Assembly (NCBI GenBank): GCA_021604545.1
Contig: BQJE01000001.1
Span: forward strand, 43,444-107,443
Direction: 5' to 3'
Length of the DNA: 64,000 bases
Origin: Micavibrio sp.
GTDB taxonomy: Bacteria; Pseudomonadota; Alphaproteobacteria; Micavibrionales; Micavibrionaceae
The notes beneath the pieces were generated by a model, which saw only the letters and a list, made by a program, of their open reading frames with translations, had not been told where the DNA came from and did not search any database. Each line of letters begins with the position of its first letter. The first letter of the stretch is position 1. Positions 1-64,000 of the stretch are shown one piece after another. The translations under genes were made by a program, and so were the position numbers.

Positions 1-281
1 AACCAACTATAACACTGAAACAAGTCGCGGCAGAGCTTGCGGACAAGCATGACATGTCAAAGAAGGACACAACTGAGCTTCTCGAAGGCATGGTCGATTC
101 ATTTGTTGAGCATTTACAAGGTGGGGAGCGCGTGCGCATTCCCGGTCTTGGCATTTTGCAGGTCAAGCAGATGAAAGCTCGGATGGGCCGCAATCCGGCA
201 ACCGGTGAGCAAATCCAGATCCCAGCCAAGAAGAAAGTGGCGTTCCGGATTGCAAAAGACCTGAAAGATAAGCTTCTCTAG
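1..281 (+). CDS. HU/IHF-family DNA-binding protein, 5'-truncated by the window edge
   Basis: The frame is open from position 3 (TLKQVAAELADKHDMSKKD...). The C-terminal arm motif RMGRNPATGEQIQIPAKKKVAFRIAKDLKD is typical of HU/IHF. The listed ATG at 54 is probably internal. Confidence 0.85.
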   Translation, partial: PTITLKQVAAELADKHDMSKKDTTELLEGMVDSFVEHLQGGERVRIPGLGILQVKQMKARMGRNPATGEQIQIPAKKKVAFRIAKDLKDKLL

Positions 282-303
282 GATTGACTAACAGAATTTT
301 AAA

Positions 304-337
304 AACGGCCGTCCGAAAAATGGGCGGCCGTTTTTTG
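304..337. terminator. Bidirectional rho-independent terminator between the HU gene and the convergent SIMPL gene
   Basis: The stem is acggccgtcc/ggcggccgt with a gaaaaat loop. A T-run follows on the plus strand and an A-run precedes it, giving a T-run on the minus strand. Confidence 0.75.
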
Positions 338-343
338 TTGCGC

Positions 344-1072
344 TTATTTCAAGAGCGCCTGCGCGCTGACGGTAAGAGTAATGTTGCTTTGGCCTGGTGC
401 AGCGACAGGTGCAGCCATTTTGCTATCCATCGCCATTTCTGCATGCGCCATTGTGCGCATCATTTGTGGCTGCGCGTAATGACCGCCGCCCATATCGACA
501 TTGACCTGGAGCAGATCAGCCTTTGATTTCCCAAGGGCTTTAGCGGTGCGCTCAGCCTTGGATTTGAGTTTGATCAGTGTTTCTTCCAAAAGGTTCTCGC
601 GCGTTTCCTCCATGAGATCCGGCGATACACTATAGCTCAGCCCATTCATCTTGAGGCCCATCTCCTGTAGCTCGCCGGCCAGCTCCAAAAGTTCATCGGC
701 CGTTTTGCCCTTGATCTGCAGACCCTGATTGCCGCGCCAGACACGCGGCGCATGTTTGTCACGGCGATATTCATGCACGTAATATTGCTGGGTTGAGACT
801 TTCACGCTTTTGACTTTTTTGGCCTCATCAACGGCTTTTTGCATGATCTTGTTGATCTCATCCTGCAATTCCTTGGCGCTGGTGTTTTCGGCCTCATAGC
901 GCAAATTCGCGGTCAGCAAATCCTGTTCTACTTCAACGCGCTCGGTAGCGGAAAGGCTGACCAAAGTCGCGCCTTCGGGAATATCGAGCAGGGTTTTGTA
1001 ATCCTGCGCGTTTGCGGGGGTGGGTGCGGAAAGGGGCAAAAACAGTAAAAGGGCGGCGAGTAATAGGCGCAT
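344..1072 (-). CDS. SIMPL/DUF541-family periplasmic protein (BP26/YggE-like)
   Basis: I chose the start at MRLLLAALLLFLPLSAPTPANA, a signal peptide preceded by AGGAG. The listed start at 1210 adds an unlikely basic leader. The overall pattern resembles the 26-kDa periplasmic immunogenic protein family. Confidence 0.6.
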   Translation of the reverse strand: MRLLLAALLLFLPLSAPTPANAQDYKTLLDIPEGATLVSLSATERVEVEQDLLTANLRYEAENTSAKELQDEINKIMQKAVDEAKKVKSVKVSTQQYYVHEYRRDKHAPRVWRGNQGLQIKGKTADELLELAGELQEMGLKMNGLSYSVSPDLMEETRENLLEETLIKLKSKAERTAKALGKSKADLLQVNVDMGGGHYAQPQMMRTMAHAEMAMDSKMAAPVAAPGQSNITLTVSAQALLK

Positions 1073-1356
1073 TTCGGGTCTCCTTATATATAAATGAGGG
1101 CCCAGTGTAGGCGGGGCGGGGTGTTCTGGCAACAGCGCTTTTTTCGGCTTTAATGGGGAGTAACGCTTTGTTTTTCTTTTGCTATTCGCGTTCGTCAGTT
1201 TGTTCCTCATTTTTTATGGGGGTGGGGTGGGCCTCTGTCTTTATTTTACATAATTCAAAAGCTGTTAGATTATCTCACCTTTCCTTGTTTTACCTCTCCT
1301 TTTTCCTATGATTGGGGCATAGATATTATAGGATATTTATCCTAATATGTCAAGGC

Positions 1357-1755
1357 TTAAAGCAACCCCGTGATCCAGCGGTGGAGGAAATAAGAGGCGA
1401 CGAGGCAGAGAATGCCGGTGCCGTAGAGCACCCAGAACCCACCTGGAATTTTATCGGCGATCAGGAAGGGAATGAAAAAGGTGAGCGAGAGCGGCACCGC
1501 GACAAAAATGCTGCGCGCGAATTTGACGGCGGTTGAAGGGTCTTGGTATTCGGTGTAGGAAAACGGCAGCACGAGCAGGGTCAGCAGCGGCATGGCGATG
1601 ATAAACCCGGCCAGCTCCGGCTTTTTCCCCGCCAGCCAGCTGGCGAAGGCGATCATCCCGGCGGAGAGCATGACTTTGAAGATTGTGAAGATCATGGGGG
1701 GATTGTAGCGGGTTTTGTGGGTGAGGGTAAGGAGTTTTTGAATTATAGCGGACAT
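1357..1755 (-). CDS. Small multi-pass inner-membrane protein, function unknown
   Basis: The 132-aa ORF has about four hydrophobic helices. An internal start at MIFTIFKV is possible. Confidence 0.5.
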   Translation of the reverse strand: MSAIIQKLLTLTHKTRYNPPMIFTIFKVMLSAGMIAFASWLAGKKPELAGFIIAMPLLTLLVLPFSYTEYQDPSTAVKFARSIFVAVPLSLTFFIPFLIADKIPGGFWVLYGTGILCLVASYFLHRWITGLL

Positions 1756-1811
1756 AGCGAATTTGAAACGGTGAGTGTAGAAATTTTTAGCTTTGTGCTA
1801 AAGTACAATCA

Positions 1812-2300
1812 ATGAGAATATTATTTTTAGCTTTTTTATTTGTAATATTTCTGCCTTGTCATGCAGAAGCTCTTGTGTGTTGGTATGAAGATGAAAAAGA
1901 TCGGCCTACAGTTCAGCAAATTTCTGATAAGGCAGAATTGGTTTTTACTGGTGTATTAAAAAAGAGAAAGGGGTATGGAAAGGTCTCTTCTCCTGATGTT
2001 ATTTTAATTTTTAAAGTTCTAAAAGTACACAAAGGAAATCACAAACAGTTTAATAAAATAGATGTCGGCGGCTTAATTTCTGGGGTTGGTGGATCTCAAA
2101 AATATGAAGTGGGCAGCACATACACCATTGCTGCAAGAAGTAGGAATAATGATGATAGAAACAAAGCATCCTATATGAACGTTGCTGATCTATGTGAGAT
2201 GCCTGTTATAGTTAAAGCCCACCTATCTAAAGACAATTATTCTATCGAAGAAGTTAATAATGGGGGCTGGTTCAACAAGCTAAAAGATTTTTGGGAGTAA
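1812..2300 (+). CDS. Secreted hypothetical protein (AT-rich orphan)
   Basis: It has an N-terminal signal peptide, MRILFLAFLFVIFLPCHAEA. Composition is AT-rich and I recognised no motif. Confidence 0.5.
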   Translation: MRILFLAFLFVIFLPCHAEALVCWYEDEKDRPTVQQISDKAELVFTGVLKKRKGYGKVSSPDVILIFKVLKVHKGNHKQFNKIDVGGLISGVGGSQKYEVGSTYTIAARSRNNDDRNKASYMNVADLCEMPVIVKAHLSKDNYSIEEVNNGGWFNKLKDFWE

Positions 2301-2306
2301 CTCTAA

Positions 2307-2345
2307 CGTCACTTTCCATCACCCATCTTGAGCGCGGCAATCCAC
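2307..2345 (-). pseudogene. Ghost copy of the last ~10 codons of lepA
   Basis: 32 of 39 nt match lepA 3008-3046. On the minus strand it still reads AALKMGDGK*, against AALKMGDEK* in lepA. Confidence 0.7.
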
Positions 2346-2360
2346 TGACACAAGAAAAGT

Positions 2361-2393
2361 CTGGATTTCTTCGCCTTAGGCTCGCAATGACGG
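2361..2393. repeat. REP-like dispersed repeat ending in ...ctcgcaatgacgg
   Basis: ctggatttcttcgccttaggctcgcaatgacgg is related to the copies at 2854-2894, 2924-2970 and 56396-56433. Confidence 0.6.
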
Positions 2394-2416
2394 ATACCAA
2401 GCGCTGCAAACCAAAG

Positions 2417-2809
2417 TCATAAAAAATTCAAGTAGGCAAAGATCAATATTAAAACCACACTAACGATAGAACTAAGTGCTGATAATATTATCAGTGTATG
2501 AATGCGCCCTTCTTTATTGCTTGTAGAGCCATCAATTTCAGGTTTTGTTTTAACGATATTATTGTAATAGTTATATGTAAGCTCTAATCCTAAGAATAAT
2601 CCTACAACCACCAGAATAATAGATATAAGAACCAATATCCATCCAAATACTAAAATGCAGATTCCTGATGTGATATGGTTTTCTTTAAGTAGGCTTAACA
2701 TGCCAATGCTAAAAACCAGAGCCGAGGAAGAAAACGTAACAAGTAGCTTCACAGTAAATAAATGAAGTTCATACATCTTGTTTCTAAGAAAGATTTCTTT
2801 ATCATTCAT
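2417..2809 (-). CDS. Hypothetical four-helix membrane protein (AT-rich orphan)
   Basis: The 130-aa ORF is highly hydrophobic. It lies between the lepA 3' end and its ghost copy. Confidence 0.45.
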   Translation of the reverse strand: MNDKEIFLRNKMYELHLFTVKLLVTFSSSALVFSIGMLSLLKENHITSGICILVFGWILVLISIILVVVGLFLGLELTYNYYNNIVKTKPEIDGSTSNKEGRIHTLIILSALSSIVSVVLILIFAYLNFL

Positions 2810-2853
2810 GTTCTGTTTCCTCCGCGTTCTCTGCGTCTCTGCGATTTAATTAA

Positions 2854-2970
2854 CCAGATCCTACGTCGCCTTTCAGGCTCCTCAGGATGACAGGTTGGCT
2901 AAGCGGCAAAGCCGCGTAAGCAAGGAGATCCTTCGGCTTCGTGCCTTCGGCACTTCGCTCAGGATGACGG
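2854..2970. repeat. Two tandem REP-like repeats (...ctcaggatgac[a/g]gg) with an intervening small hairpin
   Basis: 2854-2894 reads ccagatcctacgtcgcctttcaggctcctcaggatgacagg. 2924-2970 reads ggagatccttcggcttcgtgccttcggcacttcgctcaggatgacgg. The hairpin gcggcaaagccgc sits between them, and a ctctgcgtctctgcg motif lies at 2829-2843. Confidence 0.6.
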
Positions 2971-3009
2971 ATTGCTAAATTCGCGCAAGGGCGCTCATTA
3001 AGAAATCCG

Positions 3010-4818
3010 TCACTTTTCATCCCCCATCTTTAGCGCCGCGATAAACGCGCTTTGTGGGATTTCGACATTGCCGTATTGGCGCATCTTTTTCTTACCTTTT
3101 TTCTGTTTCTCGAGTAGCTTTTTCTTTCGCGTGATGTCGCCGCCGTAGCATTTCGCTGTGACGTCTTTGCGCATAGCGCTCACGTTTTCGCGGGCGATGA
3201 TTTTGCCGCCGATCGCCGCCTGGATGGCGATTTTAAACATCTGGCGTGGGATGAGGTCTTTCAGCCTTTCGCAGAGGTGACGGCCGCGGCGCTCGGCTTG
3301 TGAGCGGTGGACGATCATCGCCAGCGCATCCACCGGTTCGTCATTGACGCGGATGTCGAGCTTGATCAGGTCATTTTCGGCGTAGCCGTCGAGCTCGTAA
3401 TCGAAGCTGGCATAGCCTTTGGAGATGGATTTGAGGCGGTCGTAAAAATCAAACACGACTTCATTGAGCGGCAGGCGGTAGACCAGCATCGCCCGCGCGC
3501 CGGCATAGGTGAGCTCGATCTGGCTGCCGCGGCGTTCCTCGCACAATGTCAGCAAGCCACCGAGAAATTCATCGGGGGTGAGAATGGTCGCCTTGATCCA
3601 CGGTTCCTCTATATGTTCGATATGGGTCGGGTCGGGCATGTCGACGGGGTTGTAGAGCTCGGTCATGCCGCCCTTCATGTCATAGATTTGATAGACAACG
3701 CTCGGCGCGGTCGGGATGAGGTCGAGGTCAAATTCACGCGCCAGCCGTTCCTGTATGATTTCCATGTGCAAAAGGCCGAGAAAGCCGCAGCGAAATCCCA
3801 TGCCGAGCGCCTGTGAGCTTTCGGCCTCGAAATGCAGGGAGGCATCGTTGAGCGCGAGGCGCGAAAGGGAATCTTTTAGTTTCTCGTATTCGCCGTTGTC
3901 GATGGGGTAGAAGGAGCAAAACACCATCGGCACGGAGGGTTTGAATCCGGTCAGCGCCGTTTCGCATTGGTATTTTTCATCGGTGATGGTGTCGCCGACT
4001 TGGGTGTCGGAAATTTCCTTGATGCCGGCGGTGATAAAGCCCATCTCGCCGGGGCCGAGTTCGTCGAGCATGACGTGCTTGGGCGTGAAGATACCAACGC
4101 GGTCAATGTCGCGGGTGGCGCCGGTATTCATGAAGCGGATTTTCTGGCCCTTTTTGAGGGTGCCGTCAATGACGCGGACGAGGATGACGACGCCGAGATA
4201 TGAGTCGTACCAGCTATCGACAAGGAGGGCTTTGGTTGGGGCTTCGGTGTCGCCTTTGGGTGGTGGTAGCTTGGTGATGATGGCCTCGAGCAGATCATCA
4301 ATGCCTTCGCCGGTTTTGCCGGAGCAGGGGATGGCTTCAGACGCATCAAGGCCGATCACGTCCTCGACTTCTTTTTTGGCGGCTTCGATGTCTGCGGCGG
4401 GGAGATCGATTTTATTTATGACCGGCACGATGTCGTGGTTGTTGTCGATGGCCTGATACACATTGGCCAGCGTTTGTGCTTCGACGCCCTGGGTGGAGTC
4501 AACGACGAGCAGGGAGCCTTCGCAACTGGCGAGGCTGCGCGAGACTTCGTATGAGAAATCAACATGGCCGGGTGTGTCCATGAGGTTTAATTGGTATTCG
4601 ATGCCGTCTTTGGCTTTGTAGGTGAGGCGGACGGTCTGGGCCTTGATGGTGATGCCGCGCTCTTGCTCGAGCTCCATGTTGTCGAGGACTTGTTCGGTCA
4701 TCTCGCGTGCTTCGAGCCCGCCACAGGTCTGGATGAGGCGGTCGGCCAGCGTCGACTTGCCGTGGTCGATATGGGCGATAATCGCGAAATTGCGGATATG
4801 TTCGAGTGGTTTGGACAT
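3010..4818 (-). CDS. lepA: Elongation factor 4 (translational GTPase LepA)
   Basis: It has the G-domain motifs [14 protein letters not shown] and NKID. The LepA-specific C-terminus is full length at 602 aa. Confidence 0.97.
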
Positions 4819-4895
4819 TAAGCGTTTTTACATGATCGAACGCTTTATGCCAACCAAAGATTGATCCGGATGTGGGCAAGGGGTTATCATGAGAC

Positions 4896-5366
4896 ATGAG
4901 CGAAGAGAAGAATCCTGAAAAGGTCAAAAAGAAGAAGAAAGAGAAAAAGCCGGAAGTGCCGGTTATTTTGCCACCGGCTTTCTGGTTGGCTCTGTTGGCG
5001 CTGCCGGTTTTGTACGCCCTGGGAGCCTATATTTTTCGTGATGATGAGCCGCTGCCGCCGGAAAATCAGGTGGTGGTAGTACAGGAGCCAGCCCCCTCTG
5101 CCACGCCTTCATCATCCAGAGCCAGATATTCGTCGAGACGGAGAAAGGCTGAAGTACAAACAATATCAGCGGAACAGGTGAAGGCCTGTGCCTTTGATGA
5201 CTGGATCGGAAGACCGGTTAAAGCAAATCTTTTAAGGCGGAGCGGCTTTGCTTACCGGCTTATTTCAGCCGGATATGGTGATACGGTAAGGCCCACCGGT
5301 GATCCCATGGCCCTGAACGTTGAAGTGGGGGAAGGGAATATCGTCACCAAGGTTTGGTGTGGCTAG
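4896..5366 (+). CDS. Membrane-anchored protein with a C-terminal peptidase-inhibitor I78-like domain
   Basis: It has a Lys-rich N-terminus and one transmembrane helix. The C-terminus C..DDWIG...YRLISAGYGDTV...ALNVEVGEGNIVTKVWCG fits the I78 pattern (C...G...R.I.PG..T.D...LN..V....I..V.CG). Confidence 0.5.
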   Translation: MSEEKNPEKVKKKKKEKKPEVPVILPPAFWLALLALPVLYALGAYIFRDDEPLPPENQVVVVQEPAPSATPSSSRARYSSRRRKAEVQTISAEQVKACAFDDWIGRPVKANLLRRSGFAYRLISAGYGDTVRPTGDPMALNVEVGEGNIVTKVWCG

Positions 5367-5532
5367 ATTCCGTCTGCATTCTTCGATAAATAGGCTGCAC
5401 CCAAACGTTTGATGCGCTTCCGGTTCGCATGTATGTAGAATACATTTACGCTTCCGGTTCTCGAAACGTTTGTATTGGCTGCGCCGACCCTGCGGGTTCG
5501 CCGTATTTCTCTTTGAATGCAGACGGAATCTA
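5364..5532. mobile_element. MITE-like palindromic element of ~169 bp with perfect 18-bp terminal inverted repeats
   Basis: tagattccgtctgcattc at 5364-5381 is the reverse complement of 5515-5532. Internally there is a direct repeat cgcttccggttc x2, two aaacgttt palindromes and a central atgtat/atacat hairpin. Confidence 0.55.
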
Positions 5533-5576
5533 AAGCGGTTGATCCACAATTAAATGCAGTTGCTTGAGAGATGGTG

Positions 5577-5729
5577 TTAGGCGCTAGGGAGCGGTGAATT
5601 TGTTGAGGGAACTGGATTGGTGCCTGCTTCCAGTTTTTTACCGAAAGAAGGTGTTTCAGTCACATTCGTACCATCACACATCACACAGTGATTGAACGTC
5701 GTTTTTACATCCATTATTGGGTTTGTCAT
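5577..5729 (-). CDS. Unlisted 50-aa ORF at the distal end of the orphan operon
   Basis: My hand translation is MTNPIMDVKTTFNHCVMCDGTNVTETPSFGKKLEAGTNPVPSTNSPLPSA*. GAGGA lies 8 nt upstream of the ATG. One of the three ATTAC-N7-CCGTTT motif copies precedes it. Confidence 0.4.
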   Translation of the reverse strand: MTNPIMDVKTTFNHCVMCDGTNVTETPSFGKKLEAGTNPVPSTNSPLPSA

Positions 5730-5807
5730 TTCACACATCCTCTATTTTAAGGTTACACACATTACACATTTGCCGTTTTTTATTTATCGCCCACTTATGC
5801 GGGTCTC

Positions 5808-6185
5808 TTAGTCTCGTCGAATAATTAGCGGTATATAATTTCCTTCTTTTGCTTCGCCCGTTACATCATCCAACAAAACCATTAGTATCTGGTGAGAGTT
5901 TTGCATATGTTTTGCGACATCTTCTTTTAGTGGTATTCCGAGGTCGCGTATCTCTCCATCATCCAGTACAAAATCCAGTTCGTTTGTTCCCAAATCAAAT
6001 TCCAGCCATGATAGTTCGTTTTTAAAGGGTTTGTTGTGGAACAATACAACACGCCCGTCTTCTTTTATGGCCACCTCCATAAACAGAGGTTCGTCTTTGC
6101 TGGCCCCGCCGTAAACAAAATCACTTATGATCCCGGTGGGTGGACGTTCAGGTTGTGGATCAGTTTTTTCAGTCATGGGGCTCAT
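5808..6185 (-). CDS. Small acidic hypothetical protein, paralog of the 153-aa neighbour
   Basis: It is 125 aa and rich in Asp/Glu. It shares the pattern G..v.FH..p....l..LE.D......V..DG...DLG with 6284-6745. Confidence 0.6.
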   Translation of the reverse strand: MSPMTEKTDPQPERPPTGIISDFVYGGASKDEPLFMEVAIKEDGRVVLFHNKPFKNELSWLEFDLGTNELDFVLDDGEIRDLGIPLKEDVAKHMQNSHQILMVLLDDVTGEAKEGNYIPLIIRRD

Positions 6186-6283
6186 TATAAGCCCGTTTTA
6201 ATCCTGTGAACACCCTTATATTTCCTTATATATTCTAACATATTGCCGTCTTCCGGCGCAAAATTCGCGCCCACTTTTTTGCC

Positions 6284-6745
6284 TTAATTATCTCCGTCTT
6301 TGCCCTTTACAGTCATGGGCACTTCAATGCCGTCAATTGACTCGCCATTCTTCGTTTTAACGATGAAAACCTGCTTGGCTTTCGAGAAGTACGGACGAAC
6401 CAGCCACTGGATTTTAACGCCCAGATCAAGATTCAACCCATCTTTTGTTACGACATTGACGCGGTATTTTTCCGGGTCGTATTCCAGCCGTTCAACATTA
6501 TGAGGCAGATCGGGGCCGTGAAAGATGTATGTTTCACCGGTAATTTTATTTACATAGATGTCAAAATCATCAGGCGTGAAAAAGGCTTTGGCATCCGAAC
6601 CGTCGGAGCTCCAATCATCTTTCATAGAGCCTTCAGAGCCCTGATTTTCGTCTGTATCATCTTCTGTCATGAACGAATTCGCCAGAATGGCCCTCTTGGA
6701 TAAGGAAAAAGATGCTGCTTGCACATATTTTCCAGTTAAAATCAT
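6284..6745 (-). CDS. Small acidic hypothetical protein, paralog of the 125-aa neighbour
   Basis: It is 153 aa, or 128 aa if it starts at MTEDDTDENQ (6670). The core is shared with 5808-6185. Confidence 0.6.
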   Translation of the reverse strand: MILTGKYVQAASFSLSKRAILANSFMTEDDTDENQGSEGSMKDDWSSDGSDAKAFFTPDDFDIYVNKITGETYIFHGPDLPHNVERLEYDPEKYRVNVVTKDGLNLDLGVKIQWLVRPYFSKAKQVFIVKTKNGESIDGIEVPMTVKGKDGDN

Positions 6746-6808
6746 ACCATTCCCCAGTTTAAGGATAAAGCCATTCCTGTAATATTTTTATGTATATTCA
6801 TGGCTATC

Positions 6809-8893
6809 CTATGCTGCCGTTGTTTTGGTTACGCCCAATTTCGGGGTTTGTGCCTGATTGGCATCCAGGACGGCTGCAAACTGTACAACAGTTTTGTCTG
6901 GCTGCTCATCGTCGTTTCCATGCGGGGTAGACTCGATACCACCCATTTTTTTATTGTTGCCATGGGCGTCTTGTGCCATCGCAAATTCTATCGGCATATT
7001 ATTACCCTTGCCAATAAGCGCGATGCCGCCACTGATATTGCTTGTATCAACATGCTTGTTGGTTCCCTGTGTCGCATGGGAAGAAGCTAGTTTTAATTCT
7101 GCGGCCGTTGCTTTTGATGTAACGTTTAACGCAAAGTTTTGGTACTCATTGGCTGGTGCGCCGCCGTCGTGAGGCTGTTCAGTTGCGGAACCCCCCATGG
7201 CCAATTCTTGTACCTTAATCTCTTCGCCTTTTCCTTTTATCATGATTTTTGCGACCGTCTGTGTTTTTGCGGTATCAGATATAGACGCAACATTTGTCGG
7301 ATCATAACCTGCCGGTAGAGAAACGTCAGGAATATGGCGCGTTGTTCCCTTGCTGACTTGTGCGGCATGTTTGGTATCCATGCTGCCTTCTATCATTTTG
7401 GCACCAACCAGAAGTGTGCCGATAAAGAGAGCCACATTTAAAATGCCTTGCGTACCCCAGGGCATATTGTTGCTGATCCAGCTGCCGATTGTTTTATAAG
7501 CCAGAATGGCTGCCAGAAGTCCGCCAGCGCCTTTTGCTATGCTTTGGGCTGTCGTTCCTTCCCTGCCGTTCCAGATGCGGGAGAGGTAATTTTTACCTCT
7601 TGTATAAAGCGAGCCGGAGCTATTGGAGAAAATTCCACCCAAGCTTTGGCCAAGGCCGTGGAGTGAGCCACCCTTTCTTAATTCCAGAGGCGCCATGCCG
7701 CCGCCTTTGCCATCATCCCATGCATTTGAAGCGCCTTCACTGTAGTTTTCTAATTTAAGGTCATAGGTTAGTTTCTGCGCTTTTTTAACGGCGTCATTTG
7801 CGCGCGCTGTCTGGAGGGGTGTTTTTCTTGCGTTTTTCAGGGCTTCTTCTTTCTCCCTGACCTCATCCAGAGTTTTTGCATCTGCGTTGTTATTAATGGC
7901 TTCTCTTTTTTCTTCCTCAAGGTCTGCCAATGCTGTTTCGATGTTAGCCAGGTTTGTCTTTATGGTGCCAATGATCTCGCTTGCTTTTTTAAGCTTATTG
8001 TTCACCTGATCGTCGCGCGCTTTTTCGCTTACAGAATGTTCTGTCTGCTCTGCGATAAGAGCATCTTTTGCGGCTTTGATTTTATCTTTCGTTTCCGGTG
8101 TGAAGTGTTGAGTTTTTGCTGTTTCTTCAACCGCTTTCAGAGCCTTAATCATCTCCGTGATTTTACCTTGCCTTAGTTCCTCGTTGGCTTCGATTTTCGT
8201 AAATTTAACCCGCAGTGTATAGGCATCTTCCCTGGCTGTTTTTGCCTTTTTGGTGTCTGGTTTGGGCAGTGCCTTTTTTAGTTCACGAATAACCGTGTTG
8301 ATCTCGCCGATGAAAACCTGCTTATCGCCGAGCCTGACCAAAAGTTTTTTCGCCTCTTCCAGATCCTTAATTTCCTTGTCGATGTCTATCTTGTCTAGTA
8401 TGACCTGGTTCTGGGTGGGGGCTGCAGGTTGGCCGGGGGTGGCGGCTACCCCTGGTGCTGCAGGAACTGTTTTATTTTGTATATTTGCTAGTCTGTCAGC
8501 GACTGTTGCTGCCTGCAACATATCTTCCATCTTGTCGCTGCCATATTGAATAAGTCTCCGGCCCTCTACGGCAGCGACACTATATGCATGTCCCGGACCC
8601 ATCTTTTTTTCAATTTTCAAAAAGAAGTCAGTTAATCTCGCCGGACCAGTGCTCATAAAAGATTTTGTGTATTTCTCCATTAGATCACGATCAATATTGA
8701 TATGTTTGTCAGCCAGGGCGAGGGCGTCATCAATATTTGCGCTGGTGGCACTTTTAAGAGATTCAATGATAATTTTTGTTAGCTGTGCAACATCGTTTTG
8801 GCCAATTGTAAATAGCATCAATGAAAGCGGTTCACCTTCTGCGATGAGCTTGTCTTTAGCGTCTATTTGGCTTTGTGTTAGTGTGTTGTTCAT
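6809..8893 (-). CDS. 694-aa orphan protein with a long coiled-coil region and a bilobed hydrophobic hairpin
   Basis: Residues ~170-400 are K/E/A-rich heptad-like sequence. The hydrophobic hairpin is GAGGLLAAILAYKTIGSWISNNMPWGTQGILNVALFIGTLLVGAKMI. The RBS is AGAGGGA. I recognised no enzymatic motif. Confidence 0.7.
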   Translation of the reverse strand: MNNTLTQSQIDAKDKLIAEGEPLSLMLFTIGQNDVAQLTKIIIESLKSATSANIDDALALADKHINIDRDLMEKYTKSFMSTGPARLTDFFLKIEKKMGPGHAYSVAAVEGRRLIQYGSDKMEDMLQAATVADRLANIQNKTVPAAPGVAATPGQPAAPTQNQVILDKIDIDKEIKDLEEAKKLLVRLGDKQVFIGEINTVIRELKKALPKPDTKKAKTAREDAYTLRVKFTKIEANEELRQGKITEMIKALKAVEETAKTQHFTPETKDKIKAAKDALIAEQTEHSVSEKARDDQVNNKLKKASEIIGTIKTNLANIETALADLEEEKREAINNNADAKTLDEVREKEEALKNARKTPLQTARANDAVKKAQKLTYDLKLENYSEGASNAWDDGKGGGMAPLELRKGGSLHGLGQSLGGIFSNSSGSLYTRGKNYLSRIWNGREGTTAQSIAKGAGGLLAAILAYKTIGSWISNNMPWGTQGILNVALFIGTLLVGAKMIEGSMDTKHAAQVSKGTTRHIPDVSLPAGYDPTNVASISDTAKTQTVAKIMIKGKGEEIKVQELAMGGSATEQPHDGGAPANEYQNFALNVTSKATAAELKLASSHATQGTNKHVDTSNISGGIALIGKGNNMPIEFAMAQDAHGNNKKMGGIESTPHGNDDEQPDKTVVQFAAVLDANQAQTPKLGVTKTTAA

Positions 8894-8919
8894 TTTATTT
8901 CCCTCTATTTTTTTTGGTT

Positions 8920-11900
8920 TTACCGTCCTAGTACGAGTGGCTCCGTTTCTTTAAGGAAGTTGTCCAGCATCATTCGTCTTTCCTGCTGGTTTTTTGGTGT
9001 TTGTATAGCAGGTAAGTTCGTTGCTTGCGCAAATTGTCCTGATGGGTTGTCAGGATTTGTTTCCTCAAGGAACTTATTCAGATAAGCGCGCGTTTTTTCT
9101 TGATCCACCACGACAACGGCTGGGTCCGGTATTTGTGACATTGTTTTGAACTGGCGCCTTGTTTCGCGCAGGCGTTCTTGTGGATTCTTTCCAGCAATGA
9201 TGTCTTTTGCAATTCTCATATCATCCATGATTTCGTCTGGCGGTACTTGCCCAATGATGCTGAAAGCCATCCGCATATCTTCTTTTAATTCAGCAGCGGC
9301 CAATCTCGATTCGGTTTCGCCGCGGTCGCCAAGATAATGTTTGTTAAATTCCATGAGGCTGAGGCCCGGTGCATCGGTGCTGAAATAATCTTCCACTTCT
9401 AAATTTAGTGGTGCGGCTTTTCCTAATTTCTTTTTGACCATTTTTTGTACGGGATCGCTGTTCCATAAATTCCTGCCGGCGGCTGTGTATCCTCTGAGGG
9501 GGCTCAGTCCCAAATCGACAATATCCAGAAGGAGTTCTGTTGTTCTGTTGCCGACGTCAAGATCGGTATTCGTAAATGGAACAACAAGATTGCCCTCTTC
9601 ATTGGTTATCCATGTTTCTTTTTCGGGTGTCATCGTGCCTTCGATGGTGCCTTCAATAGCAGCTAAAGCAGTACCACCAGCGCCCAGAGCTATCGCAGTT
9701 TTCTTGGCGGCTGTGTTTGTAAACAAGGGTTTTGTAACCAAGATGGCCGGGCGGATGGGTAGGGTAGCCCAGTTCCAAAGAAGCTTAGTAACTACTTTAG
9801 CTCGTGCCGCTAACTCCCAACCTCTTTTCTCGTCTTTCCCAAGTTCGGGTAACCATAGAACTCGTGGTGCCGGGTTTTTAGGATCCACAGAAGGAGATGT
9901 ATAACCACCAGATAGATAGGCTTTGGTCTCTGCCCACCAATTGCGGGCCCTTTGTACGACAAACATATCCATAAATGGCACCGCAATTTCACCTTCACCG
10001 GCAAATCGCTTTCCGTGCCAAAGTAAGTGACTCATACGGACAAACAGGTCCAGGACATGTCTTTGAAATTGTGGGAACGGGCTGTGGCCCATCCATGCTT
10101 CTTCAAAGGCTACCCCTCCCAAAAATTCATCAAAATGTGCCATTGCTGTGGCTGCTTCAGGTGTGCCTTGTGTTATCCTGATAGCCTTAACATCGGGGCG
10201 GTCTTTTTCACTCCCCAGCATGTTAGACAGGCCTTGCGGGATTTTATTTTCTTCACCGCGTCCGGTCATCCATTGCAGACGCTGTATGGCTTTGATGTAT
10301 TCCCACTCTCTACCGGCACCGTAAACTGTTCTGGCTTGTCCATCGAGATATTCAGTAACTGATTTCTTTTGACTTATGACCTCTTGCAGCTCATGTGCCA
10401 TTTCAATCAGGATGGCAAATCTCTCGGAGTTATCCCGGTCTGGAAACTCAATTATGTCTGCGATCCTTCTGTTTGAGTTATAATAACCAACATCAAACAT
10501 GCGCATCAGGGCATCTATATCCTCTATTTTATTTTTACGCATCTTCCAATTTCCACCCAAAGTTTTAGGAACAAAGCGTTTCCAGTTATATATGGCTTTG
10601 TCTTGGTCCCTTTGGAAGGCATTGGCTGATTTTTCCTGGTTGGCATTACCTGTGAGTTTTTTAATGTCCCACAGGCTTTTTCTGATTGCCTTTCCAACCG
10701 CAGATTCATCAATGTTTTTTCCCAGAATGTCATCAAATTCTTTGGAGTATTGTGTTCCAAACCCACTGCCTATATCACTTAATTTTTCAGCTGTGGATTT
10801 GATATTAAGGACATATCGATACATGGCATCTGCCTGACGGTGCTCAAGCCGGAAACTGCCTTTCCCCCCATTTTTGGCATTGGTTACATAGGCGATTCTT
10901 TGTTCTAGCGAAAGTGTGAGCCCGGTACCCTTTGCGGCCTGGCTTGCTTCCCAGTCATCAATGATTTTTGTTGCTCTTGCGCCGGCTTCGTCTGGATCTA
11001 TACCTTTTTCTGCTTTTCGTGCCAGCTCTGTGACCTTGGCAAGATCTCTTTCCAGTTCAATTTCATCAACGATGCTGTCCAGACTTTTTGCGAAATCCCC
11101 TAGTTTCGTTTCGTTGTCTAACCTGAACTGGTCGACAAGGTCTGCACACTCCTTTTTAGCTTGCGTAGCATCAATTTCATTTCTTTCCGCTCGTCTTGCA
11201 ACTTTCTCGAGCTGTGCTTCAAGCGTAGAGACGATCTCGTTCATATTGTGTCTGCTATCCAGTATTTTATCATCTATGGCATGTATGAATGCGTGCATGT
11301 ACTTGCCCATGGCCAGATCATTTGGAAGCCAGTCAGAGGGATCTCCAGTTTTCCATGGGGGTAGCATTCTTCGTGGCAAACCCGCCGCCCATACTGCGGT
11401 GTGCATCCAGCTTCTCTCAGGCGCAGCAATAATTTTGTCAGATGTTATCAGGCCGCTCGGTGCGCCCCTATACCAGCTGCGAACTTTGTTTCCAGCTTTT
11501 TTTACGCCGCCTACAACGGAGCCGAGCTTTCCGCCAGTCCATGATACAACTTTCGGTATGACAACAGGGCCGAGGGCACCAAAGGCGCCGCCCATGACGA
11601 CCTGCTGTGCGAAGAGGTCGGTTCTGAATTCCTTTTCCCTGCCGATGGTGACGTCTGTGTCGAGGCGGTGCTTGGCATCGATGGCTGCGAAACTTGTGCC
11701 TTCAACCAAACCCATGGCGGCTCCGTATGTTTTTGATACTGGGCCTGCGGCTGTTTTAGCACTTGATACGGCAGCTCTAATTCCGGATGATTTAATGGCG
11801 CTCAGACCGCCTTTGGCGACGTTCCAGCCAATTTGTAGACCTTTACCCAAAAAGCCGGCGGGAAGCATAAGAATGTTTTCGGGGGCGGCCAGAGTTTCGA

Positions 11901-12441
11901 GTACAAATTCAATATTGCTGGCATCGTATTTATCGTAAACATCTTTTAGATAGCGCAAGGCTTCTTTTTGTTCCGGCGTAGCCTTCTCAGCTTTTCTGTC
12001 AACGCCGATCGAACCACCTATATCATCGCTATTGAACCAGTTCAGTGGATTGATGAGTTCGGTACTCCACTCGGCCAGGCCGGTTTCATAGTCCATCATA
12101 AATTCCATACCGTAGTTTATGACTTCGTCATCGCTCATTGATTGAGGCGGCGGCTTGCCTTTCATCATTTCATAGGTATGGACACTGGCCCTCAGCAATG
12201 ATTGTCTAAGGGCAGCGTTTTCTGGTTTGTCTTCGTAATCTTCGTCCTGGAATTTGTTTTCCCGGTGCAGGACAGTCTGGTCGTATTTCTCTTCGTAGCT
12301 TTCTCCGCCCAGGCCGGTAGCGGCTTGCTGGAATCTTGACACGGCAGTTTCGCGCCCTTGCTCTAATGCAGGGTCGCGTTCTTCCGTCGTCGCTGTCGCG
12401 GACGGTTTGTCTATCGTTATAAATTTGTTAATATCCGCCAT
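8920..12441 (-). CDS. 1173-aa orphan protein with Gly/Ala-rich hydrophobic segments
   Basis: This is a single long ORF. Hydrophobic segments include VVMGGAFGALGPVVIPKVV and AIALGAGGTALAAIEGTI. No recognisable domain or signal peptide. Confidence 0.7.
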   Translation of the reverse strand: MADINKFITIDKPSATATTEERDPALEQGRETAVSRFQQAATGLGGESYEEKYDQTVLHRENKFQDEDYEDKPENAALRQSLLRASVHTYEMMKGKPPPQSMSDDEVINYGMEFMMDYETGLAEWSTELINPLNWFNSDDIGGSIGVDRKAEKATPEQKEALRYLKDVYDKYDASNIEFVLETLAAPENILMLPAGFLGKGLQIGWNVAKGGLSAIKSSGIRAAVSSAKTAAGPVSKTYGAAMGLVEGTSFAAIDAKHRLDTDVTIGREKEFRTDLFAQQVVMGGAFGALGPVVIPKVVSWTGGKLGSVVGGVKKAGNKVRSWYRGAPSGLITSDKIIAAPERSWMHTAVWAAGLPRRMLPPWKTGDPSDWLPNDLAMGKYMHAFIHAIDDKILDSRHNMNEIVSTLEAQLEKVARRAERNEIDATQAKKECADLVDQFRLDNETKLGDFAKSLDSIVDEIELERDLAKVTELARKAEKGIDPDEAGARATKIIDDWEASQAAKGTGLTLSLEQRIAYVTNAKNGGKGSFRLEHRQADAMYRYVLNIKSTAEKLSDIGSGFGTQYSKEFDDILGKNIDESAVGKAIRKSLWDIKKLTGNANQEKSANAFQRDQDKAIYNWKRFVPKTLGGNWKMRKNKIEDIDALMRMFDVGYYNSNRRIADIIEFPDRDNSERFAILIEMAHELQEVISQKKSVTEYLDGQARTVYGAGREWEYIKAIQRLQWMTGRGEENKIPQGLSNMLGSEKDRPDVKAIRITQGTPEAATAMAHFDEFLGGVAFEEAWMGHSPFPQFQRHVLDLFVRMSHLLWHGKRFAGEGEIAVPFMDMFVVQRARNWWAETKAYLSGGYTSPSVDPKNPAPRVLWLPELGKDEKRGWELAARAKVVTKLLWNWATLPIRPAILVTKPLFTNTAAKKTAIALGAGGTALAAIEGTIEGTMTPEKETWITNEEGNLVVPFTNTDLDVGNRTTELLLDIVDLGLSPLRGYTAAGRNLWNSDPVQKMVKKKLGKAAPLNLEVEDYFSTDAPGLSLMEFNKHYLGDRGETESRLAAAELKEDMRMAFSIIGQVPPDEIMDDMRIAKDIIAGKNPQERLRETRRQFKTMSQIPDPAVVVVDQEKTRAYLNKFLEETNPDNPSGQFAQATNLPAIQTPKNQQERRMMLDNFLKETEPLVLGR

Positions 12442-12542
12442 GGATACACACCTTCTTTTCTATTACCTCTTTGCCGTTTGTCCGTATTTTTACGGTTCTA
12501 ATTATTTTATTTTTTATCGTTTTTTATCGTTGTCGTTTTTTA

Positions 12543-13166
12543 TTAATACATTCCTGTTGGTTCAGGTTCTTCTTGTGTAAGTGCCTCGGTGACCTGTCCG
12601 TATTTTTGTTTGATCCAGTTCACGGGCGTTTCCAATTTAATGCCGTTTGTTTGTTTGGGACCTTTCTGGCTTGCCTCATCATTGAAGTAGCTTTTAAAGT
12701 AATCTTTTAGAAAATAGTTCCAAAACAAGCCAACAATGGCTGTAGCAGCTGCACCATAAACGGTACTCTTAGCCGCACCGCCTGTTACCACGCCTGCTAT
12801 TAAAGGGACTGCGAAAGTACTAACTGTGTCCCAAGTTCCGGCTTCTTCAGGCTCTCCTTTGTTATCATCAAAGTGTTTTCCTAGAGCTCTTTCACGGGGC
12901 TCGCCGGAGAATTCTACAGGGTCTGGGGGGGCTGTGGCTCTTTTGTTAGAAGAGTGTCCCCGCGGAGTTATCTCATCCTCAGGTTTGTTTTTTCCTGCAA
13001 TGGTTACCTTGGTACCATCAACGATCATAGAAAAACGTTGACTAAAAGATTTGTCTTTTGCGTTCACAGCTCTTTGAAAGGATTCCATTATGCCGCCGTT
13101 ATAGACTCCGCGATCAGTGAGGTCGGCGAATCCTAGAAAAGTTGCAAGCCATGCTATAGGACCCAT
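12543..13166 (-). CDS. 207-aa orphan protein with a Gly/Ala-zipper hydrophobic hairpin
   Basis: The hairpin is FAVPLIAGVVTGGAAKSTVYGAAATAIVGLFW. A strong RBS (AGAGGGGGG) lies 8 nt upstream of the ATG. Confidence 0.6.
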   Translation of the reverse strand: MGPIAWLATFLGFADLTDRGVYNGGIMESFQRAVNAKDKSFSQRFSMIVDGTKVTIAGKNKPEDEITPRGHSSNKRATAPPDPVEFSGEPRERALGKHFDDNKGEPEEAGTWDTVSTFAVPLIAGVVTGGAAKSTVYGAAATAIVGLFWNYFLKDYFKSYFNDEASQKGPKQTNGIKLETPVNWIKQKYGQVTEALTQEEPEPTGMY

Positions 13167-13359
13167 AGCTATACCCCCCTCTTATAAAGGGGGTAGAAAG
13201 GTGGCTTTTTCACCATGTGATGAAATATGCGTAAAGATCTGTTTTTAAACAGCTTTTTCATACCCTTATTACCTTCTTACCGTTTTACTTTTTTATCGTT
13301 TTTTCTTATGGTTAAGTGCATTGTACCTGAAAACACAGGGCCATTGCAAATTTTTATGG

Positions 13360-13375
13360 TTAACAAAGGGTTAAC
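13360..13375. promoter_or_regulatory. Perfect CtrA-box consensus TTAA-N7-TTAAC
   Basis: The site is ttaacaaagggttaac. It lies in the purH / orphan-operon intergenic region, ~195 nt upstream of the 207-aa gene start. Confidence 0.5.
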
Positions 13376-13405
13376 GGAAAGAAGGGTATCGCAGGCGGAG
13401 TAGGC

Positions 13406-15010
13406 TTAATGGCGGAAATGGCGGATGCCTGTGAAGACCATCGCCAGACCACGTTCATTGGCGGCTTCGATGACTTCTTCGTCGCGCATGGAGCCGCCGG
13501 GCTGGATGACAGCCGTAACACCGGCATCGGCTGCGGCAATTAAACCATCAGCGAAAGGAAAGAATGCGTCAGAGGCAACGACCGAGCCTTTGGTTAACGG
13601 TTCGTCATAACCGATTTCCGTCGCCGCGTCTTTTGCCTTTTGCGCAGCGATGCGCGCGGAGTCAATACGGCTCATCTGTCCCGCACCAATGCCGACTGTC
13701 GCGCCATCTTTGGCGTAGACGATGGCATTTGATTTCACATGTTTGGCAACCTTAAAGGCAAAGAGCATATCTGCCATTTCGTTTTTGGTTGGTTCACGGT
13801 CCGAGACGACCTTTAGCGTTTCATCATCGACACTGCCGATGTCATGATCCTGTACCAACAACCCGCCGGCAATGCGCGTAACCTGTCTGCGTTGTTGGGC
13901 CATGTCAGGCATGGTGCCAGTGGTAAGAACACGGATTTTATCTTTCTTCTTTAACACTTCGATGGCCTGGGCATCGATAGACGGGGCAATGATAACTTCG
14001 ACGAATCCCTGGATAATAGCTTCAGCTGTGTCTTTTGTCAGAGGTTGATTGAGAGCGATAATACCGCCAAAGGCGCTTACAGGATCACATTGTAGCGCGT
14101 GCTTATAGGCATCGAGTGTGTTATCGGCTGTTGCGACGCCGCATGGATTGGCATGTTTGATAATCGCCACAGTAGGCTCTTCAAAGTCGGCAACCAGCTC
14201 AAAGGCAGCATTTGTGTCGTTGAGATTGTTATAGGAAAGTTCTTTGCCCTGAACCTGGGCGGCGCGGGCGGCACCGGGACGTATGCTGCCATCGACCAAA
14301 TAGAGTGCGGCGCTTTGGTGCGGATTTTCACCATAGCGTAGTGTTTGTTTTAATGTGCCGGAAAAGCTAATGCGGAGTGGGTAGTGCTCTTTTGTCTGTG
14401 CCGTAAACCAGCTGGCAATGTTGGAATCATAGGTGGCTGTAAGGGCAAAAGCATGAGCAGCCAGTTTCTGGCGCAAAGGATAGGTGAGGGCACCATCATG
14501 CTCCTTCATTTCTTTGAGGACTTCTTCGTAATCCTGCGGGTCAGTAACAACAGCGACAAAGTCGTGGTTTTTAGCGGCAGAGCGCAACATAGATGGCCCG
14601 CCAATATCAATGTTTTCAATGCAGGTGGCAAAGTCGGCATTGTTGCTTATGGTTTCAGCGAAGGGATACAAATTGACCACGATCATGTCGATATCACTGA
14701 TGCCATGCTCTTCCATGGCTTTTTGATGAGATTCATCATCGCGCTTGGCCAGGATGCCGCCATGGATTTTCGGGTGCAGGGTTTTAACCCGCCCATCCAT
14801 AATTTCAGGAAAACCTGTATGGGAGGAAACGTCTTTGACGGGAATGCCGACTTTTTCCAGTGCGGATGCCGTGCCGCCGGTTGAAAGAATTTCAACACCC
14901 ATTTCATGAAGGCTGCGGGCAAAATCCTCTATACCGTCTTTATCAGAAACAGAGATGACAGCGCGCTTGATTTTAATCTCACGCGGATCGCGAATTTTGT
15001 TCTCACTCAT
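13406..15010 (-). CDS. purH: Bifunctional AICAR transformylase / IMP cyclohydrolase
   Basis: The MGS-like N-terminus ([23 protein letters not shown]) and the AICARFT C-terminus ending FTGIRHFRH are present. I chose the start at MSENKIRD (15010), which has an AAAGGA RBS. Confidence 0.95.
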
Positions 15011-15093
15011 GAAAAAGTCCTTTAATTGCCTGGACGTGCAAAAGCCTTCAATTTTTTGCACGTCCTAATAATGATGTTTTAGGGGGAAAAGGC

Positions 15094-15969
15094 CTATTGT
15101 GCAATAGCCTGCGTGCTTTTGGCGGCTTGTTCTGTTCCAGGCTCTGCGTCGAATTGATTGTCTTTTGTTACGTATAATCCGCGCTTTTCTTTTACCGGCT
15201 TGAAGGTATCAGTTATGCCCAGCACAGTTTCCGCGCCGCCCAGGAATAAAAAACCATCCGGAGCTATAATTTTAGACATTTTTTCAAAAATCTGTGCCTT
15301 GGTTTCCTCATCAAAGTAAATCAGCACATTACGACAGAATATAATGTCGAAGGTTCCAAGGGCGGCCATGCTGTCGAGAAGGTTGAAGTATTCGAATTGG
15401 ATCATTTTCCTGATGTCATCATTCAGGCGCCATTTTTCATCATCCTGTGTGAAGTGCTTCATAAGCATTGTGATAGGCAGACCACGCTGTACCTCGAATT
15501 GGGAATAGACGCCGTTTCGGGCCTGGTCAAGAATGTCGCTTGATATGTCTGTTGCTTTAATACTTATGTCCCAGCCGGAAAAGACAGACCCCTGTTCTTT
15601 GGTCACCATAGCCAAAGAATAGGGCTCCTGGCCACTTGAGGCGGCTGCGCACCAGATTTTTATTTTCCTCTGGTTCACACGATTTTTAAGCATATAAGGC
15701 AAAACAGTATCTCTGAACAGATCAAAAGGTTTTATATCCCGAAAGAAAGACGTTTCATTTGTGGTCATCGCCTCGATAATGTCATTGACTAGATTTTTGT
15801 CAGGGACGGCTTGCAAAGCACCGGTCATCGCTTCGAGGGAGGCGAATTCCCATTTTTTTGCAACCGGGCCGAGCCGAGATTCAACCAAGTAGGCTTTGTC
15901 CTGCGTCAGAACCAGTCCTGAACGCTCTTTTAGCAAATCTCTATAGATATCAAAATCCGTAATACGCAT
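15094..15969 (-). CDS. cheR: Chemotaxis protein methyltransferase CheR
   Basis: It has the CheR N-domain and SAM-binding motifs (TNETSFFRD, IWCAAASSGQEPYSLAM, IFCRNVLIYFD). Confidence 0.93.
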   Translation of the reverse strand: MRITDFDIYRDLLKERSGLVLTQDKAYLVESRLGPVAKKWEFASLEAMTGALQAVPDKNLVNDIIEAMTTNETSFFRDIKPFDLFRDTVLPYMLKNRVNQRKIKIWCAAASSGQEPYSLAMVTKEQGSVFSGWDISIKATDISSDILDQARNGVYSQFEVQRGLPITMLMKHFTQDDEKWRLNDDIRKMIQFEYFNLLDSMAALGTFDIIFCRNVLIYFDEETKAQIFEKMSKIIAPDGFLFLGGAETVLGITDTFKPVKEKRGLYVTKDNQFDAEPGTEQAAKSTQAIAQ

Positions 15970-15970
15970 G

Positions 15971-16082
15971 ATATAGTCACTTCCTTTTACTTTTGCAGTG
16001 CGTTACTGCGCTCCTAAAGTAGTGGTCTTTTCTACTCGTCGTCGCTTGTGCCTTCTGCAAAAGTAAAATCAAGCGACTATAT
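15971..16082. repeat. 112-bp palindromic element between cheB and cheR (28-bp arms, 25/28 complementary)
   Basis: atatagtcacttccttttacttttgcag at 15971-15998 pairs with ctgcaaaagtaaaatcaagcgactatat at 16055-16082. The cheR-proximal arm contains the cheR Shine-Dalgarno sequence (AAGGAAG). Confidence 0.65.
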
Positions 16083-16094
16083 GTTGTAAATAAC

Positions 16095-17243
16095 CTAACC
16101 TAAAACTATTTTCCGAACATGAGGGCCTATTTCCGATAGGGGTATCACAGCATTGCAAATACCTGCTTGTGCGACGGCCCCCGGCATCCCCCAGACTACA
16201 CTTGTTGCTTCATCCTGTGCAATCAGGCGTCCGCCTTTTTCAACCAGTAATTTGGCACCGCCCAGCCCGTCATGGCCCATGCCAGTTAAAATGACGCCCA
16301 GAACTTTTTTGTCGAAGATATCAATGAGGGAGCGAAACATGGGGTCTGCTGAGGGTTTGCAGAAATTCTCCGGGGGCCCGCTATCGATGGTAATCGAAAG
16401 TTGTCCGTCGTTTTCGATGATTTTCATGTGGAATCCGCCGGGGGCTACATAGGCATGTCCTTTTTCTACAGCCATGCCTTCGGCACCTTCACAGGTTGGA
16501 ACGCCTGACTGCTGCTCAATATGATCGGCCAGAATCTTTGTAAATGTTGCCGGCATGTGCTGGGTAATGAAAATGGGCACATCAAAATCTTTAAAGCTTT
16601 TGATGACCTCAAAGAGAGCTTGTGGGCCACCGGTCGAGCTCCCGATTGCAACAACGGAAGGTTTCCCCTTATATATGTGTGCACCTTGTTGTAGAACAAT
16701 CTTCTCTGCTGTAGGTTCTGGCGCTATGGCTGCCGCAGGAACGGAAGGTCGCGGCATGGTTACGGCATCGTCTCCGGCGGTACGTTGTCTCTCAGGCACG
16801 AGCCCTTTAATCAGATTGAGAAGATTTTTCTGAAATTCTGTACCCTCTCCCGTTTCTTGAGAGCTGTTTGGCTTTACCAGGCATTCAACAGCTCCCAAAG
16901 TCATAGCTTTCATGGTAACGCTGGCGCCTTTCTCAGTAAGGCTTGAGAACATGATCACTTTTGCATCGGGGCAAATTTCCAGCAACTTGGGCAGAGCTGT
17001 TAACCCATCCATGACCGGCATTTCAATGTCGAGAATAATGATGTGTGGGTTCGCTTTTTTGATGGCAGACACAGCCATTTCGCCATTGGAAACGGAATTG
17101 ACGACTTTGATGGCAGGGTCACTTTCCAGAGTTTTTGACAAAATGCCACGGATTACGGCTGAGTCATCGACAAGCATGACACCAATAGTGCCTGAACCCG
17201 GTGGTGTATCCCCGGGCGTTGAAGAAGATGTATTGTTCAGCAT
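16095..17243 (-). CDS. cheB: Chemotaxis response regulator protein-glutamate methylesterase CheB
   Basis: It has an N-terminal receiver (VMLVDDSAVIR...DIEMPVMDG) and a C-terminal methylesterase domain (GSSTGGP, GMGHDG). Confidence 0.93.
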   Translation of the reverse strand: MLNNTSSSTPGDTPPGSGTIGVMLVDDSAVIRGILSKTLESDPAIKVVNSVSNGEMAVSAIKKANPHIIILDIEMPVMDGLTALPKLLEICPDAKVIMFSSLTEKGASVTMKAMTLGAVECLVKPNSSQETGEGTEFQKNLLNLIKGLVPERQRTAGDDAVTMPRPSVPAAAIAPEPTAEKIVLQQGAHIYKGKPSVVAIGSSTGGPQALFEVIKSFKDFDVPIFITQHMPATFTKILADHIEQQSGVPTCEGAEGMAVEKGHAYVAPGGFHMKIIENDGQLSITIDSGPPENFCKPSADPMFRSLIDIFDKKVLGVILTGMGHDGLGGAKLLVEKGGRLIAQDEATSVVWGMPGAVAQAGICNAVIPLSEIGPHVRKIVLG

Positions 17244-17266
17244 GGCTATAAAGGAGCCTCTTTCTT

Positions 17267-17650
17267 TTACTCTGTTGAGGATTCGTTCATTAGGCCAATT
17301 TGTGAGAATTTTGATTCTATAATTTCACTGTCAAAAGGCTTCATAATGTATTCATTGGCCCCGGCCTGCATGGCTCTTTGAATGTGGCTCATATCATTTT
17401 CAGTTGTGCAGAATATCACTTTTGGATGCTGCCCGTTATCCATCTGGCGGAGTTTTTCAAGAAATTCTATACCGCTCATGACCGGCATGTTCCAATCAAG
17501 AAGAATGGCATCAGGCATGGTTTGTTCGCAGGCTTCGTACGCCTTTTGGCCATCTTCGGCCTCAACACACTCAAAACCAAGATCCTCGGCGATGCGCCGG
17601 GCTACTTTTCGGACAACGCGGCTGTCGTCAACAACAAGACAAGATTTCAT
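17267..17650 (-). CDS. cheY: Single-domain response regulator CheY
   Basis: The 127-aa receiver carries the DD...D...K signature (VVDDS, LLDWNMP, MKPF) and sits inside the che operon. Confidence 0.88.
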   Translation of the reverse strand: MKSCLVVDDSRVVRKVARRIAEDLGFECVEAEDGQKAYEACEQTMPDAILLDWNMPVMSGIEFLEKLRQMDNGQHPKVIFCTTENDMSHIQRAMQAGANEYIMKPFDSEIIESKFSQIGLMNESSTE

Positions 17651-17751
17651 TTTGATATGTTACTCCCGTAGATTGCAGCGTAGAAAAACCCAGTATCAGT
17701 TTATAGACTTTATTGTGAATGCGTACCTATAATTCTGTCCTTATACACATA

Positions 17752-18237
17752 TCAACTATGAATTGTGCTTAGAAGCTTGGGTACATCAAGAACAACCAGC
17801 AACTCTTCCTCCAGCCTGAAGATGCCGCCTGATATTTCTCTCCATATTGCATCAAGCGTTGGTGGGTTGTTTTCGAACATGTCGTCTTTCAGTGTCAGAA
17901 CATCACCAACCCGGTCGATAATCAGGCTGTACAGCTCGTTTTCGTGCTCTACGACGACACTCATTCCTGTGGCTTCGCCATCTTTGGAAGGGTCTATGCC
18001 CAGGCGGCGCCTGACGTCAATGGCCGTGACAACCCGGCCACGCAAATTAAGTGAGCCTGCGACTTCCGACGGGGCCAGGGGGATATTGGTAACGATTTGC
18101 TCTCCCAGCACGTCCTGAACCTGCAGAACAGGTATGCCAAAGCGTTGCTCGGCGATTATTATGGTCAGAAAATCTTTGGACTGGTCGCGAGATTCTCCGT
18201 CGAGGTCGTAATCTTTATTTGCTGCTGCTGTGCTCAT
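17752..18237 (-). CDS. cheW: Chemotaxis coupling protein CheW
   Basis: It is a single 161-aa CheW-like domain (FGIPVLQVQDV...LNLRGRVVTAIDVRRRLG). It overlaps cheA by 4 nt. Confidence 0.9.
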   Translation of the reverse strand: MSTAAANKDYDLDGESRDQSKDFLTIIIAEQRFGIPVLQVQDVLGEQIVTNIPLAPSEVAGSLNLRGRVVTAIDVRRRLGIDPSKDGEATGMSVVVEHENELYSLIIDRVGDVLTLKDDMFENNPPTLDAIWREISGGIFRLEEELLVVLDVPKLLSTIHS

Positions 18238-21041
18238 GCTTGCTCTCCCTGTTCCTGTTGCGCTGCTTTTTGCTGCTCTATGAGTGTGTGGGACAACGCA
18301 GTAAGCAGTGTGTCTTTGTCAAATTTGGCTATGTGCTTTGTAAAGCCAACTTGTACACCCCTGTCCATATCTTCCGGCGTGGCGTGTGATGTCAAAGCAA
18401 TCATTGGGGTGTTCTGCCAGCTTGAATCAGCTTTGACTTTTTCGGCGAATTCAAAGCCGTCCATTTCCGGCATTTCAATGTCACTGACGATGACATCGAA
18501 CTGGGCGCCATCTTCGCACATTTTAAGGGCGGTCTTTGCGTTATCGAGTGTTGTCACTTCATAGCCGGCAATGCCTAATATAGGGGCTAGCATATTGCGA
18601 AAGAAAGGGCTGTCATCAACAAGCAGGAGACGTTTTTTGCCCCCGCCAGCGCTGCCATAGGACTCGTCTCCATCATTTTTAAACCAGTTGTCGTGGGTTG
18701 TGTTCAGGAAATGCATCACATCAACGACATCGGTGGCTTTTTCATTAATGATGGCGCTGCCGAGAAGACCTTGCTGGGTGCTGCTGAGCTGAACGTCGAT
18801 ATGTTCTTCTGTGATGTCGATAATTTCGTCGACGATGAGGCCCATCGAGCGGTCTTGATCGGAGAAAACCAGAACGGGCTTTTCTTCGACATCGTTCATT
18901 TTTACGGAAGAATCAAACGGGATAAGAGGCATAAGGCTGCCACGGTATTGGACCATCATTTGCCCACTCGAATGTTCTATGTCGGAAATTTTGACATTCT
19001 CAAGCCGTGCAACCAGAGACAAAGGCACAGCTTTGGGCGTGGTGCCACCGATGCTGAAGAGCAGCAGCGATGTTTTTTGCTGTGAGCTTCCAATATGGGC
19101 GGCATCTTCAATAGCTGAGTCGTCTGCCTCGGCTGAGTCAATCTCTCCGGCGACTCTGGCGACACCGTTAGGGTCAAGAATCATGATAACGCTTCCGTCA
19201 CCCAGGATTGTGTTGCCGGAAAACAGATCAATATCACGAAGGATTGTAGGCACCGGTTTGACAACAATTTCTTCTGTATCGTAAACGCGGTCGACGATAA
19301 TACCAAAATCATAAGCGCCGGTTTCCGTGACGATAACATACTGGTTCTGCAGAGGTTGTTTTTGTGCTGCATCATCGCTTTCTGAATGGTTCTCGGCTTC
19401 AGCAGATTTCTGCGATTCTTCTGCACCTAACTCCGGCTCCTGAACATCTATAGATTCAAGGTGTTCGCTGATGGGAACGTCGTCTCTTTGCAGTTTGAGC
19501 AATTCATCAAGAGATACGAGCGGCAAGAGGCGGTCGCGCAGTCTGAAGACTGGGGTGCCTTTAATCATCTCGATTTTATTATCGCCATGTTCCGAGGTCA
19601 TGACAAGTTCACGGACTGAAAGTTGCGGTATGGCAAAGCGCTGTCCTGCTGATTCGACAATAAGGGCAGAGACAATAGCGAGCGTGAGAGGAATTTTGAT
19701 TGTAAAGGTTGAGCCTTTTCCTTCTGTCGACTTGAGTTCAATAGAACCACCAATTTTTTCAATATTGGTGCGCACAACATCCATGCCGACGCCACGGCCA
19801 GATACGGACGTGACTTTCTCTGCCGTTGATAACCCGGCGTGAAAAATATATTGTTGGATTTGCTGGCTCGACATCTCTTTTAGTTCTGCTTCGGTTGCCA
19901 AACCATTGGAAATGATTTTTGCTTTAATTTTATCAAGCGGCAGTCCTTTACCGTCATCAGAGATTTCAATGATGATATGCCCACCTTCATGGAAAGCGTG
20001 GAGCAGGACTTTGCCGGTTTCAGGCTTGCCGGCAGCCACACGGTCTGCGGGCACTTCAATGCCGTGATCACCGGAATTTCGAACCATATGGGTCAGGGGA
20101 TCTTTGATCAGTTCGAGAACCTGACGGTCCAGCTCTGTATCTTGTCCGCGCATTTCCAGATCAATCTTTTTGCCCAGCTCTATACTGAGATCGCGGATAA
20201 TACGCGGCAGTTTTGACCAAGCATTGCCGATGGGCTGCATACGCGTTTTCATGACGCCTTCCTGAAGCTCGGACACGACATGGTTCAGTCGCTGTAGCGG
20301 CGCCGTAAAGTCACTTTCAGTATGCGCGCGTAGAATTTGCAAAAGCTGGTTGCGAGTTAGAACCATCTCGCTGACCATGGTCATAAGGTCTTCGAGAACA
20401 TCAACACTGACGCGCAGTGTTTGTGTCGTCATCGGCGTGTCTTTTTTGACGGCCTCGGTTTTTTGTTCCTCAGCAGCAGGTGGCTCTGCCTGCACTTCTT
20501 TATTGGGGATTGAATCTTGTTGGTCTAATGGTAGAACTTCTGCTGCGGCGAAAGCGGCTTCGAGTTCTGCTTCTGTGGCCATGCCGGGGATTGATTCTTC
20601 TTCTTCTGTTTTTTTCAATTTTTCTTCCTCAATTGGGGGTGGGGCAATAGGGGGTGGGGCGTCTTCGCCTTCAAAGACAGCATCCAGTTTTGCGATTAAG
20701 GCATCATCGCGACCTTCTGGTTCGCTCCCTGTCTCTTCCAGAGAGCCAACAATAAATTTAATAACATCAAGTGATTCGAAAATAAGCGAGACATACTCAG
20801 GTGTGACCTCGAGGTCGCCGTCACGGAACCGTCCCAGAACATTTTCAGCTCTGTGTGCAACGGTTTCAAGACGCGGCAGGCCTAAAAAGCCGCAAGTTCC
20901 TTTGATAGTGTGGACAAGGCGGAAAATATTTCCAAGCAATTCTTTATCATTGGGGTCTTGTTCGAGACCGAGGAGATCTTGATCGAGGCTTTCCAGGAAT
21001 TCGTTTGTTTCTGTTAAAAACTCGCCAATAAGGTCGTCCAT
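18234..21041 (-). CDS. cheA: Hybrid chemotaxis histidine kinase CheA: Hpt-dimerisation-HATPase, two CheW-like domains, C-terminal receiver
   Basis: Hpt site is HTIKGTCGFLGL. HATPase motifs are HMVRNSGDHGIE, DDGKG and GRGVGMD. The P5 domain carries an acidic ~50-aa insert and is followed by a second CheW-like domain. The REC domain reads LLLVDDSPFFR...DIEMPEMDG...K. Confidence 0.93.
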   Translation of the reverse strand: MDDLIGEFLTETNEFLESLDQDLLGLEQDPNDKELLGNIFRLVHTIKGTCGFLGLPRLETVAHRAENVLGRFRDGDLEVTPEYVSLIFESLDVIKFIVGSLEETGSEPEGRDDALIAKLDAVFEGEDAPPPIAPPPIEEEKLKKTEEEESIPGMATEAELEAAFAAAEVLPLDQQDSIPNKEVQAEPPAAEEQKTEAVKKDTPMTTQTLRVSVDVLEDLMTMVSEMVLTRNQLLQILRAHTESDFTAPLQRLNHVVSELQEGVMKTRMQPIGNAWSKLPRIIRDLSIELGKKIDLEMRGQDTELDRQVLELIKDPLTHMVRNSGDHGIEVPADRVAAGKPETGKVLLHAFHEGGHIIIEISDDGKGLPLDKIKAKIISNGLATEAELKEMSSQQIQQYIFHAGLSTAEKVTSVSGRGVGMDVVRTNIEKIGGSIELKSTEGKGSTFTIKIPLTLAIVSALIVESAGQRFAIPQLSVRELVMTSEHGDNKIEMIKGTPVFRLRDRLLPLVSLDELLKLQRDDVPISEHLESIDVQEPELGAEESQKSAEAENHSESDDAAQKQPLQNQYVIVTETGAYDFGIIVDRVYDTEEIVVKPVPTILRDIDLFSGNTILGDGSVIMILDPNGVARVAGEIDSAEADDSAIEDAAHIGSSQQKTSLLLFSIGGTTPKAVPLSLVARLENVKISDIEHSSGQMMVQYRGSLMPLIPFDSSVKMNDVEEKPVLVFSDQDRSMGLIVDEIIDITEEHIDVQLSSTQQGLLGSAIINEKATDVVDVMHFLNTTHDNWFKNDGDESYGSAGGGKKRLLLVDDSPFFRNMLAPILGIAGYEVTTLDNAKTALKMCEDGAQFDVIVSDIEMPEMDGFEFAEKVKADSSWQNTPMIALTSHATPEDMDRGVQVGFTKHIAKFDKDTLLTALSHTLIEQQKAAQQEQGEQA

Positions 21042-21135
21042 AATACTGCCCTTCCAGCCAAATTCTTTGGCCGTGCTATCTGATTGATTTAAGTTTTACG
21101 CAGCCACCCTTATTATTCACTATGCCTGAAGAGTG

Positions 21136-21151
21136 TTAAATAGATATTAGC
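21136..21151. promoter_or_regulatory. Near-consensus CtrA box (TTAA-N7-TTAGC) upstream of the che operon
   Basis: The site is ttaaatagatattagc, ~95 nt upstream of the cheA start codon in the chpT-cheA intergenic region. Confidence 0.35.
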
Positions 21152-21246
21152 TCCACCTACAAAGATATCCTATTTTTAGTGCCGAAAGAATTCAGAAATG
21201 GGTGAATTGGGAAGATAGGCTCTCTAGCCTACGGGTGTGTGTATCC

Positions 21247-21885
21247 CTATAGATTATGGGGCGACGTAAGGGTTAGAGCGACGAAAGTTCCGTTTTCTTC
21301 TTGTGTTGATATTTTAAATCCGTAGCTTTTAGCCATAAGGCCGGTGATGAAGGGGTGGATGATTTTGGGCTCCAGTTTTTCGGAGGCAATGTCGAGGGAT
21401 AGGGCAGTTAGGATGTTTTCTCTAAAGCTGGCATCTTCGCCCGTGGCTTTTATAACGGTTTGATCTGATTCTTCTGCTGTCACCGTAATGGTGCCTCCTT
21501 TGGGCAGACAGTCTATGGCCAAAAGCATACAGGACATTAAGATTTTGCCAAAACCTGTAGGCAGCATTTCAGGGCCGATGGGCGCGTGCGGGTCCCAGTC
21601 CTGCTTTATTTTACCATCGCCGCCGATTAGGGCTTCGAATATGTTGTAAACATCTTCTGGTTTGATGCTGGAATCGGCGCCGCCCGCGCCATAGGCCATG
21701 CGGTAGGCTTGTAGTTTGCCCGAGGCCTGCTGTGCGCTGAAGGCGATTAAGCCGGCGACTTCTTCGCTGGATTCGGCATCCATTTCCTCTAGCAGCTCAA
21801 CGCCGTTATTAACGGCGCCAATCGGACTAATCAGGTCGTGACAAATTTTTGAAGATAGCAATTCAAGGATATGGATATCGGACAT
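21247..21885 (-). CDS. chpT: Histidine phosphotransferase ChpT (CckA-ChpT-CtrA phosphorelay)
   Basis: The N-terminus LLSSKICHDLISPIGAVNNGVELLEE is the ChpT/DUF2328 signature, with the phosphorylatable His in CHDL. Length is 212 aa. Confidence 0.85.
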   Translation of the reverse strand: MSDIHILELLSSKICHDLISPIGAVNNGVELLEEMDAESSEEVAGLIAFSAQQASGKLQAYRMAYGAGGADSSIKPEDVYNIFEALIGGDGKIKQDWDPHAPIGPEMLPTGFGKILMSCMLLAIDCLPKGGTITVTAEESDQTVIKATGEDASFRENILTALSLDIASEKLEPKIIHPFITGLMAKSYGFKISTQEENGTFVALTLTSPHNL

Positions 21886-21909
21886 CAGGTTTGCGCTCTC
21901 TGTTTTTTA

Positions 21910-23349
21910 TTATTGTTCAGGATATTCAAGGTTATATCCCAGTTTTTTAAGTTCATCTCCAGCCATTGCTTTTAGGCGTTCCAGCCCTTCAGCGCTGCTG
22001 GCCTCCATGCGCGCGACCAAAACATTTTGCGTGTTGGATGGGCGCAGCAGCCACCAGCCATCCTGAGTGGTTACACGAATGCCGTCAATATCATCGATGC
22101 TGATATCCTCATTTTTGTCTGCTTTAAGGCGTTCGGTGATTTGCGGGACAATACCGAATTTTTTATCTTCCTCGACTTCACAGCGTATTTCCGGTGTGTT
22201 GTGCAGGACGGGCAGATCTTTCGTCAGGGATGAAAGGTTTTCGGCTTCGCAGGCGGCGTTGATAAGGCGAATGGCGCAATAGAGTGCATCGTCAAAGCCG
22301 TAATATTTATCAGCAAAAAAGATGTGACCGCTCAGCTCGCCGGCCAGTGGGGCTTTGAGCTCGGCCATTTTGGCTTTGACTAGCGAATGACCGGTCTTCC
22401 ACATCACGGCATTGCCGCCGAGCCTTTTTATTTCGTCAAACATAACTTGCGAACATTTCACATCTCCGATGATCGATGCGCCGGGTGTCTCAGCCAGAAT
22501 ATCGCGGGCGTAAATTGTCATCAGGATATCGCAGCGCAGAATGTCCCCAAGTTCATTCACGACGCCAATGCGGTCGCCATCACCGTCAAAGGCGATGCCA
22601 AGATCACAGTTTTGTTCGAGAACGGTTTTCTTGAGGTCGATGAGGTTTTCATCAACAGTCGGGTCGGGGTGATGATTGGGGAATTGGCCGTCAATATCAT
22701 CGTAAAGCAGGATATGCTCGCCGGGCAGTTTTTGTGTGAGGCGGCGCAGAATTTCACCAGCAGCGCCATTGCCGTTATCCCAGGCGATCTTTAGGGGACG
22801 TCCACCATCAAAGTCTTTCATTAGGCGTTCAACGTAAGTGTCCTGAATATCGATATCATTGACCAGTCCATCGTCGCCGGTTTCAAAGTCACCTTCTGCT
22901 GCGATTTTCCCAAGTTCCTGAATGGTTTCACCAAAGACGGGCCCGCTTTGCAGGGTCATTTTGAAGCCGTTATAATCCGGTGGGTTGTGTGAGCCGGTAA
23001 TCATCACGCCAGCGTCAGCCATGTGGTCCTTGACGGCAAAATAAAGCATGGGCGTTGGGCCAAGGCCGATATGGTCTACTTTGGCCCCGGTTGAGATCAG
23101 ACCTTTTATGAGGGCTTCGGCCAAGCCCGGTGAGGTTGTGCGGCCATCATAGCCAACGCAGAATTTTGTCCGGCGGCCTTTTTCAGTTTTGGGGTGGCGT
23201 TTGACGTAGGTGCCAAAAGCCTGGCCCAGTGCGAAAGCATCATCTTCGCTGAGGTTTTTACCAACCTGTCCGCGCATGTCGTATTCACGCAAAATTGTAG
23301 GATCAAAATTATAGCCGCTCTGGTTTGGTTGTTTATCCGGCTGCGACAT
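21910..23349 (-). CDS. Phosphomannomutase / phosphoglucomutase
   Basis: The active-site loop TGSHNPPDYNGFK and the metal loop FDGDGDR are present. I chose the start at MSQPDKQ (23349). It overlaps the galU stop by 17 nt. Confidence 0.9.
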   Translation of the reverse strand: MSQPDKQPNQSGYNFDPTILREYDMRGQVGKNLSEDDAFALGQAFGTYVKRHPKTEKGRRTKFCVGYDGRTTSPGLAEALIKGLISTGAKVDHIGLGPTPMLYFAVKDHMADAGVMITGSHNPPDYNGFKMTLQSGPVFGETIQELGKIAAEGDFETGDDGLVNDIDIQDTYVERLMKDFDGGRPLKIAWDNGNGAAGEILRRLTQKLPGEHILLYDDIDGQFPNHHPDPTVDENLIDLKKTVLEQNCDLGIAFDGDGDRIGVVNELGDILRCDILMTIYARDILAETPGASIIGDVKCSQVMFDEIKRLGGNAVMWKTGHSLVKAKMAELKAPLAGELSGHIFFADKYYGFDDALYCAIRLINAACEAENLSSLTKDLPVLHNTPEIRCEVEEDKKFGIVPQITERLKADKNEDISIDDIDGIRVTTQDGWWLLRPSNTQNVLVARMEASSAEGLERLKAMAGDELKKLGYNLEYPEQ

Positions 23350-24271
23350 GAATTTTCTCCTCTGTGCCGTTTGCAATTTTTTCTATGATTTCTTTGACTT
23401 GTGATCCGATCTTCGGGCTATGCATGCTGTAGGCGATATTGGCTTCAATGAATCCAAGGTGGTGTCCACAATCGTAGCGGGTACCATCAAAGCGCAAGCC
23501 GTTGAAGGGCTGCTCGCCGATGAGTTTGGCCATGGCGTCTGTTAATTGTATTTCTCCGCCGGCGCCTTTTTCGTGGCCGGAAAGTTTTTCGAATATCTCG
23601 GGCTGTAAAATATAGCGGCCAATGATAGATAGCGTCGACGGTGCATTTTCTGGTTCAGGTTTTTCGACCAGGCCTTTGATATCGGCTAGTTTTCCGTCAT
23701 CTGAATGCACGTCAAGTATGCCGTATTTGTTTGTGTCTTCTTTTGGTACATCCATCACGGCGACCAGATTGCCACCAGCCTTATTATAGGTCTCGATCAT
23801 TTGCGTGAGGCATCCGGCGTCACCCAGGACGACGTCATCAGGCAGCATAATCGCGAAAGGCTCATCGCCGACGAACTCACGCGCGCACCAGATGGCATGG
23901 CCGAGGCCGAGCGGTTCATCCTGATAGGCGAGGTGAAGTTTGTCTGCGGGAATTTCACAGGACTTTACGGCTTCGAGCTGCTGCGTTTTGCCGCGCGCTT
24001 CCAAGGTTTTCGTGAGCGCTTCATGCTTTATAAAGTGGTCCTTGAGGATTTCCTTGCCCTTGCTGATGACGAAGATGAACTCTTCGATTCCGGCGGCTTT
24101 GGCTTCTTCGACGGCGTGCTGGATCAGTGGCCGGTCGACCAGGGTCAGCATCTCCTTGGGCATGACTTTGGTCGCCGGCAGAAAGCGCGTGCCAAGCCCG
24201 GCAACAGGGAAAACGGCCTTGCGGACAGGTTTTATGTTATCTGGCGTGTTCATGGGGCCCATGTGTGCCAT
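23333..24271 (-). CDS. galU: UTP--glucose-1-phosphate uridylyltransferase
   Basis: It has the RKAVFPVAGLGTRFLPATKVMPKEML motif and VEKP. The start is ambiguous between 24271 and 24253. Confidence 0.92.
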   Translation of the reverse strand: MAHMGPMNTPDNIKPVRKAVFPVAGLGTRFLPATKVMPKEMLTLVDRPLIQHAVEEAKAAGIEEFIFVISKGKEILKDHFIKHEALTKTLEARGKTQQLEAVKSCEIPADKLHLAYQDEPLGLGHAIWCAREFVGDEPFAIMLPDDVVLGDAGCLTQMIETYNKAGGNLVAVMDVPKEDTNKYGILDVHSDDGKLADIKGLVEKPEPENAPSTLSIIGRYILQPEIFEKLSGHEKGAGGEIQLTDAMAKLIGEQPFNGLRFDGTRYDCGHHLGFIEANIAYSMHSPKIGSQVKEIIEKIANGTEEKIHVAAG

Positions 24272-24305
24272 TTTTGGGTGTATTTTGCAAGTTTTGATAA
24301 GATTT

Positions 24306-24758
24306 TCAGGGGTTTTTATTAAGCAATATGTCCTTCGCCTGATTGAGCTTTGAGGCCATCCAGTCGGAGCCTTCCTGATCGGGGTGGACTTTTTTCATCA
24401 GTTTTTTATAGGCGGTTTTGATGTCGTCTTCGGAGGCGTTGTCTTCGAGGCCGAGGATTTCAAGTGCATCTTCGCGGGTAACGGGCTTGCCGGGGTCACT
24501 CTCGGCAGCGGAAGAAACTGTGCTGGCGGCTTTTAGGACTCTGAGCAAGCCGATGGCAAAGGGGAAGATCGCAACGACCAATGCCAAGGCCGCGGGCAGG
24601 CGGCCGGTAATCGCCATGACGAACAAGGCGAGCGACAGCACGACAATAACCGCGGTGAGGGCAAGCGCTTTGATTTGTTCCACGCTGGCTTTTAGTACAA
24701 AGCGGTAGAGCGCGTAGAGGCCAATCAAAACGCCGATGGCAAGAATGAGATAGGGCAT
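24306..24758 (-). CDS. Membrane-anchored J-domain protein (DjlA-like)
   Basis: It has three N-terminal transmembrane helices. The C-terminal J-domain (ALEILGL...IKTAYKKLMKKVHPDQ) carries the HPD motif. Confidence 0.8.
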   Translation of the reverse strand: MPYLILAIGVLIGLYALYRFVLKASVEQIKALALTAVIVVLSLALFVMAITGRLPAALALVVAIFPFAIGLLRVLKAASTVSSAAESDPGKPVTREDALEILGLEDNASEDDIKTAYKKLMKKVHPDQEGSDWMASKLNQAKDILLNKNP

Positions 24759-25621
24759 CAGGCGGCCTGTCCGGTGCCAAAAGACTTAGCGGCTACGCGC
24801 GGTCGCACATGGCCTTTGATTTTTTCCGGCGCGATGGCGGTGATGAGCTGGCGGACTTCTTGTCGCGCTGTGAGTTCGGACAGGCTAAGTCTTGCATCGG
24901 GGTCTTCCTTGATATCAAGCAATGTGAGGCCTTTCAGGAATAATTCCTTGAAGATGACCCGCTCGCCAAAGCCGGGGGCGGTGCGGAAACCGGCATGTGC
25001 GCCGATTTGTCCCAGCAGGTCGCCGATGAGCTTTTTGTTTTTGGCATCGATGTGCCCCAAACGATTGCGCAGGACGATCCAGTCAATATCGCCATTGTCG
25101 CGGATTTTCTTGAGGCCGCGCTGGTCATTGACCATGCGGGAATAAACCGATGGGCCGAGAACTTTATAGGTGTCAGGCTCAATGCTGGCGAGCAGGTCAA
25201 GATCGATGAAGCTGTCATTCATTGGCGTGATGAGTGTGTCGGCATAGGTGTGGCCGAGGCGGCTGAGGTAAGAATCAGTGCCGGGCGTATCAATGACAAT
25301 AAAGTCGCATTCTTCATGATTGAGCTCATACATCGCCAGCGAGAGCATGTTGCGCTCTTCGTCGCGCTGCTCCTGTACGCTGTCGGCATCGCTTTTCTGG
25401 ATGGCCATATGGGCGGGGCTGAGGATTGGCTTTCTGCTGCGCTTCATGAAATCGAAGCGGTTTTTCATGTATCGGGTGAGGGTGCCTTGGCGCGCATCGA
25501 GATCAATGGTGCCGACTTTGTAGCCCAGTCTCAGCAGGGCCACAGCGGTGTGCATGGCGGTGGTCGATTTGCCCGACCCGCCTTTTTCATTTCCAAAAAC
25601 AATGATGTGCGCTGTATTCAT
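24758..25621 (-). CDS. mipZ: Division-plane positioning ATPase MipZ (ParA/MinD superfamily)
   Basis: It has the deviant Walker A FGNEKGGSGKSTTAMH, a MipZ-like length and a MipZ-like C-terminus. Confidence 0.8.
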   Translation of the reverse strand: MNTAHIIVFGNEKGGSGKSTTAMHTAVALLRLGYKVGTIDLDARQGTLTRYMKNRFDFMKRSRKPILSPAHMAIQKSDADSVQEQRDEERNMLSLAMYELNHEECDFIVIDTPGTDSYLSRLGHTYADTLITPMNDSFIDLDLLASIEPDTYKVLGPSVYSRMVNDQRGLKKIRDNGDIDWIVLRNRLGHIDAKNKKLIGDLLGQIGAHAGFRTAPGFGERVIFKELFLKGLTLLDIKEDPDARLSLSELTARQEVRQLITAIAPEKIKGHVRPRVAAKSFGTGQAA

Positions 25622-25672
25622 TATGCGTTAGAATAATACGAAAGAGTAAGTGTTTTCCAGTAGTTTAGAGAG

Positions 25673-27448
25673 ATGTCTGATAAAAACAGTATATATAAAG
25701 TGAAGCTGGCGGCTTTACGGGAAAATATGGCACAGCAGGGGCTGGATGGCCTGATCGTGCCGCATGCCGATGCATTCCAGAGCGAATACCCGCCGCCGGG
25801 CGCAAGGCGGCTGGAGTGGCTGACCGGGTTTAGCGGCTCGGCCGGGGTGGCGGTTGTGTTGGCGGATAAAGCGGTGGTGATGAGTGATGGGCGTTATACG
25901 ATCCAGCTGGCGCAGCAGGTAGATGGCGATTTGTTTGAAACCGGTGATGTGACGAAGGCTGGCGTGTCGAAGTGGTTGCCCAAGAACGCATCGAAGGGGC
26001 AGGTGATTGGTTATGATCCGTGGCTGTTTACGCCGAAGCAGATTGAAGGCTTAGAAGATAAGATCAAAGACAGCGAAATTGTTTTGAAGGGCGTGTCTGA
26101 AAATCCTGTGGATGTGATCTGGCAGGACAGACCGGAAGCGCCAATGGTTGCAGCAACCATATTCCCCGAAGAGATTGCCGGAATTTCCTCGGCGAAAAAA
26201 CGCGAGATGATTACCGAAGAGGTTAAAAAAGCCGGTGGCGATGCGGTGATTTTAACGCAACCGGATTCGGTGTGCTGGCTGTTGAATGTACGTGGGAATG
26301 ATGTTGATTATGTGCCTTCGATTTTGTCCTACGCGATTTTGCATGTTGGTGGGAATGTTGACTGGTTTGTAGAGCCGGAAAAAGTTCCGGATGATGTTAA
26401 GCAGCATTTGGGGCAGGGCGTTCAGGTTTTGGCTCCGTCAGAGATATCGCAGTCAATTGCCAAGTTAACGGGGAAAGTGCTTCTCGATTTTCAGCGCTCT
26501 CCGATGTGGTTTAAAGAGCAGAAGATTGACGTTATAGATTTCAAAGATCCATGTGTTTCTCCCAAGGCTTGTAAAACCAAAGAGGAACGGGCGGCAATTG
26601 AACAGGCGCATGTCAGTGACGGCGTGGCGATTGTTCGTTTTCTGGTCTGGTTGGATCAAGAGGCGCGGAAAGGGCAATTGACCGAACTGGGTGTTGTCGA
26701 GAAGCTCGAAGAGTTTCGACAGCTTGATAAAAATTATAAGGGTCCGAGTTTTGATACGATATCCGGGTTTGGACCCAATGGTGCGATTGTTCATTACCGG
26801 GTGAGTGAGGAGACGAACAGTAAAATTGAATCGTCGGGATTGTTGCTGGTCGATAGCGGTGGACAATATCATTGGGGGACCACAGATATTACCCGCACAA
26901 TTGCAATTGGAGAGCCTTCGGAGGAGATGAAGGTGAATTTTACGCGCGTTCTCAGGGGCCATATAGCATTGGCGACGGCACGTTTTCCTGCCGGGACGGT
27001 TGGGGCGCAGATTGATGCGCTGGCACGACAGCCTTTGTGGAATTCCGGCCTTGATTTTGCCCATGGCACCGGCCACGGGGTGGGATGTTATCTTCAGGTG
27101 CATGAAGAGGCGGCAAGTATTTCTCCGCGCGGGAAGGAGCCTTTTGAAGCCGGTATGCTGATTTCCAATGAACCGGGTTACTACAAGAAAGGCGCTTACG
27201 GCATCAGGATTGAAAATCTTGTGCTGGTGGAAGAGGCGGAGCGGTGCGCCGATACGGATACAGAAATGCTTAACTTTAAAACCGTCACGCTAGCGCCAAT
27301 TGATCGAAAGCTGATTGTTGCAAATATGTTGAGTATGGAAGAGCGTCAGTGGCTCAACGCTTATCATGAGCGTGTCAGGGATGTCCTGTCTTCGAAGCTG
27401 GATAAGGACGAGGTTGCATGGCTGACTGAGCAAACACACGCGCTGTAA
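25673..27448 (+). CDS. Xaa-Pro aminopeptidase (M24B, aminopeptidase P family)
   Basis: It has a creatinase-like N-terminal domain. The M24 metal ligands are present (DSGGQY, DITRT, HGTGHGVG, SNEPGYY, IRIEN). Confidence 0.9.
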   Translation: MSDKNSIYKVKLAALRENMAQQGLDGLIVPHADAFQSEYPPPGARRLEWLTGFSGSAGVAVVLADKAVVMSDGRYTIQLAQQVDGDLFETGDVTKAGVSKWLPKNASKGQVIGYDPWLFTPKQIEGLEDKIKDSEIVLKGVSENPVDVIWQDRPEAPMVAATIFPEEIAGISSAKKREMITEEVKKAGGDAVILTQPDSVCWLLNVRGNDVDYVPSILSYAILHVGGNVDWFVEPEKVPDDVKQHLGQGVQVLAPSEISQSIAKLTGKVLLDFQRSPMWFKEQKIDVIDFKDPCVSPKACKTKEERAAIEQAHVSDGVAIVRFLVWLDQEARKGQLTELGVVEKLEEFRQLDKNYKGPSFDTISGFGPNGAIVHYRVSEETNSKIESSGLLLVDSGGQYHWGTTDITRTIAIGEPSEEMKVNFTRVLRGHIALATARFPAGTVGAQIDALARQPLWNSGLDFAHGTGHGVGCYLQVHEEAASISPRGKEPFEAGMLISNEPGYYKKGAYGIRIENLVLVEEAERCADTDTEMLNFKTVTLAPIDRKLIVANMLSMEERQWLNAYHERVRDVLSSKLDKDEVAWLTEQTHAL

Positions 27449-27463
27449 ATATTCTTTGTAAAA

Positions 27464-28684
27464 TTAATTTACAGTAGCTTCGACTTTTCCCTCAGGTTCT
27501 TCAAGTTCTTCTTCTTGTGGCTTTGTTTGTGACTCTGAAGGGTTCTGACTTTTTTGCGACACTTCATTCACTTTGTCTGGATGAAATTCTATTAAATTCA
27601 TCGTTTTGTCTATCAAAGTTGATGTTGCTAATGGCTTGGTGCTTATGATTTCCTGTACGACCATATAGTTTTTAGCAAAAAATACACGCAAACGTGCAAA
27701 ATTAGCGTGCAGTGCTTTTGATGGTGGATTAATGTTCATTTCAGTTTCAAGAATCATATGATTTTCTGTTGGAGTCTTTGTAAATTGGAACGTTGAGGAA
27801 TCTCGTTTGTATTTTGAAACATGTTTGTCAAACAAAACTTTTTTGACATTGGCCATAGATAATTCTTGATTGAATTTATAGCCATGCACGCGATAGAAAA
27901 TTTTATGACCCCAGACCGGGTCATAAAATGTCTGACTTATAAGTTCTGAATTTTTAGAGGCCGCCTTAATTCTAGGCTCTTTCATGACGTAAGGAGGTGC
28001 TGGGTGTGGCAAAAAGACAGTGAATAATCCCATGGGTGATGTGTGGGTTCCCCAGTCTCCCCCCAACTTTCCTTCAGTGTAGCTAAGGCCGTCTCTAATC
28101 AAAAGGGTCTTAAAAAACTTCTTTGCCTGGTAGCCATACAAAATATGTTCGTCACCTGTGAGGGATTGTTCCACTCTTGTGGCGTCCGTATATAATATTC
28201 TTACTCTTGTGCTTCGCGCGCCCATATCAGGGTCTTCGTAGGAGATCTGAAGTTCGGCTCCTGGTTTGCCATTAAAATACTTCAACTCTTTGTTCTTTAT
28301 GACTGCATTCATGTCGATGTAACGATTCGTATAGTTTTGAATTTCATAATTGAGAAAGGTCTCAATCTGGTCATACGTGAGAGCAGGACCTATGGTTTGG
28401 TCAATCTTAATGAGATAACTTTTGAAGGTGTCTTTAAATCTGCGTTGATCCACAACGGATATTGCTGTGCTGCTGTTGGCAATGCGCTCATCATCAATGC
28501 GGAAGCTGCTTGTCTTCGTGTCAAATTTGTTGGCTGCCCGAACATCAAATATCCCGGTATCTGATTTGTAAAGAATCCATTTGATGTCGTCGGCATTCGC
28601 AATAGAAACGCCCATTGAAAGCCCTGCAATTATTACAAGCGCCAGTATTTTTCTTTTTAACAGAGTGTTGTTTTTGATCATCAT
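27464..28684 (-). CDS. Secreted hypothetical protein (AT-rich orphan)
   Basis: I chose the start at MMIKNNTLLKRKILALVIIAGLSMGVSIANA, a signal peptide with an AGGGG RBS. A spot count gives ~38% GC. The C-terminal tail is acidic and low-complexity. Confidence 0.55.
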   Translation of the reverse strand: MMIKNNTLLKRKILALVIIAGLSMGVSIANADDIKWILYKSDTGIFDVRAANKFDTKTSSFRIDDERIANSSTAISVVDQRRFKDTFKSYLIKIDQTIGPALTYDQIETFLNYEIQNYTNRYIDMNAVIKNKELKYFNGKPGAELQISYEDPDMGARSTRVRILYTDATRVEQSLTGDEHILYGYQAKKFFKTLLIRDGLSYTEGKLGGDWGTHTSPMGLFTVFLPHPAPPYVMKEPRIKAASKNSELISQTFYDPVWGHKIFYRVHGYKFNQELSMANVKKVLFDKHVSKYKRDSSTFQFTKTPTENHMILETEMNINPPSKALHANFARLRVFFAKNYMVVQEIISTKPLATSTLIDKTMNLIEFHPDKVNEVSQKSQNPSESQTKPQEEELEEPEGKVEATVN

Positions 28685-28732
28685 CTCGGGACCCCTTTTC
28701 ACCTCTATGATAACAGAATTAGACCCTTAAAT

Positions 28733-28764
28733 AAAAAACTGCCGGAAAATTCCCGGCAGTTTTA
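28733..28764 (-). terminator. Rho-independent terminator of rpsU
   Basis: The stem ctgccgg/ccggcag has loop aaaattc. On the minus strand a T-run (tttttt) follows it. Confidence 0.75.
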
Positions 28765-28786
28765 AGCATTAAATCTTCTGTATAGT

Positions 28787-28993
28787 CTAGAAACCATCGC
28801 GATCGCGGCGCTTACGGTCCATTTTACGAGACCGACGGACGGCCTCCGCACTTTCGCGGGCCCTCTTTTCAGAAGGTTTCTCGTAATGGCGGCGCAGCTT
28901 CATCTCGCGGAAAATGCCTTCACGTTGCATTTTCTTCTTCAAGACCTTTAAAGCCTGATCAACATTGTTGTCACGTACACTGACACTGACCAC
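28787..28993 (-). CDS. rpsU: 30S ribosomal protein S21
   Basis: The 68-aa basic protein has the S21 signature [39 protein letters not shown]. Confidence 0.95.
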
Positions 28994-29289
28994 AGTGCAT
29001 CACTCCATTCTAAGTTTAGTTGTTAAATTCCGGGCAATACGCCCGAAAAGCTTGTGTTTTCTATCATTCCACGCCGGGAATGCAAAGGAAAAAATATGTG
29101 TGCCCTCTATAATTCTAGGGTTTTTGGGCTGATTCTTCAAATTTTCACCCGTTTATGGGCTTTTTAGGGGTTTGGGGATGAAATATGGTCCCTTCATTGT
29201 GGGGGTTTAGGGCCTATGAGATACTTAATGTTCAAACGCCGGAACTCTCCGGTATTAGAGTAACATAGAGTATCAAAAGGGGATTTATC

Positions 29290-29973
29290 ATGAAAAAAGA
29301 AATAGCTGAATTTATCGGCACATTTACGCTCGTGCTTTTCGGGTGCGGGGCGGCGGTGATTGCCGGCGATGCCATTGGCATTTTAGGCATATCGCTGGCC
29401 TTTGGTCTGGCATTGATAGCCATGGCCTATGGCATCGGGCCTGTATCGGGATGCCACATTAATCCGGCGGTGAGCTTTGGCGCTTATATAGCTGGGCATA
29501 TGACCTTGCGGGAATTTATCCGTTATGCATTTGCGCAGTGTCTGGGCGCGATTGTCGGGGCGTTTATCCTGATGACCATCGCAAAAGGACAGCTGTCTGG
29601 TTATGACGTTGGTGCCTCGGGCCTTGGCCAAAACGGTTGGGGCGCGGATTATATGGGTGGCTACGGTATGCAGGCTGCGTTTATTTTTGAATTTCTAGCC
29701 ACCGCGATTTTTGTGCTGGTGATTTTGGGTTCAACCCAGAAAGATGGCGCTGGACATGTGGCTGGTTTGGCGATTGGTTTAACGCTTGCCGTCATTCATA
29801 TTGTCGGGATTAATATTACCGGTGTGTCGGTTAATCCGGCACGCAGTCTTGGGCCGGCCATTTTTGCCGGCGGTGATGCGATGGGGCAGCTCTGGCTGTT
29901 CGTGATTGCGCCGATGGCCGGGGCGTTGTTCGCGGCGGTTCTGGCCAAGATGGGCTGGCTTGAGGCTGAATAA
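29290..29973 (+). CDS. aqpZ: Aquaporin Z
   Basis: It has six transmembrane helices and two NPA boxes (HINPAVS, VNPARS). The N-terminus reads AEFIGTFTLVLFGCG. Confidence 0.93.
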   Translation: MKKEIAEFIGTFTLVLFGCGAAVIAGDAIGILGISLAFGLALIAMAYGIGPVSGCHINPAVSFGAYIAGHMTLREFIRYAFAQCLGAIVGAFILMTIAKGQLSGYDVGASGLGQNGWGADYMGGYGMQAAFIFEFLATAIFVLVILGSTQKDGAGHVAGLAIGLTLAVIHIVGINITGVSVNPARSLGPAIFAGGDAMGQLWLFVIAPMAGALFAAVLAKMGWLEAE

Positions 29974-30001
29974 ACCTTAACTAATTGTAAATACTTAAGA
30001 A

Positions 30002-30029
30002 AAGCGGCTCTTGAGGGGCCGCTTTTTTG
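30002..30029 (+). terminator. Rho-independent terminator of aqpZ
   Basis: The stem agcggc/gccgct is followed by tttttt. The listed TTG start at 30027 lies inside it. Confidence 0.7.
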
Positions 30030-30107
30030 CGTTTTGACTATGTTTCAAGGTATAATATTATGAATAACAATAAAGTGAAAAAACAAAGACTTAACGGTGG
30101 TGTGGAT
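30021..30107 (+). promoter_or_regulatory. Promoter/5'UTR module, copy A (paralogous to 31386-31469)
   Basis: Copy A reads gcttttttgcgttttgac...ggtataatattatg...aaagacttaacggtggtgtggatATG. It contains TATAAT at 30051-30056. Confidence 0.55.
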
Positions 30108-31385
30108 ATGGCAAATTATAAAGATTACGTCACATTTGATTCTAGTGTTACCAATTTACCGCCAGAAGAGCACGGCAAGATAGAGCAATCTCTAGGCGAG
30201 ATTGTAAGCACCCCGGAAGGCGAAGAACTTCTCAAAAACGCAGCGAGCAAAACTCCAAATGGCAAAGTCATATTACGTCATGATAAAAACGGTGATACAG
30301 AAACTAATTATGAAGAAGGTTCAGTTACGATAGGAAAGCAAAGTTATGGGGGCGAATACTGGAGTCCCAAGAATGGCAAAATAGATGAAGGGAGTTATCC
30401 GGATGACCCAAGTGTTGATGAAACGAGAACTGCTAGTTTTAAACCCCTGAGTTTACAAAGAGCTTTGGTGCATGAATTAAAGCACACTGAAAAAGAGCAT
30501 CATCCAAACGATGGACGTCTTGAATTTGCTAGCGAAGCAGAAACCATAGATGAGACAAATGATTATATGGCCAAATACTACGGCGAGCCACCTAGAGATA
30601 TATATGGTCATGGGAAAGCGAGAATTGCAGAAGGCGCAGAAACTCGTGATTGGGATTACGGTCAAGAAGTGGAGCCGGAGCAAACTCCTCTCTTATATAG
30701 TGAGAATTTTAAACCAGAAGGATATAGTGATGCGCCTTCTGCTCCTAGTCAGGATTCTAACGAAAACGGACTTGATGAAATCAGTAGTGGTGTTGATCCC
30801 TCTGTTTTGGCGATGGTTGATGGTGGTGAGAATCAGGTGCCCTCTACAGAAAATCCTTCTGTTTCCCAAACTTTCAATGCAGTTGCTCCGGCGGTAGCCG
30901 GTGGTTTTGAGAATAGCGCCGCGCAACCTGCTGTTGCGGTAATACCCACTGATCAGACTGTGCGGGATAATGCCGATATCCAGATGGCTGAGGCAAGGCC
31001 GGAGCTTTTTAAAACGGCCTACAAAATTGAGGCGGGCGATCCTGTCACCCCAGAGGAGCAGGGTGATGTTGCGGAATTTGTGCACGGAGTTCACGCCAAT
31101 ACGCACGGTATTCCTGAGAACCCGCAGGTTGTCGCTGCTGTTCGTCGTGATGTGGAAACTGCCGGTGGTGATATAAGTTTTAACCAGCTTGTCGATCATA
31201 CGATTCATCAAAGTAATGCCGATGGCATTCAATCCAGCGCGGAAGTGGCAGAAAACTCGCAGATTGTTCAGGCGAAGGTAGATGCGGTTAATAATGCACC
31301 GGGTCAGAATCAATCGGGGCCGCAACAGGCTGTCGGGGAGCTGGCCATGGCCGGGGCTTCTCCTGACACAATGAAAATGGGCTAG
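30108..31385 (+). CDS. Orphan protein with an HExxHxxxxxH zinc-metalloprotease-like motif and a shared C-terminal module
   Basis: I chose the start at MANYKDY by homology of the upstream module with the next gene. The zinc motif is VHELKHTEKEHH. The C-terminal ARPELFKTAYKIEAGDPVTP...MKMG* parallels the neighbour. Confidence 0.6.
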   Translation: MANYKDYVTFDSSVTNLPPEEHGKIEQSLGEIVSTPEGEELLKNAASKTPNGKVILRHDKNGDTETNYEEGSVTIGKQSYGGEYWSPKNGKIDEGSYPDDPSVDETRTASFKPLSLQRALVHELKHTEKEHHPNDGRLEFASEAETIDETNDYMAKYYGEPPRDIYGHGKARIAEGAETRDWDYGQEVEPEQTPLLYSENFKPEGYSDAPSAPSQDSNENGLDEISSGVDPSVLAMVDGGENQVPSTENPSVSQTFNAVAPAVAGGFENSAAQPAVAVIPTDQTVRDNADIQMAEARPELFKTAYKIEAGDPVTPEEQGDVAEFVHGVHANTHGIPENPQVVAAVRRDVETAGGDISFNQLVDHTIHQSNADGIQSSAEVAENSQIVQAKVDAVNNAPGQNQSGPQQAVGELAMAGASPDTMKMG

Positions 31386-31469
31386 GCTTTTTTGTGTTTT
31401 TACACCGTTTTGTAGTACAATATTATGTATATAAAAATAGAAAAAATAAAGATTTAACGGTGGTGTGGT
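31386..31469 (+). promoter_or_regulatory. Promoter/5'UTR module, copy B
   Basis: Copy B reads gcttttttgtgtttttac...gtacaatattatg...aaagatttaacggtggtgtggtATG. It is alignable to 30021-30110 over its whole length. Confidence 0.55.
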
Positions 31470-33221
31470 ATGGGTAATGTTTCCGACAAGTATAAAGATC
31501 AGCCGGCTATTACTATCACGACTGATCCCGTTGATTTGGAATTTGGTGCTGTCGATCGCGCCATATCCTACCGCCATATCCTTGATACTGGCAAGATACC
31601 GCAAAATATAGAAGGCAGCCAATTTGATCAGTCTCGGGGCACAGATACATGGGATCCTCATGCTGATGATGCCTTCAACCGGGCTTTGAAAACGATAGAA
31701 GAAAAAGTATTGCAGGAGATTGAAAGCTCGCCGGAGATGCAGGGGCTTTTATCTAAAGAAACATGGGGCAAAGAGGATCGTGTTTCATGGGAGAGTTTTG
31801 TAGCGGAAAGCGTTACCAAGCATACGCAATCTGTGCCTGGCTTGGATGAATACAGAGAGTTTAATGGGCAGAAAACAGTTCATTTGAACGATTTGTCGAA
31901 AGATATAGAATATAATTCAGACAAAAACCTTCATGGTCATGGCTTTGAGTTTAACTGCCGGATCATGACGTTGACAAAAGGTATTGTTTTGCAGCGCATA
32001 GAGGACCATCAGGATCCGGATGGAAGTTATCTTTTGCCCAGGCAATCATCAGGCCCAGGTGATTATAAGGCAGCTACCGATTATCGTTATATGGAAGGAG
32101 ATGTTGCTTTTGGACCTCCCAGCCGTGAAAGCCAATCAGGTCACGGTTATATTATGTCACCTGAAACGGGGAGTATTATTGAATCTACAGGTGATAAGGA
32201 TGTATATCAAAAAAATTACAGTCTCAATGGAGGTGGTTTTGAGACGGCTTTAAAGGGGATACCAATTATAACCGAAAGTCTTGTGCCAGATGAGTACTAT
32301 GTATATAGCAGCGGTGACACAATTGTATTGGACCCGGAGTATGTCGCCGCCCAGATGGAGGGTGCTCTTGCCTTTGCTGAGAGTACTTCAGGAAAGATGC
32401 TTGTCTCTCTCGAAACGAACGGTGTTAGAGATATCGCGCAGACGCGAGGGCATTGGGAAAGCGCATTTAAAAGACTAGGCGAATTAGATAACCATCCGGA
32501 CATAGCAGCAGCAGTTCAGGAATCTTTTTACCAAAATTTTATTGTCCCTTTGGAAAAGGCAGATCTAAAAAACGCGGATATGTCGGATAAAGGCGATTTT
32601 AAGCAAAAAACCCTGGAGTGGGCGCAGGAGCAAATGCACAAGCTTGAGGAAATTATTGAGCCGCAATCTGACAAAGAGATGGCTAAGAGCAATCAAACCA
32701 AAATCGCCCACGAAATCAACCCGGAAGAGATGGCAATGATCTTGCCTGGAGGGAATGACGTGGCGGCGCAACCAGATGCCATGGTGCTCACTCATAAGGG
32801 CGTGATGGACGCGGTTGATATCAATATTAATGAAAGGCCGGAATTGGTGGAAACAGTTTATCACTGGCAGACAGATGATCCATCAATTATCCCCCTGCAA
32901 GAAAAGATGGCCGTGATGGGGTTTGTGCAGGAAACTTATGAGCAGACTTATACAGCCGAAGCCGGTCCTCTGCCAATGGAAAATATGCAGGCTGGCTTAC
33001 AGACCATGGAGAACACAAATTTTACCGATGCCCAGAATGTTATGATTGCGGAACTCAATGTTGCGAGTGGCGTTGAAAATTCGCCGGAGTTGGTAGCGCA
33101 GCTTCAGGATTTCCGAGAAAAAGCCGATGCCATACAGCAAGCTGAGAATATTCTAAGGACCGGTGGGGCTGAGACGCATGAAATGGTGCTGACAAGTTCG
33201 GACGGCATAAAAATCGGTTAG
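31470..33221 (+). CDS. 583-aa orphan protein sharing the C-terminal module with the preceding gene
   Basis: The C-terminal ERPELVETVYHWQTDDPSIIP...IKIG* matches the neighbour. I recognised no catalytic motif. Its stop overlaps the convergent yejF stop by 4 nt. Confidence 0.6.
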   Translation: MGNVSDKYKDQPAITITTDPVDLEFGAVDRAISYRHILDTGKIPQNIEGSQFDQSRGTDTWDPHADDAFNRALKTIEEKVLQEIESSPEMQGLLSKETWGKEDRVSWESFVAESVTKHTQSVPGLDEYREFNGQKTVHLNDLSKDIEYNSDKNLHGHGFEFNCRIMTLTKGIVLQRIEDHQDPDGSYLLPRQSSGPGDYKAATDYRYMEGDVAFGPPSRESQSGHGYIMSPETGSIIESTGDKDVYQKNYSLNGGGFETALKGIPIITESLVPDEYYVYSSGDTIVLDPEYVAAQMEGALAFAESTSGKMLVSLETNGVRDIAQTRGHWESAFKRLGELDNHPDIAAAVQESFYQNFIVPLEKADLKNADMSDKGDFKQKTLEWAQEQMHKLEEIIEPQSDKEMAKSNQTKIAHEINPEEMAMILPGGNDVAAQPDAMVLTHKGVMDAVDININERPELVETVYHWQTDDPSIIPLQEKMAVMGFVQETYEQTYTAEAGPLPMENMQAGLQTMENTNFTDAQNVMIAELNVASGVENSPELVAQLQDFREKADAIQQAENILRTGGAETHEMVLTSSDGIKIG

Positions 33222-34837
33222 GCTTTTTTCCGCGCTTTCAAATTCAACGCCGCATCCATCAGCGTTTTTGTATATTCCTGTTTTGGATTGTTAAAAATTT
33301 CATCAGCCGGGCCGGATTCAACAACCTTGCCGTCTTTCATCACAATCAAATCATGGGCCATGGCGCGGACGACGCGTAGATCGTGGCTGATGAACATATA
33401 GGCGAGGTCATGCTTTTCCTGGAGCTCGCGCAGCAGATCAACAATTTCCGCCTGAACTGATACATCAAGCGCTGAGGTCGGTTCATCCAGCACAACAAAC
33501 TTTGGATGCAGCACCATGGCGCGGGCGATAGAAATGCGCTGGCGCTGCCCGCCGGAAAATTCATGCGGATAGCGGTGGCGGGTGTCCGGGTCCATGTGCA
33601 CATCGTTTAGCGCCTGCACGACCAGATCATTGCGGTCGTTGTCATTAAGATCGCTGCGATGGAGTTTTAATCCCTCGCCGATGATTTGATTAACGCTCAT
33701 GCGTGGGGAGAGGGAACCGTACGGGTCCTGAAACACAATCTGCATTTGTTCACGTAAGGGACGTAGGTCTTTGCGTTTTAGGTTCGAGATGTCTTTGCCA
33801 TTAAACTCTATTCGTCCTTTGGAACCGAGCAGGCGGAGCAGGGCCAATCCGAGCGTGGTTTTTCCAGAGCCGGATTCGCCGACAACGCCGATGGTATGAC
33901 CCGCTTTGGCGGTGACATTGATATCATCGACGGCCTTGACCCAGTCGGTGGTTTTACCAAAAAAGTTTTTGGCTTTCGGGAAGTGGACTTTGATATTCGC
34001 GCCTTCGATGACTTTTTGTGAGCCGTCTTTGGGTGGTTTGGCGCGACCGGCAGGCTGTGCGGCCAGAAGCATTTTCGTGTATTCATGTTTTGGTTTATCG
34101 AACAGGATTTTGGTTGGTTCCTGTTCAACCAGCTTTCCATGTTTCATGACACAAACATCATCAGCCATTTTTTTCACGATAGAGAGATCATGGGTGATGA
34201 GCAGCAGCGACATATCAAGGCGGTCTTTGAGGTCCTGCAGCAGCTCCAATATCTGCGCCTGGATGGTGACGTCGAGGGCGGTGGTTGGCTCGTCAGCGAT
34301 CAGAAGCTCGGGGTTGTTGGCGAGCGCCATAGCGATCATGACACGCTGGCGTTGCCCGCCAGACAGCTCGTGTGGATAGGCGTTCAGGCGTTCTTTCATG
34401 CGCGGCAGGCCGACAAGCTCGAGCAGCTCTAACACGCGTGTATGGGCTTCGTCTTTGTTCATACCCTGATGAATGCGCAGGACTTCGGCGATTTGTTTTT
34501 CGATGTTGTGCAGCGGGTTGAGGGCACTTTGCGGTTCCTGGAATATCATCCCGATTTGCTGGCCGCGGATTTTACGCATGAAATTGTCGGGTTTGCCAAC
34601 GAGTTCTTCGCCTTCGAAGGTGATGGAGGATTTTTCGGTGTGACTGGCCAGTGGGTAGGGTAGGAGCTGCATGACTGATAAAGCCGTCACCGATTTGCCT
34701 GATCCGCTTTCACCAACCAGCGCCATCGTCTCACCTTTTTTGATATCAAAGCTGACATCATCGACAGCGAGAAACACGCCGGAGGGCGTTTTGAAATCGA
34801 CGGAGAGATTTTGAATTTTTAGAAGTGCGTCAGTCAT
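33218..34837 (-). CDS. yejF: Peptide/microcin C-type ABC transporter, fused double ATP-binding protein YejF
   Basis: It has two Walker A sites (GESGSGKS x2), two LSGGQRQR signatures and Dpp/Opp-type C-terminal extensions. Its start overlaps the argH stop by 4 nt. Confidence 0.88.
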   Translation of the reverse strand: MTDALLKIQNLSVDFKTPSGVFLAVDDVSFDIKKGETMALVGESGSGKSVTALSVMQLLPYPLASHTEKSSITFEGEELVGKPDNFMRKIRGQQIGMIFQEPQSALNPLHNIEKQIAEVLRIHQGMNKDEAHTRVLELLELVGLPRMKERLNAYPHELSGGQRQRVMIAMALANNPELLIADEPTTALDVTIQAQILELLQDLKDRLDMSLLLITHDLSIVKKMADDVCVMKHGKLVEQEPTKILFDKPKHEYTKMLLAAQPAGRAKPPKDGSQKVIEGANIKVHFPKAKNFFGKTTDWVKAVDDINVTAKAGHTIGVVGESGSGKTTLGLALLRLLGSKGRIEFNGKDISNLKRKDLRPLREQMQIVFQDPYGSLSPRMSVNQIIGEGLKLHRSDLNDNDRNDLVVQALNDVHMDPDTRHRYPHEFSGGQRQRISIARAMVLHPKFVVLDEPTSALDVSVQAEIVDLLRELQEKHDLAYMFISHDLRVVRAMAHDLIVMKDGKVVESGPADEIFNNPKQEYTKTLMDAALNLKARKKA

Positions 34838-36138
34838 TTAATTTTTAGGACTTTAAATATGTCATTCGTAATTCCAGCTTCGATCTTCTGCATATCTTTC
34901 AAATCAAGCTCGCTCAGTTTGCAGAATTTTTTCTCCGCCAGTTTGACGATTTTTCCGGTGACATGGTGGGCGTCCCTAAAGGGCAGGCCAAGCTCCATCA
35001 CCAGCCAGTCGGCCAGGGCCGTGGCGGTGGTATAGCCGTCCTCGGAGGCCTGGAGCATTTGATCGGTGTTAAAGGTGGCGGTGCCTAACGCGCCGTTCAT
35101 CACCTGCAGGCAGAGCTTGAGGGTGTCATAGCTATCAAAGGCGGATTCCTTGTCTTCCTGCATATCCCGGTTATATGTCAGTGGCAGACCCTTCATCATG
35201 GTCATGAGCTGCAGCAGATTGCCGGTGAGCCGTCCGGTTTTGCCCCGCACCAGCTCAGCCGAATCCGGGTTTTTCTTTTGTGGCATGATCGAGCTGCCAG
35301 TGCTCCATTGGTCGCTTAAAGCTACAAAGTTAAATTGTGTGGTTGACCAGAGGATAATTTCTTCCGTGAGCCGTGAGAGGTGCAATCCACTTTGCGCGCA
35401 GGAAAAAAGGAATTCAGCGACAAAGTCTCTAGCAGAGACAGCATCCATGGTGTTATCCATCGGTCTATCAAAGCCCAGCTTTTTGGCTGTGAAGTCCCGG
35501 TCTATGGGGAAGGGCGTTCCGGCCAAGGCGGCAGCGCCAAGCGGGCATTTGTTGAGCCTTTTGGCGCAATCCTGCAGCCGTGTTTTGTCCCGGTTCAGCA
35601 TATGCCAATAGGCGTCGAGGTGCTTTCCAAGGGTTACGGGCTGCGCGGGCTGTAGATGGGTAAAGCCGGGCATGACGTCTTTGGCATGTTTTTTTGAAAG
35701 GGCTTTGATTGTGGCTTGAAATACCTCAATTTCAGCGACTAAGTCGCTAATGGCATCCCTAATCCACATCCGGAAGCCAGTGGCGACCTGGTCATTTCTT
35801 GATCTGGCAGTATGAAGCTTGCCGGCAACATCACCAACTAGCTCTTTCAGCCGGGCTTCAATGTTCATATGGATGTCTTCGAATTCGGGCCTAAAGGGAA
35901 ATTTGCTACTTTGTAGCTCTTTTTCAACTTTGTTTAGGCCGTTAATAAGGGTATCAGCTTCTTTTTTGGTGATAATCTTTTGCTTTCCCAGCATTTCGGC
36001 ATGGGCTTTGGACAGGGCAATGTCGTGCGGCCATAGCCGCGCATCCACATCAATCGAGACATTGATCTGCTGCATAATATCGGTGGGTTTGGAGTCAAAG
36101 CGACCGCCCCACATTTTGTTCGCATCTTTTTTGGTCAT
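34834..36138 (-). CDS. argH: Argininosuccinate lyase
   Basis: The N-terminus is MWGGRFDSKP. It has the fumarate-lyase signature GSSIMPQKKNPD and TARSRNDQVAT. Confidence 0.95.
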   Translation of the reverse strand: MTKKDANKMWGGRFDSKPTDIMQQINVSIDVDARLWPHDIALSKAHAEMLGKQKIITKKEADTLINGLNKVEKELQSSKFPFRPEFEDIHMNIEARLKELVGDVAGKLHTARSRNDQVATGFRMWIRDAISDLVAEIEVFQATIKALSKKHAKDVMPGFTHLQPAQPVTLGKHLDAYWHMLNRDKTRLQDCAKRLNKCPLGAAALAGTPFPIDRDFTAKKLGFDRPMDNTMDAVSARDFVAEFLFSCAQSGLHLSRLTEEIILWSTTQFNFVALSDQWSTGSSIMPQKKNPDSAELVRGKTGRLTGNLLQLMTMMKGLPLTYNRDMQEDKESAFDSYDTLKLCLQVMNGALGTATFNTDQMLQASEDGYTTATALADWLVMELGLPFRDAHHVTGKIVKLAEKKFCKLSELDLKDMQKIEAGITNDIFKVLKIK

Positions 36139-36187
36139 GGGGTAGTTTTACCTCATAACGCACTGTAAGGCCAGATAATTTGAAGCT

Positions 36188-37165
36188 CTATGGGGCTATT
36201 GCATTGGGTTCGATGACGTAATGGATCATCAGGACAATGGCAACGGAAACACCGAGGCCAACCATCATTTTCACGAAGTCTTTGCCAATCAATGGAAACA
36301 CATAGCCGAAATGATATTTCTCGCGATAGGTCGTGGCGATGGCGAGCTCGCGTCCGGTCAGTAGGCCAACAAACACCCAGGTCGTCGACATTGGGATCGA
36401 GTTCATTTCTTTGAAATAGATCAGGATCATCGCGTAAACGCAGTCGATAATCGTTGCCGAGCGCATAAAGCGCGTGCCGGATTTTTCCAGCACGATCTTT
36501 TGAATCTTGCCGCCATGATTGTAAAAGATGACGCCGAGCCAGACGCATAACAAAGTGATGACGCCAAACAGCATTTCGGGCGATAATTTACGCGGCAGAT
36601 AAACCGCGATATTGGCCATGTCATGCGAGAGCCATGAAAACCATAGAAAGCCGGTTGATAGCCATTGCAGGGTGCGCCATGGCACGCGGTGTTTCTTTTG
36701 TACCTTGTCGTATTTTTCGTTCATAACACGTGAAACGATCATCCATAGTCCGTACGCGACAATGGCAGCAACGCCGTAGCCCATGATGCTTTTGACCAGC
36801 ATTTTTTCCAGTACCACGGTGGATGCAAACGCCGATAGAACGAGGAAGGTGGTTGAAACAGGAATACCTATTCTTGTGAGCGCGACAAGGATAAGCGGTG
36901 CGACGGCGTGGTACCACTGGATCTCCATATAGGGGATTTTGTCCAGACGGCCTTGCGAGATATCACCGTCATGCATGTACCAGCCATAGATCAGCGTTAA
37001 CGCCAGAACAGAGGAAGCCGCCAGCCACAGCCAGTACCATTTAAAAACTTTATGATTTGAGGCAATGAATGTGCCGAGTGTTTGCACCGAGTCATTGCCG
37101 ATAACCGAATAAGCCGCCAGAAAAAAACCAATCGCGGCATAGATAATATGAATGTCTATAGGCAT
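36188..37165 (-). CDS. Polytopic membrane protein, weakly PiT/PHO4-like
   Basis: It has ~9 hydrophobic helices. GNDSVQTLGTF resembles the GANDVAN motif of PiT transporters. The assignment is tentative. Confidence 0.35.
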   Translation of the reverse strand: MPIDIHIIYAAIGFFLAAYSVIGNDSVQTLGTFIASNHKVFKWYWLWLAASSVLALTLIYGWYMHDGDISQGRLDKIPYMEIQWYHAVAPLILVALTRIGIPVSTTFLVLSAFASTVVLEKMLVKSIMGYGVAAIVAYGLWMIVSRVMNEKYDKVQKKHRVPWRTLQWLSTGFLWFSWLSHDMANIAVYLPRKLSPEMLFGVITLLCVWLGVIFYNHGGKIQKIVLEKSGTRFMRSATIIDCVYAMILIYFKEMNSIPMSTTWVFVGLLTGRELAIATTYREKYHFGYVFPLIGKDFVKMMVGLGVSVAIVLMIHYVIEPNAIAP

Positions 37166-37274
37166 GTAATTTTCCCTCTATCCCTATGAATGTGCCGCTG
37201 TTCAGGTGCTTATAAAAAAAAGAACTCGGTAGGTAAATGCCTATGACGTATTTTTAATACGGTCTGTGGATAGT

Positions 37275-38528
37275 TTATGCCGCTTTGCTCTTCTTCCCGG
37301 ATTTGGCGGCTTTGGTGATCAACGTATGGGCCTTGAGCCTGATGGCGCTGATCTTGATAAAGCCTTCGGCATCTTTCTGGTCATAGCCGCCCTCGATATC
37401 CATAGAGGATTGGTCAGGATCATAAAGGGCAACCGGGCTGGTCCGGGCAATGGGGTAAGCAACACCCTTAAACAATTTCACTGTGACCGTGCCGTCGATC
37501 ATTTCCTGCGCCTTGTCCATGGCGGCCATCAGGAATTCCATTTCCGGCGAGAACCAGAAGCCATTATAAATTAGCTCTGCCACTTTAAGGGACAAGGTAT
37601 CTCTGAGGGACATAACCTCCCGATCCATGGTCAGGCCTTCGAGGTCTCTATGGGCGTTGTGTAGGATTGCGCCGCCGGGTGTTTCATAAACGCCGCGTGA
37701 TTTAATGCCGACAAAGCGATTTTCAACCATGTCCAGCCGTCCAATGCCGTGTTTTGTGCCGAGTTCATTGAGATATTGGAAGAGCGCGAGCGCGCCTGTT
37801 TTGCTGGTGCCGTCCGTTTTGTTTTCAACTTTAACCGGAATACCGTCTTTGAACGTGATAGCAATGATATCTGCTTTATCCGGTGCGTCTTCTTGTGAGG
37901 ACGTTCTTGAATAAACATCCTCCTCGGCTGGAGCGTTCGGGTCTTCCAATACGCCAGCTTCGTGCGAAATGTGTAGCAGATTGTCATCTTCCGAATAGGG
38001 TCTCTTATGGCTTGCGCTCACCGGAATGCTATGTTCTTCGGCAAAATTCAGCATGTCGTTGCGGCCTTTGAACCGATCTAAAAATTCCTGCATCTTCCAT
38101 GGGGCCAGAACTTTGATGTCGGGTTTGAGGGCGTAATAGGCTAGCTCAAACCGCACCTGATCGTTGCCTTTGCCAGTCGCGCCATGGGACACATATTCGG
38201 CGTTTTCTTTTTCGGCGATTTCAATTTGACGTTTGGAGATAATTGGCCTTGCTATGGATGTGCCGAGGAGATAGCGGCCTTCGTAAACGGCTTGAGATTT
38301 AAAGGCCGGAAAAATGTAATCGGTAACAAATTCCTCTTTCATATCCTCGATGTAAACGGCGCAGGCCCCAAGCCCTTCTGCTTTTTTCTTCGCGGCATCA
38401 AAGTCATCTTCCTGTCCGACATCGGCGATATAGGCGACCACGTCGTAACCCTCTTCGATCAACCATTTCAGGATAATCGAGGTATCAAGACCGCCGGAAT
38501 AGGCAAGAACGACTTTTGGTTTACTCAT
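37275..38528 (-). CDS. argG: Argininosuccinate synthase
   Basis: It has the motifs [24 protein letters not shown] and [23 protein letters not shown]. Confidence 0.96.
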
Positions 38529-38542
38529 TTTTTATTCCTTTT

Positions 38543-38869
38543 CTAGACCGGAAATGACAGCGCAACCTTGAGGCCAACTAAAACCGCCACAATTTTTGCC
38601 AGTATGGCCAAGGCTTTATTGCCTTTGTAATTATCGGCAGATTTCCAGATGGGAATGACCATAAACCCGGCCCAGAGCAATGCCACCAGATTCAGGAGAA
38701 CAGCAAGCAGGCCACCCAGGGCAGTACCAAGAGTGTTTAGCACCAGGACGGGCACAAAGTAATAAAGCCAGAATACTTCGATGAGCCGGTATTTGCCTTT
38801 GATAAGATCATCGGCAGTCTCTCTCATGTCCTTCTTTTTTGTTTCTTGCTTTTTGTTTTTCTCGTTCAT
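38543..38869 (-). CDS. Small membrane protein, unknown function
   Basis: It is 108 aa with a basic N-terminus and three hydrophobic helices. It overlaps the upstream gene by 4 nt. Confidence 0.5.
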   Translation of the reverse strand: MNEKNKKQETKKKDMRETADDLIKGKYRLIEVFWLYYFVPVLVLNTLGTALGGLLAVLLNLVALLWAGFMVIPIWKSADNYKGNKALAILAKIVAVLVGLKVALSFPV

Positions 38870-39522
38870 GGTTCTTCCTCCTGCTGTTTTTCCCCTTGCG
38901 GTTTTTCAGTGTCAGGCTTCTTCCCCCCAAACAGTCTGAAAATAAAGCCAAAAATCTTTTTAATACCCCGCCATATTTTTGGCAACAGCCATATTGCCAA
39001 AAGGATAAACAATCCGAGCAGGCACAAGAAGATCCACGGGTGGGTGAGGGCGGTCCACACCCCACCAAGCACGATGAAATCCTCAGCAAAAGAGGCGGTC
39101 CAGTTGGTAACCGGCTCTGGCGAGGCGTTAATGATAACGCGGCTGCCTGCCTTGGTTGCGTGGGATGTGGCTGCCAGTCCGCCGCCAATAAGGGCGGAAG
39201 AGAGTTCAAGCACCGGGCCCAGACCTTCGGCCGCGCCGTAGGCCATGGCAATACCAGCCGGAATACGGATAAAAGTGTGGAGCCCATCCCATGCGGTATC
39301 AATGCCCGGGATTTTATCGGCAAAGAATTCAACACAAAACATAGCACCAGCGGCTATCATCACCATCGGATGAGCGACGTAGTCAATACCTTCAGGCAAA
39401 ACCACGGCCTCTGTGTTGTGCATGAAGCCCATGACCAGAATTGTGGCGTATAAATTAATGCCACTGGCCCAGGAGACACCAAGGGCTGTCGATATTTGCT
39501 GCACTGTTGCTTCTGGTGACAT
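38866..39522 (-). CDS. DUF4126-like membrane protein
   Basis: It has hydrophobic helices and a motif TKAGSRVIINASPEPVTNWTASFAEDF resembling DUF4126. This assignment is from memory of the family. Confidence 0.5.
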   Translation of the reverse strand: MSPEATVQQISTALGVSWASGINLYATILVMGFMHNTEAVVLPEGIDYVAHPMVMIAAGAMFCVEFFADKIPGIDTAWDGLHTFIRIPAGIAMAYGAAEGLGPVLELSSALIGGGLAATSHATKAGSRVIINASPEPVTNWTASFAEDFIVLGGVWTALTHPWIFLCLLGLFILLAIWLLPKIWRGIKKIFGFIFRLFGGKKPDTEKPQGEKQQEEEP

Positions 39523-39536
39523 TATTTTATTCCTTT

Positions 39537-40463
39537 CTACTCAGCCTCAAAATCAAAGCTATCTTGCACTAATACCCCGGCTTCTTCCAGGCACCAGGCA
39601 AGGATGGCTTTTTGCGCATGGAGCCGGTTTTCAGCTTCATCATATATGACGCAGGCCGGGCTGGCCAAAACATCGTCGGTGACTTCTTCATTTTGGTGTA
39701 TCGGCATGCAATGCATAAAAATAGCATTGTCTTTTGCTTTGGCCATGAGGCCAGCATTGACCTGGTGAGGCATGAATTTATCAATGTTTTTGCCTTCCTG
39801 ACCCATCGATGTCCAGGTGTCGGTGACAATGACATCAGCGCCCTGAGCAGCCTGCGACGCATCATTAACAAATGCTACATTGTCGTTGTTAACATTATCA
39901 GGCTGCAAATCCTTGGGGCAGGAAATAGCCAGGTCGAATCCCCATATTGGGGCTGCCTGGACAAAAGTGCGCGTGACATTATTGTAATCGCCAAACCAGG
40001 CAATTTTTTTTCCGCCCACCGAGCCGAGTTTTTCTTCAATCGTCATCAGATCGGCCATGATCTGGCAGGGGTGAGAGTGATCGGTGAGGCCATTGATAAC
40101 CGGAATGGATGTATAGCTTGCAAATTCACACAGTTTGTCATGATCGCTCATCCTGACCATGACAGCATCTACAAATCCTGAGACGACATTGGCGGTATCT
40201 TCAATGCTTTCGGCACCGCCGATCTGCATCTCTTCCATGTTCATGACGATGGTATGACCGCCGAGTTGCTTCATCGCCACTTCAAAACTCATCCGGGTTC
40301 TGGTCGAGCGTTTGTCAAACACCATAGCAAGTGAAAGACCCTGAAAAATCTGCGGCGGATTAAATTTTTGCTTTTTCAGCGCGTGCGCGTGCGACAGGAT
40401 CGCCTTTAAGGTTTCACCTGAAATGTCGTTCAAATCTAAAAAATGTCTGACGTTTTTACTCAT
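39537..40463 (-). CDS. argF: Ornithine carbamoyltransferase
   Basis: It has the motifs STRTR, HPCQIMAD, DTWTSMG and HCMP. Confidence 0.93.
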   Translation of the reverse strand: MSKNVRHFLDLNDISGETLKAILSHAHALKKQKFNPPQIFQGLSLAMVFDKRSTRTRMSFEVAMKQLGGHTIVMNMEEMQIGGAESIEDTANVVSGFVDAVMVRMSDHDKLCEFASYTSIPVINGLTDHSHPCQIMADLMTIEEKLGSVGGKKIAWFGDYNNVTRTFVQAAPIWGFDLAISCPKDLQPDNVNNDNVAFVNDASQAAQGADVIVTDTWTSMGQEGKNIDKFMPHQVNAGLMAKAKDNAIFMHCMPIHQNEEVTDDVLASPACVIYDEAENRLHAQKAILAWCLEEAGVLVQDSFDFEAE

Positions 40464-41662
40464 TAGTCTTCCTCTTTCAAGGTTTTGGCAATAATATCGA
40501 GCGCATTCTGGGCCTGTTCTTGTTCTATAATCAGAGGCGGTGAAATCCGTAGTGTTGCTTTGCCGGCTTGTGTTGCCATCAGGCCGTTACTCTGAAGAGC
40601 ATTAATGAGTTGCTTAATTTCGATGGTGGTGTCCATACCAAGCAGCAAACCCTGTCCTCTGATGTCCGTGATCTTGTTGGATTCGCGCTGTATCTCTTTC
40701 AGTCCCTCCATTATAAAATCACCCACTTTGTTGACGTTATCAAGAAAGCCGGGCTTCAGAATTTCACTGACAACCGTATGGGCAACAGCCGTGGCGAGGG
40801 GATTGCCACCGTAAGTCGTGCCGTGCGACCCGGCCGTCATATGTTTGGCAAAGCGGTCTTTTGCAACCATGGCACCAACCGGAAAGCCGCTGCCGATACC
40901 TTTGGCCAGCGTGGCTATGTCCGGCTCTACCCCAAAAGATTCGTAAGCAAAGAAAGTACCGATGCGACCCATGCCGACCTGAATCTCATCAAAGATCAGG
41001 GCGATATCATGCTCGTCACAAAGCGCCCGCAGCCCTTTCATAAATTCTTTTGTGGCCGGGTAGAGGCCGCCTTCGCCCTGTATAGGTTCCAGAATAATCG
41101 CCGCTGTTTTGTCACTGATAAAACCTTTGACGGAGTCCAGATTGTTAAGTTCGGCAAAATGGATGCCCGGTATATAGGGGCCAAAAAATGGTTGGCTGTG
41201 GCATTTTTCTGTGACGCTGGCCGCGCCATAGGTTCTGCCATGAAAGCTTTTTCTGAACGCAATAATTTCATTGCAGTGCTTGCCCTTTTCTTCATAGGCC
41301 CATTTGCGCGCAAGCTTTAGCGCAGCTTCGACTGACTCGGCGCCTGAGTTGGAAAAGTAAACTTTATCAAAGCATGAGTTCTCTACCAGAAGGCTGGCGC
41401 ATTTTAACTTTGGCTCTGTCATGTAGGAGGCTTGGCAGATCATAATTTTGCTAGCCTGTTCATTAATGGTCTTCAGAACAGCAGGGTGGGCATGGCCTAA
41501 CGAGGCGACAGCAAAGCCGATGGAACAATCGATATATTTATTGCCATCAGTATCCCAGGCATAGATTCCTTCGCCGCGATCGAGCACGAAAGGTTGCGCT
41601 TCATAATTCTGAATCAGAACCTTTGCCGATTCATCAATAATTTTTTGTGCTTTCTCGCTCAT
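40463..41662 (-). CDS. argD: Acetylornithine aminotransferase (class III PLP aminotransferase)
   Basis: It has the motifs SNSGAESVEAALKLARK, FDEIQVGMGRIG and TYGGNPLA, and sits in the arg operon. Confidence 0.9.
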   Translation of the reverse strand: MSEKAQKIIDESAKVLIQNYEAQPFVLDRGEGIYAWDTDGNKYIDCSIGFAVASLGHAHPAVLKTINEQASKIMICQASYMTEPKLKCASLLVENSCFDKVYFSNSGAESVEAALKLARKWAYEEKGKHCNEIIAFRKSFHGRTYGAASVTEKCHSQPFFGPYIPGIHFAELNNLDSVKGFISDKTAAIILEPIQGEGGLYPATKEFMKGLRALCDEHDIALIFDEIQVGMGRIGTFFAYESFGVEPDIATLAKGIGSGFPVGAMVAKDRFAKHMTAGSHGTTYGGNPLATAVAHTVVSEILKPGFLDNVNKVGDFIMEGLKEIQRESNKITDIRGQGLLLGMDTTIEIKQLINALQSNGLMATQAGKATLRISPPLIIEQEQAQNALDIIAKTLKEED

Positions 41663-41675
41663 GCGTTTGCTCCTT

Positions 41676-42587
41676 TTATGGTTTTTTGGCTATGGCTTTT
41701 TGAGCTTCTACTTCGTTCATGTAATTTTCCCGCTCAGATTCTTTAAACAGCATCGTGCCGGGGCCAACGGGCTCAAAGATTTCTTTGTACAACGCATTGT
41801 CCCGAAGGCCATTAATCAGGTGAATTCGTTTCACGCCAGCATCGAGAGCTTTAAGACAATTCTCCAGCTTTACCTGCATACCGCCAGTGGCTGTGCCGTC
41901 TTTGATGTAGCCGGGGATTTGTTCAGCCGTAATTGTGAAAGCGGTTTCTTCGTCGATTTCTACACCGTCAACATCGCTGAGGAAAATAAGCTTGTCAGCG
42001 CTAGCGCCGATCGCCAGCTCGGTGGCAATGGTATCAGCGTTGACATTACACAATGTTCCATCATCAGTCGTAACCATACACCCGCAGGCGACAAAGTTTG
42101 TGACTTTGAATAGCCGTGCAATGGCCCGTTTATTGGCGCCGCGTATGTCACCAACATAACCGTAATCAACTGGCTTTTTTGCCCGCAATTCAGCTCGCAG
42201 CCACTCATGCGGCACAGCATTAAAGGTGTAGCCCTCAAGGTTATTCCTGGCCATGCTTTCGTTGATACTTAAGGCGAGTGTGCCGCCAACGACTTCTTTC
42301 ATGAGTGCAAGCGTCTCGTCATCAGTGATGCGCCGCCCGTCTTTCTTTTTGATGCCGATGCCCCGTTTTTCGATGGCTTCATCCAGCGCACGGCCACCAC
42401 CATAAACCAGCAGGATCTTAATGCCATGGAAGCTGAGCTCTCTGATGTTGGCAATCAGATTGTCGAGCGCTTTCTGGTCTTCAATAATTTTACCACCGGC
42501 TTTGACAACAAAGAAATTGTCCCGGAACTTGCTTTCATAAAAAGCATTGATGAAGAAATTGGCCATTTTGTTTTTTTTGCTCATCAT
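41676..42587 (-). CDS. argB: Acetylglutamate kinase
   Basis: It has the amino-acid-kinase fold motifs (VVKAGGKII, LVYGGG, NVNADT) and lies between argC and argD. Confidence 0.82.
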   Translation of the reverse strand: MMSKKNKMANFFINAFYESKFRDNFFVVKAGGKIIEDQKALDNLIANIRELSFHGIKILLVYGGGRALDEAIEKRGIGIKKKDGRRITDDETLALMKEVVGGTLALSINESMARNNLEGYTFNAVPHEWLRAELRAKKPVDYGYVGDIRGANKRAIARLFKVTNFVACGCMVTTDDGTLCNVNADTIATELAIGASADKLIFLSDVDGVEIDEETAFTITAEQIPGYIKDGTATGGMQVKLENCLKALDAGVKRIHLINGLRDNALYKEIFEPVGPGTMLFKESERENYMNEVEAQKAIAKKP

Positions 42588-42593
42588 GTGCTC

Positions 42594-43619
42594 CTACGGG
42601 TAGACCGGACCTAAATTGCCCAGCCCTGCTGTTTCATCAAGTCCGAACATTAAGTTCATATTTTGTACGGCTGTACCGCCAGCGCCTTTGACCAGGTTAT
42701 CAAGAGCGCCTTGAATCATAATGATGCCCTGATTGCCTCCACCATAGGATAAATCTATGTAGTTAGAAGACACTATGTTGCTTAAAGAGACTTCTTTTTG
42801 CACCCGGACGAAGGGGCAAAATCCATATGTGTTCTCTATAAGCGTATCAATAGCATTTTGATCATAGTTTTCCTTTAGGGTCAGGAAGGCCTGCGCAAAT
42901 ATCCCCCGCGTAAAAGGCCCGGATGTAGGAACGAAATTGAGCTGTTCTTCAGTGATCCCGGCTGTCCTGATAATTTCCGGGATATGCCTGTGTGCATTGA
43001 TGTTATAACTCTTCATGTTGTGGTTTCTAATTGGATGATGCGTACCGTCACCAGGCGTTTTTCCGGCGCCGCTAGAGCCTGTTACAGCCATAATATCCGC
43101 ATGCTCAATCTGCCCTCTGAAGGGGTAGAGCATGAGTTGGGAGAGTAGGGCAAAACAGCCGGGATTTGCTACTGTCTCGGCGCTTTTAACGTCCTCTGCA
43201 TTAATTTCGGGCATGCCGTACACCACCTTATCAAGCAGTTCGGGATGGGCATGAGGAACGCCGTAATATTTAGTATAAGTTTCAGCATCATCCAGCCTGT
43301 AATCGGCTGATAAATCAATGATTTTGGTCTTGCCAATCAGTTCGGCAACCGCCACCTGGGCTGTCTTGTGAGGCAAGCATATAAATACAATGTCGCTATT
43401 AGTGGCAATTTCCTGAAGGTCTGTATCTGTGATCCTAAAGCCCAGATGTGCCAGATGCGGATAGACATCACCGATAGGCGTATTTTTGTGTTGCCGCGAC
43501 GTCAGATAGCCAATATCTACGTCTGGATGAGCTAGTAGCAGCCGCAACAGCTCTAACCCTGTATAGCCGGTAATACCGATAATTGATGCTTTGAGCTTTT
43601 TTGATTCTTCAGGCTGCAT
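42594..43619 (-). CDS. argC: N-acetyl-gamma-glutamyl-phosphate reductase
   Basis: The NAD-binding N-terminus is IIGITGYTGLELLRLL and the catalytic Cys sits in ANPGCFAL. Confidence 0.9.
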   Translation of the reverse strand: MQPEESKKLKASIIGITGYTGLELLRLLLAHPDVDIGYLTSRQHKNTPIGDVYPHLAHLGFRITDTDLQEIATNSDIVFICLPHKTAQVAVAELIGKTKIIDLSADYRLDDAETYTKYYGVPHAHPELLDKVVYGMPEINAEDVKSAETVANPGCFALLSQLMLYPFRGQIEHADIMAVTGSSGAGKTPGDGTHHPIRNHNMKSYNINAHRHIPEIIRTAGITEEQLNFVPTSGPFTRGIFAQAFLTLKENYDQNAIDTLIENTYGFCPFVRVQKEVSLSNIVSSNYIDLSYGGGNQGIIMIQGALDNLVKGAGGTAVQNMNLMFGLDETAGLGNLGPVYP

Positions 43620-44691
43620 AATCCACCGCCCATCTGGCTATGACAAGATTCAGCCACTCATTGTTCGGGTTAAAGGCATTGTACGTCAGCACATTCAAAT
43701 GTTCTTTGACGATATCCTGTCCGACCTGATTGTCAGTGATGGGGCCGCTGATGACATCGATCGGCAAGCCAATCTCGGCGCAGCCTTCGGCTAGTTTAAT
43801 GGCGCCAACCGGGTCACGGGCACAGCCGATATGCAGATAAACATCCTTCTGAATTTCAGCATCTTTTAAGATGGGCATGACGCCGTATTTACCCAAAAGC
43901 CCATCTCCGAATTCGATAATGATTGCATCCGGGTCTTTCTTGGACAGATGGTTAATCGCGCCTTTGGCCATATTCACAATGGTTTCATCATCAACATTGG
44001 CAGTGGACGTGATACCGGCATCGACAAAAGAAACGGCTTCATAAACGCCGTAATCCTCCATTTTGAAGAGGTCCCTTTGCGCGCCAACGCCAGTGAGCTT
44101 GGTCCCGGCCAGCTTCATACCCATCCGGGTGAGTGTCTTGGTGATTTCCACGGCCACAGTGGTTTTGCCGCTATCCATGGATGTGCCGGTGGTAATGATA
44201 AGAGGCACATGCTTTTTCAAGGTTTTCTCTGATTTGAACAAAGTCGCCTGGCCGATATTCAGCAGCTTGCCTTTTCTAGCGATGCCGCCCAGAACCCGTA
44301 TTCTTAACGGATCGCCGACTTCTTTGACGTTTGCGCTGGTGCATTCGCCAGCCACGCCGCCGAAGTTTAGCAAATGGATGACGTCTCCGGTTTTTAAGCT
44401 TTTCGGCAGCCGCCCGACAAAGCCTTTCAAGGCCATCCGCTCACCCAGTGCTACGGCAATAATATCGTCTTTCTTGAGCTTGGACATTCTTCCCGAGGGT
44501 AGTTCCAGCTCGTTATAGACGGATTTATCTTCAAGAACCTGCGCAGCCAGCACCGTTCCCATGTCACATGACAAATCGTCGGTGAGCGCTTCTTCATGTG
44601 TGAGCTCCAGGTTTTTGGTGACGGAGCTTATTTTATCAATCTGTATTTTCTTCATTGTTTTAAGTGCCTTATATTGGTCATGAGCATGCAA
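43609..44691 (-). CDS. Uncharacterised protein with a BioD/DUF1611-like P-loop domain, first gene of the arg operon
   Basis: LIITTGTSMDSGKTTVAVEITKTLTRMGMKLAGTKLTGVG resembles the GTDTxVGKT...G...KP..G loop of dethiobiotin-synthetase-like and DUF1611 proteins. It overlaps argC by 11 nt. The start may be MKKIQ at 44655. Confidence 0.45.
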   Translation of the reverse strand: MHAHDQYKALKTMKKIQIDKISSVTKNLELTHEEALTDDLSCDMGTVLAAQVLEDKSVYNELELPSGRMSKLKKDDIIAVALGERMALKGFVGRLPKSLKTGDVIHLLNFGGVAGECTSANVKEVGDPLRIRVLGGIARKGKLLNIGQATLFKSEKTLKKHVPLIITTGTSMDSGKTTVAVEITKTLTRMGMKLAGTKLTGVGAQRDLFKMEDYGVYEAVSFVDAGITSTANVDDETIVNMAKGAINHLSKKDPDAIIIEFGDGLLGKYGVMPILKDAEIQKDVYLHIGCARDPVGAIKLAEGCAEIGLPIDVISGPITDNQVGQDIVKEHLNVLTYNAFNPNNEWLNLVIARWAVDYAA

Positions 44692-44894
44692 TTGTTTAAC
44701 CGGCCTTGCAAGGGGCCAATGGGTTAAAACTCCGCTAAACGTTCAAATCATTAAAGTTGGAAAAATGACAATAGGAAATGGCCGCTTAACGGGGTGTTAG
44801 CGGGTACGTCGTCGGCTTGTAGGGGCCGGAATATGTACGTTTCCTTTGGTCATAGTGTGGAAAATGCCTGTAATCGGCTGTTTTGTCAAGATTA

Positions 44895-46088
44895 TTATTT
44901 TTCGAGCTTTAACGCCTCTTCGACCAGCGTCGCCCAATATTCGACGCCGAGCGGGATAATCTCATCATTGAAATCATATTGCGGGGTATGGAGACCCTGA
45001 TTGTGGTTGCTGTCCGGGTCGTTTTCGCCTTGCCCCATCATGATATAGCAGCCCGGCTTTTCCATGAGCATCGCGCCAAAATCTTCCGCGCCCATACAGG
45101 GGTCTATATCGGTATTGACATTGTCATCACCGACAATCTTGCGGGCGATGTTGGCGCAAAACTCTGTCGCCTCAGGTGTGTTGATGGTCGGATCGTAACC
45201 TTCGCCAAAAACGCATGTAGATGTAGCGCTGTGCATTTTGGCGATGTCCGAGGCTATCTCTTCAACACGTTTTTTGAGTTGTTGCCGCACTCCCGGGTCA
45301 AAGGTGCGAACTGTGCCCGACAGTTCTGCGCTTTCCGGGATGACGTTAAAGGCGCCTGTGCCGGCATTAAAATTAGTTACACTAATGACCGCCGGATCAA
45401 CCGGGGCAATGGAGCGGCTGACCAGCGTTTGCAAAGCGCTCACAATTTGCGCGCCAATGATTACAGGGTCGATCGTATGGTGAGGCATGGCGGCATGGCC
45501 GCCTTTGGCGTTGATGGTGATATTAAATCGATCGGCCGCCGCCATTACCGGTCCGGGCCGCATGGCAATCGTGCCGCGCGGCATCTCGGGCCAGTTATGC
45601 ATGCCGAAAACCTGATCGCAGGGGAATTTTTTAAACAGTCCCTCCTCAATCATGCGCATCGCGCCGCCAGCACCTTCTTCGGCGGGTTGAAAAATCAGAT
45701 GGACTGTGCCGTTAAAGTTTTTTGTGTCATTGAGATATTTCGCTGCACCCAGCAGCATCGCCGTATGACCATCATGGCCGCAGCCATGCATTTTTCCGGG
45801 AATTTTCGAATGCCAGTCTTTGTTGTGTTCTTCCTCGATATCCAGCGCATCCATATCGGCGCGTAAAGCTATGGTCCGCCCGGAGTCCGTTTTCTGCCCT
45901 TCAATCGTGGCAACGATGCCGGTTGTGGCGAGGCCGCGTTCAAAGGCAATGCCCCATTCGGTAAGCTTTTCAGCCACGAGATCACTAGCAAATTTTTCCT
46001 CAAAAGCTGTCTGTGGGTTTTCGTGCATCGACCGGCGATAGCCGGCGATTTCGTCTTTCATGGCGGTAATGGAGTTTGATTTCGTCAT
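44895..46088 (-). CDS. M20D-family amidohydrolase (N-acyl-amino-acid / hippurate hydrolase-like)
   Basis: It has the motifs HENPQTAFEE, RADMDAL, MHGCGHDGH and FQPAEEG. Its start overlaps the yejE stop by 4 nt. Confidence 0.85.
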   Translation of the reverse strand: MTKSNSITAMKDEIAGYRRSMHENPQTAFEEKFASDLVAEKLTEWGIAFERGLATTGIVATIEGQKTDSGRTIALRADMDALDIEEEHNKDWHSKIPGKMHGCGHDGHTAMLLGAAKYLNDTKNFNGTVHLIFQPAEEGAGGAMRMIEEGLFKKFPCDQVFGMHNWPEMPRGTIAMRPGPVMAAADRFNITINAKGGHAAMPHHTIDPVIIGAQIVSALQTLVSRSIAPVDPAVISVTNFNAGTGAFNVIPESAELSGTVRTFDPGVRQQLKKRVEEIASDIAKMHSATSTCVFGEGYDPTINTPEATEFCANIARKIVGDDNVNTDIDPCMGAEDFGAMLMEKPGCYIMMGQGENDPDSNHNQGLHTPQYDFNDEIIPLGVEYWATLVEEALKLEK

Positions 46089-47104
46089 AAATTCATCTTT
46101 CTTGGGTCAAAAGCGTCACGCACGGCTTCGCCGATAAATGTAAGCAGCGAGAGCATAACCGCAAGCGATAAAAAGGCTGCAATGCCAAGCCACGGGGCTT
46201 GCAGGTTGTTTTTGCCTTGGGCCAAGAGTTCACCAAGTGACGGCGAGCCGGGCGGTAGGCCAAGACCGAGGAAATCGAGCGATGTCAGCGCCGTAATCGA
46301 ACCGGTCAAAATAAACGGCATAAAGGTAATGGTGGCCACCATGGCATTGGGCAGGACATGACGCCACATGATGACGGGGTTGGAAATGCCGAGCGCATTG
46401 GCGGCGCGGACATAATCGAAATTTCGTGCACGCAGAAATTCGGCGCGCACCACGTCAACCAATGACATCCAGGAGAATAAGAGCAGGATGAGGAGGAGGG
46501 TCCAGAAACCCGGTATAAACATGCTGGCAAAGATGATGAGGATGTAAAGCGATGGCATCGACGACCAGACTTCGATCACACGCTGCATGACCAGGTCGAC
46601 CCGTCCGCCGTAATAGCCTTGCACGGCGCCCGAGGCAATGCCGATGATCGAGCTGATGACTGTAAGAATGAGCCCGAACATGACAGAGATACGAAAGCCG
46701 TAAATCACGCGGGCGGCGACGTCCCGGCCCTGATCATCTGTGCCGATGATGTTGTCGGATGTCGGGGGTGAGGGGGCCGGCTGGGGCAGATTGTAGTTGA
46801 TGGTGTCATAGGAATAGCGGATCGGCGGCCAGAGCATCCAGCCGTTTTTTTCGATTAGTCCGGCGACATACGGATCGCGGTATTCAGTTTCGGTTTCAAA
46901 GTCACCGCCGAATTTGGTTTCCGGATAGTTGAAGAATACGGGAGCGTAAATGCCGCCATCGAATTTCACAAGCAGCGGTTTGTCATTGGCAATGAATTCT
47001 GCGGACAGGGCCATCAGCAAAAGGAACAAGAAAATCCACAAACTCCAGAAGCCGCGTTTGTTGGCACGGAACTGGGCAAGACGGCGCTTTGTGATGGGGG
47101 TCAT
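46085..47104 (-). CDS. yejE: Peptide ABC transporter permease YejE
   Basis: The N-terminus [35 protein letters not shown] is the YejE hallmark. A DppC-type permease core follows. Confidence 0.88.
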
Positions 47105-48201
47105 ACGGCCCTCGCTTCGAAATCAATACGTGGATCAACCATCACATAAACGATGTCGCGTATCAGTGTCATCACCAGCCCAATCAGGCCATAGAAGTAG
47201 AGCGTGCCGAGCACGACCGGGTAATCGCGGTTGATGATGCTCTCATAACCAAGAAGACCCAAGCCATCGAGGCTGAAGATCACTTCAATCAGCAGTGATC
47301 CGGTAAAGAAAATATGAACAAAGGCGGCGGGGAAGCCGGCGATCACAATAAGCATGGCGTTGCGAAAGACATGATTGTAGAGCACCTGCTTTTCCGCCAG
47401 CCCCTTGGCGCGGGCGGTGAGAACATATTGTTTGCCAATCTCATCCAAAAACGAATTTTTGGTCAGCATGGTGAGGGACGCAAAGCCGCTGATGACCATC
47501 GCCGCAATCGGCAGGGCCATATGCCACATATAATCAAGGGCAAGCTGGATAGGGCCCATTTCCTGCCAGTTATCGGAGGTGAGCCCTCGCAGCGGGAAGA
47601 GGTCGAAATAACGCCCACCGGCAAAAACCACAATCAGCAAGATCGCGAACATAAAGGACGGAATGGCATAGCCGATGAAAATTGCGGCGCTGGTCCAGAT
47701 GTCAAAATGCGTGCCGTCACGCACGGCCTTTTTAATGCCGAGCGGAATGGAGATCAGATATATAATAAGTGTCGACCACAGCCCGAGCGAAATCGACACC
47801 GGCATTTTTTCCAGCACCAGTTCCAGCACGTCGATATCGCGGTAATAGCTTTGCCCGAGATCAAAGTGCAGATAATTCCCAACCATAAGAATAAAACGTT
47901 CATGCGCCGGTTTGTCAAAACCGTAAAGTGCCTCGAGTTCGGCTATAAATTCCGGGTCGAGTCCCTGCGCTCCACGGTATTTGCTGCTCTGGCCGGTGGC
48001 GCTTTGCATCGACGCGCCCATTTCACCGCTGGATGAGCCACCGAAACGGGCTGTGGCTTCGGTGCCGTGGCCCTGAAGCTGGGCGATCATGCGCTCAACC
48101 GGGCCGCCGGGGACAAACTGGATAATCACAAAGCTCACCAGCATAATCCCGAGCAATGTCGGGATCATCAAAAGCAGGCGTTTGAATATGTAAGAGGCCA
48201 T
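47101..48201 (-). CDS. yejB: Peptide ABC transporter permease YejB
   Basis: I chose the start at [16 protein letters not shown]. It has the YejB-specific insert ...[24 protein letters not shown] and a DppB-type core. Confidence 0.88.
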
Positions 48202-48252
48202 AGGACTCAGTATAAAGAAAAAACAAGAAGGGGGAAGGGGGTGGGGCCTCAA

Positions 48253-49623
48253 TTATGGGATGGGTTGATTTTGATGTCTTTTGTTAATATTTTTCGTCTC
48301 TCCGATGGCTATCGTTTGTAATTTCTTCGCTGATATGAAGTCAGGGTAGAGTCCAAGAGCTTTGTCCGCGTATTCCAAAGCTTTAGAAGTGTCCTTATTA
48401 TGTAGCGCTCTATACCCTGCGGCAACCAGGACATGCTTGTTACTGGGGTGTGCTTTCAGCGCATCTTGAATAATGCGCTCGGCTTTTTCATTTTCACCTA
48501 ATTTTGTGCAGCAATGTTCAGCCAGCATAAGGAGTGAAAACTTTTCAGGATTTTTTTCAGCCAAAACTATTTCAATACTATTCATAGCCATTTCGTAATC
48601 TTCTGCTGCATAATAAAAACGCGCCAGTTGATTTCTTGTTCTCATGTTGTTGGGAAATATTTGTTCGGCACGGTTTGCTACAGTCATGGCATTTTCAAGG
48701 TGAACAGAATTTTTGTCGGCGGCAATCCATTTGCCGTACATGTCCAGCGCCTTGCTAAAGGAAATGCTTTTATCTTGGCATTTATCATATATCTGGTTAA
48801 TGAGGGGCTCGGCTTCCTTAAATTGTCCTGTTTCTGTTAGGGACTCAAATAAATGTAGCAAGCCATATCTGGAGATCACATTTTTTTCATGAACAGCTTT
48901 TAATAGAGGCGCTGCCCTTTCGTGATTCCTGCGCTCGCACAACACGATGCCCAGTTCTTCCTGGATTTTCAGGTCTTCAGGGTCTAATTCATGGGCTTTT
49001 TCAGCGTGAGCCAGCGCCTCCTCATAATCTTTCTTATGCGAACGTGCTAAATACGCAAGCTCCTTATAGGCTAAAGCGTTTGGTTTAAATTTTGTACTTT
49101 CCAAATAAGCATTTCCGGCCTCGGCATAATCGCCCAGTGCTTTATAGGCCTCTCCCAGAGCATAAAAAGTTTGATGATCGGGACATGTTTTACAAGCTTG
49201 TTTTGCCTCATATAGGGCTTCATTAGCATAGTCTCTATGTTTCCTTGCATTATAAAGTGTTAATAGAGTTAAAACGATCTCTGAAGCTATGGCAGAATTA
49301 TCCGGTTGTACTTTTTGCGCACATCGTGCGAAATGTAATGCGCCCGGGGATCTATCGACGCTATTTAATATATGAGAAAATTTTATATTTGCTTCTGCAT
49401 GATCAGGTAAATGATCGAATATATAGTCACCGACGATCTGGCAGGCCTGGTCAAGTTTCTGATGGTTATTTTTTAGTTTCTGCCCCTTCGGTTGATCGTA
49501 AAGTGTTGCCCTGTAGTTTGCCAAAAGATCCAAAACTTCCACGGGCTTGTTTTTTACCGATGCATTGAGTTTTCCCGGATTGCTGAGTAGTGCAAAATCT
49601 TGAGACAGATTATAAGTAGCCAT
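48253..49623 (-). CDS. Tetratricopeptide-repeat protein (AT-rich)
   Basis: It has many A..Y/G..y..A TPR-like repeats (e.g. ALGEAYKALGDYAEAGNAYLESTKFKPN). No signal peptide. Confidence 0.75.
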   Translation of the reverse strand: MATYNLSQDFALLSNPGKLNASVKNKPVEVLDLLANYRATLYDQPKGQKLKNNHQKLDQACQIVGDYIFDHLPDHAEANIKFSHILNSVDRSPGALHFARCAQKVQPDNSAIASEIVLTLLTLYNARKHRDYANEALYEAKQACKTCPDHQTFYALGEAYKALGDYAEAGNAYLESTKFKPNALAYKELAYLARSHKKDYEEALAHAEKAHELDPEDLKIQEELGIVLCERRNHERAAPLLKAVHEKNVISRYGLLHLFESLTETGQFKEAEPLINQIYDKCQDKSISFSKALDMYGKWIAADKNSVHLENAMTVANRAEQIFPNNMRTRNQLARFYYAAEDYEMAMNSIEIVLAEKNPEKFSLLMLAEHCCTKLGENEKAERIIQDALKAHPSNKHVLVAAGYRALHNKDTSKALEYADKALGLYPDFISAKKLQTIAIGETKNINKRHQNQPIP

Positions 49624-49698
49624 ATTAACTCTTTCCTCGTAATTTCACATTGTCATAGCAGAGGAAAGAAGCAGGCGCAACAAATATGTCAAAAGATC

Positions 49699-50316
49699 TT
49701 AAGGTTTAATATTCCACTCCGTCACAGTCCAGCGATTATCTTCATATTTGAGGATTGCTAAGGCTCCTGTGGAAAGTTTGATGTTGTGGTTTTTCCTGAA
49801 TTCTTCGAAATCTCCAGAAATATGCGGGGCAAAGCGGGCAATGCCGTTTGAGGTGACGACCAGTACGGTTTCATTGTCATCAAAGGCCTGGGCCTGATCG
49901 GCAAAGCCCAGCCAGTTTTGAATAATTTGATCAGGGTCCACCTTCCAGCCATCGGGAACGATTGCGCTTTCATCCCAGTCCTTAATGGCTTGTTCTCCGA
50001 TGCGGGCAATGACGTCTTCTTCAGTTTTGTTTTCATCGGGGCCGTAATCAATTTCATTGAAAATATCGAGGGTAAAAATTGGATTGGTGACGCCGGATTC
50101 TTTGATCGCGATTTCAGCAGTTTCCTGCGTGCGTTTGAGATGCGAGGCGTAAACGACGTCGGGAATTAATCTGTTGTCTTGCAAGTATCTTCCGATGGCT
50201 TTGGCTTGCTCCCGGCCTTTTTCAACCAGTCGTAAATCAGTATGCAGGCCGACGCGGGTGGGGGTGTCACCGGGCTCAAAAGTATTGCCGTGCCGTGCAA
50301 TAATAAGCGTGGTCAT
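49699..50316 (-). CDS. Histidine phosphatase family protein (phosphoglycerate-mutase-like)
   Basis: It has the RHG catalytic motif (LIIARHGNT) and a downstream SHLKRTQETA. Confidence 0.8.
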   Translation of the reverse strand: MTTLIIARHGNTFEPGDTPTRVGLHTDLRLVEKGREQAKAIGRYLQDNRLIPDVVYASHLKRTQETAEIAIKESGVTNPIFTLDIFNEIDYGPDENKTEEDVIARIGEQAIKDWDESAIVPDGWKVDPDQIIQNWLGFADQAQAFDDNETVLVVTSNGIARFAPHISGDFEEFRKNHNIKLSTGALAILKYEDNRWTVTEWNIKP

Positions 50317-51125
50317 GCGAAATGGTCACCATGTTTGGTCAGCATTTTTTCTGCGCGTTTTAAATCTTCGGGTGTATCAATGCCCGATTGCATTAACCCC
50401 GTGGCTAATTTGACCTTTACGGCATGGATGCTGATGTCGTTTTCGAGCATGCGTAGTTGTTCCAGGCCTTCAACCTTTTCATACGGGCTTTGTGGCAGAG
50501 AGCAGAATTTTTCCAGGACATCGGTCCTGAATCCGTAAAGCCCCATATGCTGGTATACGGGGGACTTTTTATTTTTTTCTCGCATGGCTTCTTCATTGCG
50601 GATGGCGGGAAGAATATTCTTTGAAAACCACAAAGCCCGGCCTTCTTTGTTGACGACGGCTGTTGTGCCGCTAAAGGGCGTTTTCTTTTTGGCATCACGT
50701 AAACGGTCGAGATCTTCCCAGATCAACTGATGAACAGGCGTAACAACTTCGATAAAATCCTTGGTTTTAAAAGCTTTGATCAGGGCTTTGACCACCGATG
50801 GCGGGGTAAAGGGGGCGTCGCCTTGAAGATTGATCACAAAATCCGGCCAGTCATTAAGCTGGCGCAGGGCGGAGAGCACACGGTCAGAACCGGTGCGGCA
50901 GCTCGGCGGTGTCATGATGCAGGGCACGTCTAAAGTTTTTGCGTGTTTCTCGATATCCCGGTTTTCGGTGGTGGTAAAAACAAAAGCATCATCAATATCG
51001 CGTATAGCGGATTGAGCCAGGCTTACAACGCGGGACAACATGGTGCGCCCGCCTATTTTTTCTAGAGGTTTGCCGGGGAAACGAGAAGAGCCGTAGCGGG
51101 CTGGTATAGCGATGGCTATTTTCAT
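50313..51125 (-). CDS. kdsB: 3-deoxy-manno-octulosonate cytidylyltransferase (CMP-KDO synthetase)
   Basis: I chose the start at MKIAIAIPARYGSSRFPGKPL. It also has NLQGDAP. Confidence 0.9.
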   Translation of the reverse strand: MKIAIAIPARYGSSRFPGKPLEKIGGRTMLSRVVSLAQSAIRDIDDAFVFTTTENRDIEKHAKTLDVPCIMTPPSCRTGSDRVLSALRQLNDWPDFVINLQGDAPFTPPSVVKALIKAFKTKDFIEVVTPVHQLIWEDLDRLRDAKKKTPFSGTTAVVNKEGRALWFSKNILPAIRNEEAMREKNKKSPVYQHMGLYGFRTDVLEKFCSLPQSPYEKVEGLEQLRMLENDISIHAVKVKLATGLMQSGIDTPEDLKRAEKMLTKHGDHFA

Positions 51126-52993
51126 GGTGTTGCTTCTACTTTTCCCGCTTCCTTGTGCCACCACGTGCTGCTGATCAGTGGGCTGATCCCGGATAAAGTT
51201 TCAGGGCGCTGGATTTTGCTCCAATGAGCGATGCGCCATTTCGGGTAATGCCACATCGGGATGACGTAATGATTGTGTAGCAAAATCCGGTCCAGCGCGC
51301 GGGAGTGAGCGACGAGGTCTTCGCGGGATTTGGCTTTAATTAATTGTTCGACCAATTCATCAATCGCCTTGTCCTTGATACCAATATAATTACGCGAGCC
51401 GCTCATTTCTGCTTTGTCACTGCCCCAGTAATCGCGTTGCTCATTGCCGGGGGAGGCAGACTGGCCAAAGGCCGCAATCGTCATATCAAAATCAAATTCA
51501 TTCATGCGGTTTTGATATTGGGCGCTGTCGACAACGCGGAAGGAGGCTTTGACGCCGATGCGTTCCATATTTTTGATGAAAGGCAGGACCCAGCGCTCGA
51601 ACTGTGGATTGGAATCCAGAATTTCAAACTCAAGACGTTGCCCATCTTTCGAGCGAATGCCGTCTTCTCCAAGTTTGTAGCCAGCCGCATCAAGGATTTG
51701 CATGGCTTTGCGTAAGTTCGTGCGGTTGTTGCCAGAGCCATCGGTGGCCGGGACTTTGTATTCCGTTGTAAAGACTTCAGCCGGGATACGGTCCTTAAAC
51801 GGCTCTAGAATTTCCAACTCGCGCGGTGACGGCAGGCCCGAAGACGCCAGTTCCGAATTCTCGTAATAGCTATCTGTGCGGACATAAGTGCCATAGGCGA
51901 ATTGCTTGTTCGACCATTCAAAGTCAAACGCATAGGCTAGGGCTTCGCGCAGTTTGATGTCCTGAAAAATCGGGCGGCGGATATTATAGGCGAAAGCCTG
52001 CATGCCCGCCGGGCGCTGGTTTTCAATTTCTTCTTTGGTGATGCGTCCGTCTTTTACCGCTTCGGTGTTATAGGCGGTTTCCCAGAGCTTGGCGGTGTTT
52101 TCAATCTGCACGTCATATTCACCAGACAGGAAAGCTTCGAGGGCGACATTAGAGTCACGATAATAATCATACTGAACGCGCTCGAAATTATTAAAACCTT
52201 TGAAGAACGGTAGATCCTTGCCCCACCAATCGGGGTTGCGCACATATTCAATGGAATGGCCGGGATCGATCTTGCCGACTTTATATGGCCCGCTGCCGAG
52301 TGGTGCGTCCAGTGAGGTCACGCCAAAATCGCGGCCCTCAGTGGTCCAGTAATGTTTGGGCAGCACAACGATTTCGGCAACAATGAGCGGAAGCTCTGCA
52401 TTGCCTTTGACGGCAAATTCAAATTTCACGCGGCGTTCGCTCTCGGCAGTGACGGATTTTACATCGTGGTAGTAAGCTTTGTAAAACGGTGTGCCTTTTT
52501 CCAGCAGCGTGTTGAACGTCCAGACAACGTCCTCTGCTGTGATTGGTTTACCGTCATGCCATTTGGCTTCGGGGCGGAGGTTGAACGCAATCCAATCGCG
52601 CTCCGGGCTCATTTCAACTGTTTCGGCGAGGATGCCGTAAAGCGTGAATGGCTCGTCCCATGAATTTTGCATCAGGCTTTCATAAACAAAACCACTGCGC
52701 AGGAAATTAAGGCCCGCCGCCGGTGTGCCCTTAACAATGAAGGGGTTGAGGGAGTCAAAACTGCCGATGGCGTTGACTTTAAGCGTGCCGCCTTGCGGAG
52801 CCTCTGGATTCACATAGCCAAGATGCGTGAAGTCTGGTCCGTATTTGGGATTTCCATGTAAGGCAAGGGCATGGACGGGTTGCGGCGCAGTGACTTCAGC
52901 TTGTGGCGCAGGTATTTCTGCTGGCGGCGCACTTTCTTCCTGCGCGATGGCGGGAGAGGTGAAAAGTATCAATGTCGCTAATAATAATCTCAT
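51122..52993 (-). CDS. yejA: Family-5 periplasmic substrate-binding protein YejA
   Basis: I chose the start at MRLLLATLILFTSPAIAQE, a signal peptide with an AAGGAAAG RBS. It is a ~620-aa Dpp/Opp-type SBP. Confidence 0.85.
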   Translation of the reverse strand: MRLLLATLILFTSPAIAQEESAPPAEIPAPQAEVTAPQPVHALALHGNPKYGPDFTHLGYVNPEAPQGGTLKVNAIGSFDSLNPFIVKGTPAAGLNFLRSGFVYESLMQNSWDEPFTLYGILAETVEMSPERDWIAFNLRPEAKWHDGKPITAEDVVWTFNTLLEKGTPFYKAYYHDVKSVTAESERRVKFEFAVKGNAELPLIVAEIVVLPKHYWTTEGRDFGVTSLDAPLGSGPYKVGKIDPGHSIEYVRNPDWWGKDLPFFKGFNNFERVQYDYYRDSNVALEAFLSGEYDVQIENTAKLWETAYNTEAVKDGRITKEEIENQRPAGMQAFAYNIRRPIFQDIKLREALAYAFDFEWSNKQFAYGTYVRTDSYYENSELASSGLPSPRELEILEPFKDRIPAEVFTTEYKVPATDGSGNNRTNLRKAMQILDAAGYKLGEDGIRSKDGQRLEFEILDSNPQFERWVLPFIKNMERIGVKASFRVVDSAQYQNRMNEFDFDMTIAAFGQSASPGNEQRDYWGSDKAEMSGSRNYIGIKDKAIDELVEQLIKAKSREDLVAHSRALDRILLHNHYVIPMWHYPKWRIAHWSKIQRPETLSGISPLISSTWWHKEAGKVEATP

Positions 52994-53009
52994 GTGCTTT
53001 CCTTTGTTA

Positions 53010-54395
53010 TCAAGCTGCTTTTTGCTTGCGGTAGGCGCCGGGTAAATCAGGTTTGCCGAACAGGAATCCCTGTCCGTAATGTATATCATAATCAAGCAGT
53101 TCTTTTAAGCTGTGCTCGGTTTCAATCTTTTCAGCAATAACGCCGATGCCGTTGGCTTCCAGCCTTTTCTTCATCCGCACCATATCATTAAACTTCCGGT
53201 CGGTGTCCATTTCACTCAGCATCCACGCAGAATTAAGTTTTACAAAACGGATTTTATACTTTTGCAGCAGGGCTATGTCCGGTTCTTCCTGGCGCACATG
53301 ATCGAGCGAAAAGGCGCAACCCAGTTTTCCAAGCCCGCCTAGAATTTGCAGAACCGGCATGCTTAAATTTTCGAAATCGTTTTGGGGGATTTCAAAAATA
53401 AGGCGTGGTGCCAGTTCTCTGTTCTTGGCCAGAAACTCCAACAGCTCTTTCATATAGCCAGTATTTTTTAATGTCGCCGGTGTGATGTTGATAAAAAACG
53501 GAGCTGCCTTTTTCACATGGGCTGATTTTTTGATGATCTTCAGGCAGTGTGTAAGGAGAAGATTGTCGATGTTGTTGCTGAGTTTATCCCGTTGTGCTTG
53601 TTCCATGTAGCGTGCAGCGGGGAGGTAGACCCCTGGATTGGCACGGATGCGGGCGAAAATTTCATAGAAACGCGTTTTGCGTTGGGGCAGGCGTACAACC
53701 GGCTGAACAAAAACGTCAATGCGCTTATCGCGCACGGCATGATGAACCAGATCTTTTATGACCATGTCGGTTAGCGTTGCATTATTCGCATAAGGGTCAT
53801 CATTTGAAAAGTTGTTGGTGATGGCCGCGACCAGCTCTTCCGGGCGCGCTGTTGGCTGGGTTTCGGTTTCCAGGTCTGGGGCTTCCGGCTCAGAGGCTCG
53901 CATTTGCGCTTCTTGCGCTTCTTCCTCTTCAAAAAGCTGCCTTGCTGTTTTTGGCGCCAGTCTTTTTTCTTTAAGTTTTTTTTCTGGAGATTTTTTCTGT
54001 GGTGCTTTTTCTTTCTTCTCTGCTTCTTTTGCGACAAGATTTTTCCATTTGATGCTGCTTCTTGTGTCCATCACATTCTCTTTGATCTGGGCAATTTCTT
54101 CGCCCTGACGCGCGAGCTCTTTGGCTGTATCTTCCTGGCGGCTGTGCAGGGTGCTGATGTTATAATTTGTTTTGTTTTCCCAGTTGCGGCGATGCGTGGT
54201 GTCTAGAAGAATGATATAGGTCACAGCCGTAAAGCCGCCGGTCAAAATCGCCAGCTCGACCGAGACCATCGCAATGATCGCGACAAAGGTAGCAGAGATT
54301 GTCACGGCGGTGGCCGTAAAAGCCGGGTTGGACCGTTTTGGCGGTTTTTCCTGCGTTCTCTTTTTTGGATTCTTTTTCAAAAATTCAAGAGCCAT
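53010..54395 (-). CDS. Membrane-anchored EAL-domain protein with partly degenerate active site
   Basis: It has two N-terminal transmembrane helices and a K/E-rich linker. The EAL domain shows QPVVRL...YEIFARIR, FINIT, FEIPQ, SLDHV, FVKLN, AEKIE and GQGFLFGKP. Confidence 0.8.
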   Translation of the reverse strand: MALEFLKKNPKKRTQEKPPKRSNPAFTATAVTISATFVAIIAMVSVELAILTGGFTAVTYIILLDTTHRRNWENKTNYNISTLHSRQEDTAKELARQGEEIAQIKENVMDTRSSIKWKNLVAKEAEKKEKAPQKKSPEKKLKEKRLAPKTARQLFEEEEAQEAQMRASEPEAPDLETETQPTARPEELVAAITNNFSNDDPYANNATLTDMVIKDLVHHAVRDKRIDVFVQPVVRLPQRKTRFYEIFARIRANPGVYLPAARYMEQAQRDKLSNNIDNLLLTHCLKIIKKSAHVKKAAPFFINITPATLKNTGYMKELLEFLAKNRELAPRLIFEIPQNDFENLSMPVLQILGGLGKLGCAFSLDHVRQEEPDIALLQKYKIRFVKLNSAWMLSEMDTDRKFNDMVRMKKRLEANGIGVIAEKIETEHSLKELLDYDIHYGQGFLFGKPDLPGAYRKQKAA

Positions 54396-55515
54396 TGGCT
54401 GCCTTACTGCTTTTTTTGTTTAGCCCCACGCCAGTACCAATGGCATCAGCAATGTTGCCATGTCCGTCGGCTTTGAGCAGCATCAGTAATTCTTCGTTTA
54501 TGGAATGTGCCACAGTTGGGCCTTTGAACACAAGCGCGCTGTAGAGCTGCAGCAATGAAGCCCCCGCTTTTATTTTGTCATAGGCATCGCGGCCGCTGGA
54601 GATACCGCCAACCCCAATAATCGGGATTTTGCCCTTGGTCAACCTATAGAAACTCTTGATGGCTTGCGTGGACATGTCTTTTAGCGGCTTACCACTAAGC
54701 CCGCCTGGCTGACTGGCAAAGCGCGCGGGCAGGCCTTCGGGTCGAGCCAGAGTCGTATTGGTCAGAATAATGCCGTCCACTTTTGCATTCAGCAGGGTGG
54801 CGGCAATTTCTCCGCGTTGTTCTTCTTCCATATCCGGGGCGAGTTTGACCAGCAAAGGCGGTGGATGATTGCCGCAGGATTTTTTGCGCTCTTCCATCAT
54901 CGCGCCCAGAAGCTCGGTCAGCGGCTCCTTTGCTTGCAAATCGCGCAAGCCTGGCGTGTTGGGGGACGAGATATTAATTGTTAGATAATCGGCCATCGGT
55001 CCCAGCATACGGATCAACACACCATAATCTTTGGCCGGATCTTTCTGGCTTTTGTTCATGCCGATATTAATGCCGATAACACCGGGGGGGCGGGAAGAGC
55101 CACCGCTCGTTTTACCTGCAAGGAATTTCTCCAGATTGGCTTTAAAGGCATTCATTCCATGGCCGGAAAAGCCCATACGGTTGATAACGGCTTCATTGAC
55201 CGGGTCTCGGAACAGGCGGGGTTTTGGGTTGCCGTGTTGGGGTTTTGGGGTCACGGTGCCGGCCTCGACAAAGCCAAACCCGAGGCCAAAGGTTGGGCCG
55301 ATAACTTCGGCATTCTTATCGAAACCTGCGGCCATTCCTAGCGGGTTGGGAAAGCGCAAACCCCAGATAGTCTGTTCCAATATTGGATCTTTGAGGGTTT
55401 TACCGGGAGGGCTCAAACCGGCTTTCATCGCCTTGATTGTCATGGAATGCGCGCGTTCCGGATCAATCCGAAACAGCAAGGGTCGGGTTAATTGGTAGAA
55501 ATCGGGCATGCCCAA
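54385..55515 (-). CDS. pyrD: Dihydroorotate dehydrogenase (quinone), class 2
   Basis: It has the motifs GLRFPNPLGMAAGFDKN, NISSPNTPGLR and GGISSG. Confidence 0.93.
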   Translation of the reverse strand: MGMPDFYQLTRPLLFRIDPERAHSMTIKAMKAGLSPPGKTLKDPILEQTIWGLRFPNPLGMAAGFDKNAEVIGPTFGLGFGFVEAGTVTPKPQHGNPKPRLFRDPVNEAVINRMGFSGHGMNAFKANLEKFLAGKTSGGSSRPPGVIGINIGMNKSQKDPAKDYGVLIRMLGPMADYLTINISSPNTPGLRDLQAKEPLTELLGAMMEERKKSCGNHPPPLLVKLAPDMEEEQRGEIAATLLNAKVDGIILTNTTLARPEGLPARFASQPGGLSGKPLKDMSTQAIKSFYRLTKGKIPIIGVGGISSGRDAYDKIKAGASLLQLYSALVFKGPTVAHSINEELLMLLKADGHGNIADAIGTGVGLNKKSSKAANGS

Positions 55516-55519
55516 TGGT

Positions 55520-56068
55520 TTACGGCATTTTCCTCATATGGTCCAGAGCCGTTTTGAGATAGTTCCATCCGGTGATGAGGGTGAGGATGGAAGCCCCGGT
55601 CAGGACCAGCTGCCCCAGCATTTGGCCGCCCCAGAAATAGGGGCCGACAATCAGGATTCCGGTGGCAATCATCTGCAGTGTGGTTTTCCATTTAGCAAGA
55701 TTGGTAACGGGGAGTTTTATGTCTTTGTTCCCGAGATATTCGCGCAGGCCCGATACCATGAATTCACGGACGATAATAATGACGACGCTGAGCACCCATA
55801 GATTTTCGATGCGGCCGACAGCGACCAGCATCAGCAAAATTGTGACCACGAAGATTTTGTCGGTGATCGGGTCCATGAGGGTGCCGAATTCGGTGACTTG
55901 GTTGAATTTGCGCGCGACCCAGCCATCGAGCCAGTCGGTCGCCGCGCCGATGATGTAAAGGATTAAACAAACCCACGCCGCCCAGGAAAACGGGATAAAA
56001 AACAGCACGATCATCGGCGGGAGCAAGGCCAGCCGGGTGAGGGTCAATATGTTGGCGAGGTTATTCAT
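55520..56068 (-). CDS. pgsA: CDP-diacylglycerol--glycerol-3-phosphate 3-phosphatidyltransferase
   Basis: It carries the CDP-alcohol phosphatidyltransferase motif DWLDGWVARK...G...DPITDK. Confidence 0.92.
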   Translation of the reverse strand: MNNLANILTLTRLALLPPMIVLFFIPFSWAAWVCLILYIIGAATDWLDGWVARKFNQVTEFGTLMDPITDKIFVVTILLMLVAVGRIENLWVLSVVIIIVREFMVSGLREYLGNKDIKLPVTNLAKWKTTLQMIATGILIVGPYFWGGQMLGQLVLTGASILTLITGWNYLKTALDHMRKMP

Positions 56069-56184
56069 TTATAGTCGCCTTTATAGATGCGAACAACGCG
56101 ATGCGTTGCTTCGCCCCCTTTTTCCTTCAGTTCGTTCCAGAGAAAAAAGTTTTGGGCCTCGTTATGTTTTTGTTTTTGCTTCAT
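56065..56184 (-). CDS. Unlisted 39-aa ORF translationally coupled to pgsA
   Basis: My hand translation is MKQKQKHNEAQNFFLWNELKEKGGEATHRVVRIYKGDYK*. Its TGA overlaps the pgsA ATG (ATGA). AAGGAA lies upstream. Confidence 0.35.
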   Translation of the reverse strand: MKQKQKHNEAQNFFLWNELKEKGGEATHRVVRIYKGDYK

Positions 56185-56316
56185 TTTAAAAAAATTCCTT
56201 CAGTTCGTATCGTCATAGGCTCTGTCCTTTTGTTGTACGCGTCTTTGTCTACAAATTCAAAGAAGACAGCATAGGACATTATTCCTTTTTTGTAAAGGTA
56301 GGAAGGCATCTTTACA

Positions 56317-56433
56317 GCGGAGGCGCAGAGGACGCAAAGGGTTATTACCAAAAATATACTCTGCGTGCTTTGTGTTGAATGTTTTAAAATTCACTGGGTT
56401 GCCGCGGCCTTGCGGCCTCGCAATGACGTGGGG
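56317..56433. repeat. Cluster of short dispersed repeats (ctctgcg-type and ...ctcgcaatgacg-type)
   Basis: gcggaggcgcagaggacgcaaagg and ctctgcgtgctttgtg resemble 2829-2843. gggttgccgcggccttgcggcctcgcaatgacgtgggg resembles 2361-2393. Confidence 0.5.
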
Positions 56434-56485
56434 AATGGCAAAGACTTTGTCTCTTTGGTCCTTTGCGTCAAAGGTTGTGTAATGC

Positions 56486-56764
56486 CTAGATGACTGTTGG
56501 TGGTTCCACTCCTGCCTTTTGAAAGGCGGATACAATTATATCTGGAGAATCTACTAGCTCAGACTGTGGCTCAGATCCCGGGTCAGTCCATTCAGGGTTA
56601 CTAGAGGCAAGGATGACACTACGCTTTCCCCGACCCTTGATTTCTGTAACCTGGTGAGATGCGTGTTCGCCAAAATGAGCCAAAGTAATTGTACGCCCAA
56701 TCATATCCCTTGCTGTTATAGCTTTAACAGCGCCGCTATCCTTATCTATTACGATGCTGGTCAT
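56486..56764 (-). CDS. 92-aa hypothetical protein downstream of ctrA
   Basis: I chose the start at MTSIVIDKD, which is preceded by a strong GGGAG RBS. No recognisable motif. Confidence 0.5.
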   Translation of the reverse strand: MTSIVIDKDSGAVKAITARDMIGRTITLAHFGEHASHQVTEIKGRGKRSVILASSNPEWTDPGSEPQSELVDSPDIIVSAFQKAGVEPPTVI

Positions 56765-56863
56765 GACGTTCTCCCTAATATAATAAAGAGATAAAATTAC
56801 CATAACATTATTGTAATGTCAAATCACACAAGATATAGGCAGTTATATTAGAGTTTCCGAGGC

Positions 56864-57577
56864 CTAAGCGTTCACAGCTTCCTGCTGTTTTTTCTTTTCT
56901 TCTTCCGGGTCGCGCAGGACGTAGCCTCTGCCCCAGACGGTTTCGATATAATTGGCGCCTTCTGTTACATCGGCCAGTTTCTTGCGCAGCTTGCAGATAA
57001 ACACGTCAATGATTTTTACTTCCGGTTCATCCATGCCACCATAAAGATGGTTCAGGAACATTTCCTTGGTCAGCGTTGTGCCCTTGCGTAAGCTCAGCAA
57101 TTCAATAATGCCGTATTCCTTGCCGGTTAGATGCAGCGGTCTGCCGTCGACTTCGACGGTGCGGGAATCCAGGTTCACGCAGACGCGGCCGGTTTCAATC
57201 ACGCTTTGTGAATGACCTTGGCTTCTGCGGACAATCGCTTGAATTCGGGCGACTAATTCGCGTTTATCGAACGGCTTGGTCAGGTAATCGTCAGCGCCAT
57301 AGCCAAGACCTTTGAGCTTGTTATCAAGCTCGGTCAGACCGGACAGAATAAGAATAGGGGTTTCAACCTTGGCATCGCGCAGATGTTTCAAAACATCGTA
57401 GCCATCCATATCGGGCAGCATCAAATCGAGGATGATAATGTCGTAATCGTAGATTTTGCCGATCTCCATGCCGTCTTCACCCAGATCGGTGGTATCGACA
57501 ATATAACCTTCTGATTTGAGCATCAGCTCGATGGATTTGGCGGTGGAGCTGTCATCTTCGACTAAAAGAACGCGCAT
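56864..57577 (-). CDS. ctrA: Cell-cycle / motility master response regulator CtrA (OmpR family)
   Basis: [25 protein letters not shown]...[17 protein letters not shown]...TKPF is followed by the winged helix [13 protein letters not shown]. It is a near-canonical CtrA sequence. Confidence 0.92.
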
Positions 57578-57620
57578 GGCTTAATCCCCTTGATAGTGAC
57601 GATTACACGAAAAGGCTTTG

Positions 57621-57674
57621 TTAACCTTGGTTAACATCTATATTAACAAATATTAACAAAGTTAACAAATTTAA
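57621..57674. promoter_or_regulatory. Phased array of five TTAAC half-sites plus one TTAA half-site in the ctrA-fliI divergent promoter region
   Basis: TTAAC occurs at 57621, 57631, 57643, 57653 and 57662, and TTAA at 57671. Start-to-start spacings are 10, 12, 10, 9 and 9 nt. Another TTAAC lies at ~57740. Confidence 0.55.
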
Positions 57675-57769
57675 TTTCCAGGCCTATCAATTCCTCAAAT
57701 TGAGGTGGAGGCCGGACCACGGACAGTGTACTGTAAATATAGAGTTTTAACGCTTTATGGGTAATTTTC

Positions 57770-59158
57770 ATGGACAGAATGGCCGACCAGGTAGAAGCCG
57801 CAATTTCGACTCTTCCCGATAAGGAAATATACGGGCAGGTGACGAAAGTGCTCGGCCTTTTGGTTGAAATAGCCGGTTTTACAAGCAATCTCTCTATTGG
57901 CTCGATGGTGCATTTGCGCCCCGATGGCAAGTCGTATATCCCTTGCGAAGTGGTCGGATTTAAAGACGGCCATGCGCTTTTGATGCCTTTTGGTACGCTG
58001 GAAGGGGTTGGGCTCGGCTGTCGGGCTTATATTCAGGAGGGTGATCTGGTGATTACGCCGGATGATCGCTGGCTCGGTCGCGTGATTAACGGTATGGCAG
58101 AGCCGATTGACGGGCTTGGGCAATTGGGGAAGGGCGGGCATCCTGTGCCGCTGCGTAACAAACCGCCGTTGCCGCATTCACGGCAACGCATTGGTGAGCA
58201 GCTGGATCTTGGTGTGCGCTCTGTGAATTCATTTTTGGCAACATGCAGAGGTCAGCGCATGGGGATTTTTTCCGGCTCTGGTGTTGGGAAATCGGTGTTG
58301 TTGTCGATGATGGCGCGTTATACCACCGCCGATGTTTCGGTGATCGGGCTGGTTGGTGAGCGTGGCCGCGAGGTGCAGGAATTTCTTGAAGATGATCTTG
58401 GCGAAGACGGGTTGGCGCGCTCGGTTGTGATTGTTGCGACGGGTGATGAGTCTGCCTTGATGCGCAGGCAGGCGGCTTATACGACGCTGGCTGTGGCCGA
58501 GTATTTCAGAGATCAGGGTAAACAAGTGTTGTGTCTTATTGATTCCGTTACAAGATTTGCGATGGCGCAGCGCGAGATTGGTTTGTCTGCCGGTGAGCCG
58601 CCAACATCGAAAGGATATCCGCCAACAACATTTGGCGAGTTGTCGCGGCTTCTTGAACGCGCCGGGCCGGGCGCGCCGGGGCAGGGCTCTATTACGGGAT
58701 TGTTTTCCGTGCTGGTCGAGGGGGATGATCACAACGAACCGATTTCCGATTCCGTGCGCGGGATTGTCGACGGGCATATTGTTATGCGCCGTGAAATTGC
58801 CGATCGCGGGCGCTACCCGGCGATTGATGTGTTGAAATCGATCTCGCGTTCGATGCCGGGATGTTTTAATGACTGGCAAAATGCGGTGATAAGACGTGCG
58901 AAGCAGATTGTAACAACGTACGAAGATATGGCTGAATTAATACGGCTCGGCGCGTATCGAAAAGGCAGCGATGCCGCGGTGGATGAGGCGATTGCCATCT
59001 ACCCGCAAATTGAGGAGTTCCTGCGCCAGCACAAGGATGAATCAACAAGCATCGATAAAAGCTTCCAACTTCTGGCCGGGATTTTGGGCGTGGCGCAGGA
59101 GGAGGATTTTGGTTTGGTGGATGATGGTATGGGTGATAAGGGAATGAGTGATGGCTGA
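57770..59158 (+). CDS. fliI: Flagellum-specific ATP synthase FliI
   Basis: It has Walker A GSGVGKS and Walker B LLIDSVTR. The F1/T3SS-ATPase core is RYPAIDVLKSISR. Confidence 0.95.
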   Translation: MDRMADQVEAAISTLPDKEIYGQVTKVLGLLVEIAGFTSNLSIGSMVHLRPDGKSYIPCEVVGFKDGHALLMPFGTLEGVGLGCRAYIQEGDLVITPDDRWLGRVINGMAEPIDGLGQLGKGGHPVPLRNKPPLPHSRQRIGEQLDLGVRSVNSFLATCRGQRMGIFSGSGVGKSVLLSMMARYTTADVSVIGLVGERGREVQEFLEDDLGEDGLARSVVIVATGDESALMRRQAAYTTLAVAEYFRDQGKQVLCLIDSVTRFAMAQREIGLSAGEPPTSKGYPPTTFGELSRLLERAGPGAPGQGSITGLFSVLVEGDDHNEPISDSVRGIVDGHIVMRREIADRGRYPAIDVLKSISRSMPGCFNDWQNAVIRRAKQIVTTYEDMAELIRLGAYRKGSDAAVDEAIAIYPQIEEFLRQHKDESTSIDKSFQLLAGILGVAQEEDFGLVDDGMGDKGMSDG

Positions 59159-59579
59159 TCTCAATCCCCTTATCCGCGTGCGCAAACATGTCGTTGAACA
59201 GAAACAAAAATTTCTGGCCGAGCTGTACCGGCAGGCGGAAGAGCTGGAGAACCAGAAAAAAACTTTACTAGATCAATTGACCGAAGAGCGTGAGAAGTCC
59301 GCTGAAATGGATTCAGCGGAAATGATGGGTTATTTCGGGCGCTACGCCGATGCGGTCAAGGACCGGGTGAAAGATATTGATGACGCGGTGGCGAAGCTGG
59401 AAACGCGCATTGATATTGCGCGCGATGATATGCGCAATGCTTTTGCCGAGCTGAAAAAGATTGAAATCACGCAGGATCGTCGTGAAGAGGAAGAGCAGGC
59501 TGAAATTGATAAGAAAGAATCCGATGAGCTGGATGAGATCGCGCTGGAGGGTTACCGGCGCAAGGTGGATGAGGGTTAG
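59151..59579 (+). CDS. fliJ: Flagellar export chaperone FliJ
   Basis: The ~142-aa coiled-coil protein lies immediately after fliI and overlaps it. LIRVRKHVVEQKQKFLAEL is typical of FliJ. Confidence 0.75.
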   Translation: MADLNPLIRVRKHVVEQKQKFLAELYRQAEELENQKKTLLDQLTEEREKSAEMDSAEMMGYFGRYADAVKDRVKDIDDAVAKLETRIDIARDDMRNAFAELKKIEITQDRREEEEQAEIDKKESDELDEIALEGYRRKVDEG

Positions 59580-59911
59580 GGCCCAAATTCTTGATTTATT
59601 TCATAAACAGGCATTCCAGCGACACCTTCTGTCTGTTTAAAGAAACCTGATTCAACAAGACTTTGGGCGATAGGCTTTACATCGGTTAAACGAACGCCGG
59701 AGAATATTGCTATTGATTCGGCATATATTTTACCTTCATGCCAAACCGTTGCCTTAACTTTTTTCTCCGGTGTATCTATTCCCTTTGAGAAAGACAATTT
59801 TAACTGGTTTGGTATGTGCCTAACTGTTTCGCAGTGCTTGGGGTCATAGACTTTCAAAGGCCGAAATAATTCCCTTGCATATTCTCGTAATGTTTCTTTA
59901 AAACTAGGCAT
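59576..59911 (-). CDS. 111-aa hypothetical protein
   Basis: The ORF is convergent with fliJ, with a 4-nt overlap of stops. No motif recognised. Confidence 0.45.
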   Translation of the reverse strand: MPSFKETLREYARELFRPLKVYDPKHCETVRHIPNQLKLSFSKGIDTPEKKVKATVWHEGKIYAESIAIFSGVRLTDVKPIAQSLVESGFFKQTEGVAGMPVYEINQEFGP

Positions 59912-59949
59912 ATCTTATTAATATGTTTGTCGATTAAATATGTCAAGGC

Positions 59950-61917
59950 TTAGGCAGAAACGCCCAGCGTCTGCTCCGTCGGGATCACCTGCACCCATTG
60001 TTCGGGGCGGTTTTGGAAGGATAGCTCGCCGGCCAGCTGGGTTTGGCCCAAAGCGCCGCTATAGGTGCGTTTCATTTCCCTCTGCATCGCTTGGCTGAAC
60101 GGGGTTTCGGCGCGGACAATTAAATCGAGTCGTGTGGTGCGGAACAACCCATCCAACTGCACCTTTCCCATCTGGCTCAAATTCAAATCAAAAATAAAGC
60201 GTGTTTGTCTGGTTTTTTCCTGTTCATCACTATCGCCGCCGCCATCCTGTTTGTAGTACAGCGCCATTTTGTGCATCTCGCCTTCCCAGAAATGCGGGAT
60301 GCTCATGCCGCGCCAGTCCTGTGAAATCGGCTCGGCACTGAGGCGGCTCAAAATCGAACCTTCTTGCGTCAGGCGGGAGAGTAAATTTCCTTTGCCGTCG
60401 CGGCGTAAAATATCGATGGTTTTATCACCGAGCCAGCTTGAAATGTCGCCGCTACGCACTGCGGCCAGAAAAAATAACGCTGCCGGGCCGAGCTGCGCCG
60501 GGTTGCTGGCTTGTGGTGTCATATTGCTGAGCACCTGTGCGGCTTGTGGGGATACTTGGGTGAGGGATTGATAAATTTGTTCCAGCACCGGCCATGTTGA
60601 TTCTGGTGTGAGGAAGGCGGCCGGAATCGCTGCGGTGAGTGGTGGTAATGACGTTGAGGTTATCACTGGTAGCGGCGTTTGCGGGGTGAGCTGTATTTGT
60701 GTGCCGATTGGCAAGGTGCTGCCCGGTATTTGGATGACAAAAAGTGGTGCACTTGTATCGCCGGGCAGGGCGAATGAAATCACGGGTAAGTTTTGCTGGA
60801 TAAAACCGACAACATGTGCGGTGTTGCTCACGGGTGTGTTTTGAACGATGGGTGCAGCGTTTGGCGCTGTGATGTTTTGGGTTTGCTGGCCGGGCGGAAC
60901 AATTTGCACATCAGGTTGGGTAATCGCTGTGATGCGTGCTTCAAAAGGTTGTTGTTCTATCGATAGAGCAGGCGGCGTTTGTCCTTGTGCGGCGCTCAGA
61001 ACAATTGGTTGTGTTAATGTCGGTGCCAGGACAAGCGGCGTTAAAAGAGTAAGGGTCTGGGGTGTCAGAACCGATTGCTGCGGCGGGGCGAAGGAGACTT
61101 CCGGGATAATCTGCGGCGTATTGAGGGCCGGTAAGTCCTGAAGCACGGGCTGTAATATTGGCAGTAGGGGCGCAGGCAAAACAGGCTCCGTCTGTACGAG
61201 AGAGAGTATTGGTGTTTGCTGTGGAACCGCCGGGGCCTGCGCCGGGGCCTGCACCAGGGCTCTGATCAGGTTTGTTATCTCCTGCGCCTGCGTTTCCGTC
61301 ACAACAATCTGCGCGGCGATTTCTGTGCGGGCGACGATGCTGCTTTGGATTAATTCAGTGATTGGCTGGACAATATCTTGCGCCAGATTGGCGGCGAGCG
61401 GTAATAGCCTGACGACATCTTGCGGCTGCACGGGTTCGGCTTGTCGTGTGGTTGGTGTCGGCGTGGACGATCGTAGCTCGACATTCACAGGTGTTTCAGC
61501 CGTGCGTGCGCCTTCTTGTGTCGCAGTTTGTGTTTCGGGCGGTGGTGCGTGTCGCTGGTCCACCGGTGTTGGCTCACGGATGACGGCTTGCTGTGGTGGG
61601 TTGCCGGGTTGAATTTCGATGTCGACACGCTGGCCGACTTCCGGGCGCTGGACACGGCCATGCTCGGGGCGGATATTAAATTCACCGTGTTCAGTCCGCA
61701 CACGTACTGAGCCATCGCGATTGTCGCCGACGATTTCGGCCTGCAAACGCACTGGCTTTTTTACATCGTTTAGCTCATTCGGCACGCCGATGAGGCGGAC
61801 CCTTTGCCCGTCATTTTGCTCATTACCGCGCTCAAGGCCGGGAATATTGGTCAGATCGCGCGGGCCGCCACTGCCGTTATTTCCCGGGCCGCCGGGTGGA
61901 AATCCTGAATCGCTCAT
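59950..61917 (-). CDS. Pro/Gln-rich flagellar hook-length-control (FliK)-like protein
   Basis: It has a long P/Q/T-rich linker. The C-terminal pattern FIFDLNLSQMGKVQLDGLFRTTRLDLIVRAETPFSQAMQ resembles the Flg_hook domain. It lies in a flagellar locus. Confidence 0.45.
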   Translation of the reverse strand: MSDSGFPPGGPGNNGSGGPRDLTNIPGLERGNEQNDGQRVRLIGVPNELNDVKKPVRLQAEIVGDNRDGSVRVRTEHGEFNIRPEHGRVQRPEVGQRVDIEIQPGNPPQQAVIREPTPVDQRHAPPPETQTATQEGARTAETPVNVELRSSTPTPTTRQAEPVQPQDVVRLLPLAANLAQDIVQPITELIQSSIVARTEIAAQIVVTETQAQEITNLIRALVQAPAQAPAVPQQTPILSLVQTEPVLPAPLLPILQPVLQDLPALNTPQIIPEVSFAPPQQSVLTPQTLTLLTPLVLAPTLTQPIVLSAAQGQTPPALSIEQQPFEARITAITQPDVQIVPPGQQTQNITAPNAAPIVQNTPVSNTAHVVGFIQQNLPVISFALPGDTSAPLFVIQIPGSTLPIGTQIQLTPQTPLPVITSTSLPPLTAAIPAAFLTPESTWPVLEQIYQSLTQVSPQAAQVLSNMTPQASNPAQLGPAALFFLAAVRSGDISSWLGDKTIDILRRDGKGNLLSRLTQEGSILSRLSAEPISQDWRGMSIPHFWEGEMHKMALYYKQDGGGDSDEQEKTRQTRFIFDLNLSQMGKVQLDGLFRTTRLDLIVRAETPFSQAMQREMKRTYSGALGQTQLAGELSFQNRPEQWVQVIPTEQTLGVSA

Positions 61918-62046
61918 AGCGCGAGTTTAACCTGTTACAAGGGGCCAGGCCATATGGCTGTCATTTGTGGAAAAGATAATGTTTGACAAAGTAGAGCTCT
62001 CTGTACTATGAAAATTCATTAAAATTAGTATTATAAGGGTAAATTT

Positions 62047-62340
62047 ATGGCTTCTTCTGCTTCTACGCTGGCATCTGAACAAAATGTACAGACAGAAACA
62101 AACTTTCAGCAGGCTTTTCGCGTATCTGTTGCTCCCGGCGCGCATCAAAAAAAACATGTGAAGTTTATAGAGAACTATATAAGGAGCAAGAAAAAATGGA
62201 TGCCTATTGAAATAGCAGATTGCAAAAAAGATGGTAGCAAGTGGGCCATTTTTGGATGCCGGCCGGAAGAAACGAATGACCTAAAAGGGATGGGTTATAA
62301 TCTCAAACGCGCTCCCTTTTTTGATGATTTTTGTTGTTGA
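62047..62340 (+). CDS. 97-aa hypothetical protein (AT-rich)
   Basis: An ORF with moderate coding look. No motif recognised. Confidence 0.35.
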   Translation: MASSASTLASEQNVQTETNFQQAFRVSVAPGAHQKKHVKFIENYIRSKKKWMPIEIADCKKDGSKWAIFGCRPEETNDLKGMGYNLKRAPFFDDFCC

Positions 62341-62352
62341 CCGGAGATATTT

Positions 62353-62601
62353 ATGCAGCCTAAGAAAAATATGGATAGAGATTCATTACAAAAATATTTT
62401 CTCGTTGTGACAACGAGTGAGAAAGGTCAGGCCGAGGATCAGGCAATCAGGGCCGAGAAGGACATTTTGCAAAGCGGGGGCTATCGCGTTTTCCCGGAAA
62501 ATTATGGTACATATTTTAGGATGTCTTTTCAGGCAACTTCTGAGGCGGCCGAAAAACTTAAAAAAAAGCACAAGGTCTACATTGATCTTGAACGCCTTTA
62601 G
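62353..62601 (+). CDS. 82-aa hypothetical protein (AT-rich)
   Basis: The ORF begins 12 nt after the previous one. No motif recognised. Confidence 0.35.
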   Translation: MQPKKNMDRDSLQKYFLVVTTSEKGQAEDQAIRAEKDILQSGGYRVFPENYGTYFRMSFQATSEAAEKLKKKHKVYIDLERL

Positions 62602-62611
62602 CCTCTAACGG

Positions 62612-63430
62612 CTAACCCGCCGCCCTCTTACCACCTTCAACAGCTTTCCACACAGCCTTGGCGATGGCCTCAACTTCTTTTGCCGCTTCGGTATTGGGGG
62701 AGCGGGTCAGCAGTGGGGTCTGGTGGCGGATGGTGTCTTTGACTTTCGGATCGACACGGATCATACCGAGCATTGGTGGTTTTAAGCGCAGGAAATTCTC
62801 ACAAGCTTTGAGTAGCGTCTTATAGGTTTTGTCTCCCTCGGCCACGCTCGGTGCCATATTCACAACAATAGAAACATTTCGTGACATCCCTGCGGCATTG
62901 CCGAGTTTGATAAACGCGTAAGCATCGGTGAGCGAGGTCGGCTCGTCCGTGGTGATTAAAATGGTGCGTGCGGCCGTGGCCGAGAGCATACGCACGGTGC
63001 GATCAACCCCAGCGCCTAGATCGGCAATGACGACATCGTAACTGCCCGACACATCGATGAGCTGATCGCGTAGTAGCGAGAGGCGTTGACTGGGTAGGGC
63101 AGACAATGATGCCTGTCCCGAGCGTCCGGCGATCACATCAAAGCCGCCTTCGGGGTATTCCTGTATAACCTTATCGAGGCTAAGGCGGCCACGAATGACA
63201 TCGTTCAAATCGCGCTTGGGCATCAGGCCGAGCTGCACATCAACATTGGCCAGTCCCAAATCACCATCAAAGAGTAAAACTTTTTTGCCCATCTTCGTGA
63301 GCGCATGGGCGAGGGTAATTGAAAACCATGTCTTGCCAACGCCGCCTTTGCCGCTGGCGACAGCAAGGAGGTTGGAGCTTGCGCGGACGCCGCTACCTGT
63401 TGCTGTCTTGGTTTGTGTGTCACTCATCAT
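62612..63430 (-). CDS. flhG: MinD/ParA-family flagellar number regulator FlhG (FleN)
   Basis: It has the deviant Walker A ASGKGGVGKTW and lies next to flhF, with a 4-nt overlap. Confidence 0.85.
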   Translation of the reverse strand: MMSDTQTKTATGSGVRASSNLLAVASGKGGVGKTWFSITLAHALTKMGKKVLLFDGDLGLANVDVQLGLMPKRDLNDVIRGRLSLDKVIQEYPEGGFDVIAGRSGQASLSALPSQRLSLLRDQLIDVSGSYDVVIADLGAGVDRTVRMLSATAARTILITTDEPTSLTDAYAFIKLGNAAGMSRNVSIVVNMAPSVAEGDKTYKTLLKACENFLRLKPPMLGMIRVDPKVKDTIRHQTPLLTRSPNTEAAKEVEAIAKAVWKAVEGGKRAAG

Positions 63431-64000
63431 TGCCGCGTTCCTGTTCGTTTCAACTGCTCAGGCCGTCTTTCCCGATATGCGCCCGGCATCAAAAGTTTTG
63501 ACAGCGCTTGCGGGCTGAGTACCTTCAGTCCATCTGCTACTTTAGGGGTGTTTCCGGCATCGGCAAAGCTTAAAGATCCCTGATGGGAGGCGGCCAGCAA
63601 TCCGCCAAGGCGCCGTGCGATATCAATGCGGGTTGGTAAAAAGCGCGTCGCGCCCAGCGTGGCAAAGACACGAGCGGTTTCACCCATTTCCTCGCTATCG
63701 CCACCCGCGGCCAGCACAAGAATGGGCTCTATATCACGGGCGCCGATCATTTTTGCAATATTGCGTATGTCGTCCTTTTCAAAGGGGTTAAGGCCTTGCG
63801 TATCTATAATTACCTGGTCAAAGCCTTCCATGTCATTCAAAATATGGTTGAGGTCTTCCGGGTTCTCGGCTTTTTTGAGGTCTATATTCAAAAGCCTTGT
63901 GAAAGATTCAAGTTGTTCAATGCCGCCAGCGCGCACGGTATCGGTTGAAATGACGCCGATCTTGAGGCCATTCATCACGCCGCGCGCGGCCATTTTCGCG
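63427..64000 (-). CDS. flhF: Flagellar biosynthesis SRP-type GTPase FlhF, 5'-truncated by the window edge
   Basis: It has the motifs ISTDTVRAGGIEQLESFTRLLNI and IIDTQGLNPF. The frame is open to the window end. Confidence 0.85.
   Translation of the reverse strand, partial: AKMAARGVMNGLKIGVISTDTVRAGGIEQLESFTRLLNIDLKKAENPEDLNHILNDMEGFDQVIIDTQGLNPFEKDDIRNIAKMIGARDIEPILVLAAGGDSEEMGETARVFATLGATRFLPTRIDIARRLGGLLAASHQGSLSFADAGNTPKVADGLKVLSPQALSKLLMPGAYRERRPEQLKRTGTRQ

Follow-up and report, generated by a model that had tools for sequence, protein, structure and literature searches.

An operon conserved between purH and lepA in Micavibrio-type genomes encodes a giant hairpin-bearing protein and two small acidic paralogs

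Described systems with comparable features

The T3SS translocators (IpaB/IpgC, YopB/SycD) are coiled-coil-rich, feature a two-helix hydrophobic hairpin, lack a Sec signal, and are encoded beside small acidic proteins. The same traits are found in an operon of a Micavibrio sp. MAG, of which a stretch of 64 kb (the window) was analyzed. The giant protein of this operon is, however, 3 to 5 times larger and carries its hairpin near the C terminus. In addition, the small proteins D and E are encoded downstream, are better conserved than the large one, and are predicted to be all-β rather than TPR-like helical or CesT-like, with no PDB neighbor. Translocator and chaperone families give no sequence match, and no injectisome is present in the window. 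The chlamydial Inc proteins are lineage-specific and fast-evolving and feature a tight two-helix hydrophobic hairpin with a very short loop, as the giant does. However, the Inc hairpin lies near the N terminus of a small protein, Inc export needs an injectisome, the host biology is different, and the IncA family has no match among the products of the operon.

The cell-cycle-regulated polar scaffolds PodJ, TipN, and SpmX of alphaproteobacteria resemble the giant in being large, lineage-specific, coiled-coil or disordered, and membrane-anchored, with variable spacers and a CtrA-type promoter logic; SpmX features two C-terminal TM helices, comparable with the C-terminal hairpin of the giant. No domain is shared—muramidase, Sel1/TPR, and PG-binding domains are all without a match—the hydrophobicity of the hairpin is far below that of resident TM helices, and the scaffolds have no counterpart of D and E. 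IcmS/IcmW on DotL of the Dot/Icm T4SS are, as D and E, two co-encoded small acidic proteins, and a heterodimeric adaptor is likewise proposed here; a D–D tandem at the C terminus of the VirD4-family ATPase P0123 extends this likeness to DotL. However, neither sequence nor fold is similar, no T4SS genes lie near the operon, and the P0123 fusion is one cluster in an unrelated context.

In the effector–sensor fusions of anti-phage systems (TIR-STING, TIR-SAVED, and the TM–β-barrel protein Cap15), a TIR or TM effector at the N terminus precedes a small β-domain at the C terminus, and fused D-domain proteins with defense-like neighbors are built alike. The D-domain, however, matches none of STING, SAVED, and Cap15 structurally, no PADLOC model covers it, no cyclase partner is seen, and in the Micavibrio operon it is a standalone protein encoded by a core gene. 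The membrane-active glycine-zipper proteins VacA and CdzC/CdzD carry modestly hydrophobic helices rich in GxxxG, and this character is conserved. Here, the likeness to the giant is compositional only, with no homology and an entirely different size and architecture.

Operon layout and conservation

The operon consists of six co-directional minus-strand ORFs (Table 1) separated, from A to F, by 101, 26, 63, 98, and 69 nt; sizes and gaps agree with the initial annotation. They are regarded as genes rather than chance ORFs because relatives hold an ORF in each of the six slots and purifying selection acts on the products wherever it can be measured (dN/dS 0.13–0.32). None of the six products bears a signal peptide, as had been noted for the three large ones. 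The GC content is indeed lower than in the rest of the window (45.7% versus 49.2%), but the contrast is mild and had been overstated, lepA having approximately 55% instead of 62%.

Table 1. Features of the operon and its presumed regulator (positions in the window)
Feature	Position	Strand	Description
Gene A	12543..13166	-	207 aa; Gly/Ala-rich hydrophobic segment at residues ~114–145
Gene B	8920..12441	-	1173 aa; N-terminal part of the giant protein
Gene C	6809..8893	-	694 aa; C-terminal part of the giant protein
Gene D	6284..6745	-	153 aa; small, acidic; D-type β-domain
Gene E	5808..6185	-	125 aa; acidic paralog of D (E-type)
Gene F	5577..5738	-	Acidic micro-ORF; 53 aa (50 aa if the second Met is the start)
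GxxxG hydrophobic segment of B, LFAQQVVMGGAFGALGPVVIPKVVS	11542..11616	-	Residues 276–300; KD 1.74
Second Gly/Ala-rich segment of B, AIALGAGGTALAAIEGTI	9643..9696	-	Residues 916–933; cited in the initial annotation
C-terminal hydrophobic hairpin of the giant	7379..7549	-	C residues ~449–505
CtrA-type box TTAACCCTTTGTTAA	13360..13374	-	~200 nt upstream of gene A
Promoter-like TTGCAA-18-TACAAT	13320..13349	-	Just downstream of the CtrA box; consensus scan
Leader element AATAAGGGTATGAAAAAG with palindrome CTGTTTAAAAACAG	13239..13270	-	Conserved
ctrA	56864..57577	-	Presumed trans-acting regulator; divergent from fliI (57770–59158)

The gene order purH–A–giant–D–E–micro-ORF–lepA is found in approximately 45 species-level Micavibrio-type genomes, and the six-gene order lies between purH and lepA in L001, L003, L004, L005, and L065. 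E adjoins D in 43 of the 49 loci with D, lepA follows downstream in 38, and 37 encode a giant of 1300 aa or more. The operon is single-copy and core across the clade. It is a vertically inherited, lineage-defining element at one fixed chromosomal site—and not the orphan, island-like cluster first suspected. The flanks carry no tRNA within 20 kb, and no integrase or transposase is present among the flanking genes inspected, as originally described. A che operon adjoins the locus in many genomes but not in L005. In M. aeruginosavorus ARL-13, a cultured predator, the lepA–cheR interval apparently lacks the giant gene (PMC3189940 supplement). This counts against the model proposed below and, if the absence holds, the giant is not required in all of the group.

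The six products yield nothing below E = 0.03 in Pfam, PHROGs, NCBIfam, and PADLOC, in agreement with the lack of a recognized family noted earlier. None matches T3SS translocator, chaperone, phage, or conjugation families, and PHROG, phage-genome, and viral-contig searches return no viral relatives. The initial annotation had named phage, conjugation, and housekeeping matches as evidence against its interpretation; none was found. A slightly lower GC content than the window average, the absent family matches, and the splitting of the giant at different points in 14 loci would fit nonfunctional, degenerating DNA specific to the lineage or the remnant of a phage or conjugative element. This is effectively refuted by the conservation data: all reading frames are open in approximately 45 species, D and E are 45 to 80% identical across the clade, the promoter is conserved, phage and viral matches are missing, and neither tRNA nor integrase flanks the locus.

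Promoter region

The CtrA-type box TTAACCCTTTGTTAA is the sole perfect TTAA-N7-TTAA in 64 kb and is also kept in L001. The perfect box had been reported before; by count, it is not significant (1 observed versus 1.38 expected), but by conservation it is strongly so. Of 27 orthologous intergenic regions, 18 contain a perfect box, whereas shuffled sequences give a mean of 0.64 and a maximum of 5 (2000 shuffles). The distance to the start of gene A is 172 to 242 nt in 17 of the 18 box-bearing loci and 638 nt in L053. Ten of 28 loci are without a perfect box, which counts against the model proposed below. The regulator gene ctrA (NCBIfam equivalog NF045991, 418 bits; cutoff 350) adjoins fliI (FliI_clade3, 639 bits) in the window; together with the clade-wide conservation of the box, this upholds the CtrA link drawn at the outset.

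The promoter-like element TTGCAA-18-TACAAT is conserved between the window and L001/L006, whereas other subclades carry a TCTATA.CATG element after the box in its place. Farther downstream, the leader core aAgAgGGTATGaAa is kept in 13 of 18 aligned leaders, and the palindrome CTGTTTAAAAACAG is preserved in L001 by compensatory change; the element contains no conserved ORF, and Rfam has no match to it. A repeated upstream motif had also been proposed: an A-rich element is present in two to three copies, but it is weak and the copies are imperfect.

The giant protein

Genes B and C encode two pieces of one giant protein, as judged from relatives in which both form a single ORF of 1300 to 2500 aa. 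Hence, the three large hairpin proteins counted initially include two halves of one, while the Gly/Ala-rich hydrophobic segments themselves are present and are conserved features of the family. In the giant, the N-terminal modules are conserved and the middle is variable, and a Gly-rich hairpin lies approximately 170 aa before the C terminus. The modules of B comprise residues ~40–340, 300–460, and 530–950 and are common to 28 of 38 giants (jackhmmer). Conserved residues are A85, A161, G284, G288, D390, R647, N671, E673, G710, R794, and P822, among which no catalytic motif is recognized; G284 and G288 in LFAQQVVMGGAFGALGPVVIPKVVS are near-invariant across giants. B has no Pfam or PDB match and is predicted to be all-α by an AF2 model that shows helices only, at a pLDDT of 33. 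The predicted helicity supports the mechanism proposed below; the low confidence of the fold counts against it. The segment AIALGAGGTALAAIEGTI sits beyond the broadly common modules; it is conserved with L001, whose counterpart is hydrophobic (KD 1.48).

C comprises a K/E/A-rich helical region and the hairpin module; its polar tail has approximately 190 aa. In full length it is variable (29% identity to L001, 3 jackhmmer matches), whereas a search from the hairpin region matches 31 of 34 giant C termini. Of 37 giants, 34 carry the hairpin, its loops spanning 4 to 18 aa and the tail behind it mostly 137 to 209 aa. The hairpin helices reach median Hessa sums of +3.1 and +5.2, whereas resident TM segments have at most 2.5, on a crude, position-independent scale and with a thresholded control set. 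Such marginal hydrophobicity is in keeping with proteins that insert conditionally and less so with resident anchors. The positive-inside rule yields no topology for the hairpin (K+R per residue: 0.19 in the N-flank, 0.13 in the loop, and 0.11 in the C-flank).

These features bear on a resident polar or cell-cycle scaffold of the PodJ/TipN/SpmX kind, in which the hairpin would anchor the giant in the cell's own inner membrane and the giant would organize the flagellar, pilus, or attachment pole, with D and E as small subunits serving in regulation or as adaptors. Polar-development genes of alphaproteobacteria carry CtrA-box promoters as members of the CtrA regulon, and the promoter described here, vertical inheritance at a fixed locus with clade-wide presence, the absence of catalytic motifs, the che neighbor in many loci, and a long coiled-coil-like variable spacer followed by a C-terminal membrane hairpin all agree with such a role. 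The hairpin helices, however, score well above the insertion threshold that resident TM segments meet, domain homology to these scaffolds is missing, the che adjacency is not universal, and the reuse of the D-domain on TIR and HExxH proteins of unrelated bacteria (see below) is left unexplained. A scaffold is a tentative and, on balance, doubtful assignment.

The small proteins

D and E are small acidic paralogs, as first described (pI 4.7 and 4.5; BLASTP E = 5e-7 between the two). The true start of D is probably Met26 at 6670, which would give a protein of approximately 128 aa. Homologs of D fall into more than 120 clusters at 45 to 80% identity, and E is 45 to 78% identical to its orthologs; by sequence comparison, the two are the best-conserved parts of the operon. 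Identities to L001 are 77 to 78% for D and E but 56% for B. The AF2 model of D features an all-β core of seven strands at residues 55–148 with a pLDDT above 90. This fold has no neighbor in PDB or BFVD, no PDB sequence match, and no Pfam family, and, as modeled, the D/E β-domain is previously undescribed. The slot of A holds an ORF of 127 to 277 aa in most loci, often with one or two hydrophobic segments, but its sequence is poorly conserved (29% to L001; many singleton clusters). The slot of F is filled in 31 loci by acidic, G/N/S/T-rich products of 45 to 103 aa that are barely alignable with the L001 product; subsets are mutually recognizable, and GMG or GM forms the end of many.

The initial annotation tentatively took D and E for dedicated chaperones of the T3SS type. 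The seven-stranded fold, without a neighbor among solved structures, chaperones included, and a conservation far above that of the supposed cargo (77% versus 29–56%) both argue against this. The same points weaken the wider proposal that the giant is a translocator or effector leaving the cell by a non-Sec route—the CtrA-co-regulated flagellar T3SS or another exporter—with its hairpins inserting into the prey or host membrane as an anchor or conduit and D/E as cytoplasmic chaperones or export adaptors. Missing signal peptides, Gly-rich hairpins that are marginally hydrophobic like those of exported membrane-inserting proteins, and a hypervariable spacer and tail compatible with an arms race agree with export, as do the conserved CtrA box with ctrA adjoining the flagellar-export gene fliI and the one D–D tandem fused to the C terminus of a VirD4-type substrate-recruiting ATPase. 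Moreover, the operon is confined to a clade in which the members in culture are epibiotic predators (PMC3189940). However, matches to translocator, Inc, or chaperone families are absent, giants of 1300 to 2500 aa are atypical as T3SS substrates, and the window holds neither injectisome nor T4SS, with the one cultured relative reported to lack both T3SS and T4SS (PMC3189940). ARL-13 seemingly does without a giant, and some Micavibrionales may not be predators (PMC9933672). This reading of the giant as an exported translocator or effector is rather unlikely.

D-type domains, which sometimes occur as tandem D–D pairs, are also fused C-terminally to TIR proteins (22 clusters) and HExxH membrane proteins (16 clusters), whereas the E-type is never found fused. 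One such fusion adjoins HEPN_AbiU2, AAA_15/21, and HATPase_c_3 genes and another a PDC-M50A defense-candidate gene; these defense-island-like settings point to a sensor rather than an adaptor role and count against the model. Defense effectors such as TIR-STING and Cap15 likewise have the effector first and a small β sensor after it, the order found in the D-domain fusions. D and E could be the sensors of a conflict or defense module, with the giant as a glycine-zipper membrane-disrupting effector in abortive infection or inter-bacterial killing. This is quite improbable for an operon that is syntenic, single-copy, and core—neither sporadic nor island-borne—under putative CtrA control, blank in PADLOC for all six products, without viral relatives, and with D and E highly conserved instead of diversifying.

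Proposed mechanism

The initial interpretation, that is, secreted membrane-inserting proteins with dedicated chaperones, is borne out in its family-less products, hairpins, acidic paralogs, and CtrA link, and is not supported in the orphan status, the three hairpin proteins, and the chaperones. Synteny, selection, the modules and hairpin of the giant, the CtrA box, and the model and fusions of the D-domain together make a membrane-active complex of the giant, timed by CtrA and served by a D/E dimer as adaptor, the most likely reading, at a probability of roughly 0.4. CtrA~P would bind the conserved TTAA-N7-TTAA box and drive one transcript from A to F. CtrA is active in the predivisional and motile stage of alphaproteobacteria, and the operon would be expressed at this stage, here presumably the attack phase. 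The main product would be the giant, an almost entirely α-helical protein split into B and C, whose N-terminal modules include the glycine-zipper (GxxxG) hydrophobic helix and are followed by the fast-evolving, coiled-coil-like spacer. The tight, Gly-rich hairpin may engage the membrane, binding to or inserting into the bilayer conditionally, co-translational threading being unlikely, and A may be a small, hydrophobic partner of variable sequence. D and E would form a cytoplasmic, acidic heterodimeric adaptor that binds a conserved partner—the conserved modules of the giant, a pairing suggested solely by gene adjacency, or a conserved cellular machine—and thereby holds, docks, or regulates the giant. 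This complex may target either the pole or envelope of its own cell or the membrane of a prey cell.

Organization and conservation of the operon

Six co-directional ORFs, genes A to F, occupy the minus strand between purH and lepA exactly where the initial annotation had placed them, separated from A to F by gaps of 101, 26, 63, 98, and 69 nt. D and E are indeed small acidic paralogs (pI 4.7 and 4.5; BLASTP E = 5e-7), the Gly/Ala-rich hydrophobic segments are present at the positions first described, and the products belong to no known family, as judged by Pfam, PHROGs, and NCBIfam, which give no match below E ~0.03. The operon is lower in GC than the rest of the window (45.7% versus 49.2%), but its AT-richness had been overstated: the gap is only 3.5 points, and lepA, put at ~62% GC, measures ~55%. 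The lowest GC content of the first 20 kb, 37–40% and below that of the operon, is found just downstream of lepA. The repeated upstream motif amounts to two or three copies of an A-rich element, weak and imperfect. Of the claim that the flanks lack tRNA and mobility genes, the tRNA part holds, with none within 20 kb.

Coordinates of the operon, its surroundings, and related genes elsewhere
Feature	Sequence	Position	Strand	Size
Gene A	window	12543-13166	minus	207 aa
Gene B	window	8920-12441	minus	1173 aa
Gene C	window	6809-8893	minus	694 aa
Gene D	window	6284-6745	minus	153 aa
Extension of D before Met26	window	6670-6745	minus	25 codons
Gene E	window	5808-6185	minus	125 aa
Gene F	window	5577-5738	minus	53 aa (50 aa from second Met)
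Convergent ORF	window	4896-5366	plus	156 aa
Low-GC stretch downstream of lepA	window	2001-3000		
Perfect TTAA-N7-TTAA	window	13360-13374		
Leader element with palindrome	window	13239-13270	minus	
Leader element with palindrome	L001	about 9215-9260		
ctrA and fliI	window	56864-59158	divergent	
ORF near ctrA/fliI	window	59950-61917	minus	655 aa
Additional E-like ORF	L025	3817-4137		106 aa
TIR–D gene (P0133)	L056	9596-10531		
PDC-M50A-like gene	L056	10586-11008		
HExxH membrane–D gene (P0147)	L064	8001-9695		
VirD4-like ATPase–D–D gene (P0123)	L062	920-4984		1354 aa
HExxH–D–D gene	L060	15-1898		

In a word-indexed search of 5.8 billion proteins, B matches one identical hypothetical protein (Micavibrio sp. 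MAG DHS20C02) and one relative of 54% identity, whose contig keeps the six-gene order between purH and lepA. The D family comprises >120 clusters at 45–80% identity, is well conserved, and carries no Pfam domain. The neighborhoods of its distant members repeat the order cheR–purH–small ORF–giant ORF–D–E–micro-ORF–lepA. When one genome per GTDB species was scanned, 56 loci were found, all in MAGs that are Micavibrio-type or unclassified alphaproteobacterial and of which a few are evidently mislabeled. As judged by an ORF and BLAST survey of the 49 loci with D, E lies beside D in 43, lepA downstream in 38, and purH upstream in 27, and in 37 the giant ORF region reaches 1300 aa or more. With its position fixed and its gene order the same in about 45 species, the operon is inherited vertically and is core to the Micavibrio-type clade—neither a genomic island nor the orphan, island-like locus that it had been taken for. 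A horizontal module is rejected on the fixed position, the small GC gap, the lack of tRNA genes, and the lack of phage matches; a remnant is ruled out by the conservation.

One subclade (L025, L035, L040, L041, L042, and L044) carries an extra ORF of 600–760 aa ahead of the giant and, in L025, an additional E-like ORF upstream of it. The purH-proximal intergenic region of these same loci holds no perfect CtrA box. The extra ORFs and the missing box indicate that the 5′ end of the operon and its regulation differ between subclades. At the other end, the convergent ORF between the operon and lepA is kept in 15 loci and features a Lys-rich N terminus, a single TM helix, and a C-terminal domain. 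Its orthologs in two relatives, L003 and L005, match Pfam Inhibitor_I78 (the latter weakly); the window copy has no Pfam match at E <= 0.01. This ORF may be a functionally linked neighbor of the operon.

The giant protein and its small partners

A single ORF of 1300–2500 aa replaces B and C in most genomes and is split in 14 loci, at varying points. Iterative profile searches identify three N-terminal B modules (residues ~40–340, 300–460, and 530–950) common to 28 of 38 giants. Full-length C as a query finds its two nearest relatives only; the C hairpin region alone recovers 31 of 34 giant C termini. Given this shared place and hairpin homology, B and C are the halves of one giant protein that underwent fission, in place of two of the three separate large hairpin proteins first described. 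The giant opens with conserved N-terminal modules and continues with a K/E/A-rich spacer that is hypervariable; the hairpin module that comes next is again conserved, and the polar tail that closes the protein is variable. Most of its near-invariant positions are Gly, Ala, Arg, Pro, or Trp; they include G284xxxG288 within the first hydrophobic helix of B and no catalytic-type signature. B shares 56% identity with its counterpart in the close relative L001 and C 29%, whereas purH and lepA reach 84–96%.

The hairpin, present in 34 of 37 giants, consists of two Gly-rich hydrophobic helices joined by a loop of 4–18 residues, at a near-constant distance from the C terminus (tail mostly 137–209 aa). 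On the position-independent Hessa scale, the median scores of the two helices are +3.1 and +5.2 kcal/mol, whereas no TM segment called in resident permeases and transporters encoded by these genomes exceeds +2.5 kcal/mol; that control set was thresholded, which makes the comparison indicative only. The hairpin helices have the look of conditionally membrane-active segments, not of constitutive anchors. The charge bias of their flanks (positive-inside rule) does not settle the topology. An AF2 model of B from a two-sequence MSA (pLDDT 33) predicts an almost entirely helical protein and nothing more. For 28 giants, Pfam returns nothing but spurious coiled-coil families, and PDB sequences, searched with single sequences and profiles, give apolipoprotein-like or coiled-coil matches and nothing specific. 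A homology search from a 20-sequence giant alignment finds two close proteins only, the candidates being dominated by low-complexity words.

Most loci have a small ORF ahead of the giant, 127–277 aa long and in many cases with one or two hydrophobic segments. The sequence of gene A, its counterpart in the window, is poorly conserved, and a paralogy of A with the giant hairpin is not supported by the sporadic matches obtained. The micro-ORF slot 3′ of E is filled in 31 loci; the products are acidic, G/N/S/T-rich, and 45–103 aa long, with subsets that are mutually recognizable and many C termini reading GMG or GM.

Promoter, leader, and CtrA

Between the window and L001, the ~170 nt upstream of gene A are conserved much more strongly than the gene. 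The window has one perfect TTAA-N7-TTAA, by count not significant (1.38 expected). The perfect CtrA box reported upstream of the operon is nevertheless conserved in orthologs, occurring in 18 of 27 purH-to-A intergenic regions against a shuffle mean of 0.64 and a maximum of 5 (2000 shuffles). It lies 172–242 nt from the start codon in 17 loci and 638 nt in L053, and its consensus, TTAAc..TTt.TTAACcc, is followed by a −10-like element. The window itself encodes ctrA (NF045991 equivalog, 418 bits versus a cutoff of 350), divergent from the adjoining fliI, the flagellar export ATPase gene. Box conservation and ctrA in the window make CtrA control of the operon well supported on comparative grounds. 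Among the memberships in known systems considered, that of the CtrA regulon is the only one whose defining feature, a conserved promoter box, was found. No perfect CtrA box lies between ctrA and fliI, and a nearby 655-aa ORF has no Pfam or NCBIfam match.

The leader features a conserved element, aAgAgGGTATGaAa, ~100 nt beyond the −10-like element and ~100 nt upstream of A, in 13 of 18 aligned loci. The palindrome that follows reads CTGTTTAAAAACAG in the window and CTGTATAAATACAG in L001, a compensatory change that preserves pairing. The ATG of the leader was rejected as the start of an upstream ORF, which in locus L012 would comprise three codons only. The leader region has no Rfam match.

The D/E β-domain

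D and E are the best-conserved products of the operon, with 77–78% identity to L001 and 45–73% clade-wide. A near-invariant Met26 suggests a true D of ~128 aa starting there, the start being ambiguous between the 153- and ~128-aa forms. The 25-codon extension before Met26 is open and weakly conserved in some relatives (MI...A(V/I)LA...) and absent in most. In an AF2 model from a 41-sequence MSA, residues ~55–148 have pLDDT >90 and form seven β-strands and one short helix. Foldseek finds no neighbor of this model at E <= 0.001 in the PDB (best E 0.07, TM <0.25) or in BFVD, and a D profile has no match among PDB sequences. For PilZ and small β-barrel second-messenger receptors, there is likewise no Pfam PilZ match and no PDB fold neighbor, and the RxxxR...D/NxSxxG pattern is absent from the D and E consensus by inspection. 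The D/E β-domain is an undescribed domain family without a fold neighbor.

A D+E profile, run exhaustively with HMMER against 1.84 billion cluster representatives, gave 320 clusters. Among the best 148 of these, 79 are standalone D/E proteins, 22 carry an N-terminal TIR and a C-terminal D-domain, 16 join a polytopic HExxH membrane protein to a D-domain, one is a VirD4/TraG-type coupling ATPase with tandem D–D, and 30 have other architectures. Fusions are of the D type only among the matches listed, the E type occurring solely as an operon gene, and the fused genes are found in settings other than the operon. The TIR–D gene of P0133 is followed by a PDC-M50A-like defense-candidate gene (E = 2e-30); the HExxH–D gene of P0147 stands beside HEPN_AbiU2, AAA_15/21, and HATPase_c_3 genes; the VirD4-like ATPase of P0123 is an orphan; an HExxH–D–D protein is encoded on an "Aliiglaciecola" MAG contig; and one fused D gene lies near transposases. 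These architectures (TIR–D, HExxH–D, HExxH–D–D, and VirD4-like–D–D) appear to be previously undescribed. The tandem fusions hint at a domain that acts in dimeric form, which makes a D/E heterodimer plausible, and the occurrence of fusions in several contexts marks the domain as a portable module with a binding, sensor, or adaptor role. A role in defense would fit the fused D-domains, around which alone the defense-like neighbors are found; it does not fit the Micavibrio operon, which is core and syntenic and whose products A–E have no PADLOC match.

Comparison with known systems

The organization had been likened to T3SS translocators with dedicated chaperones, a likeness for which neither sequence nor fold gave a match. 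Neither Pfam nor NCBIfam recognizes a translocator of the IpaB/YopB/SseC type in A, B, or C, and no cognate injectisome is seen in the 64-kb window, where FliI, which is flagellar, is the only T3SS-type product among the ORFs of at least 230 aa that were scanned. T3SS chaperones are CesT-like α/β dimers or all-helical and TPR-like, whereas the D model has seven β-strands; none is among its Foldseek PDB matches, and no Pfam chaperone family was matched. Membership among the Inc proteins fails on sequence or fold. Matches to phage families, named at the outset as grounds against the first proposal, were looked for and none was found: PHROGs give none below E = 0.04 for the operon products, B finds none by tblastn in 50,697 phage genomes, and no viral contig with a D/E relative was found. 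A phage origin, with a tape measure protein and assembly chaperones, is rejected on these results and on the lack of BFVD matches. No description of the locus was found in the literature. As the measures applied liken none of the products to a family already described or a fold already solved, we rate the system as apparently new in kind.

Function of the operon

The features support, at the level of sequence and prediction, a CtrA-timed operon that encodes a giant helical protein, its glycine-zipper hairpins membrane-active under some conditions, together with a small hydrophobic partner of variable sequence and D/E as a conserved dimer of the adaptor type. From these parts we infer what the operon does. 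The complex may stay at the cell's own envelope or pole as a scaffold, or, as first proposed, it may be sent out to a prey membrane. Export would accord with products without Sec signals, weakly hydrophobic hairpins, hypervariable regions in the giant, confinement of the operon to a clade with predatory members, and fusion of D–D to a substrate-recruiting ATPase; against it, the flagellar exporter is the only one seen, the giant is very large, and D/E are unlike any chaperone and more conserved than their presumed cargo. The cultured relative M. aeruginosavorus ARL-13 also speaks against export: it is reported to lack T3SS and T4SS, and its lepA–cheR interval holds nine hypothetical genes (GMV_701-711; 54–438 aa, two of 116 aa) but no giant ORF and no purH (PMC3189940). 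GMV_704-710 are positional candidates only for operon counterparts, with modest expression in both phases; expression indices in attack/attachment are 0/9.2, 13.6/24.5, and 4.1/15.3 for GMV_704-706 (PMC3189940).

The most far-reaching form of export, to which we give a chance of roughly one in eight, would make the giant a CtrA-controlled attack-phase hairpin protein that enters the prey envelope without a Sec signal as an anchor or feeding conduit—the sought membrane-breaching device of epibiotic Micavibrio-type predators. D/E would then be a new class of β-fold export adaptor, its domain captured in other bacteria by TIR effectors, HExxH membrane proteins, and a T4SS coupling ATPase.

To the question of how Micavibrio-type cells, whose attack-phase transcripts are mostly "hypothetical," attach to and drain other bacteria, the operon contributes a parts list made up of the giant with its hairpin, D/E as a probable adaptor pair, and a promoter with its leader. 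Being restricted to the clade, core, and preceded by a conserved CtrA box, it is a testable candidate for a lifestyle-specific envelope machine. The β-domain, reused on TIR, metalloprotease-like, and VirD4-like proteins, is a new portable domain whose ligand could clarify both the operon and a set of uncharacterized conflict-system proteins.

Follow-up and report, generated by a model that had tools for sequence, protein, structure and literature searches.

A tandem pair of orphan genes with a duplicated 5' module and a shared C-terminal module between aqpZ and yejF of a Micavibrio-like alphaproteobacterium

Results

A two-gene unit at a shared terminator

In the 64-kb window (the whole stretch of 64,000 nucleotides analyzed here), the convergent genes aqpZ and yejF are separated by a 3.2-kb pair of genes that, in the collections searched, is present in only one uncultured Micavibrio-like alphaproteobacterium (the MAG 'Micavibrio sp. 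DHS20C02'). Both genes are encoded on the plus strand. Gene 1 (30108..31385) encodes an acidic protein of 425 aa (pI 4.4) without cysteines, and gene 2 (DHS20C02_00850; 31470..33221) encodes an equally acidic protein of 583 aa (pI 4.5) with a single cysteine. Neither protein has a hydrophobic N-terminus: the highest Kyte-Doolittle mean over 19 residues is below 0.9 in both, in agreement with the earlier statement, made from the sequence alone, that signal peptides are lacking.

The closest genome found, OFTM68 (L003), which encodes a YejF protein 94% identical to the one in the window, has an empty site in which aqpZ and yejF are 36 bp apart and have in common a single hairpin, AAAAAGGCG...CGCCTTTTTT. 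The pair lies at the T-run of this common terminator. The empty site implies that the pair is a lineage-specific insertion or, alternatively, that it was precisely lost in that relative; in other relatives, the region 3' of yejF is variable. The intrinsic terminator of aqpZ (GCGGC-loop-GCCGC followed by the T-run; 30004..30028, plus strand), identified from the sequence and from the empty site, carries, at 30021-30028 (plus strand), GCTTTTTT, the left-hand copy of an 8-nt repeat bounding the insertion. The middle copy directly follows the TAG stop codon of gene 1 (31383..31393, plus strand), and the right copy follows that of gene 2 (33219..33229), where the minus strand encodes the KKA end and the stop of yejF; a single copy is present at the empty site of OFTM68. 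The repeat is frequent, with 15 occurrences on the plus strand. The TAG of gene 2 overlaps the yejF stop on the opposite strand, as noted previously (GGTTAGGC is read there as GCCTAA).

The description of this region as AT-rich in the sequence-only reading is apt for the third codon positions, with GC3 of the two genes (0.38 and 0.45) clearly lower than that of the neighbors (0.55-0.60), but less so for the overall composition, the GC content of the region (45.2%) being only modestly below that of the window (48.8%). Gene 1 is itself a mosaic, with 41.5% GC in the part encoding the N-terminal domain and 53% in the part encoding the C-terminal module.

The two genes are products of a tandem segmental duplication. 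The units are adjacent, lie on the same strand, consist of collinear homologous segments and join at a short direct repeat, and the order of the homologous elements (5' module, C-terminal module and 3' end) is the same in both.

The duplicated 5' module and the gene starts

The ~87-nt regions upstream of the two genes (30021-30107 and 31386-31469, plus strand) indeed align over about 85 nt, with 68 of the 84 positions matching (81%), a level that was reached in none of 2000 shuffles. A 21-nt core, AAAGAYTTAACGGTGGTGTGG, occurs at two sites in the window, both within these upstream modules, against 0 expected. As judged from the alignment and promoter matches, copy 1 consists of the T-run, a sigma-70-like promoter (TTGACT-16-TATTAT, 30034-30061; -35 hexamer at 30034-30039 and -10 hexamer at 30056-30061), an A-rich, unstructured leader of ~40 nt and the ribosome-binding site GGTGGTG (30096-30102). 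Copy 2 contains, in the equivalent position, the promoter TTTACA-16-TATTAT (31399-31426; hexamers at 31399-31404 and 31421-31426) and an identical ribosome-binding site (31459-31465).

This arrangement supports the start of gene 1 at 30108 that had been proposed in place of the listed TTG at 30027. The TTG precedes the -35 hexamer, and the -10 hexamer overlaps with the ATG at 30060, the start that one gene caller gave to P0001. In the module alignment, the reading frame is disrupted by indels of 2 and 1 nt, and, from the equivalent of this ATG in gene 2, a TAA is reached after 10 codons. The further copies of the 5' module that were suggested for a search were found neither in the window or related loci nor in collections of genomes, metagenomes and viruses. 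Given that the module is 81% identical whereas the third codon positions of the homologous C-termini are only 36% identical (saturated), the expression signal is either constrained or recently homogenized. The two genes appear to be co-regulated.

A common C-terminal module in two proteins

The C-terminal regions of ~170 aa of the two proteins are homologous: BLASTP aligns 170 aa with 28% identity at E=3e-8, so that the shared block noticed in the sequence-only reading is statistically significant, and the identity by codon position (0.57 at position 2, 0.47 at position 1 and 0.36 at position 3) follows the pattern expected of coding homology. Within these regions, the structure models reveal confidently predicted, matching, all-helical units of six helices (pLDDT 65-85) followed by disordered tails. 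This C-module spans aa 282-396 of gene 1 (30951..31295, plus strand; pLDDT 69-83) and aa 442-563 of gene 2 (32793..33158, plus strand). The acidic tails (pI of the last 50 aa 4.2 and 4.4, respectively) are encoded at 31296..31382 and 33159..33218, both on the plus strand; that of gene 1 is rich in Q, N, G and A and ends with KMG, and that of gene 2 ends with KIG. The 3' ends are common as well, both ORFs finishing with K(M/I)G, TAG and GCTTTTTT, and TAGGCTTTTTT is found at two positions only, 31383 and 33219.

In a filter-free HMMER search of 1.84 billion representative proteins, the C-module was detected only in the two proteins themselves (P0001 and P0002), apart from an ankyrin-repeat artefact; it was found neither in the other ORFs of the window nor in the viral collection, and comparison with Pfam and PDB sequences produced no XVIPCD or BID match even at E<=10. 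Having no relative in the collections searched, the module cannot be assigned to any known signal domain. The sequence-only reading had envisaged a family of effectors or toxins sharing a C-terminal domain and had stated that the lack of additional members would refute it; the profile scan returns just the pair and no further carrier, which speaks against the idea by that standard, so there is no wider 'family'. The architecture itself, namely, variable N-terminal domains combined with a common C-module and a common expression signal, is borne out by the alignments. The N-terminal domains, unlike the C-modules, have no detectable mutual similarity, as had been stated.

The N-terminal domain of gene 1: a putative zincin

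No homologue of gene 1 other than itself was found in 5.8 billion clusters. Its N-terminal part (about aa 20-170; 30165..30617, plus strand) is a putative zincin domain, delineated by motifs and a sub-threshold Pfam match, and is followed by a P/S/E/N/A/V-rich linker (about aa 175-281; 30630..30950, plus strand) that is predicted to be disordered from its composition, the lack of secondary structure and pLDDT <50. The sole Pfam signal is Peptidase_M91 (PF14891), with 17.1 bits (E=0.0075) for the full protein and 19.1 bits (E=0.0018) for aa 1-201, against a gathering cut-off of 25 bits. The match (aa 24-131) includes the single HExxH of the protein, H122-E-L-K-H126 (nt 30471-30485, plus strand), and, near the N-terminus, the motif IExxLxxIxSTxxGxxLL (aa 25-42, plus strand), a further likeness to M91. 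Collinearity with NleD extends over HExxH, a (N/D)G(E)RL stretch, EAxT and GxPxRxxY (aa 159-166; nt 30582-30605, plus strand); in the latter, G159-E-P-P-R163-D-I-Y166, the only RxxY in aa 1-200, corresponds to G199-M-P-R-R203-T-S-Y206 of NleD. The candidate third ligands, E143/E145 (SEAETID), align with EEARTV of NleD, and a helix is predicted at aa 145-158 (pLDDT <50). The hallmarks of the M27 and M91 families are HExxH, a glutamate as the third ligand and RxxY, which stabilizes the active site (PMC6367388).

The domain resembles M91, the NleD/HopH1-type zinc proteases that are type III effectors and distant kin of the botulinum light chain (M27), in its small size (~150 aa) and in the order of HExxH, a candidate Glu-containing helix and GxPxRxxY. 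It differs in its sub-threshold score, in spacers between the motifs that are ~10 aa shorter and in the long C-terminal extension, which is absent from NleD. Pairwise and profile comparisons with the NleD clade yielded nothing significant: BLASTP found no match, the global alignment gave z=1.1, the NleD-clade HMM scored 3.4 bits (equalled by 2 of 2000 shuffles), and hhalign gave 9% probability against an 11-sequence alignment, which is so narrow (Neff 2.1) that this test is weak. Foldseek returned no match for the N-terminal domain of either gene, the models of which have pLDDT <50.

A third histidine, H132, is present at +10, as had been pointed out, and the spacing of H122, H126 and H132 (HExxHxxxxxH) fits a metzincin-type protease in which H132 would be the third zinc ligand. 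This assignment is nevertheless very improbable: Lys (K129) takes the place of the Gly that is invariant in HExxHxxGxxH, no family of metzincins came up in Pfam even at E<=5, and EAxT and GxPxRxxY, further downstream, fit the M27/M91 pattern with its Glu ligand. Judging by these motifs, the N-terminal domain of gene 1 is of the gluzincin type; most likely it is a zinc protease with HExxH and a Glu ligand, distantly related to NleD/M91 (botulinum light-chain-like), and would be catalytically active.

The N-terminal domain of gene 2 and its relative P0003

The N-terminal domain of gene 2 (aa 30-240; 31557..32189, plus strand) has a single detected relative, the autotransporter-like protein P0003 (34% identity, E=6e-34; 34-41% against the N-terminal region of P0003). 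The domain has no Pfam or PDB match, and P0003 itself matches no Pfam family. Two blocks conserved between these two sequences, FxCxxMxxTxGIVLQR and HxxIxSxxTGxIIEST, include C162 (nt 31953-31955) and H225 (nt 32142-32144, both plus strand), suggesting a putative second hydrolase, unrelated to that of gene 1, with a conserved Cys and His. In P0003, this domain is preceded by a Sec signal peptide and the protein ends with LQASLKWTF, a beta-barrel-type C-terminus, which implies that in P0003 the domain functions outside the cytoplasm. Gene 2 has neither signal peptide nor barrel, the export parts being exchanged for the orphan helical module. Between the N-terminal domain and the C-module of gene 2 lies a central helical region (aa 289-410; 32334..32699, plus strand; structure model) that is absent from gene 1.

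Discussion

Possible export routes and comparison with known systems

An acidic composition, few Cys residues and disordered tails are typical features of proteins exported independently of Sec. RTX repeats are found in most, although not all, type I substrates, and linked ABC/MFP/TolC genes are frequent without being obligatory. The proteins of the pair share with type I substrates, such as RTX proteases and toxins, the acidic composition, the scarcity of Cys, the lack of an N-terminal signal and the disordered C-terminal end, and metalloproteases, as which the N-terminal domain of gene 1 is a candidate, are common type I cargo. The differences are that neither protein contains GGxGxD repeats, that Pfam annotation of the ORFs in the 64-kb window revealed no secretion system and no ABC/MFP/TolC genes, and that conservation extends over a folded module of ~115 aa, not only over the last 50-60 residues. 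The secretion systems of Micavibrio aeruginosavorus are of types I and II, types III and IV being absent, and its secretion, including the type I system, is up-regulated during attachment to prey (PMC3189940), a comparison to be read with the placement of the present host only as 'Micavibrio sp.'.

Other parallels involve type IV secretion. The X-Tfe effectors of the bacteria-killing Xanthomonadales-type T4SS combine diverse N-terminal hydrolases with one C-terminal module of ~120 aa and an unstructured tail (PMC8740702). The pair is similar in having variable N-terminal domains on one C-module, an unstructured tail and no Sec signal; X-Tfe proteins are used against other bacteria, a role that for the pair is only proposed. 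The differences include the lack of an XVIPCD sequence match, the six predicted helices compared with the two helices and three strands (alpha-alpha-beta-beta-beta) of the XVIPCD NMR structure (PMC8740702), the different taxon, the number of carriers (two, not a family) and the lack of a T4SS in the window. Among alphaproteobacteria, the Bep effectors of Bartonella set a precedent in that their N-terminal domains vary and are linked to a common helical C-terminal translocation domain (BID), but the BID tail is positively charged, in contrast to the acidic tails of the pair, the C-module has no Pfam BID match, and VirB/VirD4 genes were not seen in the window.

Interpretation and alternatives

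Taken jointly, these observations lead us to a tentative reading, to which we assign a probability of roughly 0.45, namely, that the pair encodes co-regulated, Sec-independent exported hydrolases acting as effectors. The two genes are old paralogues, each with its own copy of one expression module, the common promoter and leader of which would switch both on together; each combines a different, putatively catalytic N-terminal domain with the common acidic six-helix C-module and disordered tail. The proteins would exit the cytoplasm without a Sec signal, with the C-module and tail serving as an export or targeting adaptor; among the routes conceivable in this group, a type I-like C-terminal signal is the most plausible. 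Once exported, they may act as hydrolytic effectors against prey or competitors. Indirect support for secreted hydrolases comes from the weak M91-type signal and the RxxY of gene 1 and from the Sec signal and beta-barrel-like C-terminus in the relative of the gene 2 N-terminal domain, and we infer that both proteins are exported. A more specific proposal, which we consider unlikely as formulated, is that the C-module represents a novel type of C-terminal domain for export or translocation, functionally analogous to XVIPCD and BID but unrelated to them in sequence and fold, by which a Micavibrio-like predator would bring exchangeable hydrolases to its prey as 'warheads' (an M91-like zincin and a Cys-His enzyme), with the conserved promoter and leader coupling both genes to prey contact.

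A serious, if somewhat unlikely, alternative is an ordinary tandem duplication of an intracellular accessory gene, with neither product exported. The C-module would then be the best-preserved ancestral part (e.g., an oligomerization or regulatory one), the N-termini would have diverged beyond recognition or been replaced, and the likeness of the 5' regions would reflect duplication and local gene conversion. Such a history fits the presence of just two copies in the collections searched, the lack of secretion genes nearby, the sub-threshold M91 signal and the first residues of the two proteins, which may be homologous, if not significantly so (M[AG]N..YKD); it also fits the presence of GCTTTTTT at all three junctions (left, middle and right), microhomology of this sort being what unequal recombination classically leaves behind. 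It sits poorly with the composition and disordered tails of both proteins and with the homology of the gene 2 N-terminal domain to P0003, which points to an extracytoplasmic domain. Moreover, the dissimilarity of the N-terminal domains compared with the likeness of the C-modules, together with the GC mosaic, argues for domain replacement rather than drift. We give little credence to the idea that the units are recombination cassettes, in which effector bodies are swapped or stacked at a terminator hotspot and the conserved ends (the 5' module and, at the 3' end, AARATSGGYTAG-GCTTTTTT) are what is functional, as homology arms or attachment sequences. Although the unit ends are 81-86% identical with saturated interiors, the insertion lies exactly within the T-run, in a region that is variable in relatives, and the 8-nt repeat occurs three times, no integrase, transposase or terminal inverted repeat was found within 64 kb, the 5' module has no other copy in any collection searched, its conserved part consists of ordinary promoter and ribosome-binding elements, and GCTTTTTT is common.

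Equally improbable, in our view, is delivery to a eukaryotic host via type III or type IV secretion, with an NleD-like protease (gene 1), a U-box-like N-terminus (gene 2) and a C-module that, like XVIPCD or BID, would be recognized by a coupling protein. M91 is a type III effector family, aa 4-46 of gene 2 align with the E4B U-box (E=0.15), and the architecture parallels that of the X-Tfe/XVIPCD effectors (PMC8740702); against this, the U-box match is not significant, the C-module is predicted to be all-alpha and finds no XVIPCD or BID counterpart in Pfam or PDB, the tails are acidic rather than basic, a single type III-like gene is present in the window, that for a FliI-like ATPase, and the organism is flagellated and chemotactic, and the type species lacks both systems (PMC3189940).

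Conclusions

The weight of these observations is limited by the single uncultured genome, the two copies and the sub-threshold homology. The locus exemplifies gene gain at a terminator hotspot, an expression signal that is far better conserved than the coding sequence it drives, and a domain swap between export modes (a Sec signal plus barrel in the organism with P0003, a C-terminal module in the one with gene 2). We know of no effector candidates or export signals for epibiotic predators. The molecular basis of prey breach and digestion by epibiotic predators such as Micavibrio is essentially unknown (PMC12428579). If the two proteins are exported, the C-module would be a defined, transferable candidate secretion tag, and the N-terminal domains would represent two candidate effector enzymes, one of which would tie the NleD/botulinum-type zincin clan to bacterial predation.

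Genomic context of the gene pair

The two genes lie in tandem between aqpZ (29290-29973, forward strand) on the left and yejF (33218-34837, reverse strand) on the right: gene 1 (30108-31385, forward strand) encodes a protein of 425 aa, and gene 2 (31470-33221, forward strand) one of 583 aa, both genes being convergent with yejF. The product of gene 2 is identical to DHS20C02_00850 of the metagenome-assembled genome 'Micavibrio sp. DHS20C02'. The neighbours across the 64 kb are housekeeping genes (rpsU, pepP, mipZ, che genes, arg genes, yejABE and a fliI-like ATPase gene), and no integrase, transposase, type I or type IV secretion genes were found within the 64-kb window. All five observations made in the sequence-only reading of this locus hold, the AT-richness of the region with a qualification: GC3 is clearly atypical (0.38 in gene 1 and 0.45 in gene 2, against 0.55-0.60 in the neighbours) but the overall GC content of the pair region is only modestly low (45.2% vs 48.8% for the window). 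A literature search for DHS20C02, DRR328264 and OFTM68 returned nothing.

Several other genes of the window drew our attention. A 412-aa protein encoded near the pair (27464-28702, reverse strand) contains a signal peptide, has a GC3 of 0.41 and belongs to no Pfam family; with 54% identity to its syntenic orthologue in the related genome OFTM68, against 88-99% for the adjoining genes, it is a fast-evolving exported protein. Three successive Pfam-less ORFs of 694, 1173 and 207 aa (6809-13166, reverse strand), with Gly/Ala-rich hydrophobic stretches and a GC3 of 0.45-0.46, may form another lineage-specific accessory block. At 56864-59158, a gene for an OmpR-family response regulator adjoins one for an ATPase with a T3SS_ATPase_C domain. 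The window has no other type III-like component, and this ATPase is presumably the flagellar FliI, as che genes lie at 15-21 kb.

Duplicated 5' modules and conserved gene ends

The regions preceding the two genes, 30021-30107 and 31386-31469, share 68 of 84 positions, a similarity equalled in none of 2000 shuffles, and the 21-nt core directly 5' of each ATG occurs nowhere else in the window. In a consensus scan, each copy of this 5' module contains a sigma-70-like promoter matching 10 of the 12 consensus positions, TTGACT-16-TATTAT at 30034-30061 and TTTACA-16-TATTAT at 31399-31426; the two are located at equivalent positions relative to their genes and are followed by A-rich leaders and by GGTGGTG 5 nt before the ATG. 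An RNA element in the leader was considered and rejected because there is no Rfam match near threshold and neither leader folds better than shuffled sequences. This arrangement supports 30108 as the start of gene 1, as had been proposed, rather than the TTG at 30027, which lies upstream of the -35 hexamer. The same start is favoured over the ATG at 30060, used in P0001, the database entry of gene 1, because that codon overlaps the -10 hexamer, because indels between the two modules break the reading frame, and because the equivalent ATG before gene 2 runs into a stop after 10 codons. Further copies of the 5' module, for which a search had been suggested, were found neither in the GTDB representative genomes, a collection that lacks the source genome, nor in JGI metagenomes, viral contigs or the fetched loci of relatives.

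The 3' ends are shared as well: both genes end in AARATSGGYTAG followed by GCTTTTTT, and TAGGCTTTTTT is present in the window at these two gene ends only. The repeat GC(C)TTTTTT occurs three times, in the aqpZ terminator (30021), between the genes (31386) and at the end of yejF (33222). The 5' modules and the final ~20 nt of each unit (5' module, gene and 3' end) have diverged far less than the coding interior, so that the unit ends are either under constraint or recently homogenised. A degenerate 10-mer, AARATSGGYT, is found on the forward strand only at the 3' ends of aqpZ (29947-29958, AAGATGGGCTGG, K-M-G-W), gene 1 (31374-31385, AAAATGGGCTAG, K-M-G-stop) and gene 2 (33210-33221, AAAATCGGTTAG, K-I-G-stop), and once on the reverse strand. 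This distribution could be due to chance (rough p about 0.03), or the repeat unit could formerly have taken in the end of aqpZ.

An orphan C-terminal module

The C-terminal ~170 aa of the two proteins are homologous (28% identity, BLASTP E=3e-8), which bears out the common C-terminal block described from the sequence; homology of the first ~25 residues was also considered and is not significant. Identity in the C-terminal region is 0.47, 0.57 and 0.36 at codon positions 1, 2 and 3, a pattern characteristic of coding homology of long standing. AlphaFold models built from two-sequence alignments predict a six-helix unit for both proteins (gene 1 aa 282-396, gene 2 aa 442-563; pLDDT 65-85), followed by a predicted disordered acidic tail of 20-30 aa. 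The C-module contains no hydrophobic hairpin and has no structural match in the PDB.

The sequence-only reading had placed the pair in a family of effectors, and this part of it is refuted: when the C-module profile was run against 1.84 billion representatives in a filter-free HMMER scan, it retrieved only the two proteins and one artefact, and no relatives of the module were detected among window ORFs, PDB sequences, Pfam or viral contigs. The artefact, P0004, is a 2209-aa ankyrin-repeat protein that reached E=1.9e-10 against the two-sequence profile; it was rejected as a member because a single 29-aa stretch (SPELCEILLKHxAKIDAV) was matched eight times, a case showing how repeats make profile matches look more significant than they are. 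In a word-indexed search of 5.8 billion clusters, whole gene 1 retrieved only itself, and gene 2 itself and one relative, P0003. Apart from P0003, no relatives of the pair were found in plasmids, JGI metagenomes, viral contigs, PDB or Pfam, nor in the defence-system and phage libraries PADLOC and PHROGs.

Two different N-terminal domains

The HExxH motif noticed in gene 1 is HELKH at aa 122-126, with further His residues at 131 and 132. The metzincin-like reading first given to it is unlikely and was rejected, since the motif lacks the Gly and gene 1 gives no metzincin signal. In Pfam, gene 1 gives a single signal, Peptidase_M91 (NleD-type effector zinc proteases), which spans aa 24-131, HELKH included. 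Its E-value is 0.0075 with the full protein and 0.0018 with the domain, and its score of 17-19 bits falls below the cut-off of 25. The match of gene 1 to an NleD-clade alignment was not significant, a test that is uninformative because this alignment comprises close NleD relatives only. The motifs IExxLxxIxSTxxGxxLL, HELxH, (N/D)G(E)RL, EAxT and GxPxRxxY are collinear with NleD, and HExxH, a Glu third ligand and RxxY are conserved hallmarks common to M91 and botulinum light chains (PMC6367388). On these grounds, gene 1 probably encodes a Glu-liganded zincin of the M91/botulinum light-chain clan and is a candidate, at most, for membership of the M91 family. A linker predicted to be disordered and rich in P, S, E and N (aa ~175-281) connects this domain to the C-module.

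The N-terminal domain of gene 2 (aa 30-240) aligns with the N-terminal region of P0003 at 34-41% identity (E=6e-34). P0003 is a protein of 645 aa that has no Pfam match and comes from an unrelated Logan assembly. By inspection, it opens with a typical signal peptide and ends in an alternating hydrophobic, beta-barrel-type C-terminus (...LQASLKWTF); therefore, the domain works outside the cytoplasm in that organism. Gene 2 lacks the signal peptide and the barrel and carries the orphan helical module in their place. C162, the only Cys of gene 2, and H225 fall within the two best-conserved blocks of the alignment, on a helix and a strand, respectively, in a low-confidence model, which is compatible with a putative Cys-His hydrolase. 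Other than P0003, no relatives of this domain were found in metagenomes, plasmids, Pfam or PDB. Residues 4-46 (31479-31607) weakly resemble the U-box of ubiquitin conjugation factor E4B (DPVxLxxGxxxDRxxIxRHxL); at E=0.15, the match is not significant and was treated as chance. For both N-domains, AlphaFold models had pLDDT below 50, and the suggested Foldseek comparison with the PDB gave nothing below E=0.8.

Origin of the pair

A YejF scan, with one genome per species, identified two close relatives, OFTM68 (94% YejF identity) and OFTM66 (92%), and more distant Micavibrio-like genomes. The gene order argH-yejF-aqpZ-rpsU-orphan-pepP is common to OFTM68 and the window. In OFTM68, 36 bp separate yejF from aqpZ, and the two genes use a common bidirectional terminator, AAAAAGGCG...CGCCTTTTTT, the T-run of which encodes the YejF C-terminal Lys-Lys-Ala. 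Because GC(C)TTTTTT is single there and triple in the window, the 3.2 kb was either inserted at the repeat or precisely deleted there in the relative; the joining of two units via the same microhomology is a footprint of unequal recombination.

Gene content downstream of yejF differs in other relatives; thus, the spot is variable, and the yejF 3' flank is a hotspot of gene gain and gene loss in the clade. In one of these loci, L007, yejF is followed by a 157-aa orphan and a 607-aa ORF, gamma-glutamyltranspeptidase-like by inspection (9605-11923); in another, L004, rpsU lies directly downstream of yejF, without aqpZ (9620-10050). A contig from the same scan, L006 (JBQDYD010000002.1), is labelled 'MAG: Alcanivorax sp.', yet shows Micavibrio-like synteny (argH-yejF-rpsU-orphan-pepP) and 70% YejF identity; this contig is probably mis-binned or mislabelled.

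Third codon positions differ by about 30% between the two species whereas those of the two C-modules are saturated, and the paralogues are therefore much older than the species split; the pair either arrived already diverged or was lost from the relatives. The GC content is mosaic, most strongly in gene 1 (41.5% in the N-domain, 30108-30630, vs 53% in the C-module, 30951-31385) and more weakly in gene 2 (43% vs 48%), which suggests that the C-module was resident and that N-domains richer in AT were grafted onto it.

Possible function

The pair could represent Sec-independent exported effectors with a common C-terminal adaptor. The main rival explanation is that the pair arose by plain tandem duplication and acts inside the cell. 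Export fits because the two N-domains are different and probably hydrolytic, one of them being extracytoplasmic elsewhere (P0003); because the proteins are acidic and Cys-poor, lack a Sec signal and have a disordered C-terminal end; and because both genes share an expression signal. The earlier interpretation is thus borne out in part: the modular architecture holds and the effector reading is plausible.

Among known systems, the X-Tfe/XVIPCD effectors (PMC8740702) and the Bartonella BID effectors have an architecture alike in function, but the pair differs from both in sequence, fold and tail charge. The architecture of type I substrates is likewise comparable, although the pair lacks their typical RTX repeats and a linked transporter. 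Since type I and type II systems are present in M. aeruginosavorus, and type III and type IV are absent (PMC3189940), a type I-like route would be the most plausible for the exported effectors. A single uncultured genome and sub-threshold homology limit the weight of the finding; what the locus presents is an effector-like pair of modular build whose C-terminal domain is an orphan.
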